The position numbers and the translations under genes are program-made. From assembly GCA_046563655.1 (NCBI GenBank), contig CM102288.1, positions 5,828,001-5,892,000 on the forward strand: a DNA stretch of 64,000 nucleotides. Direction: 5' to 3'. Positions 1 to 64,000 of the stretch are shown here, in pieces (the first letter of the stretch is position 1; each line of letters begins with the position of its first letter). Below the pieces are notes generated by a model, which saw only the letters and a program-made list of their open reading frames with translations, did no database searches and was not told the origin of the DNA. Source of the DNA: Yuukianura sp. NJ FZ-2021. Lineage: Eukaryota.

Positions 1-1
1 A

Positions 2-1420
2 ATGAAGCTCATCTTCGTCGTCTGCGCTCTGCGCATGTTCGTACTTGTCCAAGCAGTTACGCATCAACTCAACTCTGACGAAGATGAAGATACTTTGGTT
101 ATTCAGGGGATTAGGCACCCCCTGGAACAGCCTAAACAGCACCAATCCCCGGAAAAAGCGGAAGTGACTGGACAGGAAGGAATAAAGCAGGAAAGAGGAG
201 TTGAGCCTGAAATTGATGCCACAATCCCCAGAAACGTCAGATACTCTTCAGGCGGATATGGTGATGGTGGCTACAGTAACCACCAAGGTGGCTACGATAA
301 CCACCACACCGGGCATGGCTGGAGCCCACCTACTTATCAACATGGACACTCTGCTGGAGGTGTAGTGTGCACTGTTTGTTCCAACTACGAGGCTCAACAA
401 TGCTGTGCTTTCGGTTTTCGCCAATGTTGTAACGTTAGAGTCTACCACAACAATCATCATTCTGTCGGAGGAGCCGGATACACTCACATCAGTAAGAAAA
501 TTAACTAAAATGTTACTTTTTTTTACTTAACTTATTATATTATTAATATTTAATTATTATTATTACTATTATTTTATATTATATTATTCCAAGGTCCTCC
601 AAGTGTCTACAGCAGTACACATCTAGAGAAGCCTGGAAGTTGCAGAAGCCACTCCAACTTCGGTTACAGTAACCATGGCTACGTTAATCAAAACGCTGGT
701 TACTACGCGACTCGGAGGGAAGATAGAGTGAAACGAGATGCCCCACTTGTTGGGACCCACCAAACATACGGCCCACCTTACCACAGTATGTTAGGAAAAA
801 ATAAGGTAGCTAGTGTTACCACTAGACCATGGTGCCTCCTGTACCAAATGAAGGCTCTACAGCTTATGTTATCCCACACGACCCCGCCGCCTAAGCTTCG
901 GCCCCCGAAGCTAAAGCCTCAACCAACAAGACAGAAATACACACTGAGTTGACACTAACCTAGGGGAACAGGGAACCGAACTATGCGGCAAAGGGACAAA
1001 CAAACACCAATTAACCTAATCAACTCAGATATGCAATTCAGCTTGCAGGGAAGCCCTCGTCAGCAAAGGTGGAGTTCTCATTGAAGGTGGGAATGACCTC
1101 CGAGAAAAAATCCACCTCGCTGGTTCGCGAACGGTCGTCCACCACTCTGTTAGGAAAAAATAAGGTAGCTAGTGTTACCACTAGACCATGGTGCCTCCTG
1201 TACCAAATGAAGGCTCTACAGCTTATGTTATCCCACAAGTACCACTGGTGGCTACGGTTACTCCAGTGGACATAATGGTGGCTACGGAGTGCCTTCAGGT
1301 GGCTACGGATCTCCTTCTGGTGGCTACGGATCAAACCACTGTCGTAGAGACTACGATTGCCCGGGAAACGAAAAATGCTGCAGCGGACACTGTTCGAATC
1401 CTGTAGCTGTTATTGGATAA
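2..1420 (+). CDS. Secreted Gly/His/Tyr-rich protein with C-terminal WAP-like Cys motif (crustin/waprin-like); exon 2 interrupted by a mini-LTR element
   Basis: Signal peptide; exon 1 2-491 (GT at 492), exon 2 from 594. Removing 789-1237 and one AGTA copy restores ...PYHSTTGGYG...NHCRRDYDCPGNEKCCSGHCSNPVAVIG* (stop 1418-1420); EKPGSC upstream resembles a WAP start. Confidence 0.7.
789..1237 (-). mobile_element. Miniature non-autonomous LTR retroelement (TRIM-like), 449 bp
   Basis: Identical 90-bp direct repeats 789-878 and 1148-1237, each TG...CA; 4-bp TSD AGTA (785-788, 1238-1241); on the minus strand a PBS-like TGGTGGACGACCG 3 nt after the 5' LTR and purine-rich AGGCGGCGGGG just before the 3' LTR. 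Confidence 0.85.
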
Positions 1421-1993
1421 TAAAAAAACGTGCAAATCTTGAAACTGCCAATCAAAACATAATTTTATTTGATTTTCTGCAATGAATAACAACACAATAT
1501 GTAAAAACGACTTTGATCGTATTTCCCGCCAGTTCATACGTACTTTAAAAAATCGTTAATAGTGTTTATGCTTACAATTACTCTTAATTGCAAATTAATT
1601 TTTTTGTAAAATCGAAAACAAACTTGAGTTTAATAGTTCAGCAGTTCAGGAAAAGTATTATAGGTATCAACAAACCTTGAACTTAAACTTTGTTTAAAAA
1701 AAAACAATTTTTGGTCTGGCTATTGTGACAATTAAAATTTCCTCATGAGTTTTCCTGAATAAATTCCCGCAAGTGTTTTATCCTCTACGGGAAACCGAGT
1801 TTCCGGTATGAAAATACTGAAATTTAGTCAATTCTAAAAAAAAACGTAGAGGCTGAAAACCGCAAGAGCCTGCTCAAAAGTTATAAATATTCGAGAGCTT
1901 CGTGTTTGCACCTGAAACAATATTTAGAAAAACCTAATCATTTGAACACAAAACCAATAAGCTTTTTTCATTTTTTTTCAAAAACTTTTGAAA

Positions 1994-2767
1994 ATGGGTG
2001 CAGCAGCTTTTGGCTTGTTGATAGTATTGTTGAGTGGGGGCCAATTTTTATGTTTTGTGAAATGTCAAGGACCAAATATAGGTAATGGGTTGTACATCAT
2101 TACGAGTGCAGTAAAAGGTGCAGATAACGCCGTAAGGAAGATTTTCAAAAAAAAAATATATGAAAATTTTGAAAAAGTTAAGTTAGGTTAGGTTAGGTAA
2201 TAATTTCTCACATGTTTTAGTAGTGTTTCATTTCTTAAATTAGGAATATGCGCTACATGTCGAGGGACGTGCAACTTCCAAAAATTTGCATGACGTTATG
2301 TTGCAAACTTCTTCCCAGCCTACTGGCCAATTTTTCTGGGATCTCAGAAACAGTTAGTTCAACTTTTTCAAAAATAAAATAATTTTTTGAAATTTTTTTT
2401 TTTTTCAAAATTTTGAAAACTAGAGAACGCATGGCTTTCGACGTTGATTCCACCCACTAATCCTCAAAACATTGTGTCTCAAAATGAGCATGGAGTGCCG
2501 TATCAGTTTCAATTTCCACCAATTGGAGCTTACATGTTCAGAATCGAAAGATTTGTTGGAAACTCTATGGAATGTCTCAAAAGCAACGGGTATTTATTTT
2601 TTAAAATAAAATGGCACAATCAAATCCCTCCAAACTTTTTGAAAACAAAAACTTTTTATTTTAGAGTTGGCAAAAGTGTTTCGTTCGTTTCTTGTGGTCG
2701 CCCAGACAGAGATGACCAGTCATTGCTTTGGGAGTTTAAAGTGGTTGCCAGGTCAACACTCTTGTAA
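1994..2767 (+). CDS. Small secreted multi-exon protein, possibly beta-trefoil/ricin-B-like
   Basis: Signal peptide MGAAAFGLLIVLL; coding blocks near 1994-2131, 2244-2350, 2424-2589 and 2665-2767 separated by AT-rich GT-AG introns. Fold guess is weak. Confidence 0.5.
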
Positions 2768-3347
2768 ACACTCCATATCGATTTACAGTTGTGGCTTGTA
2801 CTTACTAAGGGAGTTACTTTCTCAATTGGAGACTTGAATTAATTCTGTTATTTCAAAAAAAAATTGTTTGACTCGAACTAAAATACAAAGCACATTGAAG
2901 TAATAAATATTTGCAACATTCAAATATGAAATAACCAAAAATGGCTCCAGGTCAGAGTCGACAATGCAATTGCCGACAAAGTCAATAACAGACAACGGTT
3001 AAAGCCAGCTTTCCATTTTTGTCATGTTTAGGTCATTTCGTTGTACGACATTTCTGCGATTCCGAGGATTAGGGAGTCTCTTCTTCGTCAACAAAGAGGG
3101 GGTTGGGAACGACACCAACGGAATGATTGCGCAATTCTCGTAGTGATTACGCTCCTCTCTTCAACAACAAACAACATAAACTGCCATATACAGCTGGAGT
3201 TTCACCATCGTTCGTAATTCGTAAGTCACACTTTCAATTATTGGACAGCCTTCCTAGTCACACGAGATGGTGACAGCTTGCCACTGACAAGTCTTCTGTT
3301 GGTTGAACTGAACTGCATTTATCTAAATCTGTTTTCAGCTGGTATCC

Positions 3348-4019
3348 ATGGAGACTCGTCAGGAGTGGTGCTCAATCATTGGAAGAGCGAAGGCCAAGGT
3401 CATTCGACTCGGGATACGCCATAAATCAGCCGCCTATGCAAGGTGGCTCAGAACAGCACCACCAGAAATCCGCCATCGTCTCCAACTTCCATCATCATAT
3501 TCGTCACAGGATCGCAGTAGTTCCGGTCATGCCACACAGTCCTCTATGGAATGTATTGAAATTTTGTCACCAACATCTACGCCTGTCTCGGATGACTTTG
3601 GAATCGGTACAGCCAGTCGTGACACTGACCGAGGTGTGGAACTTCTGCATGAGACATCCTCTTCTCAGGACAGCGATTCTCCACAAATCATCTTTGTTAG
3701 TGCAAGGAAGCGACCTGTTCCAGAAGGTTTCTGTCACTACTGTCCAGGGAATAAGCGAATACGACCAACTACGGACGAAGCTGGTTCACAAACGGACGAC
3801 TCATCTTTCCAAAGTCAACCGTCGCTGACTCTTCCGATTCTGCCACTGCCACCACGAAGACCGGACTGTCCATGCCTCTGTTTCTGTGGGGAACACGAGT
3901 TGGACAGTGATGGACCAACGTCTGCTAATCGTTTTTGTGCCTCAGTATTTCCCAACTTATCGCCAAGCAAAATGGCTCATCTCAACTCACTCCTGGCAGC
4001 AGCTGATCTCAACATGTGA
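3348..4019 (+). CDS. Hypothetical Ser-rich protein with Cys/His clusters
   Basis: 223-aa ATG ORF, more GC-rich than its flanks; CHYC and CPCLCFCGEH motifs; no recognised family. Confidence 0.35.
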   Translation: METRQEWCSIIGRAKAKVIRLGIRHKSAAYARWLRTAPPEIRHRLQLPSSYSSQDRSSSGHATQSSMECIEILSPTSTPVSDDFGIGTASRDTDRGVELLHETSSSQDSDSPQIIFVSARKRPVPEGFCHYCPGNKRIRPTTDEAGSQTDDSSFQSQPSLTLPILPLPPRRPDCPCLCFCGEHELDSDGPTSANRFCASVFPNLSPSKMAHLNSLLAAADLNM

Positions 4020-4234
4020 AAAACTTCCGCTCTTTGAATGTAATCCAACCTTGTTCAGTGTAATACGTCGACGTGACAGCAGTTTTGCACAGTATCCAAT
4101 TCACAAGGTGACTAAAATTCCAAATTCTAGAACATCTACGTTTAAATTCCCCGGGAAAAGTTTCATTTTTAAGTTTTAGAAACCCTTCGTTTTAAAATTT
4201 TTATTTCATTAAACACTGTTTAAAGTTTTAGATT

Positions 4235-7200
4235 TCAAGCAACTTGATGTGCTGGCGTTATTCCTGCTCTGATCCACGAAATATCATCGTTGGCCACTTG
4301 GTCCAGATCCACTTTCACTGCAGTCGTCCCATTTGAATGTTTTGTTGTAGTAATAGCTGTAGTTATGCTATTTACCGTGTCATCTGATGATTGTCGCGCT
4401 AAGGCCACTTTCTTTTCTCGCTTTGCTCCATCATGCGACGGTTTTTCTAGAATTCTGAAAGCAGAGTCGCTGTCACTTCCACTGTCATCATCACTATCGC
4501 TGGACGACGGAATGTCGTAGACAGGAGCCTGGAGGTGCTCCACAACCGATTCCATTCGGCTACTAAAATGGTAAGAATTGACGTTATTTCCTATAAATCG
4601 TTAATTAAACGAATCCGAAACGTTTTGACACTTACCTTTCCCTGACTTGCTTCGAAATTGAAGCAATCAACTGATTGCAGAAGTAGGAAATTGAAGGTCT
4701 CATCTGGGGAGAGATGTCCATCATCTGCAATTTCAATGAAGAAGCAAGTAGGATTTGAATTTTCGAAGTTTCAAATCAGTTATTACGTTAAAAATTTTAA
4801 CAATTTCACGACTTTGGAAAAGTTAACGTTACCTGTCTTATAACATGAGCTCCTGGAATACCGAGGACTCCTTGAGGCAAGGGCCCCGACCCCTTGACGA
4901 CGGACACAGACTTCTCAGCAACCAGTTTTGCAAAAGGAGTCAAAGTGGAAGTTCCTTTCTTTATTTTCACGTTCTGCGTGATAGACGAATCTCCCGCATT
5001 CTCTCTGGATTGCATTCCGCACAACTCCTAGAACCAAAAATTCAAAAGCAACAAGTTTCAATTTGGTTTCAATTTCAACTCAATTTTAACTTTTCAATTT
5101 CACTAAATTATTGCTACTTACCTGAGATGAGTTGATGAAGACGAGCATTGAGAGCCGACTGTGACTTTCCGCCGAAGTGTAGGGATTAGGCACAAAAATG
5201 GAGGAGACGATCTTCGATCGAGAAACGTTCTTGTGGACAGCCAGCGGCTCTGGAGTGTCAGGTTTAAAAAAATACACTGAAAAAAATCAAAACCAAAATT
5301 CATAAGTTATAAACCCAATCATCCGATTTGTTTTTGAACATTTACGAAATTCAAGAGCGCGGGAAACTTTAAAAACGTTTGTATTACAGTGTCGTTTGGT
5401 TGAAAACGCAGCGACAAGGTTTGAACAATGATCGACTGCTAAGCTCTCCACTTCCAGTGGAACTCTCCACATCAGTGTCAGAGTAATGACGTCCCATACG
5501 ATCAAGTCCTTCTCAGTAGCACAGATCAGAAGGTTAGGAGTGGGATGGGCACTGAATTCGGCCAATCTGAGCACCAAAATATCAATTAATCATTAATCAA
5601 TTAAAGCAATTAATTAATCATCAGAATCCACATCATGCTCTACTAATTATACATTCTTACTTGATGCGTTGGGTGAGCTTAGTGTGAGACAGAGTTCCGC
5701 TCAGCTCGTGAGTATCCGCCTTCCAGAGAGTTACGGTGTGTCCAAAGGCGGCTGCCAGGACAGATCCATCACAGGAAAACGTGAGTGGCCCAGCATCTTC
5801 GTTGCGATAACTTCCAACGTTCTCACATGTCCACCACTCGCTCTTCCCATGAATACTTGTGTCATGCACCAAGCCCCACGTTCTAAATCGCTTGTCCCCG
5901 CCAGAAGATGCCCCCATCACTAATCCTGTCTAAAAAAAAATAATGTTTTCAAAAAATAAGTCCAAAAATTTTCATTTTTCCGAAAAGTTCTAAACTCACC
6001 TCGTCATCTCCCGGCTGAATCTTCAAACTCACGATGCCATTTTCATGAGGCCAGTTGATCGCTGTATTGAGGACATATCTGGAGCAAAACAAAAGTAATA
6101 AGTCAATCAATTAATCAACCATCATTCGTTAATTAAGTAAAAATGCCCTGAGTATTATCAAAAGTTCATACTCACAATTGTTTGGTTTTATCAAACTTCC
6201 AGAATTTGAGTCTCAGTTCGTGGTACTTGGTTTCCTCAACTAAACTTTCAACAGTGGCCAACCAAATACCGTGTGAAGAAAAGGCTACGTGGGATACATC
6301 GGCATTCGGAATCACTTTCTTCCTGTCTGCAGTCACGTAGTTTTGTTGTGTTATGTCCAGCTGATCAAAGTTAAGTGAGTATGAGAATTCAAAAAGATAG
6401 CACGGGAAATTTTGAAAATGAATTACGAAACGAAAACATTTTGCTTGTGATTTACTTACGGTATAGAAATGCTTGTCTTCCAGGAGGGAGTAGCACTGGA
6501 GATGACCAGGACGTCCATTCATAACTAAACTTTTTCTGTTCGGGTCAAAGTTGAGACCTGCTTGGTACACTGAACTTCCACCAAATGACCTCGAACTGAT
6601 ATTTTCATCATCAACACCTTCAGGAATGTAGCATTGAGTAATGTTCTGGATCACTCGTGTCACCATGTTCCCTTCGTCCACAAGTTGAATAGCTACAAAA
6701 ACGCAATCGGAGGGGCAAACGTTTAGATGTCACGAAAGAACGTAATGTAGAAACGTTTTCTGATTTTTGATGGACCGGATCTTACAATTATCGGCATGTG
6801 ACACAGCCACTAAGACGTTTCCGTATGACACGGCGATATGTCTGATTGGAAGTCCCATTCGGGGAAGAATTCTTCTGTCCATGCAGTCCGTAGTGTCCCA
6901 CCGAACCAAACAGCACTCACCTCCCCCACTAAGTAGTTTGCTCCCTATCAATTAATTCATCAATTACTTTAACTTAATTACTTTGACACATCAAGGGTAG
7001 TTCGCTCATCACTTACCATCAGTGCTAAATGACAAGTCTGCGACAGGTAGAGTGTGCCAGTGATAAACAGCTTTGGCCGGTGACTTGTCCTCCATGAAAT
7101 TCCGCCACAGTAGAATCCGCCCAGAGTCATCTCCAGTGGCTACTAACCACTCATGTGGATGAGCGGCAACGCATGTGAAAGCACGAGTTCCGGATTTGTG

Positions 7201-7898
7201 CCACTTCGTTCCACCCGAGGCGACATTCATCATGAAAACAGAGTCTGATTGGATAGCAGAGATCAGCTGACCGGTGGCACCAGTTGCCACGGCATGACTT
7301 GTCTTTAGAATCCTCCAGCAGATCTTCTCAAGATGATATTTCCCTTGGTTGGAATCGGGGTCTCGCGTGGCCAGATACAGCATGACCTCTTCCTCGTTCT
7401 CTAGATGACCCGTTAGAAGCAGAGTTCCGGTTCTCAAGAATGTAACATTCAACCACTTTGTTATCTTCGTCCACTGTTTAGGCACACTTCGATTAATATT
7501 TTCTACCGACGTGATCTCGCAGGCGTCAAGACAAACATGAAGAAGGTCTCCTGCTTCCGTGAGAACAATCAAGCTGTCGCTGCCACTGGAAGGTGACGAA
7601 GGATTGAAGGCGACATTAGCGATGGGAGCTGAGTTGGGTACTTGAACTAGGCCGACACAGTCTGCACTTTCGGTACTGTATACTAGCAGAGTGTCACCTG
7701 ATACCACGAGGAGGTGTCTGTAGAAATAAATTAGTTCTTAGTAGAAATCATGAATGAGTTCGAAACCTTAAGTATGCTAATGATTAATCCAATTAGTTCT
7801 TACTTCGAATCGTTAGTGAATATTGGACGATGAGACACTAGGTTTCCCCCTCCACGAACTCCGACCTCGAAGTTCCGCAGCGTTTCCTCCAAAATCAT
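4235..7898 (-). CDS. WDR75: WD repeat-containing protein 75 (Utp17/NAN1), multi-exon
   Basis: N-terminus MILEETLRNFEVGVRGGGNLVSHRPIFTNDSK; motifs YHWHTLPVADLSFS, LLSGGGECCLVRW, LPRMG, NGRPGHLQ, LKFWKFD; acidic Ser-rich C-terminus. Confidence 0.9.
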
Positions 7899-8484
7899 GA
7901 TGAGTTAAGGGGAGGCCGAGTACAACTGAAAAGTTTCAAAATGAATTAGCAAAAAATTTTTGTTGTGATGGAGTAGATCAGTAGGTGTGTAACAAGTCCT
8001 CGTTCTTTTAATTCTTGCAATTGCGCATCCTGGATATCGATTGCCGTACGTTTTAATTCAGTAATTAATTAGTAATTACTCAAAAATAAATGAACAACCA
8101 AACTCAAAATTATTGTCAAACAACCGAAATTGAAAATTTACACGTGAACGGCTGTACGCTGTACTCGGCATGTTCCTGTTGACGTTAACCAGCATTCTAT
8201 TAACTGTAACCAAACAGCAAAACTTACCGAGACTCGAGATTTGTGACAATGCAAATAAAAACTAGAACAGAATGTATCCTTGCCGCCATTTTCAAATCTA
8301 ACCGGTCGTTGTAATGGATAAGCTTGTCTGACAAACAATAAGTGGAATATTGACGTGTTTGCGTTGTGGTAAAAACGGTGTGTGGTTACAACTTGGACAA
8401 TCTGTAGTACGCCAACCACTGTTGCCATTCTAGTGTGAAATGGGGAGACTATTCCACAGAAAGCCAGTATTCCGCAGACCAACG

Positions 8485-8516
8485 AGTTACATAAATTGGG
8501 CCCAATTTATGTAACT
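8485..8516. repeat. Perfect 32-bp palindrome
   Basis: AGTTACATAAATTGGG/CCCAATTTATGTAACT with no spacer. Confidence 0.95.
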
Positions 8517-9214
8517 TATGTAATTTCATGTAAAATTTTTTACTGTGTTTTCTCACGTTGTAGAAAACAAAATCAGATCGGAAGAAAACTGAATCCTTGA
8601 AAAGAGCTAATAATTTAGTAACTAAAATAAGTTATGTATTCAGGATAAATATGAAATTGATGTAAATAGCTGCTCCTCTCTTCTGTAGGTTAATTGACGT
8701 TGATGTACTTGACAAATGAAAAAATTTCGACATCAAAAGTTTTCATTTCCTAAAAATTCCCTACAAATGTAATTAATTCGAATTTCACAAAAATGAATAT
8801 CATTTAAAGTAATCTTTTTCGTTCGAAGGTAAGCGACTCCTCTTTCAGTTCAGTCAGTCACTATATTCTTAAAACCATTTTGACGACCACGCCCATAAAA
8901 ATAGATTCAGCCCTTGAAACTTGTATAAATTCAAGCTACCAATTTCCTGTTTTTTTTTTAAAATCCTGAAAAATTTATAAATTCGAATAAGGTCTGGCAA
9001 TATCGGCTTGAAAATTCTTTAAATTAGTATGCGTATTGACAACTCGGTGAATGTTGAATACACTTTTTCCCTGCAAACATCAGTCTAAAATCAGAATTCT
9101 TTGAAGCAGCATCGACAAAAACGTATTTCCCATAGAATTCTTCTTTCTGAACGCAAATTGCTCAATTGTTATCCAAATATTATAGATAAATAACATCTAA
9201 ATTACTATATAACA

Positions 9215-10449
9215 ATGTCTGCTTACACTGAACTTAATCAGTATTTGAAACTTGGCCAATATTTTAACATTTGCCCATACAATTTGGTCCGAATGAAATC
9301 AAATCAGTGGACAATGGAACTTGTTCCTCACAACACACTCAAAAAAGTAAAACTAATATCTCCAGTACTTCGAATAACTATGTACATCCTGGCTCTATCG
9401 ATTCCGTTACAAGCCATAGCAGAACGTAATCAACCTTTAAACTTTGCCGCTGAAATTGCCCTTGGCGCCTGTATAGCCTTTAATATCTACGCGGACATTC
9501 TTTGGAATACAGACTACAAGGCAGTCATTACGTTTGTCAACAGATTCCTCAAACTTGAGCACGACACACGTTAGTTATACAGCAACCTGTTTTGCACAAA
9601 AATACAAATACATTGAATTTGACAAGACTAATTTTCTTTGTTTCAGGCAAAACATTTAGTGATAAAATTTGTCGTGAACAGATTGACAACGTTGTGTACT
9701 TTTATGTACACATTTTCAAACTAGCGGTTTGCTCAGTGCTTGTCTATATACCAATAGTCGCTACTTTAGCTGCCTCAACTGACTTGTTCTTTATTGGGTT
9801 AATTGCGCGGGTAATTTCAATTTTAATGGGAAGCAATATTAGTGGAATAGTTTTTGCAAGCATTGTCGTATCTATTGCATGGAACTATACTGCATTCTGG
9901 GCTATGTATAGTTTGCTTTGTATTCCTTTAATTACTTCATTCGTTCAGCAGTGGTTGCAAACACTAGCAACACTTCAAGAATCTGGTACAAGTGACATAC
10001 AGCATGACAAATTTCGTCAGTTGTACAGAGAAATCCAAGTATTTTGGGCAATTTTCAATGAAAAGCAGAAATGGTGGATTCAAGCTGCTTACTGTGGAGA
10101 CGTACTTGCAATTATTTCATTTACATTTGCAATTTTCAAAAGCAACTGGAGAGCCAACCCTGTCATACCACTCATATTCACATTGATTGATATCATAGGA
10201 TTTGCGAGCGGGTTTGTCATTTGTCAGCAAGCTGTAAATCTCAAAGTGTATTCTGAGCGTTGCTACACTTTACAAAACACTAGGAATTTACCGCGTACAA
10301 AATATGAGAGGCATTTTAGGAAATCGTGTCAACCAATTGTAGTAAGCGTTGGCGATTTTTTTACAATTTCGGAAAGAGACTTCTGTCTCCAAACCTATGC
10401 AGATGTTGTTCTCAACACTACTGTTAGTCTTTTGTTAACATTTCGCTGA
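9215..10449 (+). CDS. Gustatory-receptor-like 7TM chemoreceptor, copy 1
   Basis: Exons 9215-9569 and 9647-10449; about 385 aa, multiple hydrophobic helices, C-terminal KSCQPIVVSVGDFFTI...TYADVVLNTTVSLLLTF resembling the arthropod GR/OR superfamily. Confidence 0.75.
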
Positions 10450-10763
10450 GCTAAAAACGTCCAAACTAATTAGCCACCATTTCAGTTTATTTTCTCATGT
10501 TGTAGGAAACAAAATCAGATCGGAAGGAAAGTTTGAAAACGCAAAAAGCCCTTGAAAAAAGGTTAATAATCGCTGTAAAAAGTAGTTGCTTGATGTCCTT
10601 GATGATGGTAAAAGAAAAAATTTAGACATAAATAAAATTTTCTCTTCCTGAAAATTCCCGAGAAATTTAATTAATTTAAATTCATGTTGGTGACAATTCT
10701 TCATTTTTTGACTGCAAATAATTAAATTCATTTAGAGATGAGTGAGGACATGTACAGTCAGTG

Positions 10764-10874
10764 GGGAGCACGCCATTGGCTCAAATGAATTGGTTCTAAA
10801 AACTTTGGTTCGAAGGAATTGGTTCAAATCGAATTGATTCTAAAGGTAAATTGGTTCTAAAGGTAAATTGGTAC
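10764..10874 (+). mobile_element. One-ended TIR element related to the 18695-18961 foldback element
   Basis: Terminus GGGAGCACGCCATTG followed by repeated AATTGGTTC subterminal motifs; abuts a receptor gene fragment. Confidence 0.55.
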
Positions 10875-11053
10875 AAAACAGTAGGAATTTACCACGTACA
10901 AAGTATGAGAGGCGGTTTCGAAAATCGTGCCAACCAATTGTAGCCAGCGTTGGCGAATTTTTTACAATTTCAGAAAGAGCTTTCTGTCTCCAAACCTAGT
11001 ACGCTGATGTTGTTCTGAACACTACTGCTAGTCTTTTGTTAACGTTTCGCTGA
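10875..11053 (+). pseudogene. 3' fragment of a GR-like paralog
   Basis: Matches the last ~180 bp of the neighbouring receptor CDSs, with an in-frame TAG insertion (ACC TAG TAC); 5' part missing. Confidence 0.85.
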
Positions 11054-11749
11054 CCTAAAAACGTTCAAATTTATTATCAACCATTAAAATAGTTGTGTTT
11101 AAATTTAAGCTAGTATTTATATAGCATTCTACTCTCTGGAACCTTTCTAGATACCATTGAATATTACGAAAAGGGCACTAAAACTTTAGGGAAAGAAACT
11201 TTTAAATGTAATTAATTACATCAAATTTAAAAACTTTTCAATAAAATTTTTTCTTTTTCTTTCAGAAAAAATGCTACCACTCATTTTTGAGACATTATTT
11301 CTCATACCACAGTTACAACTTTTAAAATAATCATTTTAAGCACGTGGATGTAAATATTTTAAGTCTCATAAGCTTTCTTAGGAAATCAATACAATTTTTC
11401 AAAGAATTCCCCTGAAATGTAATTAATTTAAATTTGGCATATTAGTATCTTTTTCGTTCGAAAGGAAGCCACTCCTTTTTCAAGTTAATCACGATATTCT
11501 CAAAACCATTTTGGCGACCAAGCACATAAAAAATAGAATTAGGCCTTCATACGTATCCAAGTTACCAATTTGCAAGCTTTTCAAAAAATTCAAAAAAATT
11601 TCTAAGTTTGAGTAAAGTCTGACCATATCAGCTTCTGAATTCTTAAAATTAATCTCCTTATTGACAACTCGTCCAATGTTGGTGGCAATTTTTCAATTCT
11701 TGGCTTGCAAATAATTTAATTCATTTAGAGGTGAGTGAGGACATAAGTA

Positions 11750-11984
11750 CAGTGAGGCCACTAAAAAGTTTAAACAAGAAAAAATAATGCTATGTATATT
11801 TTTCAGTTTCTGGGGGGAAAAACATATTGCCAAATGCCTCAAAAAACGTTTTGAACTGAGCTTGCAATTTAAAACGGAATGTGGTGAATATGTTGACAGA
11901 ATTTTCTCCCATTATTTATGAAGTTTTGCTTTATTGCCCGTAGCAACAATTATTTCCGTGTCCACTTTTTATTGCTTCTCACTG
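11750..11984. mobile_element. Tc1/mariner-type MITE upstream of GR copy 2
   Basis: TA-CAGTGAG...CTCACTG-TA with imperfect TIRs; homologous remnants at ~16353, ~19440 and ~20205. Confidence 0.7.
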
Positions 11985-12127
11985 TATGCCTCATCAGTTT
12001 TTCAAGGCGTCCATATATCCAGAAACAAATTGTATAAAACCGGAATTGTTTGAAGCGGCTTTGACAAAAACACATTTCCTACAGAATAATTCTGTTTGAA
12101 CTTGTCCTTACTGCAATCCAAATAACA

Positions 12128-13352
12128 ATGTCTGCTTACACTGAACTCAACCAGTATTTGAAACTTGGCCAATATTTTAACATTTGCCCATACAATTTGG
12201 TCCGAATGAAATCAAAACAGTGGGCAATGGAACTTATTCCACACAAAAAACTCAACAAAGTAAAACTGACATTAGTTCGAGTAACTATGTACATCGTGGC
12301 TCAATCATTTCCGTTACAAGCCATAGCAGAATGTAGTCAACCTTTAAACTTTGCCGCTGAAGTTGCATTAGGCGGCTGCGTATACTTTCATATCTACTCG
12401 GAACTACTTTGGAATCGAGACTGCAAAGCAACCGTTACGTTTTTCAACAGATTCCTCAAACTTGAGCACGACATACGTTAGTTACATACTACAAACTATT
12501 TCATATTAAAATATTTGTAATTTTTGACAACACTAATTTCTGTGTTTAATAGGTAAAACGTTTGGTGACAAAATTTGTCGTGAACAGATTGACAACGTTG
12601 TGTACTTCTATGTCCACATTTTCAAGCTAACTTTTTTCCCTGCTTTTGTCTATGTACCAATACTCGTTACTTTAGAGGCAATAGCTGACCTTTTCGGTAT
12701 GGCGTTAATTGTGCGTGTAACTTCAGTTCTAGTTGGAAGCAATATTAGTGCAGTAGTTTTGGCAAGTGTTGTGGTATCCATAGTAACAAATTTTTTTGCG
12801 TTCTGGGGTTTGTTTAGTTTGCTTCGTGTTCCTTTAATTACTGCATACATTCAGCAGTGGCTGAAAATGCTGGCAACACTTCAAGCATCTTGTACAAGTG
12901 ACATACAGCAGAACAACTTTCGTCAATTGTACAGAACAATACAAGTATTTTGGGCAATTTGCAATGAAAAGCAGAAATGGTGGGTTCAACTTGCTTACTG
13001 CATAGACATACTTGTTATCATTTCATTTACATTTGCAATTTTCAAAAGCAATTGGCAAAACCCTGTCATACCACTCATATTCACATTGGTGGATATCTTA
13101 GCATTTACTAGTGGATTTGTCATTTGTCAACAATCTGTAAATCTCAGAAAATATTCTGAGCGTTGCTACACCTTAAGAAACAGTAGGAATTTACCTCGTA
13201 CAAAGTATGAGAGTAGTTTCAGAAAATCGTGTCAACCAATTGTGGCAAGCGTGGGCGAATTTTTTACAATTTCAGAAAGAAATTTCTGTCTCCAAACTTA
13301 CGCAGATGTCGTTCTCAACACTACTGTTAGTCTTTTGTTAACGTTTCGCTGA
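12128..13352 (+). CDS. Gustatory-receptor-like chemoreceptor, copy 2
   Basis: Exons 12128-12476 and 12553-13352; paralog of copy 1 with the same intron position. Confidence 0.75.
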
Positions 13353-13862
13353 GCTAAAAACGTACAAAGTTATCAACAATTAAAATAATTGAGGTTAAAT
13401 TTGAATGAGTATTTCTACAGTACTGCACTCTCCGGAAATTTTCTTTCTTGCGTTTGCTGGAAATTTAGTCACTCTACCATATTTAATACAACCAGTAATT
13501 GAGTTCTAGATCAATTTGTTATATGAATGAATGTAATTTTAATACATTAATTCCTACATCATTAATTTCATTAAACTTATCGTTAATGTGCTGTACTCTG
13601 CATATAGAGCCAGAAAAAATAACACACCAAGAGTTAATTACTGCAACAATCAGTTCAAATGCTCAACACTTACTACATATTAAAGTTCTCAAAGTATTTT
13701 ATCAAATGTGTTTTTAATTAGTTGGCTCCATTAGCTTAATGGGTAGTTTAAATTTAGCGCGTAGCTAAAAATCAAGTGAGGTACTTAAGGAAGGAACAAG
13801 CTCCATTTTTTACCGCTTAAAAAGTTTGGCGCCGCAGTTTGGAAACATAGCTTACCGTCAAC

Positions 13863-15407
13863 ATGAACAACTTGAAGTCAGTTGCGATACTTTTTTTGGC
13901 ATCGCTAATGCTAGTTACCGCTAAAAAAGCTGAAAAAATTCCTAAAAATGGAGCTACGGCTGACGAAGACTACAACTTTTTTGAAAAGTGTTTGAAAAAA
14001 GGCGGTGTAAAATCTGGCAGTATTGTGAGCCGAAGTGATTCAGCGATTTACCAGGATCTGAACTACCAATGGCAAGCAAACGGGGAAAACCTAAGTCCTT
14101 TAGCCTATGTTGTGGTTGACAATGAACAAGACGTTGTCAGTACAGTTCAATGTGCTCGACAATCCAGAATCCGACTAGTGCCGAAAGGTGGCGGACATTC
14201 ACTCGAAAAATTTGGATTTGGAGATTCGCATTCCGTGATTGTAGATGTAAGAAATTTTGAATCGGTGGATATTGACAAAGAAGAGATGGTTGCTACCGTA
14301 GGTGCGGGAATGTTAACAGGCCCGTTGGCATGGAAACTGTTTCAACTTGGCGAAGTTTTCACACCGCTCTCCATTTGTCCAACGATTGGAATTTCTGGAA
14401 TGGCCACTGGCGGTGGGGAGGGCTTTTTTGTCAGAAAATTTGGTCTGACGCTGGACAATATCGTGGAGGTCAACATCGTTACTGCGCAAGGTCAGCTTCT
14501 GACGGTCAACCAAAACCAAAATGCTGACTTGTTCTGGGCACTACGCGGTGGAGTGGCATCAAATTTTGGAATTGTGACGAAATTCAAATTCAAAATTCAC
14601 CCCGCGCCAAAGACAATGTTCATGGGCATTTTGACGTTCGAACGGACGCTTTTACCAGAAGTGTTCAATGCATGGCAACACGTTGTCCAGGCAGCACCAA
14701 ATGACTTGTCCATGGAACTTGGCATAACGAAAAACGAAGTTTTTGTGCAATTCTTGGACTGGACTGGTGAAAGCACCAATTTTGAAAAAATCTTGAACGA
14801 TTTTCCAGAAAAAGGAAGTTCAACCAAAGAGTTTTTGAGTTACGAAGATTTTTTGTTTCGAAACGCAAAAGAATTTTCGGCAGAAATTTTATCTGAAGGA
14901 GTTAAACTCGAAACGGCCTCGGATTTGGCCAAATTAGACAGAAAATCTCCTGGGAAAATTTTTCAGCATCGGAAATCGTTTTACGTGAATAAAAAACTCG
15001 GCGAAGCAGAAATTCGCGAGTTTCAAAAACTGGTTGATGTTATGCCTACGGAAGTGATGATTTACTTTGAAGGTTACGGTGGAGCAGTTGCAGACATTCC
15101 GAAAAATGCGACAGCATTTGTCCACAGAAATGGAACACTTTATAACATTATTGCTAACTACCGTGATCAAGACATTCAAAATTCAACTATCCATGATCAA
15201 ATTTCTGAAAATTTGAAGAAATTTTTTGACACTGGGAAGGAAATTTTTCATCACAAGGAATCTTATCAAAATTATGTGGATTTAGACCTGGAAGAACCAC
15301 TCGAACGCTACTTTGGAACAAATCTTCCACGTCTTGTTCAAATCAAACGGAAGTACGACCCAGACAACTTCTTCTTCAATCCACAATCAATTCCAACAAA
15401 AATTTAA
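13863..15407 (+). CDS. Secreted berberine-bridge-enzyme-like FAD-linked oxidoreductase (FAD_binding_4 + BBE), intronless
   Basis: Signal peptide; KGGGHS flavinylation His; CPTIGISG Cys; DLFWALRGG..NFGIVT; C-terminal YQNYVD...YFGTNLPRLVQIKRKYDPDNFFFNPQSIP. Confidence 0.92.
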   Translation: MNNLKSVAILFLASLMLVTAKKAEKIPKNGATADEDYNFFEKCLKKGGVKSGSIVSRSDSAIYQDLNYQWQANGENLSPLAYVVVDNEQDVVSTVQCARQSRIRLVPKGGGHSLEKFGFGDSHSVIVDVRNFESVDIDKEEMVATVGAGMLTGPLAWKLFQLGEVFTPLSICPTIGISGMATGGGEGFFVRKFGLTLDNIVEVNIVTAQGQLLTVNQNQNADLFWALRGGVASNFGIVTKFKFKIHPAPKTMFMGILTFERTLLPEVFNAWQHVVQAAPNDLSMELGITKNEVFVQFLDWTGESTNFEKILNDFPEKGSSTKEFLSYEDFLFRNAKEFSAEILSEGVKLETASDLAKLDRKSPGKIFQHRKSFYVNKKLGEAEIREFQKLVDVMPTEVMIYFEGYGGAVADIPKNATAFVHRNGTLYNIIANYRDQDIQNSTIHDQISENLKKFFDTGKEIFHHKESYQNYVDLDLEEPLERYFGTNLPRLVQIKRKYDPDNFFFNPQSIPTKI

Positions 15408-16613
15408 TTCGAATAAAATATTCTACGCTACAATGAAGTCAATTTAATACAGCATTTAAATCTTTCATAAAAATTTTTTCACCGTCACTTCATTTCTTGT
15501 ATTTTTACTTTCTGCCAAATGTTTGGATAAAAACGATAGTTTGAAGGGTGTTCAAATTGCATCACAAAAAAAAGCTGATGTTTTGTTGTTTAACACGGGT
15601 TTTAATTTATGCTAAGGTTAATTCTTGCATAAAAACTTCTAATTCTAATTTTTAATAAAAAATTATTTTTTGCATTAGCAGTGACATAGGCAAACCGAAT
15701 TTAGCCACGAATGCTGTAAATAAAAAACAAAATTCAACAGCGAAAGGTTGGGATTAAAAATTTAAGCGTTCTTTTTTTTTTGCTTAAAACCTTTCGAATT
15801 TCTAAAATGCCTTAACTTCGCAGTGATATTTTAAACTGGAATTCTTATGCCGTCGCCGTATTGTAGCACCAACATGAAACGTTAACGAACATTTTTACGA
15901 TACAGAAGCTCGCCCAATCAAAAGATTGTGAAAATATAAGGAGTTTTGTGAGTCACGTTGTTCGAAAAATTTCACCAACTTGTAGCGTGTTGTTGCTCTG
16001 CATTTTAGAATAGGCATTTTCAGTACACTCATTTCAAGTATTTTTTTTTGTTCAAAAGTAAGCGACTCCTTTTTCAGGTTGCTTTATGTAAATAAAAGTC
16101 ACTATTCTTAAAAGCATTGAGACGACCACACCCATAAAAATGAACTGCGGCCTTGAAGTTTGGATAAATTCGAGTTACCAATTTCCTGCTTTTCTAAAAA
16201 GCCTTAAAAAATTTATAAATTTGAGAACGCTCTAGCCATATCGGCTTGAAAATTCTTAAAATTTAATTCCGTTCTTGGCAACCCGGTGAATGTTGATGAC
16301 AATTCTTCACTGTAAATAATTAAATTCAATTAAAGGTGAGTGAGGGTATGTAATGAGGGCATTAAAAAGTGGACACAATGAAAAAAAGTACTGTTTATTT
16401 TTCAGTTGCGGGCGTCTAATTTTAGTGCCTCTCACTTTCCGATTGGAGCCGGAACATTTTCAAGGCGTGTCTCCATTATATCAAGACAAAACATCAGTCA
16501 AAAATCGGAATTCTTTAAAACAACATCGACTAAAACAGAGTACTTCTTTTTCTGAATCTTTACTTCTTTATCTAAATATTATACAAGTAATAATACGTAA
16601 ATACTATATAACG

Positions 16614-18265
16614 ATGTCTGCTTACACTGAACTCAACCAGTATATGAAACTTGGCCAATATTTTAACATTTGCCCATACAATTTGGTCCGTATGAAATCA
16701 AAACAGTGGGTAATGGAACTTATTCCACACAAGAAACTCAAAAAAGTAAAACTAATTGCTTCATTACTTCGAGTAACTATGTACATCTTGGCTCTATCGT
16801 TTCCGTTAATAGCCATAGAAGAACGTAATCAGCCTTTAAACTTTGCCGTTGAAGTTGGCATGTGCGCCTGTATAGGCTTTAATATCTACTCTGACCTTCT
16901 TTGGAATACAAACTACAATGCAGTCATTACGTTTGTCAACAGCTTCCTCAAACTTGAGCACGAAACTCGTAAGTTATATACCACCAGTGTTGGTGGATAT
17001 CCACTTTTTCGGCATTTCATCCACGGCTGGATATCCAGTGGAACAAATGGACGAAATGGATAAATCCAAAGGGGCGGAGCTTTGACCGCGAAGTATGAAT
17101 TAATTAAATACAAAAGGCTTAAACAATTCAAAATACCGTACAAAAACGAACGAAATATCGTTTTTGTAGGAGTCTTAAATAAATAATTACTATTAACGGT
17201 AAAAGAAAATCTTTTTGAAATTATTTTGTAATTTTAAATTTAATTTTTTTTTAATTTTGCGCTAAATTCTTTAGTTCTTCCATCCGCTAAAAGTTTCATC
17301 TATTTCGGGTGCATTTCTTCCAGTGAATATCCAGTGGAAGTGGCAATTAAGCCACTGGACGTTTAAGCATCCACCAACACTGTATACTACAGACTGTTTC
17401 AGAGTAAAATAAAATATTTCTCTACAGTTGAATTTTACAACACTGACTTCTTTGTTTCACAGGCAAAATGTTTGGTGATAAAATTTGTCAGGAACAGATT
17501 GACAACGTTGTATACTTTTATGTCCACCTTTTTAAATTATCGGTTTACCCGTTTTTCCTTTACTTCCTAATGCTCATTACTCTAGCCGCCTTTGCTGACT
17601 TGTTCTTCATGGGCTTGATTGTTCGTGTAATCTCTACTTTAATTGGTAGTAATATTAGCGCCGCAGTTTTGGCAAGCGTAGTCGTAACTATACCAGGAAA
17701 TTTTGTTTTATTCTGGGCTTTATTTAGTATACTTTGTATTCTTTTAATTAGTACATCCGTTCAGCAGTGGCTGAAAATGCTAGTCACACTTCAGGAATCT
17801 TGCACAAGTAAAATACAGCAGAACAACTGTTGTCAGTTGTACAGAAGAATCCAAGTATATCTGACAATTTTCAATGACAAGCAGAAGTGGTGGATTCAAA
17901 TTGGTTATTATGGAAATATTCTTGTTGTCATTTCATTTACAATTGCAATTTTCAAATGCAATTGGCAAGCAAACCCTGTCCTACTACTCATATTCACAGT
18001 CGTGGATATAATAATATCTACATTTGGGTTTGTCGTTTGTCAACAAGCTGTAAATGTTAGAGTATATTCTGAGCGTTACTACACTTTAAAAAACAGTAGG
18101 AATTTACCAAGTACAAACTATGAAAGTAGATTTAGGAAATCGTGTCAACCAATTGTAGTTCACGTTGGCGAATTTTTTACAATTTCAGAAAGAAACTTCT
18201 GTCTCCACACCTACGCAGATTTTGTTCTGTACACTACTGTTGATCTTTTGCTAACGTTTCGCTGA
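16614..18265 (+). CDS. Gustatory-receptor-like chemoreceptor, copy 3 (MITE in intron)
   Basis: Exons 16614-16968 and 17463-18265; paralog of copies 1 and 2. Confidence 0.75.
16985..17382. mobile_element. hAT-type MITE, 398 bp
   Basis: Perfect 14-bp TIR CAGTGTTGGTGGAT; 8-bp TSD TATACCAC/TATACTAC (one mismatch); the paralog introns lack it. Confidence 0.88.
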
Positions 18266-18694
18266 GCTAAAAACGTTAGGAATAAAATTTGTTATGAACC
18301 ATTGAAAGAGTTGAGTTTAAAGTTAAGTTAAGCATTTACTATTAAAATTATTGTAGAACGAAAAAAATCACATTGGAACAAATGTGTGAAATCACAAAAT
18401 TCTTTAAATAGAATTAAGAAGTTAGCAAATAAAATAAATTAGTAGATTAAAGATAATTAATTAAAAAATTGATGTAACATTAGCTCCTTCTCTCCCTCCT
18501 ATGCAATTGGCGTTTTGATGTCCTTGACAAATGAAAAATTCCGACATCAAAATTTTCACTTCCTAAAAATTCCATAGAAATGTAATTAATTCAACTTGCA
18601 AAAATTAGTAGTATCATGTGATGAAAACAACACATTACGAGGCAGCTCCAACTACACGTCGAGTTGCATATTTAATTTAGAAACTAAGTTCTTT

Positions 18695-18961
18695 GGTAGC
18701 ACGCCATTGTATCAATTGAATTGTATCAACTGCCATTGCATCAACTGAATTGTGTCAACTAGAATTGTACCAACTGGTCAATTGTATCAACCTAATTGTG
18801 TCAACGAGTGTAATGCATAATTTAGCTTAGGTTAGGTTAGGTTACGTTGGTTGATACAAGTAGCCGTTGACACAATTGAGCGTTGATACAATTCAAATTG
18901 ACACAATTCAGTTGATGCAATGGCAGTTGATACAATTCAATTGACACAATGGCATGGAACC
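18695..18961. mobile_element. Foldback MITE with repetitive long TIRs and central TTAGG tract
   Basis: Perfect 8-bp TSD AGTTCTTT (18687-18694, 18962-18969); GG termini; arms built of ATTGTRTCAAC repeats; TTAGG-like array 18822-18846. Confidence 0.85.
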
Positions 18962-20447
18962 AGTTCTTTTGCTTGTCTCTTTGTCTAATATTGGATTTAA
19001 ATTAACAAATATGTTAATTAGGAGTAACTGTTGCGTATTTCTTTACTCCTGCTAGCTTCTTGGGCCTATAAAACGACCCAGCCCTGCCTGTACAAACATT
19101 CATCCAACTTCTACTTTGACCTCTGCGAGGTCAAACTGAGCCGCCTTCATTTCCACTTAAACTTCTATATTCTAAATAGTCACTATATACTTAAAACCAT
19201 TTTGACGACCACGCCCATAAAAATAGATTTAGGCCTTGGAATTGGATAAATTCAATTCAACTTACCAATTTCCTGCTTTTCTAAAAAGCCTTAAAAAATA
19301 ATCTCTAGTAAGGTCTGGCCACATTGGCTTGAAAATTCTTAACATTAATTTCCTCACTTGCAGTAAGTAGCAAAACGTGTAGGTTGGTTCTCTCTGCAAA
19401 TAATTAAATTCATTTAGAAGAGATGAGTGAGGTTATATACAGTGACGGCATTAAAAAGTGGACACAACGAAAAAAAAGTACTGCTTATTTTTCAGTTTCT
19501 GGAGGGAAAACTTAATAAAAAAAATTCCTAAAAAAACCTTTTGAACTGAGCTGGAAGAAATTGTGATGAACTAGTTGACAAAATTTGCCCCCATTATTTC
19601 CGAAGGTATGTTTTACCATCCATATCAACAATTTCTAGCTGTAGCAGTAGCTGTTCGTAGCGTTCGATCGGAAGAAAGGTGTCAAATCGGAAAAGTCTTT
19701 AAAAAGAGTTAATAAGTTAGTAAATAAAATAAATTAGTGGAATAAGGAGAATTCAGAAATTGATGTAAAGTTAGTTGCTTCTCTGCATTCTTGTGTAATA
19801 TAGGCATTGATGTCCTTAATAAATGAAAAAAATTTCACATCAAAATTTTTACTTCCTAAAAATTCCCTAGAAATATAATTAATTACTTCAAATTTCCCAA
19901 TTTATTATCATTTACGTATCTTTTTTGTTAGAATATTAGCCACTCCTTTTTCAAGTCGGTCAGTCAATATTCCTAAGACGATTTTTGCGACCACGCCCCA
20001 GAAAAATAGAATTAGGCATTGGAATTTTGATAAACTCAAGTTACCATTACCAATTTCAAGCTTTTCTAAAAATTGAGAAAAAAATTCTAAATTCGAGCAA
20101 ATTCATAGGTTTTAAATTCTTAAAATTAATATCCTCAAAACTTGGTGAAAAAAATTTTCAATTTTTGACCGGAAATAATTAAATTCATTTAGGGGCAATA
20201 CATACAGTGAGGAGGGACAAGAAAAATAAGACACAGGGGAAACTTACTGTTTATTTTTTTAGTTTTGGGATAGAAAACTTAACGACCAATCCCTCAAGAA
20301 AACTTTTTGACGTACCTTGAAATTTAAAACAAATAGGGTGAACAGTCCAAATTCAGAATTCTTTGAAGCGGTTACTGACAAAAACGTGTTTAATCCAAAG
20401 AGTGTGTCCTCTTGAACCCTGATTGCCCAACTGCTATCCAAATAGCA

Positions 20448-21679
20448 ATGTCTGCTTACAGTGAATTGAACCAGTATCTCAAACTGGGCCAATATTTTAA
20501 CATTTGCCCATACAATTTGGTCCGTATGAAATCAAAACAGTGGACAATGGAGCTTGTTCCACTCAAGAAACTCAAAAAAGTAAAAGTAACGTGTATGTTA
20601 CTTCGAATAACTTTGTACATCGTGGCTCAAGCCATTCCGTTACAAGCCATAAGAGAACGTAGTCAGCCTTCACGCCTTGCCGCTGAGGTAGCAATTGCTA
20701 TCATCGTAGGCTTTGCAATCTATGCGGAACTACTTTGGGATACAAACTATAATGAAGTCATGACGTTTATCAAGAGATTCCTCAAACTTCAGCACGACAC
20801 ACGTTAGTTATATACAAAAATCAATTTTAGATTAAAATATTTCGTCAGAATTCAATTTGACTACACTAATTTCTTTGTTTAACAGGTAAAACGTTTGGTG
20901 ATAAAATTTGTCGTGAACGGATTGACAGCCTTGTGTACTTCTATGTCCACATTTTCAAACTAATGTTTTACGCTGCGTTTCTCTTTGTACCAATATTCTT
21001 TTCTTTAGCTGCCATAACACAACTGTTATTTATGGGGTTAATTGTACTTACAATTTCTATTTTAACTGGAAGCAATATTAGCGCAATAGTTTTGACCAGC
21101 GTTGTGCTATCTATCGTAATAGATTTTTTTGCGTTCTGGGGTTTATTTACTTTGCTTTACGCTCCTATAGTGACTACATCCTGTCAACAGTGGCTGAAAA
21201 CAATGGCAACACTTCAAGCATCCGGTGTACAACAGAACAAATTTCGTCAGTTGTACAGAACAATACAAGTATTTTGGGCAATTGTCATGGACAAGCTCAA
21301 GTGGGCGATTCAAATTGGTTACTATGGACAAATACTTCTTACGATTTTATTTACATTTGTAATTTTCAAAAGCAATTGGCAGGAAAACCCTACCATACCA
21401 CTCATATTCATAGCGTGGGATATCATGGCATTTAGCAGTGGGTTTGTCCTTTGTCAGCAAGCTGTAAATCTCAGAATATATTCTGAACGTTGCTACACTT
21501 TGAAAAACAGTAGGAATTTAGCAGTTACAAAGTATGAGCGTCGCTTTAGGAAATCATGCCAACCAATTGTAGTAACCGTTGGCAATTTTTTTACAATTTC
21601 AGAAAGAGACTTCTGTCTCCAAATCTACGCCGATGTTGTTCTGAACACTACTATTGATCTTTTGTTAACGTTTCGCTAA
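20448..21679 (+). CDS. Gustatory-receptor-like chemoreceptor, copy 4
   Basis: Exons 20448-20802 and 20886-21679; paralog of copies 1-3. Confidence 0.75.
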
Positions 21680-22651
21680 GCTAAAAACGTTCAGATTTAT
21701 TAATCAACCATTAAAATAATTGAGTATAAAGTTAAGTTTCTACAGCATTCCACTCTCTTTAACCTTTCTAGGTAGCATTGAACATTAAGTGTTGCACTAA
21801 AAATTTAGCGGAGAAAACTTTTTAAATATAAATAAGTACATCAAATGTATTTAAATGTTAAAAATTTTAAATAAAATTAAGAGAAAACTGATGTTGCGAA
21901 GTTCATAGACAGCAAATTCAAAAAATGACTTGGGCGGACATCTTCTGCTGAAAAGAATCTAAATTATTTAGAGCCCTTATAGTCATTGTCCTAAAAGCTT
22001 CAAATTGGCATTCAAAGTAATGTAATTTTGTTGTAGCTCAATTCGAACATTTTTACCTTGATACTTTGAATTTACAACACAAGTGGGCAGGAAGACATCT
22101 TAACTTATTTATTAGCCTCCTGGCATCCTGTTCAGAAAAAATCGCTTTGAAAAATTTGTTCAGGAAATGGGCGAGGTCAACTTGAAGCTGAAAGTTTGGA
22201 CTCGATAAAGGAGTGGCTTGATTTCCGAAAAGAAGAAGTTTATTTTATTGAAAATAACATAAGATTTAAGTGATTAATTTTTTGGGTTATTCTTATTTTC
22301 AAGTAAGAATTTTGTGGCTAAGCCTAAGAACATGACAGAGTAACTAATGTCAAAAAAATTCTTGTGATTTGCATCTAACTTAAGGAAGTAAGATCAAGCC
22401 AAAATTATAGTAAATCATTAAATTATTTTACTAATGTACTTACCGTTTTAAAAGTTGAGGACTTGATTTTGCGGTTTTTCCTTTTTTTTAAGATAAGAAG
22501 GCTTTTCCAAATTTCAAAAATAGATTTTTTTTCAGGCAAGGTAATCCCAGTCCCTTGGGCTAAATTTTTGAAACATTTTGAAAGCGTAGTACAAAAAGCA
22601 GACTTTCGAAAAAAGTAATAGAGTTTTGGAATTTTGAAAACACGGGTCGCT

Positions 22652-23966
22652 ATGGAAGTTCTTACTGTACACGTGCTACTTCATTCTCTTGTGTCAGTAC
22701 TTCTATTAACTTTAACTCAAGTGTCAAGCAGAGGTCAAGGTCAATGGGGTCAAGGGCAGGGGGGTCACGGACATGGTGCACATCAAGGTCAGTGTTAGAA
22801 TGTTATGTTTTAGCCAAATGGTGGTTGAAGTGAAAATTTAAGTTTGAAATTTCGACGTCCCAGACCATATGAAACGTCAAAATCACTGTCCTAATTTTTT
22901 CCGGTTTATTATTTTTATTCAAAAAGGGAATTATAGTTTTTGATTCCTAGGTAAATTTAACTACCCTCATCACCATTGGCAAAATCAGAATCAGTTTCCG
23001 ACCAATCAGAATCACTTTCCCAACAATCAGAATCACTTTCCCAACAATCAAAATCTCCTTGGAAATTTTGGCATGAACTCTCCACTCTCACTGCCAAATC
23101 TTTTAAACAAAGAATCAGGCGTCGGGGGGCTATGGAATTTCAATCAATTTCCGAATTTTGCCAACAATCAAATACGACCGTGGACTGGATTTCCTGCTTT
23201 CAACAACGGATGGAACACAAGTCCCACCAAACTGGGAGAGACAGTTAGTCCCACTTACGATTCAGCCCCACCAAAACACGATTCAGTCCCACCGACAGAA
23301 CCAAACCATTACGACTCAATACAACCAATGCAGAACACACACGACTCATTCCCACCAACCTATGATTCAGCTCCACCAATGCAACAAAATCATCACGACT
23401 CAATCCCACCAACATATGATTCATCTCCCCAAATTCACGATCTAGCCCCACCAATGCCACCAACCCACAACCAGCATGATTCAGTCCCACCAATGCAACC
23501 AACCCACCACCAGCATGATTCAGCCCCACCAATGCGACCCACCCAAGATCCACTCTCTGTAGATGTGAAATTACCAGATTTTGATGTTCCTGCAGAAGTG
23601 GAGACGCCTCACAATGTAGTTGTGCCACCACAAGTGAATACGGCAACGAACGGCCCCACCACACCACTGGAGCCACCAAAACCAAAACAGGATGAAAATG
23701 GCGGGAAAACAGTTCCAGATAACCGAACTCCAATTGCTTCAGGTGAGATTGAATTTCCGCGGGAACTTATGAAAATTCAAAAAAAAATGTTGACTAATTT
23801 CGAAAATTAGTATTAATTGGGTTAAATTAATTTAGAAGCGTCTGTGGATGATGCCGACTACGATGAGCTGCTTTCATCTCTCTCGGAAGGAAACCAAGGT
23901 CAGAGTGACGCTACTGACTCCACTCATGCGCAGATCGACATCGACGCAAGATTCAATTTCAACTGA
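22652..23966 (+). CDS. Secreted low-complexity protein (Gly/Gln/His, QNQNHFP and HDSxPP repeats)
   Basis: Exons ~22652-22787, 22951-23742, ~23838-23966; signal peptide; tandem peptide repeats; ends ...QIDIDARFNFN*. Confidence 0.7.
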
Positions 23967-25163
23967 CCTCTGACCTTCAACTTCTCCAATTTACATTCAC
24001 AATTACACGTAACTGATGAATCAAATGCACAAACAATTATACTTTTTGTAAGTGATTAAGCATTGCTTCGAATGAAATCTTTGATGAAAACTTCGGATGA
24101 AAAGTTTTGAGATGAATCGGTGAGAAACGGAGATGAATTTTTTTTTCTTTTTTTAATTTTTGAATAAAAGAATGCGAAGTGATGAATCACGGCAGGTGGA
24201 TTCTGTGTGTTGTTGCTATTTCAATTAACCACAAACAATACAATTACAAGGCATATTCAAATCACATCAACACTTTACAAATTTAACCTAAACAAAGTCA
24301 AAACGCAAACGAAAGGAAATTTTTTTAATTTCGAAAAAAATGAAATCTTTGTAAACGATTAAAAGTCAGTTTAGTTACGAGTGGCCAAAACAAATTCCTT
24401 TAAAAACAATTATATTTTGTAAAAATTCCTTTAAACTCTAAAAAAATTCTTTTTGTTTTCGCATAACTTTTTAAAATTGGGGGATGATGGAGTCAATTCG
24501 TTAACAAAAGTCATTTGATGATGAGTTATTTTCGCAGCCCGTTGGAGCGGAAGTCGGTGTTGAGGAAGTGTTCCGGTGGATCGCTTCCTGGTCCCTCCAC
24601 TCTTCAAGTCGTCAACTGCCTAATTCCCACCGAAACGACCTCATTTCCATCCCTCCGCTTCCCAGATGCCTCTCAATTTACAAAAGTCAACGGAAATCAT
24701 CACAAACACTAATCACCCACATACTTTAAACTAAATTGAATTCAATTTAGTTAATAGTTTGAATTCCGAGGTCAACTCATGTCATCACATGACGTAACAA
24801 TTTCATCTGATTCAAAATAGTAGTAACCAACTAAAAAAAACATCAACTGAAATCGTAAACTTCAAAAAAAAAACTATGAAATTGTCGTGGATGGGTGATG
24901 ATTGAGGTATATTTTGGATCTCATTTGATCTCCGAAAAAGAGGAGGAAACCGCATCATCATCTGTCTATGCTCATCCCTCGCAATTCAAAATTCAGTTGC
25001 TCATCAATCCGCTTCCGACGCTCAGTCATAAACTTCGGATAAAAATTTTCTTGACCAATAGCAGCCCAGCAAACGGTCTGACCAATAGCATCTCAGCATT
25101 TGCAACTACAGCAAAGTCATTCTAACGAATAGTCGCCAAGAGTTTGTTTTCATCATCCTTAAC

Positions 25164-25390
25164 GACTTTTGTGCTGACTTTTAATGACTTAGTGCTGACC
25201 GAGAACTGACTTTTAATGATTTTGTGCTGACCTCCTGCTGACGTTTAATGACTTTGTGCTGACCGTGAAGTGACTTTGTGTTGACCCAGGATTTGCACTG
25301 ACCGTTGGCAGTTAACTACTTGCTTGTTGTCATCCTTAGCAACCTTGGTATGAATTTGTGCTGACTAAGGATTTGCGCTGACCTTTGACC
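25164..25390. repeat. Degenerate tandem repeats (GACTTT..GTGCTGACC) upstream of the bHLH gene
   Basis: Several recurring GTGCTGAC/TGACTTT motifs within ~230 bp. Confidence 0.6.
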
Positions 25391-25466
25391 TTCACCTAAA
25401 ATTTTTGAGAAAGTAGTTTAAACTGTAAATTGAGCAAGAGTGACCTTCGCATTTGTTTATTCAATC

Positions 25467-26069
25467 ATGGAAGGTTCGTGTTGTGCGTTCAGTGACCCAC
25501 CTTGCCCCACCAACTTACAATACTTCCGTTCAACTGCAGGTCAGTGTTGGTCAGTAGACAGGTCAGAAGCGCCGCCCATTTCAAAATGTCTCACTTCACC
25601 CCAAATCCCACCACATTTCCCGCCCTCTGACCTTGACCAGTTCAATTCTTCAGAAGACAGATCGTGGGAATACTCAAATTTTTCCAAACAGCGCAGTTCC
25701 AGGAAACAGTCGCGACGGAAGGGAGTTGGCGGCAGAAGAAAAAGTGAGAAACCACCGTCTCCGAATATCATGAGGAAAAGACGCGTTGCGGCCAATGCAA
25801 GGTTAGGCTTAAAATAATATAATATAAAGTAATACTTTAATAAATTAAAGAACTAAGTATGCAGTTAGAATAAAAAGTTTAGGATCTGGAATTCTTTCAG
25901 AGAGAGACGACGCATGAACGGACTAAACGACGCGTTCGATCGCCTGCGTGAAGTGATTCCTTGTCTGGGCAGTGACCACAAACTGTCTAAATACGAAACA
26001 CTCCAAATGGCTCAAACTTACATCAACGCCCTTAAGGGCCTCCTCATGCACCACACTCAGATCAAGTGA
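25467..26069 (+). CDS. Atonal-family proneural bHLH factor (ato/amos/cato-like)
   Basis: Exons 25467-25801 and 25901-26069 join to [54 protein letters not shown]. Confidence 0.93.
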
Positions 26070-26752
26070 TTAAAAGGGGTCACGAGGTCACATAAGCTCA
26101 AAGTGAAAATAAGTTTCGACTTTCCAGAAATTTTGAAATTAAAAACATTTCCAGGATTTCCAATAAAAAAAAAGATCCAGAATTTATACGACCAAAACTT
26201 TTTTTTTTTTAGAAACAAAACCATTTTCTAGAAAAAAGCATAAAAGCAACTTATTGAAACTTTTTTTTCTAAAAATTTATCCAAATGTACGAAAAAGTTT
26301 TGAGTTTTTTTAAGAAAACTGGCTGCGTGTGGTAGAAAATATGTTGAACTCTTGGAAAAAATGAAAGAGTAAAAAAAAACGTTTTTCAAGTCCCTTCAAT
26401 TTTTTTTTCTGAACTTTTTATTTTTGAAATTGAAGGCTTAATTTGGCACGCAAGGGGGAAGGGCCCTTTGAAAAAATTTTTGACTTCTGTCCGTGATGAT
26501 TTTGAAGAGTGGCCACGCGACTGAAAGAATCTGTTGAACATTTCCAAGAACTTTTAGAGCGCAGAGGGCCCTTCAAGGGGTCACTTGAGCAATTGACCCA
26601 GAAATTAAAAATTCAAACCGGTTGCTTCTGCTACCAAAACACTTACACACGCAAATGCTTCCAAAATTCTCAAAACCCGAATTTTGAAAATTCTGGAGAA
26701 CAAGAAATTAAACAGTGCTGTTATGCCTTCCAATTCCATGTTTTGTTCTTAG

Positions 26753-26821
26753 AACCTGGTAGCTCAATGGTTAGAGCTCTTCCAGAATTAAAGAGGGATG
26801 GGTTCGAGTCCTCCTAGGTTC
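26753..26821 (+). pseudogene. tRNA-like pseudogene or tRNA-derived SINE head
   Basis: Acceptor stem AACCTGG/CTAGGTT, D-stem GCTC/GAGC, A box TAGCTCAATGG, B box GGTTCGAGTCC; anticodon and T arms degenerate. Confidence 0.6.
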
Positions 26822-26968
26822 TTTATTTTTTCTCTACTGTGATTTTTTGTTTCTCAAGACATGTGAGCCCCAAACCTCACAGAGTCCATAATTAATCTAT
26901 TTGAAATTATTCTAAACACGAGGTTAGAGTTTTTTAAAACATTTTTTTACGTTTTAACTTTTTGCATG

Positions 26969-28587
26969 TTACACATTTTCCCAAATTCCTTCGATTTTGT
27001 TTTTGGCAATCCAGTTGTCCAGTTTTTTGATTGATTCCGGACTGAGTTCTTCTTTCCATGAGTCTACTTTTCCTTTTCGAATGAAACCTGTTACTGGGTT
27101 GCTATGGAGTTTTGCCAGAACTTCATACGTGTCTTCTTTGTTCACTGCACAATTTTTTTCCATTGAGTCAAAGCTAAGGTGCTCCACAAGTTTGTTAATT
27201 TAGTCATCCGTGTAACATTTTCCAAGAAATGAAGCAGTTTTCCTTACGGCAGACGGCAAATCCTTAAAATATGAATAGTTCCATTTTTCTTTTATAAAAG
27301 CTTTAGAAACCTTAACGTAAAGTTCATTTGAAATGCTTACTTTTTTCATTTCTTCGTAAGTTAGAAAGAAGATGTTGGATTCGTTACGGCGGGTCCAGAA
27401 ATCACGGAGGTGAGGCCAATATGGGAAATAAAACTCTGCCAAAAAACTTTGGAGTTAGTATTTCTGAAATTTAGTTTTAAAATTTATAAAAATGGTTCCC
27501 ACGATCAGTGTTCTCGGTTTCAGAGTCATTGGAAACTTTGGTCATTTTGGTTATTTTGGCATTTTGACCATTTCTCAGAAATTTCAGACCAGAATTTTGA
27601 AAGTTGTTCGAAACTGATTACACTGGCAACTGTGGAGAATCCTTACCGTAATCAGCTAAATATTGTTCAACAAAGTCATCTAATGTCCCTCTATAGCCAT
27701 GGACGACTCTTGTGTGATGAAACAGTGATACGCACTGATCTTTTGGATTTCGTGCTATGTACACAATTTTCGGTTTCTTCTTTAGGATTTGTTTTGGTAA
27801 CAATGGCAACGGAAGGTGACTTTTGATGTAGCGTGGCGACGGCATCTCTTGAATAACGTCAATCGACGGCATCTTCCGTTCCGGATCCGTAGTGTTTAGC
27901 GTATTTTTCGCTAATACTTCTAATCTTGATCAAAAATTTGTTTACAAATTAGTGTCACAAGGTAGCTTCCAGGTCATTAGTAGCGAAAACAATAAGTGCG
28001 AAATCACAACTTTGTCAACACTGAGATGTACTATCCCTGCTGCCAACTTAGGTGAAATCGAGCTTATGGTTTTCGGCCTAATGACTTGTTACGACAAAAT
28101 AAACTTCATTCAATTTCATAAAAACATAACAATAGTAAAAAAAATTCAAAATTTCATGAATTGTTTGTATTTACTCTAAAAATGGGAAACGAATTATCAA
28201 CGGAACCTTGGCTTTTTCGTAATCCAAGTTATTGCTCAAAAGCCAAACCATTTCCTGTGTCCATGTTGTTCCTAAAAGTAAAACAATTTAAAGAGATTTT
28301 ACACTTTTTTTTCATAATTTCATAAGTTTTTGTAAATTTTTAAAAAAAATCAATTACTATTTTATCTAACCTGATCTCGGAATTGCCACCACCCAAACAT
28401 CATCTTGGCGCACTTCCATGTTACTAATGGTGTCGTATGTCTCTGCGTAACTAACAGGCAAACAAGTTCCGCTTGGTTTGAACTTGACAAACTGTGTAGG
28501 TTGAAGTTTTGGGTGTTGATGAGTCAAAAATTTGGCAATCAATTCCTTGTTTTCGAATTCATCGTACAACATTTCGTTTTTAGACAT
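26969..28587 (-). CDS. Cytosolic sulfotransferase (Sulfotransfer_1), multi-exon
   Basis: PRSG/TTWTQEMVWLL 5'-PSB loop, PRYIKSHLP, YIARNPKDQCVS 3'-PB motif, FIRKGKVDSWK. Confidence 0.93.
27506..27625. mobile_element. Degenerate hAT-like MITE in sulfotransferase intron
   Basis: Imperfect TIR CAGTGTTCTCGGTTTC / GAAACTGATTACACTG; no TSD visible. Confidence 0.45.
27971..28088. repeat. Imperfect inverted repeat (MITE remnant) in sulfotransferase intron
   Basis: AGGTCATTAGTAGCGAAAAC versus GTTTTCGGCCTAATGACTT. Confidence 0.4.
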
Positions 28588-29341
28588 TTGTATTCTTAAA
28601 AAAATGTTGTAGGATAAAGCGCTGAAATGTGTCTGACGTGTGCTCAACCATGGAACTCTACTACTTAAGCTAGAAATGATTAGGTTTAACTAATTTAACT
28701 AATGGACAACATTAAGCTTAATCACTCGAGCTATTAACAATAATGTTACAAGATTTGGATTTTGGAAGCCATGAAATGTAGAATTTAAGTGTCAAGGGGG
28801 CTATTAATGTCATCAATGAAGCTAAATCACCTTAGTCGAAAAGTAATTTTTTGTTCTAAATATATTTTTATAGCTAATTTAATTAAGGTTTTTTAAATTA
28901 TTCTAAACACGACGGTTTCTTTTCATTTACCTTTTAATCTGTTACTAGCAAAATGCTGCAGTTAGATCCATGCCATACGGAATATGCTGAGTCATAACTT
29001 ATGTCATGCTACTAAAACCAACAACACATTCAATTAGTTTATCTTTAATCAATTACTTTTTATAAATTATCAGAAAGATTACCTTGTACTCCAAGTTGGA
29101 TTATCGACACACCTTGAATTTCCAATGGATTACCTCATAACCTCATTGTTTGACCTCATAACCTTCCAAAAGTCAATCTGCACAGGATTCACCACAGAAA
29201 TCGAAACTAGCCTTAAGAAATCGAAATTCACCGGAGAAAGTTTAAAAAAATCAACTGTCAAATGAAATTTGATTAATTGATTGCCTTTTAATAAATTGGG
29301 AGATGCAAATTACAAATTGCGTAATTTAATTTAAATGTAGT

Positions 29342-30808
29342 TTACAGTTCAGTTTTCCTCCTCTTCTGCGCAGGGGATTCCTCAGTACTGGAGGAATACT
29401 TGGAAGCTATTTGAATTGCCGCATTTCTGCCGCTAATTAAACTCATTTCAATAGCACTAGCTGCCCACTCGATTCCATTTAAGTAGTAGATACTTGGAAG
29501 TACATGAAACGACGGCAGTGGAGGTGGGGTTTGAGAGTATTCTGGATAGGCCCACCATTCTGTCACTTCCACTTGGTGAATCTCGTCAAAAATCTCGGCC
29601 ATTTCAGAATCAGTAAGTACTTGCGGACTAAAAACTTTGTAGACTGGAACTGTTTCGCTCCTGGTAAGAACTACTGGATGAACACGACTGATGGAAGTGA
29701 AGAAGTTAGGAGTGCAGGCAAGGATGTCCAGCCACTTGCGATACTTTGGTTTGATCTCATTGGCCGCAACTAGGGTGGACACAGTTCGATGGTACGACAT
29801 GTCACGGAGTGGAGCCAAAGTGGCGTCGATGGTTGGCTGTTGATCAAGAAAATTGACAAACTGGATATCATTTTGACGAGATAGCGGCAAGGCAATGATG
29901 ATCTTGTCATAAGTTCCTGGAAGAAGAGTTTTTCCGATTTTGTCCGTTGATAAGCGAAAAGCTGAACCGGAAGGAACTGCGACAATTGATTCAATCTTGG
30001 TGTTGAGATGGATACGGGCATTGGAGTTGTTGAGCATGGCGGTTGCCAGGAGCTTGTTGCCATCCTGGACACTCCAAAGGTCATTGGCAGCACCGGCGAC
30101 AGAGACATGACCGACGAGTGAGTGGATCCTTGCGGGCTGTCCATAATTGACATAGGTTATGGCTTGGACCAGCTCAGTGATAAACTCTTCTTTGAATCCA
30201 TGCTCTCGTAAAAAAGAGTCAAACGGTGTGTTAGTGAGGTTGAGCAGTTTAGGATCCATCGCAGTCAGCATCGCTTCGACCGAATCGTAAGCGATTCCTT
30301 TATCATGCAGCTCATAAATATTTTCAAATCCGGAGATAAAGTCTTCCGTCAATGCTTGGAGTCTGTTGAGATCAAATCCATAGCGGGACAGTATTTTAAA
30401 AATTGTGACCAGTGTCCAACTGCTGGTGCTGAACACAATTTCGGAATCTTTGAGAATGGAAGTAATGCTGGAAGCAGTTGAATCTTTTCTGACAGTCAGC
30501 CCGAGTCGTTTGACTAAGTCCACTGCTAGCTTATTGCGTGGATGGATAATGGAGCCACCAGATTCATATTCGTTGCCCAGCATGTTGACGGTGGCCATTC
30601 GTCCTCCGATGATCCCCTTGGCTTCAAACACGTCAATTTCGACATTAAAATTGAGCAACTGAGACAAGTGGTAGGCTGCCGATGAACCGCCAGCACCAGA
30701 TCCAATGACGGCAATCTTCGGCAGAGGAATTGCAGCACGGGTCAACTGAAGAAAAATACTTGGCAGCATCAGCATCATCCAGGAAATCAATCTCCTTGGC
30801 GCAACCAT
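29342..30808 (-). CDS. PCYOX1: Prenylcysteine oxidase 1-like, intronless
   Basis: Signal peptide, KIAVIGSGAGGSSAAY FAD motif, YESGGSIIHPRN, VNYGQ, YYLNGIEWAASAIEMS, C-terminal KTEL. Confidence 0.92.
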   Translation of the reverse strand: MVAPRRLISWMMLMLPSIFLQLTRAAIPLPKIAVIGSGAGGSSAAYHLSQLLNFNVEIDVFEAKGIIGGRMATVNMLGNEYESGGSIIHPRNKLAVDLVKRLGLTVRKDSTASSITSILKDSEIVFSTSSWTLVTIFKILSRYGFDLNRLQALTEDFISGFENIYELHDKGIAYDSVEAMLTAMDPKLLNLTNTPFDSFLREHGFKEEFITELVQAITYVNYGQPARIHSLVGHVSVAGAANDLWSVQDGNKLLATAMLNNSNARIHLNTKIESIVAVPSGSAFRLSTDKIGKTLLPGTYDKIIIALPLSRQNDIQFVNFLDQQPTIDATLAPLRDMSYHRTVSTLVAANEIKPKYRKWLDILACTPNFFTSISRVHPVVLTRSETVPVYKVFSPQVLTDSEMAEIFDEIHQVEVTEWWAYPEYSQTPPPLPSFHVLPSIYYLNGIEWAASAIEMSLISGRNAAIQIASKYSSSTEESPAQKRRKTEL

Positions 30809-31580
30809 TGCTGCGATAGTCCAACTTGCTTAATTTCTTATCCTCTGGCCGATTGATTTATAACGTTGAAACGAAAATGTCGTCAATGTGTCGTCACGAG
30901 TTAGACACGGTGGATCTGTGGGCGGAGTAAGAAAAAAAAAATGAAATGTCAAAATAACTGGGTGATTGATGAGCTACTTTTGTTGATTTGTAAGTGCTTA
31001 CCAAATAGTTTTACAGCTGTTTGTTCTGTGCTGTCGGTGACACACTTGACCTTTGACCTTCCGTCACCGAAATCAATCGATGTCACCGACAAATCAATCA
31101 CGTTCCAAATTATCGGGCCGGCTAATTTAGTTTGTGGTGTAGGTTTATGCACGACCGTCTTCTGTCGTCACACACGATATTATTGACCATTTTCCAGAAT
31201 TTTCAGAACTTTCAGAACGCACTTATTTAGTATTTAGAATGACGTCAGTTACATCCAAAGTTTTCAGAGAATTAGTGTCAATGCTTCAATGTTCAACACT
31301 TAACCTAGAATTCTGCGGAATAGTCAGCCCTATACCGCCTTCTAAATTCGCACTCTTCAAATTGTAACGTAGGTAATTAATTAACTGTTATCGTTGACAA
31401 CTTGTATTTGGTTTGCCCTTGGTAGAGAGAGAATAGTCATGCTGACTCAACTATAAAGGAAAGGTAAGATCGGTATTTAATTATTAATCTTGGGGGCTGA
31501 ATTACTGTAATCTTGTGATAAACAGAAAACAGAAAATGTGTACTTATACTAGCTTTGATTTTGTGATCTAGAGAGACAGC

Positions 31581-33923
31581 ATGGAGGCGAAGGTCATCGA
31601 CGACGTTTTGAAATGTCACTACGGAAGTCACCTCAATGAAGGCGCGAAAAGAAACCATAAAACGTTTGCCAAAAAACTGGAATCGTTCACTTCGGAAAAG
31701 GATTTCCTCCGACGTCTGAATGGACCAATGGTGTCCAACCTCGATAGAGTCAATTCCGTCCTGGAAGTACTTCCATTCGACAACTTCACGTTCAACGACA
31801 AGATGGCTGGAAGTATGTCGATAAGATAAAGGAATACCTCAATTGATATCAATTGAACATAAAACTTATGATTTGTTTTCGTTCACAGTGTACCAAAAAT
31901 CTTCTTCGATTGCCAAGACCTTGAGAGAAGTTGGAAACACTTTCTACAAAAACCGAAACTTTGGGCAAGCTTTAGAAGTTTATTCGAAGAGCCTCCTGTT
32001 TGCCCCTCCAAAATGTCCAAAGGCTGACCTTAGTCTGGCTTATGCCAATCGGTCAGCAGTGTTCTACGAAACTAAGGATTTTGTGAGTTGCCTTGGCGAC
32101 ATCGAGAGGGCTATCAAGGCAGGTCATCCATCCAAGGACAAGTTACTGGACAGGGCCAAGAAATGTCAAGGACAACTCAAAGTTGAGAGTGAAAGGGTTG
32201 GTCAAGAGGTACTGGAATTGGATGACCTTTACCTTTACCTTGACCTTGACTTTGACATTTGTCTTCGTGAACAGCAGAGCTCGCATTCAGAGGAACTGCG
32301 ACGCCGGAAAACGTTTTGTGACCAGATTTTGTTCCGATTGGTCCATCCAAATCCGGTGGTTCCGAATGCTGAAGAATTCATAGAAATTAAATCAAGTCCG
32401 GAACGGGGACGACATGTTGTCACAACCAAAGCGTTGACGCCCGGTAATTTAAAAATTTCTAAAATAAACGCATCTTTAAAATTTTAAGTTAAAAAGAGGT
32501 GAGAATATTTGAATTATAAAATTTTTAGGAACTGTCCTGATTGTGGACGAACCTTACTCCAAAGTTCTGTTGGACGAACTCAAATGGTGTGTCGACCGGT
32601 GTCACCAGTGCCATGGTTACGTTATTTCTGGAGTGTCTTGCCCCTCATGCGTTTTTGTAAGAATTTGGACCGGACCTATTTGTTCGGAATTTTGAATTTC
32701 GAAATTTTGAAGTTTTTTTTATCCATTTATAGGCATTTTACTGTTCCGAGTATTGTCTCAACGCTGCTGCCCAGAGTCATCATAAATTCGAGTGCCGATG
32801 TTTGGCCTACTTTCATCAACTCAGCCTCGTCAGAATATTTTTACTCGCCCTCCGGACTGTGACTACTCTCGGACCAGCGGGAATTTTAAATCTCTACCGT
32901 GGCTCCATACTCAGCATGACACCAGAAACTGGAATACTTGGCAGTATCGGTGGAATGCTTGGCAGTACTGACGGAATCTACCAGTCCCAGTCGTACACTG
33001 CCATTCATCATCTCATTTCTCATCCAGACAAATGTGAAGATCGGGAACTCCTGTCCTACACCATCACGTCACTCAGCCTTGTCCACATTCTGGACACGCA
33101 CTCTGCCTTCTTTGACCTCGTGGGGAACGACCTTGAGAAGACCAAACTGAAGTCATTCACTGCTTCTCTCCTTCTGCTTCACATTTTGAACCTCCCCTGC
33201 AACGCCCATTCACTCCAAGCTCTCTCGAGTGACTCCCAGGAAAAAATATTTGACCCCGACTGGATTCGAACTGCCACTGCTGAGGAGTATGGTGCTGGAG
33301 CCTTTGGTCTTTTGAGTCTCATCAACCACTCCTGCGACCCTAACATTCTTCGGGTCAACAACTGTAGAGGTCAAGTAGCAGTTATCGCCATCAAGAGTTT
33401 GTTACCCGGAGATGAACTACTGGACAACTACGGTCATCATTACGCCTTGGAAGACACTTTGACCAGACGAAGGGCACTGTTGAACAACTACTATTTCGAC
33501 TGTAGTTGCGTCGCCTGTGCCGAAGATTGGCCGCAATTACAACAACTTAGAACTTTTCTTCCAAGATTCATCTGTCCCAAATGTTCTGGAATGTCCACAA
33601 AAAGTCCATGTCAGGAATTCACCAGGAATCCGGGAGTTCCTTTGCTCCAGGAATCGGGAACCACCATGACCTGTGACCACTGTCATGAAAAATATGCGAG
33701 TGAGAAGGTGTTGAATGATCTGGATATGGAAATAGATGGATTCCTGGTTGCTCATGAAATGGTGTTGAAGAACGAACCGCTGGAAGCGATTCAGCGATTG
33801 ACTGATACACTGAAGTACTTTTCTATGCATGTTAAAGTTCCGTTCATCCGAATTAACGATACAGAAGAAACGTACAAACAGGCTCTCAATCTAATTACTT
33901 ATCATAGGAGATCTAACTTCTAA
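31581..33923 (+). CDS. SMYD4: SET and MYND domain protein 4-like (TPR, split SET, MYND)
   Basis: TPR LAYANRSAVF; GRHVVTTKALTPG; MYND Cys pairs across exons; LINHSCDPN, DNYG, YYFDCSCVAC; about 4 exons. Exact SMYD4 paralog uncertain. Confidence 0.85.
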
Positions 33924-34799
33924 CTAACCGGTAACTTTAAATTGACTTATTTATTGATTTAATTAATTCAACTAACTTTACGTTAACAAAGTACCACAGT
34001 ATTAGTAGCCCCGATTTGTCTGAAGTTTTACTAACCAAACTTCTAGTCATAAATAGTTTCTTGCTTACCCAATCGTTTAGCATTTGAATTCTAATTAAAA
34101 ATTGGTCGCAAAGTTGCCGATGTTGTCACCGAAATTCCGAGGATTAGCCAACCCATACTCTCGTCGATAGGCCAGGTTGAAGTGGATCGGACGCCTCTAC
34201 ATGTACCCAGAGATAGAAATATTCTTGGCGAAAAATGTTGTTTTTTTTTAACTTGAAACTTGGTCAATGCTAAAGTGTACGAGTCGCTCATAGACCTGCT
34301 GGGAAACAGAGTAATTCCAACTTCAAAACGCTAAAAATTTAGGTAAAGATTTAGGATACAAGCAAAATTCCAAATTTCTAAACGCTAGAAAAAAAGGAAA
34401 ATTAGGACATAATTTTGGCTTTTCCTTATTGTAGGCACTTGTTGTAGCCATTAAATGATTATTCGTTTTTGTAAACAATGACAGTACCCATTCCTAAAAA
34501 AGTAAGTTATACATCTCATTGCGAAACCACTCGGTGGTTACAGCAGAGTTGTTTTATTGGTTACGGTGGTTACCCCACGTTTACAACTGTTGCACCTTTG
34601 GTGCAAACTTGCCGTCCTGGGGCATGTGAAAGGAGAAGAGCAGTTTGTGGTGCTCTAGTGGGCGTAGATTAGTCATTTTCACTGCGCCTTTGCCTCAGGA
34701 TTCCGTTAATCGTTAAGTCATTCACTGGCGATTAACTGTCTTTCTAATTAATGTTGAACTAAAATATGAAGATCCCTCCGAAGTAAGAAGAATCTGGAC

Positions 34800-37700
34800 A
34801 TGAATCTGGAGTTTCCAGTGTACCATGTCATCGTGGTTGGATTTCATCACAAGAAAGGATGTCAGGTTAAAACTAACTTGAGATTAATTGAGTTCAGATT
34901 AGTTACGATTACTCTTACAAGTTAGGATTACATAAAGTCAGTGATGAACTTAAGACAAGCATATATCAGACATCTTCTGTTGATTACCAACAATCTGAGA
35001 CTTTATGGTAATCATAGGTAGGGGTAAATTGGGACGTTAAATTAAGGCCTGTTAATTTAGTTGAATAATCTGATTTATCCTTGTTTCAGGTGGAGTACGC
35101 TTTCCCACCGCTGGAAATGGAACTGGAAAAAACAGCCTGGAAGTATTTAGCTACGCTGGCCATGCCTGATGGAGCTCACAACTTTGCCCATGACACGGTG
35201 TACTTCCATCTCCCGTCACTCCAAAATCCAAATGAAACTGTCTTCGGAGTTGCCTGTTTTCAACAAATAGATTCAACGGTGACTTACATAATGTGACTTG
35301 ATTAATGAGGAAATAAGAAGTCATTTTCTAATTGACTTTTTTAGAAACTGATCAATAGGCCGGACGATGTTACCCGAAGTACAGTCCAGAAAAGTGTATG
35401 TGTACTCAGCAGGTATCCACTCTTCGGTCACATTCAGGTAATTACGTCCAGCTTACGTTTTGTGAAAATTTTATATACAAATCAGAAGGTACAAGTATCT
35501 GATGAATGTAAAGTTGTGAAATATGAATGTAAAAATCTAACTCACTTTGGATTTTGGATTTTGTTAGGTCAAAATGCAACTCATCACAGCGGCATACTTC
35601 CGAGAAGGCGATTTCGATCAAGTGTCGATTCTGGAAGAAGCTTTTCATAATCTCAACGCTTGCCTTGTTCCAGAACTGCTGACCACTCCAGAAGCATTTG
35701 TAGGTCAGTTGACTCCAAATGTCCAACACTTAAGAGAAGAAATTATCCATGATGATCAACAATAGACAAGCATATATCCGAATTCCATTGACGATATACC
35801 GTTCTGAGATATCTCTTATCCCAAGATAACAATTACCCCTCATCCTCTACTTGATGGATAACTGGTTTACTTTTGTTACAGGATTGTCACCCAGAGAGTT
35901 GCTGTCCACCTTCCGACATCAGGTTCTCATTTTGTTCAAACTTTTGCTTCTGGAACGCAAGATTTTATTCCGCGGCGCATCCGTCGGCCCTTTATGCTCT
36001 GCTCTCCTCAGCCTCGTTTCGCTCATACCGCTTGCACTGGAAAACGGACTTAAGCGATCAGCTTGCACAAAAACGTCCAAAACGCTGTCCTTCATCCCCC
36101 AGTTCAGCAGTGAAGACATGGATGAGGAAATCGCTTCAAGCGATTCCAATTCCAAGAAAAATTCCATTCCAAGTATCTCAACTTCCCATGCAAACAGAAG
36201 GGCGCCTAATACTCAAGAGAAGGGAGAAATGGAAGACAACACAGATCTCAACAACACGACGAAAGTTTACTACAGAAAACATGAAGATGACGTGGATTTT
36301 AGAAGGAAAAAGGGAGACACTGTTCCGTCCACGGTTGACACAAATGCTGCCAGCATCCAGCATTATGCTGGAAGTACAGAAGTACTGGGGAGCCCTGCTG
36401 CTGCCCAGGACGAAACTAATGCTGGATTGGCCGAAAAGTGCGAGGAGGTGCCGGACTTCCTGACGGCTGTTCAGATGTCACCGGAGGAGGCGGGCTTTCC
36501 TCTGGCACTTTTTGAAAAAGTGAGAATTAAATCAATAAATTAATTTATTTATATAATATATAAAAGTGATTTATATAATATATTTTAATTGCACTTTTGA
36601 CCTTCGACCTTAGGGTTACTTGTGTTTCCCGTACTTGTCACTGCACTACTTGGATCTGCTGACAGACCGAATGGTCAGAGGTTTCCTCGTGGGAACTACG
36701 AATATTCTGTTTAAGCAAAAGAAGGATTTGGTGGACGTTGTTGTAGAAGTAGGTGTGACAGTTAATTAATTGTAATTAATTATAATTATAATTCTTATAA
36801 ATATAATTATAATTTTTCTACATTTTCAATCACTTGAGTGTCAATTATAGATTAGTTTTTCCTTTGATTAGATGCAAGACGAAACTATTGACATCCTGGA
36901 CCCGAATCTCAAAAAAAGTGTGACTCTGACGACCCCTGACCTCAGATTTGCCGAGAACATTGTGCGTCTAGTTACTTCGGATTCGGACAGTGGACGGGCG
37001 GACGGAGACAGCTTCATGGACGGCGTCGGATGGGAAGGCAGGAAGCCAATTCTTGATACATTTATATTAATTGTATATTTATTTTATTTATATTTTTGTT
37101 TTAATAATGTGGAATGCTTGTTTTCTAAGGTGGTGACGAGTGGATCCGTTCTCAGTTTAAATATTACTTGATCTGTGCCATGCGTACGAGTCTCACAGAA
37201 GAGGGGTCCAAGGAGAGAGATTCCTTTGGAGCTGGATTCTACACTTTGTGGCAACAAACAAACAACTGGAAGACTTGGAATGAATATGTCAACTCGGAAG
37301 AGAGACAAACTCCAGGCATTTACAGGTACATCATGATACAAGGCCACAAAACATTTACATAATTACATTACATCATTACATGATACATAATTCCCTTATG
37401 CATAACTACATGATACTGATATATGATGCATAATTACATGATTCCCACTGTTTGTTACAACAATGCATGATGCAAATGATAACATTTCCACTATTTTTGC
37501 AGTATTTGTCCTGGACACCCTTGCGACGGCGGGATGTCTGTCAGTGACGTAAAAATTCGCTTAGCACAGTAAGTACTTTTGACATAAACTGAAACAAACT
37601 TGAGCATGAGCAGTATTTTAACATATTTGATTAAATAATAAAATATTGTTAATATTTTAATATGTGAATATTTGTAGTTCCATGCAAAGTACTGATGGAG

Positions 37701-37906
37701 GTAGAAGGCTGAACCTCGCAGTTCAGAATACTGGGAAAGCAGTAATGCAAACAGGAAAGGCCGTTGGAGGAGCTCTGACCTCAGCCAAAGGCGCTCTGTC
37801 CAATTGGTGGACTTCCGTGACCTCTCCCACGACCTCTCTCGAGGTCACTAAAGGAGGAAACAACGGTGCTGCGAGTAACAGAAGCAGTCCGGGAGATCCA
37901 GCTTAG
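34800..37906 (+). CDS. AVL9: Late secretory pathway protein AVL9 homolog (DENN-like), multi-exon
   Basis: VVGFHHKKGCQVEY, LAMPDGAHN, RSTVQKSVCVLS, LILFKLLLLERK, LTTPDLRFA, WEGGDEWIR motifs. Confidence 0.93.
34936..35002 (+). ncRNA. SNORD27: Box C/D snoRNA, U27/snR74 type (18S Am27/28 guide), AVL9 intron 1
   Basis: Box C GTGATGA 34941, D' CAGA, box D CTGA 34995, stem AGTC/GACT; guide AGACAAGCATAT complementary to the conserved 18S ATATGCTTGTCT; the +5 rule selects A27/28. Confidence 0.9.
35744..35811 (+). ncRNA. SNORD27: Box C/D snoRNA, U27/snR74 type, second copy, AVL9 intron 4
   Basis: Box C ATGATGA 35749, same guide AGACAAGCATAT, D' CCGA, box D CTGA 35804, stem TATC/GATA; about 74 nt from the 3' splice site. 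Confidence 0.9.
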
Positions 37907-38125
37907 AAATATCGAATGAATATGCGCAGGAGATTTGGAATCTATACTAAAACTTTTGTTTTTTGAAGCTCGACGAAGAGTACTAAAAATTAACTGTGAT
38001 AAGTAAAAGCGTTTCATGAAAAACTGATTTTCTTCTGCCTAACTTTCCAACATGACACAATTCACCTCCAAATTGAATGTCCTCCAATTCACTCAAAATT
38101 CAGAAATTCCGACAAATAATAAAAC

Positions 38126-38462
38126 CAGTGCTGCTGGATGCTTAAACGTACAGTGGCTGAATTACAACTTCCACTGGATACTCGCTGGAACAAATACGCC
38201 CCAAATGGACGAAACTATTCTCCATTTTAAATTTTTATATTGATAAGATCCACCGTCCCATTTTATCTTTTCTTCCACTCCAGCGTGAAAAAATATTTTA
38301 TTCATGTGACCGTGGTGATCGAAGTGGTAATTTTAGTTCATTTGAATTTCGTGCTGAATTTCTTATTTTTTTCATCCACCTAAAGTTTTAGCTACTACGG
38401 CCTGATTTCGTCCAGTGGATATCCAATGGAAGTGGCAAGAACCTTCCGTACGTTTTAGCATA
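38126..38462. mobile_element. Degenerate relative of the 16985-17382 hAT MITE
   Basis: CAGTGCTGCTGGATGCTTAAACGTACAGTGGC matches the reverse complement of that MITE's right end; a similar end sequence recurs at ~38410-38462. Confidence 0.65.
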
Positions 38463-38683
38463 CAGAAAATTCGTCTCATCGGAAATGTTTTTTTATCGAA
38501 ATATTTGAACTTAGTGCAAATGTGGCCGTAAAGGTAGTAGTTATCTATTCCAAGGCACGTGCAGAAACGATTCGTGCTTCGAACTGGTAATCTTTTAAGG
38601 CGTGACAGACCAGCAGACTGACAAGGAGACCTTAAATCAACAAAGCAGTTTACATCCGGATAATTTCACAATTCCAAATTTGT

Positions 38684-38713
38684 TTAGGTTAGATTAGATT
38701 AGGTTAGGTTAGG
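38684..38713 (+). repeat. Interstitial arthropod telomere-like (TTAGG/TTAGA)x6
   Basis: TTAGG TTAGA TTAGA TTAGG TTAGG TTAGG; (TTAGG)3 also at 2183-2197 and 18827-18841. Confidence 0.8.
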
Positions 38714-38801
38714 ACCTTTGTGCAAATTTTGTGCAACTTAAGTAAACCGAAAATCTGATTGCATACTTTTCCACGAAGTCCTTGGATAAACTTTGTACGT
38801 G

Positions 38802-39425
38802 GTTAGGTCAAAATGCAACGCATCACAGCAGTATACTTCCGAGAAGGCGATTTCGATCAAGTGTCAATTCTGGAAGAAGCTTTTCACAATCTCAACGCTT
38901 GTCTTGTTCCAGAACTGCTGACCACTGCAGAAGCATTTGTAGGTCAGTTCACTCTCAACTTTAACTTTATCGTCCAACACTTTAAGAGAAGAGATTGTCC
39001 ATGATGATCAGCAATAGACAAGCATGGTCCGAATTCCATTGACGATATAAAGTTCTGAGATATCTCTTATCCCAAGATAACTGTTTTATCTCCCTCAGCT
39101 CATCCTTGATGGATAACTGGTTTACTTTCGTTGCAGGATTGTCACCTACAGAGTTGCTGTTCACCTTCCGACATCAGGTTTTCATTTTGTTCAAACTTTT
39201 GCTTCTGGAACGCAAATTTTTATTTCGCGGCGCATCCATGAATATACGCAGGAGATTTGGAATCTATACTAAAACTTTTGTTTTTTGCAGGTCGACGAAC
39301 AGTACTAAAAATTAACTGTGATGTAAAAGCGTTTCATGAAAAACTGATTTTCTTCTGACTAACTTTCCAACCTGACACAATTCACCTCCAAATTGGAGGT
39401 CCTCCAATTCACTCAAAATTCAGAA
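38802..39425 (+). pseudogene. Collapsed partial duplicate of AVL9
   Basis: 38802-39237 matches ~35562-35982 including intron 4; 39238-39425 matches the 3' UTR ~37916-38105; about 1.9 kb is missing at the junction. Confidence 0.9.
38996..39062 (+). ncRNA. Third U27-type snoRNA copy with altered guide (possibly pseudogene)
   Basis: Boxes C (39001), D' CCGA and D (39055) intact; guide end GCATGGT instead of GCATATAT. Confidence 0.6.
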
Positions 39426-39737
39426 AAAAAATCAAAATTGAAAACCAAAGTTAAACTAAAAATTCATGAAATTCTAAAACTGTTTCGAAAAATATCGAAA
39501 CCTGTTTCCGGTTTTGCATAATCTCAAATCCATCGCATTTATTGGACGTTTTTATAGAAAGTAGAAACGATATTTCAAAAGTTCTTTTTAAATTAGGTTT
39601 TTAACATTTTTTTTAAAACTTTCTCTTTTAACTTTACCTTTGTACTTTTAGTTTAACCGGAACTTTTACCTTGACTTTCACTTTTGACAGGGTCAAAAAG
39701 TTAAAAGTTAAAATCTGAGTTCAACCGAATTCTGATT

Positions 39738-42700
39738 TTAACCCAAAATCTGAATTCGGTTGAGCTTTTGACAAGAATCGTCCAAGATCTTCATTGCAAA
39801 TTCTTTCGCTGCGTCACGTACAGCCTCTCTCGCAGTCTTTTCATGCAAGTCTTCAGCGACTGGCTCCACTCTGGACCTTGCACTTGCGCATTTAGCAAAC
39901 CGAGTTCCGTTCATTCCAACTGATTCAGTGTCTTCAGAAATCACCACAAACAGCTTCTCCATCAACACCCAAATGGCAGTACGCACTTGTGTATCTTCAT
40001 CCTCCAGGCCAATCTCAAGCCACTGCCATATCTAAAAACAAACAAACTTTGAATTTGAAATCTTTCACAAAAAAATTTTTTTTTCAGAAAACTTTTTTAA
40101 AAACTTACATCGACCAGAATTTGTTCCAAGATGGTCGTTCCCAGTTGGGGGATGAGAGCAGCTACGACCTGGTATGCAGACATTTTGAGCTGGGGATTCG
40201 TGTACTCTCGACTGACGTTGAAGCAGACGTTGAGCACTGGAATCAAGTACACGGCAGCGATTGGACCAAGACTCCCAAGCGCCTTGCACAGAACTTCTCC
40301 GATTTTCAGTCGGAAGTTGACCTCCTGCGGGGTCAAGAGGTCAACTTCTCCGCCTTTCCGTTTGGGATGAGCTGCAAACAGAGTCAGCAGCTCCACCAAA
40401 GTTGTATCGTGGTGCTCCACAGTGAGAACGACGAGGGCGTTGATGCAATGATTGTAGATGTACTCGTCATCGCTCTCCAAAGTCACCAGAAGTCGCTGTT
40501 TCACCACATCAAAACTAGTGCCGATGTCTGAAACAAAAAAAAAACTGAATTTTAACCACAAAGTTGAAAATTTTGAGTTTTGATGAAATTTAGAAAGTTT
40601 TAAAAAGTGGTTGAAAAAGTAGAGTAAGTAAAGTAGAAGGACAATGTGTGCTACCATACCCACAACATACCAACAACATACCAACAACATACCAACAACA
40701 TACCCACAACATCACCACAACATACCAACAACATACCCACAACATACCAACAACATACCAACAACATACCCACAACATACCAACAACATACCCACAACAT
40801 ACCAACAACATATTAAGGCAATCTTTCACTCAAAGCAAAATTTCGTTTCAGTGAAAGAAACTGAAATAAATGAAAAAAACTGAAAAACTTAAATAAACTT
40901 AAATAAACTACAGCTGTTTTCTTTAGTTTAGCTTCTTTCACTTGGAGGTTTTCTTCGTTTAGGGTTTTTTTTTTCAGTTAATTTCAGTTTTTTTCACTTT
41001 TCACTGAAAAGTGAAATATTTAACTTCTAGTCGTTGGGTAGGGTCGGGAGACCCCATGAGTACTAGGGAGGTTTTCATGTATGGCTTATTCCCGGCATGA
41101 AGACTTCTGGGATCAACTCCCACTCGGTTTGTTATTTTTTTTAAATGTTTTTCTTTATATTTGTTTTCAAAAACTTACTTGGGTGATGTTCCAGAATCAG
41201 TTTTTTGAGTTGGATGAGTCCCATGCCGACTGTTCCAGGAATGGCCGAACTCAGGCTAAAAATAGCTTCTTCCACGGTGCCCTTGGAACCGTGGTGTCCA
41301 GTATCACTTGATTTTTCACGCCGTGCTGCCCCACCTTCGCTCCTACCGCGCGTTTCAATGAGAGCGATGAGCTGCTCCACTCTGTTTGAAATTCCAGTTT
41401 GATCCAGAATTGGGTGCTTCAACTCCAGCATCTTCTGCAAACTGGGTTTCATTTTGTTCAGATTCTCCCAGCCAATCAACGCAGTTTCCAGCACTTGGTC
41501 TGGAGGGGGCCCTGGAGGGTCCTTCCTGTGTGGATCCTTGTCCATTTCGTACGTTGTATCAATGAGCACTCCAACCAAATCCAGTGTCTGGACGAGTGTG
41601 GAAGTGAAAGGGAAGTCCACGCTTGGCTCATTTTGAGTCGTCCAATGAGCGATGTCGGTAAGGAGTTTGTCCAGAATCAGCTGGAGGGAGGCCAAAGAAG
41701 TCTGCTCCAGTTCGGACACGAAGGAGTCGAAAACGGGTTCGTCTGAACCGAACTCCGAAACGATCAACGAACCCACAACTTTCTGAAATAAAATCAAATA
41801 TTAGTGCTGGCACACCAAAAACTTTCAAAGTTTAAAAAACAGTTCAAAACCCATCGTAATAAACGTTCTATAAACGTTTAAAAAAAGGTTAAAAAATTTT
41901 GTAAAACTTTTAGAACGTTCAAAAAACTTTGTAAAGCGCCCAAAAAAAACTTTTTTTTTAAAGTTAGATTTCTTTTTAAAGTACCTGGACTGTAGCGTAG
42001 TTTGACCAATCAAATTGTTCCTCGTCCATCTTGTATCGAATTTCTTGCTTTGAAAACTTCGAATCAGGGAGCAACTGACCGTCAAAACGTAAAAATTCAG
42101 CAAAAAGCAAATTCTTGGTCGTTTCATCCAAGTGATGGAACAGAAGTTTGGAAATGTGCCTGGAAGTAGACTGCAAGTGACCCCGAATCTTGTCTTTCGT
42201 CAAGACCAATCGCTGAAAACTGTCCAATCGTGATTCGTCATCGCTGCATTCCTCTTGTCCTGGACAGCATTCCGTTCCAGTGCTTTGAACGAGTTCTGCT
42301 GCCAGCGGACTCACTTTTCCGCGATGTCCAATGATCAAACTGACCACGAATTGTGCCAGTTTCTTCGGTTTCGGCTTCTGCTCGACGTTTTCAGGCTCAA
42401 CTTTGGCGTAAGTCTGGATAACTTGAACAATGAAGGCACCTAGTTTGGATTTGACTTCGGTAAGGAACTGATGATCTCCGACTTCAACGATTGGCTGGTC
42501 CAAGTGACAAGAGACACACTCGAAGATGGAAGTGACACAAAACCAATGGGAGCGATATGCCAAGAATTTGGCGGGTTTTGACAAATCTGGAAGTTCGAGG
42601 AGCAGAGAGTACAACTTGAGTAGATCCAGAACTTGACTTAGTTTGGCTTTCTTTGGAACTGGACACTGGTAGAATTCAGCGATTGGCGCGAAGAGCTGGA

Positions 42701-44062
42701 GGTAACTATCTAGTGCGTGATTGGTTGAGAGCTGACTATCTTTTCTGTGATTGGTCGAGATCTGCTTATCTTGTCTGTAATTGGTTGGAGCTGAACCGGA
42801 TTGAACTGGATTGGATAATACTTTGTGTTGGTATCTGGTCACTCCGAGGTAGATTGCTAAAGCGACACGTTTCACCGGATCAGCTGACTTGTCATGCAAG
42901 ATTTCCATTGTTTCGTCCAATATAATGTGGCAGGGATCGAGTTCATGTTCTGCTGAGGATGATGCTGCCAGTATATTGTGTGCTGCTGATGTGCTGGCCA
43001 GTATATTGAGTGTAGTATTGAGAAACAACTCACAGTCGCCGTGCCAAGTAGATTCGGTGACAGTTGAAAGTAGAAGTCGAGTGACATTTCCACGAAGAGT
43101 GAGAATATCACGGAAACCTCGGACGGAGCAATCCTGAAGTGGCTTGCAATCTGGATTGTACAAGTGGAATAGAAGTGCTCGGAAGCCTTGATCCACCGGA
43201 AGTGTGAATAGGAGATCACGAATCCAGAATTCCCTGAGAGTGGAATGGACAGAAGTGGAATGATTTTCAGTGGGTGGATCTGGATTGGAGTACAGAAAGT
43301 GGAGTAGACATGGAAGGAGATTCTGATTTCTGAGGACAAATCTTGAGAGATGACTGAGGAAACTGGGGATGAGTGACATGATTTCAGTGAATCGCTTCGT
43401 GGTCTGTGTAGAAGTCAGCTGATTCGTTTCAGTTTCGTATAATTTGGCTGTCTTGGAGTCCAGGACTGGAGCTGGACTTCCAGGATTCCTTATTTCGTAG
43501 GGCATCAAGCACCGAGCGGCATAGCCCATGACGAAATCCAACGACGACTGCACCACACCCTGCTGCTGCAAACTGACATTCTGTGAAAATGTTAAAATTT
43601 TTGAAAAATTAAGATTGAAACACAAATACTTAAGGGTTATTAGGAGTCTACCATATTTAGCATATAGTAATTTTTATCATTTTCTTACTTCAATTGATGT
43701 CGTAGATTGTCCGATTTTTTGTAAGACTTCGAGAGTGGACTTAACACGGTTCCAGAGAGGACTTCTCTTTCCAGGAGGAGCCACCGATTGTTGGCTGTTT
43801 TGTGCGACATTGACACTGTTGTTAGCATTGACAGTTCCTAATTTTTGAGATTTCTTTCGCTCTGAGTCATTTCTAGTAACGTTCTCTGCAAACAATTGAA
43901 ATCTAATTTCAGATTTATGACACCTAGAACCTGATTAATTGATGAGATGCAAAATGGAAACTTACCGTCAACTATGGGCTTCTCTGCTTCGATTTGTTCA
44001 AGTTGTTCACACCATTTCCGGATCTTCGCTCGTTCTTTCTTCACTTGGCCTGGATTGACCAT
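39738..44062 (-). CDS. TANGO6: Transport and Golgi organization protein 6 homolog (Rtp1 family), multi-exon
   Basis: Large helical protein; RTP1_C-like VEEAIFSLSSAIPGTVGMGLIQLKKLI, LESDDEYIYNHCINAL, RLKIGEVL. Start codon position is uncertain. Confidence 0.75.
40655..40811. repeat. Intronic 11-bp minisatellite (CATACCAACAA/CATACCCACAA), ~14 units
   Basis: Directly visible tandem array; source of several spurious ORFs. Confidence 0.95.
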
Positions 44063-44772
44063 CGTCTCGTCGTCACTCTCAGTTCCAGAACTTTTGTATA
44101 TATTGCCGGTCAGTCAATCACCACAAAGGTCAACAAATGACCTCTTGGATTTTGTAGAGCAAAGACGAACAAAACATCGCTTACCGCTGCTGCAAACCAG
44201 CTGCTCGGTTGGAGCAAGGAGAAGCTAGTTAGGTTGTATCCACGCAGTGTATCCCTATTTTCTCTCGTGTTAGACGCGTATTATCTGAGGAATTTCGCAA
44301 AATTTGGTAGTGAAAAACAATTTTTTCGCCAAAAAACTAACAATTTTTTTTTATTAAAGATTTGTATGCTAAAACTAATCCGCATCCTAAAACACAGGTC
44401 TCACCTTTATTGGATTTTCGATTTTTGGATTTCAAATATTTTGGATTTCGTGCTAAAACCTCACGATTTACTACTATCATCAATTAAAAATTAATATGTA
44501 AGTTGACGCTTTCTTTGGGACAACTTTTAGAAAGAAAATGCTTTGTTTTATCATTTCGTGCTTGCATGAGAGCAGTGGGTTTGACCAAAAATTTTATATA
44601 CTATTCCGTGCTAAAATACAAATACATTTAACATATTAATTTTAGACGAAGCTCACCAACGAAGTTTTCATGTCACCTTAGTTTTTACTCAACATGGCGC
44701 TAGAGCAAATTCCTGCAAATGACAACAATTAAGTCAAACATTTATTAACATCAAACATCAAAACTATAAACA

Positions 44773-47080
44773 ATGTGCAGTTTCCTTGTTTTCGCAAACT
44801 TGATTTTGACTTTTCTTGCCTCTGCAGCATCAGAGCAAACTTTGCACATTCGAAATCTGTATAAATTGATAGATCAGTTTCCTTCCACACAGTGACAACT
44901 TGGTAATTGCTGAAAACGAGCAGTTCCAAATTACTTCCAGTTTTGCTGTTCCCATTAAATTGTACTACATGTGGAACAGACATGGAAATTGTGAAGGTTT
45001 ATTCTCTATCTCCGGCAAGGGAATTATCTGGAACAACTGGCAATTTGGTGGCAAACTAAACTCCTTGGAAATTTTTCTCATATTTCCACACAGTGTATAT
45101 GAAAACCAAAAATACAAAGGGCCATTGAAATCATGCTTTCAATTGCACTACGGAAGTGAAAAATATACAACTTTTGAAGAATACCCGGCTAATATGGCAA
45201 GAAAATTTGGCATATCCACGCATATTTTCACTGGTAATGACTTTCCATACGTAGCTAATATTACACAAGTACTCACTAGTCATGAAAGGGGTATGTTATT
45301 TTTTCACAACCTCACTACATACTATAAAGACTACACAAAGAATAATAAAAACACGGAATTTGTGATCTCCAATATATCAGTTTACCACGACCTTAAATGG
45401 TACCCAATGAACACATCAGGTGCACTGGAGTCGAAACAGTTTCGCAAAGTCATACCAAATTTAGAGCGAGTAGGAAAGCATGACTTAGGCGTACACAGTA
45501 TGACAAAGTTAGTACACGAAAACAAAATTTTAAATCCTTTCAAAAGCCTTGAAGCCCTAAAACATTTGACGTTGCAACAATATACATTTTTACTTCTGTA
45601 CGACAAACTAGAAATTTATGTTTTGCGCGAACAAGGTGAACAACAGCTTGCCATGGAAACGGAATACTTGGTGCGCCATTACATAGACACTTATGGCACA
45701 GTGCAAGAGGGTTACCACCAGCTGCTTTTTGTTCCTACTGCAATGGACAACATAAGTTTCTTAACCTGTGACGGAACATCGGAAATGCTAAACTTCGAAA
45801 TTTATACAATACCGTACGATACATACTTTTGGGTCACAACTTTTGCAACGGGAGTTTTACTCACACTTTTGGCTACTTGGGCAATCCATGTCCGATCACC
45901 AGCAACTTTCCAGTTTAAAAAATTGGGCCCTATTTGGATAGACGTTTTCTTCGTCTACTTCGCAAGTCTTTGTGAAATTTGTACTAAATTTCGGCAAAGA
46001 TTTGCCCGGGATCGTAGAATTTTTGTCCTCAGTTTGTGGTTGTTATTGACTGTTATTCTGACAAATGCTTACAAGGGCGTTGTTGTGTCGTACTTGATAA
46101 GTCAGAAACCCATTACACAAACTTACTACAAACTGGATCAGCTGGAAGGTTTTGTGATACTAACAGACAAGAGCTTTGTTGAACACTGGGACGTATGGGG
46201 AGAAAATAGGTTCATGATACAGGAAATGATGCAAATTTTTACTTGCGAGTGCAAAATTTGGATATATGGCAACCTGACAACAGCTGATTCCCTTCCAGCT
46301 GAAGTAACTTCGAATACTGCATTTATGCAAATAGCAAATTTTGTGAAATCAGATACTTTCAAATGCCTTGATGTCATTATTCCTCTCCAGCAGAAAGGAA
46401 TAACCTGCTTTGATTGGTTTGCTTACCACAACCAGACGGAAGGACAAACTAGAAACAAGAATCCGGCTGATGAATACAACGCATGGGCAAGATCCAAACT
46501 CCCTAAAACGGCTATATTAGGTAGTCCCCTAGAAAGTAACAGAATGTACCAATTGCACAGAATAAGAGATATGCTGAGGAGACTTTCGGAAATTCTCTCT
46601 TCTTGTTCTAAAACAGCCTTGGTATTGCAGGAGTCAAGCTTGAATTTATATTTGGCAGACTACGAAAACAGAATACAAAGTAATGGTGTGGAATCTGTAC
46701 ATTTCCGAAAAGGAATGGATCCAATAGGAACAGTTTCAGTAGGATATCACTTAGACCATGAACAAAAATACAAAAAAATGCAACTACTTATGTCCTCTGG
46801 AATTTACAATTTGTGGGAAAAGTGGGTTCCCTTGACAAGACCGACTGCGAGAGATGAAATTTTACGCGAACATGAAAAAACGAAATGGCTTCTAAGTCGA
46901 CCACAAAAGTTGAGCTTGACAGGAAACATTATTACATGTTTCTACATGCTTCTGTGTTGCTTGGGTTTGTGCATTTTTGTATTCATGTATGAAGTAAAGC
47001 TGGTAGCTTATACAAATATAGCACAAGTAACAGGATTTCATCGCCTACTGGCGTGTAATTTCATAATAGTTACCAAATGA
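44773..47080 (+). pseudogene. Divergent ionotropic receptor (IR), intronless, frameshifted near the 5' end
   Basis: ATG 44773 with signal peptide aligns to the paralog start; a TTCC duplication at 44879-44886 gives TGA at 44893; the remaining 726 codons are open (PYDTYFW, ILTNAYKGVVVSYL, LMSSGIYNLW). Confidence 0.75.
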
Positions 47081-47864
47081 AAAACTAATGCGACTGCTAT
47101 GTCATGTATTCGAGAAATGAAAATTAGGGTTGTATAAAACATCAACGGAAGATCTGAATGTATTAGCTTGTATGTTATCTACTGAGTAATTTTAAACAAG
47201 TTTCGTAAATGAACTAACGATAATACTTTCATTATACCACAGAAAGTTAGTGTACAATTTAACTAATTTATGAATCCACAAAGCTATTAGATATCGGGTG
47301 TTCCAAAAGTTGGCTTCATTTTTCTGTACACTAAACTCTTAAAGCTCCAAAAACTCAATGGTGGGAGATGGAAGATGAGATGGAGAAGTTACACATGGAG
47401 AAATAAGATGAAATTTCCCTAAATTTGCGCTTTGTTACAAAAAAAAAAAAAATTAAACAACATAAAAACCTTCTCATGATAGACTTATTCAACCACTTAA
47501 ATTTTTTATTAACTATTAGTATGAGTGTTCCATTTCGTGCTAAAACCTTCTTTGCTTAATTCATCAACTAAAAATTAATAATTTGTAAATTGACACTTCT
47601 TATGGAACAAGTATTAAAATACTGTTTTTTTAATCACTTCGTGTTTCAAAAATGGCAGTGGGTTTGACGCAAAATATTATTAACCATTCCATGCGATGTA
47701 AACTTTACCAAAAATTTTTTAACCAACCTCCCTTCCAAGGTTTTCAAGCCAACTTTAGTTTTATTTTGTTAATGTGACGCTGCGAGTAAATCGCTGAAAA
47801 TAACAAGAATTAAACCAAAGTTTGTTAAGATCCGATCACAGTTCAAATCTGCATTTTATAAACC

Positions 47865-50180
47865 ATGTGCGTGTTTCGGCTTTTTGCAAACCTGATTTTG
47901 ACTTTACTTGTCTCATCAGCAGCAGAGCAATCTTTCTACATCAGGAATCTACAAGAATTGATAAATCAGTTTCCACATAGTGACAACTTGGTAATTGCCG
48001 AAAACGACCAGTTTGAAATTACCGCAAGTTTTGCTGTTCCCATTAAATTGTACTACATGCGACACAAAGATGGAAATTGCGAAGGTTTATTCTCCAACGA
48101 GGGAATTATCAACAACTGGCAATTTGGTGGAAAACTAAATACTTTGGAAATTTTTCTCATATTTCCAAAAAGTGTATATGGAAATCAGACATACAAAGGG
48201 CCATTCCAGACATGCTTTCAATTGCACTACGGATATGAAATTTATACCACTGCTGAAGAACACAATGGTGTTGAAATTCAACCGAGACTCTTCGGTGTAT
48301 CCGTGCATATTTTTGATCGTAATGACTCCCGTTACACAGTAAATATTCCAGAAACACTCACTTCTAGTGTAGAATCGTATATGATATTTTTCCACAACCT
48401 CACAACATACTATCCAGATAAGAAAAATATTAAAAACAAGGAATTTGTGATCTCTAACATTTCATTGTCCCACAATAGCAATTGGCACCCAATCAACACA
48501 TCAGCAGCAGTGGAGTCAAAACAGTTAAAAAAAAATATACCAAAGTTTGAGACAATTAGACGACTCAACCATGGGTTAAAATGGACCAAGTTAGTTCCGG
48601 AGAATAAACTTTTAAATCCTTTCAAAAGCCACGAACAATTAAAAGACTTTACTCTACAGCAATATATTTTTTTACTTTTGTACGACAAGCTGGAAATTTA
48701 TGTTTTTCTGGACAATACTGAATCACTCGCTTGGCAGATAAAGTTCGTGACATATGATGATCACTCTTACTTCTACGGTCCAGTACCAAGGATCAAACGC
48801 CCCTTTTTTGTTCCTACGGAAACGAAAAACATAAGTTTCTTGACATGTGACGGAGTATCTGAGTTGCTCAGTTTTGAAATTTATACAAAACCGTACGATA
48901 CTTACTTTTGGGGTACAACTTTTGCAACGGGAGTTTCACTTGCCCTTTTGGCTACTTGGGCAATCCATGTCCGATCGCCTACAACTTTCCAGTTTAAAAA
49001 ATTGAGCCGTATATGGTTCGACGTTTTCTTCATCTATTTCGGAAGTTTTTGTGAAACTTTTACTAAATTTCGGCAAAGATTTGCCCGGGATCGTAGAATT
49101 TTTGTTCTCAGTTTGTGGTTTTTATTGACTGTTATTCTGACCAATGCATACAAAGGAGTTGTTGTGTCGTACTTGACTACTGAGAAACCCATTACGCAAA
49201 CCTATACTAAACTTGATCAGCTGGAAGGTTTTGTCATACTAATAGACGAGCGCATTGTTGAGTGGTGGGATACTAGAGATCATTTTATGACAAAAAAACT
49301 GATGTTAACTTTTACCTGTCAGTGCCAATTTTGGACAATGGGGAAGCTGACTACGCTTGATTCACTTCCAGCTGAAGTAACTGGAAATGCTGCGTTTATG
49401 CGAATAGCAAATTTCGTTAACTCAGATACTTTCAAATGCCTTGATCTGATTGGTTCTCAATTATTACAACAAAGTAACATGAGCTGCTATGATTGGTTTG
49501 CATACAACAATCACACTGAAGTACTAACAGAAAACTTGTCTCCCTTTGATCAATACAATGTATGGATTAGATCTAAATTCCCTAAAACCTATATTTTATA
49601 TAGTCTCCAAAATAACAACAGAATTTACAAGTTACACAAAATCAAGGATGTACTAGCGAGACTTTCAGAAATACTCGATTCTTGTTCCAAAACAGCCTTG
49701 GTATTGCATGAGTCAGAGTTGAATTTATATTTGGCAGAATACGAAAACAGAAAACGACGTTCCGGTGTGGAAACTGTGCATTTTCGGAAAGGAACGGATT
49801 CAATAGGCACTATTCCCATAGGATATCACTTTAACCTTGAGCATAGATACAAAAGGATGCAACTACTCATGTCATCTGGAATTTATCGCTTGTGGGAAAA
49901 GTGGGTTCCACTAACTAGACCTACTGAAAGAGACGAAATTTTGAGAGAGCATGAAAAAACGAAATGTATAAAAAGGCGACCTCAAAAACTGAGCTTGGCA
50001 GGAAACATTATTACATGTTTCTACTTACTTCTTTGTTGCTTGGGTTTGTGCACTTTTGTTTTCATTTATGAACTAAAACTGGTAGTTTATACAAGCATAA
50101 CTGAAGGAAAAAGTGTAATATCATGGATTTACCGCACCCTGAAACTCATGAGAACAAAAACTTTTGCGATTATGTTTTAG
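47865..50180 (+). CDS. Divergent ionotropic receptor (IR), intronless
   Basis: 771 aa; signal peptide, FLTC/PYD..W pre-M1, M3-like LTNAYKGVVVSYLT, S2 end LMSSGIYRLW, KLSL before M4. Confidence 0.82.
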   Translation: MCVFRLFANLILTLLVSSAAEQSFYIRNLQELINQFPHSDNLVIAENDQFEITASFAVPIKLYYMRHKDGNCEGLFSNEGIINNWQFGGKLNTLEIFLIFPKSVYGNQTYKGPFQTCFQLHYGYEIYTTAEEHNGVEIQPRLFGVSVHIFDRNDSRYTVNIPETLTSSVESYMIFFHNLTTYYPDKKNIKNKEFVISNISLSHNSNWHPINTSAAVESKQLKKNIPKFETIRRLNHGLKWTKLVPENKLLNPFKSHEQLKDFTLQQYIFLLLYDKLEIYVFLDNTESLAWQIKFVTYDDHSYFYGPVPRIKRPFFVPTETKNISFLTCDGVSELLSFEIYTKPYDTYFWGTTFATGVSLALLATWAIHVRSPTTFQFKKLSRIWFDVFFIYFGSFCETFTKFRQRFARDRRIFVLSLWFLLTVILTNAYKGVVVSYLTTEKPITQTYTKLDQLEGFVILIDERIVEWWDTRDHFMTKKLMLTFTCQCQFWTMGKLTTLDSLPAEVTGNAAFMRIANFVNSDTFKCLDLIGSQLLQQSNMSCYDWFAYNNHTEVLTENLSPFDQYNVWIRSKFPKTYILYSLQNNNRIYKLHKIKDVLARLSEILDSCSKTALVLHESELNLYLAEYENRKRRSGVETVHFRKGTDSIGTIPIGYHFNLEHRYKRMQLLMSSGIYRLWEKWVPLTRPTERDEILREHEKTKCIKRRPQKLSLAGNIITCFYLLLCCLGLCTFVFIYELKLVVYTSITEGKSVISWIYRTLKLMRTKTFAIMF

Positions 50181-50341
50181 AGGAATTTAAAATTAGGGCT
50201 GTAGAATAAATACCAAAGAACTTTTCCAGTAAATATTGTATTTATTTAAATATTTATCTCGCTTTTAGTAAATATTTTTGGCAAGCTTGGTTCCGACTCT
50301 AAACATTTTTTAATTTCGATTTATTTGAACTAGTACTGTGC

Positions 50342-50569
50342 CAAGGTTTCTATAGCAACGGAATAGTTGTTGCTTCATAAGGTTAAGCAATACCTCGGTT
50401 TTTATATTTTTCCTTCCAAAATTGCAAAAATGAAAAAACATCACGGCAAGACATTCACTCTGATTCACTCTGGGTGAAACGTGGGTGAAAAAAAAGTTTG
50501 GAGCGAGATTTTTGGAAAACAAGACTTATTGCTTAACCTTATGAAGCAACCGTTGCTATAGAAACCTTG
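50342..50569. mobile_element. P-element-superfamily-like MITE, 228 bp
   Basis: TIR CAAGGTTTCTATAGCAACGG extending to ~45 bp with one indel; perfect 8-bp TSD TACTGTGC. Confidence 0.85.
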
Positions 50570-50691
50570 TACTGTGCTATGAGAGGTATGCTTCTAGTTG
50601 AAACTAAATAAATTGCATTACGAATTATACATATTATTATATTTTTATTCTTGTTCTTATATTTATTTTAATGTATTAACAGTTTTTAGGG

Positions 50692-51455
50692 TTAGAATTT
50701 CAGCGCCATTAGAATTGCCACGTCATCTTCTTTTGCGTTTGGCATCAACCGTTGACCATCTTTTCCCAAAAAGTCTCTAAAATTTTTACGTGCGAGTTCT
50801 TGGAATCCGTAGTTGATTGCCACTTTCTGCGTAAAGGGACTCGTGAATGTACTTTTGCAAAGTGGAATTCCACGTGACCTCATGAGGTCAAATGACCTCT
50901 TGTAGATTTCTGTCACAAGGCCTTGACCTCTGTACTTTGGACCCACACTGGTGAAAATGAGTTCTGCATACTCCTGGATCCCATATCGCTCGAAGATATT
51001 TACAGATTCACCGACACCATGAACATTTGCAAAAATATCTTCAGATAGTTGCGTTTTCAAATCAAACGGAGCTTCTTTTGGGTCATCCGGTCTCGCAATG
51101 TAGGTCACTCTAAGACCAGCCACCTACAAAAATATACATGACTTGAACTTATTTACATTTTTTAAAATTGCGGAAATTTTTTTTGTTTTTAAATTTACGA
51201 TACCTCGCCAGTGGTTTTATCCAAAACTAAAAAGCTGAGTCTATCGGTTTCGTTTTGCTTCAAAATGAGGCGTGCGAAACTTCCAAAATCGTCTAAATAG
51301 TCTGAAGATTCACGTGCTTTGCTGATTTTGTTGATTGGCTCATCTTGGCAAAAAACGTTGCGCAAATTCTCAAGCACTCTTGCCTCATCTTCTGGCTGTA
51401 TCATTTTAAATACAAAGTTTTTCCATTCCCCCTCTATACAACTTGGTCCTCTCAT
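50692..51455 (-). CDS. Arylalkylamine N-acetyltransferase-like GNAT (insect AANAT family)
   Basis: Exons 51455-51204 and 51123-50692; FCQDEPIN, SVGPKYRGQGLV acetyl-CoA motif, TSPFTQKVAINYGF. Confidence 0.85.
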
Positions 51456-52068
51456 TTTTTCACTTTGCAAAACTCAACTTCTCTAAAAATTTAGTCCGAC
51501 CCTAAAAATTCCAAAAACTAAAGCAAAATTTGAAAACTGAAGTTAAAATTGAACTAAAAACAGTTTTACTACAGCCGTATCAGTTTCAAGTGAAACAGGA
51601 TACTACGTATTTGTCGTGCTGATTTTTGTTTTATATATGCTAAACTTCTAGAACTTTGATAAAAGTATGCAATGCACTCTGCACAACTGGAACAGAACAG
51701 AAGTAAAGCACTGTGTCGACTAAATTTCAAGTGTGAAATGTAAAGTGTTACAAGTGAGTCAAAAGCACGTGAAATTTTTTGTCCTTGAAAAATGACGTTT
51801 GTTCTGTTTCTGCCTTACTCTTTGACCTTGTCCTTGACTAAAAACTGTTCACATTTTGCAGCAATCTCTATCAATTTGTACTCATGAATTGGCTAGAAAC
51901 TGGCACTCAGCGTGACATTTCAAAAGATTACAAAGTCATTTTCATCGTCTGAGTAATTCAAATTGATCAAAAACTTCGAGAAGATAATAAGAAGACAATT
52001 TATTTCTACTGAGAGCTGAATTTAAAGTGCTGTCTGATTGCTTCAGTGACAAAAGTTTCATTTGATTA

Positions 52069-52200
52069 CCGTAAAACGTCTAATAAACGCATGTCACTAA
52101 ACAGCGCCGGATCTCTATTAAAAGCCAGGGGGTTTGACAAAGACTTAGAAATTAAGGCCGGCATCTACTAGACGCTGGGCGTTTATTAGAAGCTTTACGG
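52069..52200. mobile_element. Tc1/mariner-type MITE, 132 bp
   Basis: TA-CCGTAAAACGTCTAATAAACGC...GCGTTTATTAGAAGCTTTACGG-TA. Confidence 0.75.
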
Positions 52201-52268
52201 TACTTTTTTCTAGTTCAAAATAGTTGACTCTGTGAAACTTTTTTTGTGTAATATGTACGCGCCGATTT

Positions 52269-53842
52269 TCAAAACATGAGAATTAGATTGATGGAATTGG
52301 ACAAAACGATTCCAAGGAACGTGATGAGCGTCGTTTTTTCAATGACAAAGTATGGACCTATGCTCACTTGGATTGGTTTCGTGGACATTGCAAATTTTTG
52401 TGAGAGTGATCCGAAAGGCGCCTTCTGCCGGACTTCATCAATCACTTGTGTAGAGATGGCCTTGATCCTGTGACATGGTGGGAACATGCCCTTGACCATG
52501 ACGACCATGGCTGTAGACATGGCGGGAAATCCGAGGTACCCGGGTAGCTTCACTTCTCCATGGAGACGCAGAGTTGCGTAGTTGCTAAGGCAACTGGCCA
52601 TGGCCTGCGTGAAAATGGTGCACGGCAGAACGATTGAGCGGCAACACAGGTTGAACTGCGTATTGATAACTTGGAGCATTCGGTATTCTTTCTGAATGGC
52701 CCGCAAGTCATGCGGCCTGCAACAGCACAAACAACTGATTAAGCTAAGGATAAAGAGGTATCTCCGCGGTACCTTCAGCAATTGTGGTACCCCTAAGTGC
52801 TGCGAGGTACCCCACCAGCGTATTTTTAAGCAAATACGGTACCATGATTTCAAAAAAAAATTAAAAATTGAAAAGGTACGTTATTCCCGGGGTACCGGTA
52901 CGCGCGACGATGGGTACCAAAAGCTACCTACATTTTATACAGAAAACTCTTTTGCGCAAAGAATTGATAAAACAAGGTGTAAATTCGTATATAACCTTGT
53001 TCGGTATTTACTTAGTACCGCGAGTACCGAAGCCGCTACTCACGGTACCGGTTGCGGTATTCCTTACCGCAGAACGAGGAGACAAGCTTCTGTACTAAGG
53101 ATGTACATGATAGTGAAAACTGCATAAAGTAGAAGAGTTGTGCTGACGACATAGGACATGTAGCATTCCCATGCAGCTAGTGGAATCAACTTCCAGCGAT
53201 GAACTACTTTGATTCCCGCCAAACTAAAAAAATATTTAGGATTCTTGTCGAGTGTGCGCAGAGCGACGACGAATTGGACCGCACTGTACATGTACACTGC
53301 GTACGTAAATTTTTTGACTCCACCCGACGACTGCTTCTGCTTTGTCTCAACCATCCTCATTTCATGTCTTGCTGTATAAAAAAGTAGGTATCGTCAAAAC
53401 TTCGGAGCTTTTTTTTTCCAAATGAAACATTTCATTTTTACCAAATTTTGAAATTTCTTCTTTTTGAAATTTCTAGCTCACCTTGAAAATACTCCTCCGT
53501 TCTCATCACCATGTTGAGAAATACGGTGATCTCTGATGAGTAGATGAAGGAGAAAGCAAATGCAATGGCGGTGACTGCCCACGTTACGGCATTGAACAAA
53601 TTTACAAACATTTGTCCGTACTTCATCGTGTTGTTGAGCATGGCTTGTACCAAACGACAAGTCATAAAAACGCTGTTCAATGCAATGTAACTTCCGGTCA
53701 AGATCATCCGAATTTGAAAAAAGCGGGATTTGAATTCCATAGCCTCCCGCTTCTGTTTGTCCCATTTTATAGGAATAACTGCCAGCTTCCGTGCCATTTT
53801 GAGCAGCAGGCACAACGTCTCAATGACTGACTTCGGCAGCAT
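52269..53842 (-). CDS. Gustatory/odorant-receptor-like 7TM chemoreceptor (different subfamily)
   Basis: Exons 53842-53482, 53371-53068, 52716-52269 join in frame; C-terminal STKPIQVSIGPYFVIEKTTLITFLGIVLSNSINLILMF. Confidence 0.75.
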
Positions 53843-54305
53843 TATTCAAAAGTTTCCTCAATTACTAAAAAAATGGTTTTTGATTTTGAAAACTTGAAAA
53901 AGCAATTTATGAAAAGTTGCAAAAAAAAAATTAGGGTTAGGATTCCAGCTTTGTCAAAAACAACCGATTCCAAGCAACGTAGAAGAATTTATGATCGAAA
54001 TATAAAGTTTCAGGCGTACTTCATGTGAAAATGAAACCGTTTTTAAAATTAAAATTAAACTCTAAAAAGTTTTCTTTCCGAAGATCGTTTACTGATTCAT
54101 CTATTTTTTTACACGCGTGGAAATCAAATTCCATTAAAATGACTTTCATTTCCACTTTCTTCTGCTACTGTTGTATCTCTCCTTTCTAATGGAATTTCTA
54201 AACTATAATTAAATCTATCAACCGAGATCTATTTTTAACGGAGTTTCCCGAATTCTACACTTACGATTAATGAGAAGATCAAATGAACTTGACACGCTTA
54301 AAAAA

Positions 54306-54575
54306 ACTGTTGTACACGCTGTATGTAAGGAGCGAATATAAAAGAAGGAGTATGAAACTGAGATGAGATTGATACATTTTAAGCACCAGGTCAAAGGTCA
54401 ATCATACAAAAGTTGTTTACACAATTAGTCAATCACCTTGTAAACTTCACCTGTGTAGACATAGTTTGAAAATTGATCCAAGTGATTTCCGAGTTGTGGT
54501 GATCAACAGACGGCCAGACAGACAGACCGACACGGAGAAAAACATAAAGTAGCTCATAGTTTCGCTACTTAATAA
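54306..54575 (-). mobile_element. DINE-1/HINE-like non-autonomous Helentron
   Basis: Minus strand: AAGTAGCGAAA..GCTACTT inverted repeat followed by a (GTCY)n microsatellite; distal subTIR-like AAGGAGCGAA at ~54327 next to a small hairpin. Confidence 0.6.
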
Positions 54576-55362
54576 TGAACGTTCTCACTTATGTTTTTAA
54601 ATGTAGTGATTGTAATGAGAAGTTAAAATATTTTGTTTGTTTTCAGTACTCCAAAAAAAATACTTTTTTACAAACCACCAATGAACTCGATGATTCCTTG
54701 TTGCTTATTTTGCTTTTCCTTGCTGAAAACACGGAATTTTTTGAAGTGGAATTCATAGAAATCCAACAAGAGTCCCGATGAAAAAAAAAGAAAGTTAAAA
54801 AATGTTTAGGAAAAAATTTCCATACATTTTCCCACGATTCTTGAGATAGCTTTCGTCCGTACATGTCAAGAGAAGACTAACAGTAAAAGTATTCCCGGGT
54901 TTTTGTTATGCTCTAATCACCAAACCTTGTTTGTACCCAAATTGTCGGTTTCCAAACCACGGCTTACATAAGTTTCCCGTGACAAGTTTTGAAATTCAAG
55001 GCTACGTTTCTTGTTTGTAGTAAAAGGTATTTTCGCTTATTTCCATCAAAAGTGACACAAGACTTTGAACTGTAACTCCTTAAATTTTTAACGAGCCTTC
55101 TCGTCTAAAAGTCAGCAAACAAATGAAGTGTTCTGCTAAAATGTTTGTTTTTGCGACCGTAAGTAAACGATTCTTACTTTTAGAGTTAACTAATAAAAAA
55201 AAAACGCTTGATAAGATCTCCTAAAGAAAAAGTCCTTAAAAAAGCATCAAAATCGATTTTGACGTTTTTCTTCATTGAGTAAAGGGAAAAAAAATAATTC
55301 AATCTGTGAAATATGAATGTCAGATCCAACTTTTATTTCAGCATATCAGAGGTTCCCGTATT

Positions 55363-56527
55363 CTAGAGACTCCACCCACCGTCAATCACTACTTCAGTTC
55401 CAGTGACATAGGCAGACTGCAATCAACAGTTAATCAATTACTCATATCATAATATATAACCAATAATATAATATATAATATATTAAAATAAATAAAAATA
55501 GAGTATAGGTTCCTTACCTCGTCACTTGCAAGATACACCACCAGAGCAGCAATTTCTTCTGCCTTTCCCAGTCTGCCCATCTTCTGCCGTCCTACAAATG
55601 CCTTCATGGCTGCTTCGTAGTCTCCAGTTGCTTCTAGTCGTTGGCGCAGACTCGGTGTGTCCACAGTTCCTGGACAAATGGAATTGGACCGAATTCCGTA
55701 CTGCATGAAGTCCGCAGCGATGGACTTGCTTAGGCCGAGTAGAGCCGCTTTGGAGACGGAGTAGGCAAAGCGATTAGGAACTCCGAGTTTATTGGAAGCC
55801 ATGCTGGACATGTGCACCATTGAGCAGCCAGTGCCGCTTGCAATGATTTTGGGAATCAAGGCCTGGCACACGCGAAACGCGCTTCGGACGTTCACGTCCA
55901 TGCTCAACTGCCACGTCTCTTCAGTGCATTCCAGAATGGTTCCATTGGCAACTATCCTGCAATATGAATAACATCTAACTTTTAGCATTATGTTATTCCC
56001 TTACCATTAATGACGTACCTAACTTGACGTCAGCCTGATACAAATTGTGTCATTCTACATTTATCAGTAGCACCTAAGGTGTCAACATGCTCAAGACGTA
56101 ACTTCACTCAAACACTTTGCGTAACTTAAGTTTGTCATGTCATGATGTCAAATTGTTTAGATAAATTCTTTGAACATACCCAGCACAGTTGAAGATGACA
56201 TCAACTCGGTCAATTTCGCCAGCAAGAGCTGCAATGTCTTCTTTACAAGTGACGTCCACTTTTCTCGTCTTTATCACCCCTGTCAACGTCTTCATGTCGT
56301 CCAATTTGGACAAATCCATGTCAGTGGCTATGACCTGAGCACCTTCTCTGATGAAAGCCAAAACTGTAGCTCTGCCAATTCCTTTAGAACAAAAAACAGA
56401 ACGTCACTTTCCATTCAACTAGACAAGCTGACATAACGAAGCAAAAACGATTATGTCTCGTCATACCTTGTCCAGCACCAGTGACGAGAGCAATCTTTCC
56501 TTCCAATCTTCCCTGCCTTTCTGCCAT
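55363..56527 (-). CDS. BDH2: 3-hydroxybutyrate dehydrogenase type 2 (DHRS6)-like SDR
   Basis: LEGKIALVTGAGQG/IG, VIATD, FNCAG, GTILECTEETW, NRFAYSVSKAA, ICPGTVDTPSL, SAYVTGTEVVIDGGWSL*; 4 coding exons. Confidence 0.9.
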
Positions 56528-57714
56528 ATTGGTTGGATTTGGATTGACTCAATTCGTAACAATTGAAACTCTGCTTCTTTGACGCTGTATTCCTTGATGT
56601 TGCGGAAAGTTTACTCCTCGAACTAAGCAATCCCTGCTTGAACACACAAGACAACTGGAATAAGAAAATGAAAAAAGACGTGTTGGGAAGGTTTTTTGTT
56701 AATCACAATCCTACTTTTGATTTAATTTTGTTAGTTTTAAACGGTGTGACAAGAATCCGCTTACCAGGACTGAAGTGATCGACTCCTTCGCACCAACTGA
56801 ACCATATCTTAATTTTTTTTAATCTTAGACTGACAGCTGAGTCTGACCTTTGACCTTCTCCCTCGCCTTTGATAAGCCACAGCCCACAGCCAGAGACTTT
56901 ACTTTCCAAAAGTGAAGCACCAATGATAAACCTCATTCATAAATAAGTACTACACTTAAAAAACGATTTACTTCTATAAATTTAATTACTAATTTACTAA
57001 AATTTAGTCAGTAAACAACAGTCTTCAGTTGAAATTTACAAACATCTGTTCTGTGAGTGACTTTTTACCGCCACTTTCATTGTTTCACTCGCTCATTAGG
57101 TTGAAGTAAACCAACAGACAGTGTATGTAACCACACAATGTTTAATTACAGTTGCGTACATTTCTTCATAAATAAAGTACTAATTACTTAGATCTACTTA
57201 TGTACATGTTATGTAATTGACTTAAGCGTCGGTAATTACTTGAGACAAATTTACATGAAAATTCTGTTCTGCACATTCATTTTACAATAATTTGTTAAAA
57301 TGTATTAATTCAGTTTAATGCTCCTGTTCGACTTCTTCAAAGTTAAAAATTTTTCATTTAATACAAAAAAATTGGAATAAAACTCAATTGAATTGATTCT
57401 GTTGGAAATCCATTGTGAAGGTTGTGGTAAATGAGGACTTTTACGAGTTAGAATTTATGGCACAGATTCTTTATGAGTGATTTGAAAACCAGTTTTAAAT
57501 TTCAATGCTTCCACATTGCCAGAAACCACGTAACAAAGGCGCAACTTTTTCCAATCTTATCTGCAATGCAATTAAGTCACACAGACGCCGATTAACAGGC
57601 CGCATCTGCCTCCAATTCCCTCGTGACCCCTTAATTTTTTTTTGTTAGCAATCTGTAATTTTTATTTAAATTTTTGCAAACTTAATTTTCAATTGCTCGT
57701 TCACTGCGCAGCGC

Positions 57715-57798
57715 GGCTTAGTGGTCTAATGGTATGATACTCGCTTTGGGTGTATGAGAATATGCGAGTGGTTCGGGGTTCGATTCCCCGCTGAGCCC
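57715..57798 (+). tRNA. tRNA-Pro(TGG) with 12-nt intron
   Basis: Acceptor GGCTTAG/CTGAGCC, anticodon stem CTCGC/GCGAG, TGG 57747-57749, intron 57751-57762 at the canonical 37/38 site, T-arm CGGGG TTCGATT CCCCG, T-run downstream; spliced length 72 nt. Confidence 0.9.
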
Positions 57799-58366
57799 TT
57801 AAATTTTTTTTATGAATTATATATGTATTATACAGGTTCGATTCCCGTCTGAGCCCGTAAAACTTCTTTTTGCTCAAAAGAAATCCATTATTATTCTCCT
57901 TTTGTAGTTTTATTTTACCTCTCTAGAACAATTCAAATTGAAACGTTTCTCAACTTTTTTTAATACTTGCTTTGCAATATCTTGACTCGATTAGATTTAC
58001 CATAAAGACGGCAATTTCAGCGCGAATTTTCAAACATTCCCGGCTCTCTCCACGGTAAGGCGTCGTACAAAGCCAAGTAATTTATCTTATTCAACAAAAA
58101 CGCAGTGTTCAAAAAACTTTGCAAAAAATTTAAATGTCACAACTGCTAATGAGAATTACAGTCAAGTCACTTTACACAAAGTGATCCAATGAGGTTAAAT
58201 CGCGTCTCAACTTTAAGTTGGAAATCTCAAATTTAATTCTAATCGGAAAAACTCATACAAATTGAGAATCATGATTTCTCTGCGATTCCACTTTCTCTTT
58301 ACAACGATTGGAATGTTAACAATCTTAAGTAAACTACTCCTTTAATGCATTTTATGTAACTACAAA

Positions 58367-60574
58367 TTATTGTATAGATTCGATGAGCAACACGTTGTCA
58401 TGATACTTGCGGATAAGATTCATGGCATCTTCCATGTCACGAGCTATGTCCATAGGCTGAAAAAGTTTAATAAACATTGCAATAAAGTTCCCAAATAAAG
58501 TTTCGCTACTGTAAACACAAGGTTGCTATAGCAACCAATCTACAACAGGTTGTGCAATAACTCAGGTTTTCCAGAACTTTTACTTCAAACAAATTTCTGC
58601 ACCAATCCCATTTACATTACATGCAAAAAAATTACCATAGAAAGGCAGATTTCCTACTTTCAAACAAAGTTTAAAACTTCGAGTTACTGGACAACCTGGT
58701 TTAGAAAAAGTTTTTTTTTTATATACATTGAGTAAACAACACTTTTTCTTAACAAAATACCTGCTCATCGAGTGTCACAAAAGTGAGTTGTCGGAGTCGT
58801 TTTAGCCGTCCAGTGGCGGAAGCGTACAAAGCAGCGGAAATTGCGACTTTGTCGTCGAATGTCAAATAAATTTCAAGATCCTTCAGTTCTACAACAAACA
58901 AACAACTGATATGTCAACCGGTGTAAGCAAGTAGCAAAAGATGGCTCTGCAATCGTAAACTGAGCTGTTTCCGATATAATTCCCGTCGACGGCCTGGCGG
59001 CATACAGACACACAGACAGACAAGGTCGATGCATAAAGCAGCTTTCGTTACTTAATGATTAATATGCTAAATTAAAACGCATTGCTAAAACTAGACTAAA
59101 CTGTGAGTCAAATGTGTTAAATATTTTTTTTACTTACTATTAATTTCTCCAATTGTATTTTCATCAATCCCAAACATTTTTCCCTCGAAATCTTTGATAC
59201 GCTGAAGGACATACGGTAGCCGTAGCCCTCTGGTAACACTTCTATCATTGCTATAGTACGGTTCGCCAGTTAACACTTCCCAGGATGATTCCCTTAGTTT
59301 TAAACTTTCCAAGTGAGGCAAATTCTTTACCAAGGAGTAAAATGCATAAAAATCTGGATGGAGCGATGATGACAAACGGCTAGGTTTCCGTAAACACACG
59401 CTCAGTTTCTTCAAATTTGGGAACAAGAAATGTGCATTGTTTGAAGTTATGTTTGTGACAGTAGTCAATCGGAGTTGGTGCACAGTGTTCAATGGGTTGG
59501 TGAATAAATGAGGAATGGTGTCGTAGTGTCTATCGTGTTGAAAGAATTTGAGTTTGGACAAACGTAAAGTTTGAATCCATTTCCAGATTGAACTTTTGAG
59601 TTCGAAGTTAAGTTTAGTCTGAAGTGAAATGGCAAGAGCAACAATTCTGGGTTGCGGAGTTAATTTTATGAGTTGATTAAAAACAGTTTCCAAAGTGGGT
59701 GTGACACTTCCCAGCCGCAGTTTGACTTTTGTTGATGTAGAGGGCAGGAGACTTAACAAGGTTGGTAACTTTTGTAGTTCGGTTAGAGGCATAAATTCTT
59801 CATGAGAGTGAGAATACCATCTACCAAAACAGGTATAGTAAAGTAGCGAAAGTACTTTGAGTTGAGGCGAGTGTTTGATGATGTTTTGAAACATGGCTGG
59901 CTCTCCAGCATAATTTCCATAGTCTTCAAGTGAGAATTTGACCTTGAACTTTTTCAAATTTCGAAACGCTTGAGCACAACTTGGTTCATTTGGAGCTGGA
60001 AATTCTACTCCTTCGAAAACCACTAGGTACAAAGATGTTAAATTTGAAGTGCTAAAAAGCAGAGTTTGAATTGATCGTCCATAGTCTGTTTTCCATGAGG
60101 GACGTTTGGTTTTCCAGCTTGGAAATTCCAAATCCCATGTGTTACGAGCGTTCGGCAGAAATCTGATTTCACTAACTTGCGTAGTTTTCAAAAAATGTTG
60201 AATTGCATTTGGAGTAATGTCGTGGTCCAATTCAAAAGCAAACTTGGAAAATGGAACTGCTGATCCTGGAGTAGTGCGCATGAGCCACGAGAAGTATTTC
60301 ATGTCATTGTTGGTTCGGAAATGAATTGGGTTGTGATATTTCCGTAGCACAAGGAACATTGATGGGTCGTCCCTCCAACTACGGCAAACCAGGCGACAAT
60401 TCAGAATGTCGCTACTGGGAAGCAGCGAAAGGATTTGACCAAAAACCTAAGCAAAAAGTAACATATTTGACGAAAATATTTTCAAGTCAAAAATCAATAA
60501 CTTACTTCTGTTGGCAGAGTATCAAAAACATCACTTTGGTGATTTGCGTCTCCTGGAGCCCAAATTTCCTCCAT
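58367..60574 (-). CDS. F-box/LRR-like protein, copy 1 (4 exons)
   Basis: Exons 60574-60506, 60446-59138, 58888-58761, 58456-58367 are phase-consistent; F-box LPTEVFGQILSLLPSSDILNCRLVCRSW; LxxLxL repeats. Confidence 0.85.
58546..58698. mobile_element. Degenerate MITE in F-box copy 1 intron 3
   Basis: CAGGTTGTGCAATAACTC versus GAGTTACTGGACAACCTG inverted repeat; no TSD; a P-MITE-like end CAAGGTTGCTATAGCAAC lies at 58518. Confidence 0.45.
58900..59058 (-). mobile_element. DINE-1/HINE-like element in F-box copy 1 intron 2
   Basis: Same terminal structure as 54306-54575 (AAGTAACGAAAGCTGCTT plus GTCT repeats; AAGTAGCAAAA at 58929); absent from the paralog intron. Confidence 0.6.
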
Positions 60575-61423
60575 TCTAACTTACGCTTCTGTCTACAAGT
60601 GTTAGATTACTTCACAAATTAAAGTAACAAAGTTTTATGAAATTTGCTATTTTTAAAATCGGGAAATGCAATAAACGTCTCTTGAGCGTGGCTTAAGACA
60701 CTTTACTTTGAATTCCTCGTTTTTTAGATGTAAAACTTCTGTTCTTTTCCACTTTGCCGTAGGGCAAAACTAGAATACAAAACCCCAAACACTAAAAATA
60801 AATCTCCCTAAATTTTGCTATTGGTATCCATCACGGACCTTCGTTTTCTCGTGGTACTTTACAGTAACTCTGTTTTGAGTTGTAAACTTGAATTCAGAAA
60901 TTGTCGTCGTTTCGTTTTTTTTTTTTTGCTAAAAATGGAAACGAAACGGTTTGCCGCAACATTGAAATCAAAACGGAAACTAAATTTCAAAACTTTGTTC
61001 CTGCTTTCAAAGATCAACGTCTTGTCATTCCAAACTTGTCAAAATTGTTAGAATGGAAATGGACTGTAAATTGGAAAGTTTGATTTTAAGTTGCTTTCTA
61101 GAACAATTGAAATGAGTTTGTGTATAATTCTTAAATCTTTAAAATCTACTTTCAAAAATTGTCCAAATTGAAAATGTTTTAAATTTTTTAAAATCTCCTA
61201 TGAAATTAGCTTGAATCCTCTGGTTTACAATAAAAACGTAAATTTCAGTGGGATTTTTCAAACATTTCCGATTATATCCATGGTACGGCGCCACTGTATA
61301 CAAATTGAAGTTGAATTAAAATTTAGGATCTTATTTCAGTGCATTTTTTTAAAACTACAACTGGAATTCTGTGAAAAGTTAATCATCTTATAATTAAACA
61401 ACTCTTTGTTTCATTTTATGTAA

Positions 61424-63951
61424 CTAAATATGAATAACTTCGTTGTGAATAACTTCGTTGATGAACAACACCTTGTCGTGGTACTTGCGAATAAGGTTCG
61501 TCGCTTCTTCTATCTCCGGGGTTGGGTCGTCCAAAGGCTGAGAAAATTAAATAAACATTGCAATTTACTTAATGTGATGTTCCAAAACAAGTACGGAGGA
61601 ATCTGTAACTTAGAAACTGGGCAAAATACAAAAGAAATGGCAATTGCACAATCGGGGATTAAAAGATTCTGTTACGTTGGGGTCCTAATGTCATTGCAAA
61701 ATCCACCCATTTGCCATTATGGTTTTATTTTGCCAATGACAAGTGGACCTCACAGTAAGGAAATTTTCTACCCTCGTTGTGCAATTGCCATTTGTTTTGT
61801 ATTTTGCCCAGTTTCTAAGTTACAGATTACTCTGTATCTAGTTTATAGGGAGAGATTTTGTCCTGTATGGTGGCGCTGTGCATAGCAATTCTGATTCTGT
61901 CGCTTGGTAATTCAAATAGGATTTCAATTGCATTTCCTTGCAGTGTTTGAATTACAAAATGACAAATTTAGTACAGTAAAGCTCCTCACTTATAAAATGT
62001 ACAAATTACAAACAAATGGCAATTGCAAAAACGGGCATTAGAACATTTCTTTAGTCTGACGTCGTATGTCATTTGAAAATCCTAGCATTTGCCATTTCGA
62101 TTTCATTTTGTCTATCTACCAGTATGTCCCGTTAACGGTAATCCCGCAAGTTTTGTATTCTGAATTGCCATTTGTTTTGTATTTTGCACATTTTATAACT
62201 GAGAAGCTTTACTGTATTGGCACTCTGGTGCTACTAGGTCTTGTTTTAATGCTAAGCAAAAAAGGGATTGCCTAGTGCGCCAATAAAAAAAAAATTGTTT
62301 TTTAACAACTTACCGGCTCAGCGTACGTTACAAAAATGAGTTGTTGGAGTCGTTTTAGCCGTCCAGTGGCGGAAGCGTACAAAACAATGTAAATGTCGTT
62401 CCATATTAAATCAATTTGAAGATGTCTCAGTTCTAAAATAAATAATAAGTTAAACCGCTTTGTTAAAAGAAATCGTTTAAAGTGTTCAATATTTTTTTTT
62501 ACTTACTATGAATTTCTCCAATTGGATTTCTATCAGTGCCAAACGTTTTTCCTTTGAAATCATTGATACGCTGAAGTACATAAGGTCGCCCTCGGATTGA
62601 ATTTCTGTTGTTGTTGTAAGGTTCGCCAGTTAACACTTCCCATATGTATCCCGATATCTTTAAGCTTTCCAAGTGAGGCAAATTTTTCACCAAGGCGTAA
62701 AATGCATCAAAATCAGGATGGAAAGATGACCCGGTGTCACGTTTCCGAAAAATCACACTAAGTTTCTTGACATTTGGAAAGAGGAAATGGGCATTGTTTG
62801 AAGTTATGTTTGTGACACTGGTCAAGCGGAGATGTTGGACAGTGTAGAATGGGTGTGTGTGTAAATTAGGAATGTCGTCATAGTGACTCCAATTTTGAAA
62901 GAACTTGAGTTTGGCCAAAGGTAAAGTTTGAATCCACTTCCAGATTGCAGTTTTGAGATCCAAGTTAAGTTCAGTCGGAAGTGAAATAGCAAGAGCAGCA
63001 ATTTTGGGTTGCGGAGTCAATGTTACGAGTTGGTTGCAAACATCTTGAAACGTGTCGGTGATAATTCCAAGCCGAAGTTTAACTTTTGTTGAAGTTGAGC
63101 ACAGGAGACTTAACCAGTTTGGTAATTTTTGGAGTTCAGATGTACGCATAATTCTTTCATGAAAGGTATGCGATCTACTTAGACTGTCGTACTCGACGCC
63201 GCAAAAGTAGGGATAGTAAAGTAGCGAAAGCACTTTTAGATGAGGCGAGTGCTTGATGATGTTTTCAAACATGACTGGCTCTTCAGAATCTCTGCCATAC
63301 TTATCTAGTGTGAATTTCACCTTGAACTTTTTTAAACTTCGAAACGCTTGAGCACAACTTGCCTCATTTGTGGGTGGAATTTGGATTCCGTAGTAAACCA
63401 CTAGATACAGAGATGTTAAATTGGAAGCGGCAAAAAGTAAAGTTTGAATTGATCGCCCATAGTCTCTTCTCCAGCAGTGACTCTTTGTTTTCCAAGTTGG
63501 AGGATCCAAACTCCAACTCTTACGAGTCTTCGGCAGTAACCTGACTTCAGTGGCGTGTGTAGTTTTCAAAAAATGTTGAATTGTATTAAGAGCAATGTGT
63601 TGATCAAGTTCAAAAGCAAACTTGAAAAATGGAACTTGTGACCCTGGAGTAGTGCGCATGAGCCAGGAGAAGTATTTCATGTCGTTGTTGGTTCGGAAGT
63701 GAATTGGCTTGTGACGTTTTCTTAGCATATCAAAAATTGACGGGTCGTCCCTCCAGCTTCGGCAAACCAAGCGACAATTCAGAATGTCGACACTGGAAAC
63801 CAGCGAAAGGATTTGACCAAAAACCTAAGCAAAAGTAATATATTTTACGAAAATATATTGAATTCAAAATTCAACCACTTACTTCTGTTGGTAGAGTATC
63901 AAAAACATCATTTTGCTTATTTGCGTCTCCTGAAGCCAAAAGTTCTTCCAT
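61424..63951 (-). CDS. F-box/LRR-like protein, copy 2 (4 exons)
   Basis: Exons 63951-63883, 63824-62507, 62432-62314, 61537-61424; tandem paralog of copy 1 with identical intron phases. Confidence 0.85.
61594..61834. mobile_element. Tc1/mariner-type MITE, 241 bp
   Basis: TA flanks; ~60-bp TIR C(G/A)GAG(G/T)AATCTGTAACTTAGAAACTGGGCAAAATACAAAA. Confidence 0.8.
61974..62214. mobile_element. Tc1/mariner-type MITE, 241 bp, related to the previous one
   Basis: TA-CAGTAAAGCT...AGCTTTACTG-TA; shares the subterminal AAATGGCAATT motif and internal similarity. Confidence 0.8.
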
Positions 63952-64000
63952 TCTAATTTACGCTTCTGTCTAGAAGTGTTAGATTACCACACAAATTAAA

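Follow-up and report, generated by a model that had tools for sequence, protein, structure and literature searches.

TRIMs are defined as LTR elements shorter than 1000 bp with terminal direct repeats of usually 100-250 bp, a non-coding interior that has a primer-binding site (PBS) at its start and a PPT at its end, and target-site duplications (TSDs) of 4-6 bp (available parts of PMC6934838 and PMC4717578). An arthropod example is PbTRIM of Pogonomyrmex barbatus, which the available part of PMC3532108 describes as a non-coding miniature LTR element of 480-781 bp. Its LTRs measure 152-184 bp and are near-identical, the PBS follows directly on the 5' LTR (and is reported to match tRNA-Leu) and the PPT precedes the 3' LTR. 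PbTRIM makes TSDs of 4 bp at AT-rich targets, most commonly ATAT, and inserts in or near genes; its partner was not found according to the same text. Helenus elements, which belong to the TRIMp3 group, are small TRIMs of 311-1263 bp from several animal phyla including Arthropoda, and animal families of this type have 4-bp TSDs as well (PMC10886601). They are defined by a tRNA-derived LTR sequence with A and B boxes, and their PBS regions, which resemble those of Gypsy elements, are shared with Gypsy elements only (Kojima 2024, PMC10886601). Related in general plan are the plant TRIMs (including SMART), with 5-bp TSDs as the typical case, and the retrozymes, which are non-autonomous LTR-type elements with a non-coding interior and hammerhead ribozymes in their repeats (available parts of PMC4717578 and PMC6934838, and of PMC4918200, respectively).

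Here we describe a comparable locus in a stretch of 64 kb (64,000 nucleotides), which is called the window below and to which all coordinates refer. The window has a G+C content of 38% and contains eukaryotic genes. Positions 789-1237 very probably represent one copy of a low- to moderate-copy, non-autonomous TRIM-like family, lying on the minus strand and recently inserted into the second coding exon of a gene. The features of the locus, with the evidence for each, are the following:

2..1420, plus strand: interrupted host gene (frames with and without the element; WAP match at the C-terminus)
785..788, no strand: left copy of the target-site duplication, AGTA (window sequence; empty-site joint with 4 letters fitting both sides)
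789..878, minus strand: 3' LTR in element sense, 90 bp, TG..CA (90/90 identical to 1148-1237)
879..1147, minus strand: non-coding interior, 269 bp (no Pfam family for 8 ORFs; no Rfam family)
882..892, minus strand: PPT-like G-rich tract, 9 purines in 11 nt (3 nt upstream of the 3' LTR; function as PPT putative)
894..912, minus strand: perfect hairpin with 8-bp stem and 3-nt loop (adjoins the PPT-like tract; shuffles and minimum-energy fold)
1132..1144, minus strand: PBS-like tract of 13 nt with TGG start (3 nt downstream of the 5' LTR; window sequence)
1148..1237, minus strand: 5' LTR in element sense, 90 bp, TG..CA (repeat search and script on the window)
1238..1241, no strand: right copy of the target-site duplication, AGTA (window sequence and read-contig joint)

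A script run on the window sequence finds 789-878 and 1148-1237 identical at all 90 positions, both copies starting with TG and ending with CA. The boundaries of the repeats are exact because the bordering bases differ on both sides (A788 against C1147, C879 against A1238). In a repeat search the same pair emerges as the longest repeat family of the window (95 nt, 98%, spacing 359), and two identical 90-mers at a distance of 359 bp cannot be chance. Together with the 269-bp interior the repeats add up to an element of 449 bp, which is bordered by AGTA at 785-788 and again at 1238-1241. Script and repeat search thus bear out the basic structure given in a preliminary description of this DNA, namely two identical 90-bp TG..CA repeats, an AGTA TSD and an interior of 269 bp. 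No other copy lies within the 64-kb window: at word size 7, blastn with the whole element, its LTR and its interior as separate queries detects no further match of more than 19 nt.

The sense strand of the element is the minus strand, because only there do a TGG tract and a G-rich tract occupy matching places; on the plus strand no TGG follows the left repeat, and the right repeat is not preceded by a purine run. The same description had noted a PBS-like tract, a PPT-like tract and a hairpin with an 8-bp stem, all of which are present. The PBS-like tract lies on the minus strand (plus-strand 1132-1144 being its complement), and its place and TGG start are those that a primer-binding site pairing with a tRNA 3' end should have. 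Contigs from public reads, which are discussed below, hold one extra G behind 1136, inside this tract, and the variants share its first 8 nt only. Neither of the two tRNA genes within the 64-kb window (Pro-UGG and a weak Phe-like call) matches the tract, and the corresponding tRNA-end string occurs in 3 publications that, judged by title, contain unrelated primer lists. Self-priming as in Tf1 was considered and rejected: no segment elsewhere in the element is complementary to the PBS region over more than 6 nt. At 882-892, also on the minus strand, the PPT-like tract lies where a PPT should, 3 nt from the LTR, and has 9 purines among its 11 nt; it is interrupted by two C and does not form a clean purine run. 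The hairpin occupies 894-912 with its loop at 902-904. When LTR plus interior were subjected to 3000 mononucleotide shuffles, 58 of the shuffled sequences had a hairpin of equal quality, which makes it mildly unusual. It also forms in the minimum-energy fold of the whole element, for which the fold z-score is -3.07.

Stop-to-stop ORFs of at least 25 aa overlap 785-1241 in 14 cases. Eight of these lie mainly in the element and were searched against Pfam, the other 6 (mainly in the flanks) being left out. No family is found at E<=0.01 for the 8 element ORFs, in agreement with the earlier statement that the interior has no recognisable gag or pol. Rfam yields nothing at E<=10 on 700-1330 or on 1100-1240, and thus no tRNA, 5S rRNA or hammerhead module. 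ARAGORN calls no tRNA in the element at default or -ps settings. A tRNA-like interior was considered on the basis of a relaxed ARAGORN match at sense 195-277, and was rejected as noise since 90 of 300 dinucleotide shuffles give such a match too. As to an autonomous partner, we find no reverse transcriptase, integrase or Gag family in the 35 scanned ORFs out of the 44 window ORFs of at least 120 aa.

With its size of 449 bp, TG..CA repeats, non-coding interior, TSD with an exact empty site and dispersed multi-copy occurrence (see below), the element agrees in these respects with the definition of a TRIM, and its PBS-like and PPT-like tracts are suitably placed. Its 90-bp repeats are slightly below the usually quoted range of 100-250 bp. 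We class it as a TRIM-like non-autonomous LTR retroelement with unusually short LTRs. The likeness to PbTRIM, as far as covered by the available part of PMC3532108, includes the arthropod host, the non-coding miniature LTR structure, the 4-bp TSD, the placement of PBS-like and PPT-like tracts next to the LTRs, the near-identical LTRs, the insertion in or near genes and a partner that was not found. Differences concern the dimensions (449 bp with LTRs of 90 bp, against 480-781 bp and 152-184 bp) and the target (AGTA in a coding exon, whereas PbTRIM has AT-rich targets). All of these likenesses and differences are a comparison by description only.

Plant TRIMs and SMART elements resemble the window element in being shorter than 1000 bp, with terminal direct repeats and with PBS and PPT (in the window element, PBS-like and PPT-like tracts) bounding a non-coding interior (available parts of PMC4717578 and PMC6934838). 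Enrichment in genes, polymorphic recent insertions and an exact empty site are further likenesses, whereas the typically 5-bp TSDs and the repeats of 100-250 bp differ, and a sequence relationship is not expected (available part of PMC4717578). Small size, presence in arthropods and 4-bp TSDs are shared with Helenus. Where Helenus has its defining tRNA-derived LTR sequence with A and B boxes (PMC10886601), however, the window element shows no more than an A-box-like 11-mer, which is at chance level; a B box and a tRNA call are both lacking. Membership of Helenus was rejected on these grounds (A-box-like motif only, no B box, no Rfam tRNA, no ARAGORN call at default settings). The retrozymes, similar in their non-autonomous LTR-type plan and non-coding interior, likewise do not include the window element, as Rfam finds no hammerhead match in it at E<=10 (available part of PMC4918200). 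Cassandra and Ajax, TRIMp3 elements with a 5S-derived LTR, were rejected as relatives as well given that there is no Rfam 5S match at E<=10.

Judged from the reading frames, the element appears to sit in the second coding exon of a gene for a secreted Gly/Tyr-rich protein. The host frame opens with an ATG at 2 and a hydrophobic, signal-peptide-like N-terminus that is followed by Gly/Tyr/His-rich repeats. Exon 1 extends to 494, a 99-nt GT..AG intron covers 495-593, and exon 2 runs from 594 to a stop codon at 1418-1420. When the frame is read with the element, it enters the insertion at 789, continues for 54 foreign residues and meets a premature stop at 950-952. When the element is taken out, as in the empty form present among the read contigs (see below), the frame stays in phase through further GGY repeats up to a Cys-rich end. 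The last 59 aa of the protein score 31.1 bits with the WAP four-disulfide core, for which the cutoff is 20.8. For the filled allele we thus predict a shortened product that lacks the WAP-like tail.

We also considered that the element might be spliced out as an intron. By eye, a GTATGT is formed by the TSD and the start of the LTR, and an AG is available at 1238-1239. Removal of 786-1239 (454 nt), or removal up to the CAG at 1219-1221 (436 nt), shifts the frame in both cases, and consequently no in-frame splice rescue is seen. A 24-nt repeat unit of the GGY type recurs at 3439-3462 in the neighbouring ORF 3327-4019 (plus strand), which has no Pfam match and may be a paralogue of the interrupted gene.

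Public reads provide an independent view of the locus. Five DNA runs are listed, and no RNA run; four of the five come from one sample labelled organism A and one is labelled organism B. Contigs of four runs (X1 to X4, X4 being that of organism B) were aligned to window positions 1-2400 at 88% likeness. In all four runs one contig carries the empty site: its joint runs from 784 to 1238 and skips 453 bp, that is, the 449 bp of the element plus one AGTA. For X1, X2 and X3 this joint has word depths of 71.5, 62.1 and 28.9, which come from contigs and do not measure copy number; the shorter side extends over 51-74 letters, and 4 letters are compatible with either side. For X4 the corresponding values are a depth of 3.78, 39 letters and 3 letters that fit both sides. 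The empty site thus occurs in the organism-A sample and in organism B, and the empty allele for which the preliminary description had proposed a search in reads is present as a precise joint.

The same runs contain the element itself. An interior contig in X1 (record 3) covers 880-1217 at a word depth, again not a copy number, of 239.9 against 175.9 for the flank contig 1-299, and one in X2 (record 11) covers 893-1176 at a depth of 167.7 against 56.3 for the flank. Both differ from the window at the same places: T>C at 982, T>C at 1044 and the extra G behind 1136. X4 contains a collinear interior contig for 891-1150, in which 9 differences and 4 gaps are counted. Its 56-nt LTR contig, over 792-847, shows 0 differences. 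Organism B therefore carries the family at other loci while its copy of the window locus is empty. Loose ends that pass from the repeat ends to unrelated sequence lie at 879 in both X1 and X2, and in X4 at 1238 as well as at 1151. Given the exact empty site, the variant interiors and the repeat ends joined to unrelated DNA, the insertion is real, is polymorphic for presence or absence and belongs to a dispersed multi-copy family older than the insertion. Other genomic copies, on which the preliminary description had made its reading depend, are accordingly found in the form of variant interior contigs and of repeat ends with other flanks. Overall, its central proposal of a recent non-autonomous miniature LTR retroelement, one of a family with further copies, is supported by the empty site and the variant copies.

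Among the matches listed there is no contig that bridges the filled junctions, and exact-pattern scans of metagenome contigs with two LTR stretches give 0 loci. At 694, 700 and 703, X1 holds the window letters as well as the variant letters of the empty-site contig (X2, record 10), which fits two haplotypes in the sample but does not prove them. Further variation is seen downstream of the gene, where 47 bp within 1474-1522 are replaced by 103 letters and where read contigs skip 238 and 369 bp of AT-rich intergenic DNA (1427-1666 and 1986-2356). SNPs are dense in the read contigs, up to about 9% in some. These length variants and SNPs suggest that the sampled haplotypes are quite divergent.

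The locus had initially been called very young. Identical LTRs of only 90 bp bound the age weakly, however, and LTR identity alone does not carry this claim. A better sign is the presence/absence polymorphism, which is real evidence of a young insertion. Three interior positions separate the window copy from the common read variant; one of them concerns the length of a G-run and could also be an assembly error.

Could the window copy be a one-off, derived by internal deletion from a full-length LTR retrotransposon without any miniature family that propagates? No second complete copy is readable base by base, which would fit such an origin. Moreover, the word depth in X2 is 1007 for the LTR bins (801-880) and 168-197 for the interior bins (961-1120); these depths are no copy numbers, but because the LTR exceeds the interior, the LTRs could be solo LTRs or come for the most part from longer elements. 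Against this stand the collinear interior contigs of X1 and X2 that differ from the window copy, and the collinear interior of X4, a differently labelled organism with an empty site. Such variant interiors in three runs indicate that the miniature form exists at other loci and predates the insertion, and we consider a one-off deletion very improbable. It is extremely improbable that no retroelement is involved at all and that the locus arose instead by misassembly, by local duplication or by the DNA-mediated insertion of a sequence with terminal direct repeats. What could be said in favour is that no contig across the filled junctions is among the matches listed, and that of the three interior differences between window copy and read contigs one is a G-run length, which is typical of long-read assembly errors. 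Yet assembly software would not create an insertion that has a TSD on both sides and, once removed, exactly restores an open reading frame, and both the empty form and the element (with other flanks) are present in independent read sets. TG..CA ends, a PBS-like tract starting with TGG and a G-rich PPT-like tract, each at the expected place, fit the plan of an LTR element, and we know of no class of DNA transposons with terminal direct repeats of 90 bp.

A different question is how the element is transcribed. It might be a pol III-linked TRIM (TRIMp3, Helenus-like) with a tRNA-derived promoter module in the LTR and with R delimited by the LTR's T6 run acting as terminator. In sense orientation the LTR indeed contains an A-box-like 11-mer at sense 50-60, and behind it come a 6-bp hairpin and a T6 run (sense 78-83). 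Signals of pol II are lacking, as no TATA or poly(A) hexamer (AATAAA, ATTAAA or TATAAA) is found on either strand of LTR plus interior, and the TSDs of animal Helenus also measure 4 bp (PMC10886601). The A-box-like motif, however, is found in 249 of 3000 shuffles, and a B box is seen on neither strand. Rfam gives no tRNA, 5S or other family at E<=10, and ARAGORN is empty at default and -ps settings apart from the relaxed match mentioned above, which lies in the interior and is no better than shuffles (90 of 300). In addition, a full-length transcript would have to read through two T6 runs, since the interior contains a second one (sense 127-132). A pol III-linked element is therefore very unlikely. 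The same holds for the more specific proposal of a new, minimal TRIMp3 lineage in a basal hexapod-like arthropod that has an A-box module only plus a T-run terminator and is transposing now, which we regard as a far-fetched option; current transposition of such a lineage is suggested in as much as the exon-disrupting insertion is polymorphic.

Taking 789-1237 as a TRIM-like insertion, the following course of events may be envisaged. An RNA would run from the 5' LTR (1148-1237) to the 3' LTR (789-878), with promoter and termination signals that presumably reside within the 90-bp LTR. It would be packaged in trans by Gag and Pol proteins supplied by an autonomous LTR element at another genomic location. 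The 3' end of a host tRNA, for which the preliminary description suggested an Ala-like one, could pair with the TGG tract at 1132-1144 and prime the minus strand, after which the G-rich tract at 882-892 would prime the plus strand. The integrase of the partner would then join the TG..CA ends with a 4-bp stagger, and insertion into the second coding exon would have duplicated the 4-bp target AGTA. As for the type of partner, the 4-bp TSD is only consistent with a Gypsy element (PMC10886601).

The locus shows recent mobility of a miniature LTR family in a soil arthropod lineage; the family has been mobile recently and may still be. In the literature, no TRIM family in springtails is found among the titles of the best 15 of 36 matches for TRIM, Collembola and LTR, a search in which 'trim' may also mean read trimming. 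Through the insertion, the gene for the secreted Gly/Tyr-rich protein with its WAP tail has a natural truncating allele, and this could serve as a presence/absence marker. Insertion and family can also be used for tracing the autonomous partner and the priming tRNA. The element is ordinary in kind and leaves the knowledge of how TRIMs work unchanged.

The remainder of the window holds several other features. A prenylcysteine-lyase ORF at 29342-30829 has springtails as its best named relatives (46% and 42% identity), followed by mites (about 40%), while closer relatives (72% and 64%) come from metagenome and read-assembly sources. Going by this single protein, the host would be a soil arthropod, probably belonging to the springtails or close to them. 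The tRNA-Pro(UGG) gene at 57715-57798 (plus strand, Rfam 51.5 bits) is 84 nt long, and its extra length suggests an intron after the anticodon, which to our knowledge is unusual for an animal tRNA-Pro. The weak tRNA-Phe(GAA)-like call at 26751-26823 (plus strand) reaches 30.5 bits in Rfam against a gathering score of 29 and has a T-run behind it; either a tRNA gene in decay or a repeat derived from a tRNA may be present here. Two adjoining ORFs on the minus strand, 59130-60446 and 62499-63824 (438 and 441 aa), each have an N-terminal F-box and look like a tandem pair. Long open frames at 41976-43673 (minus strand), 44873-47080 and 47862-50180 (both plus strand) encode 565, 735 and 772 aa and have no Pfam match at E<=0.001. 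A single open frame of 518 aa at 13851-15407 (plus strand) combines FAD_binding_4 with BBE (berberine-bridge-like) domains. Proteins of this family occur more often in fungi, plants and bacteria than they do in animals, and a horizontal origin may be worth checking. Closer to the element, at 2183-2197, we find three interstitial tandem copies of TTAGG, the arthropod telomere repeat unit.
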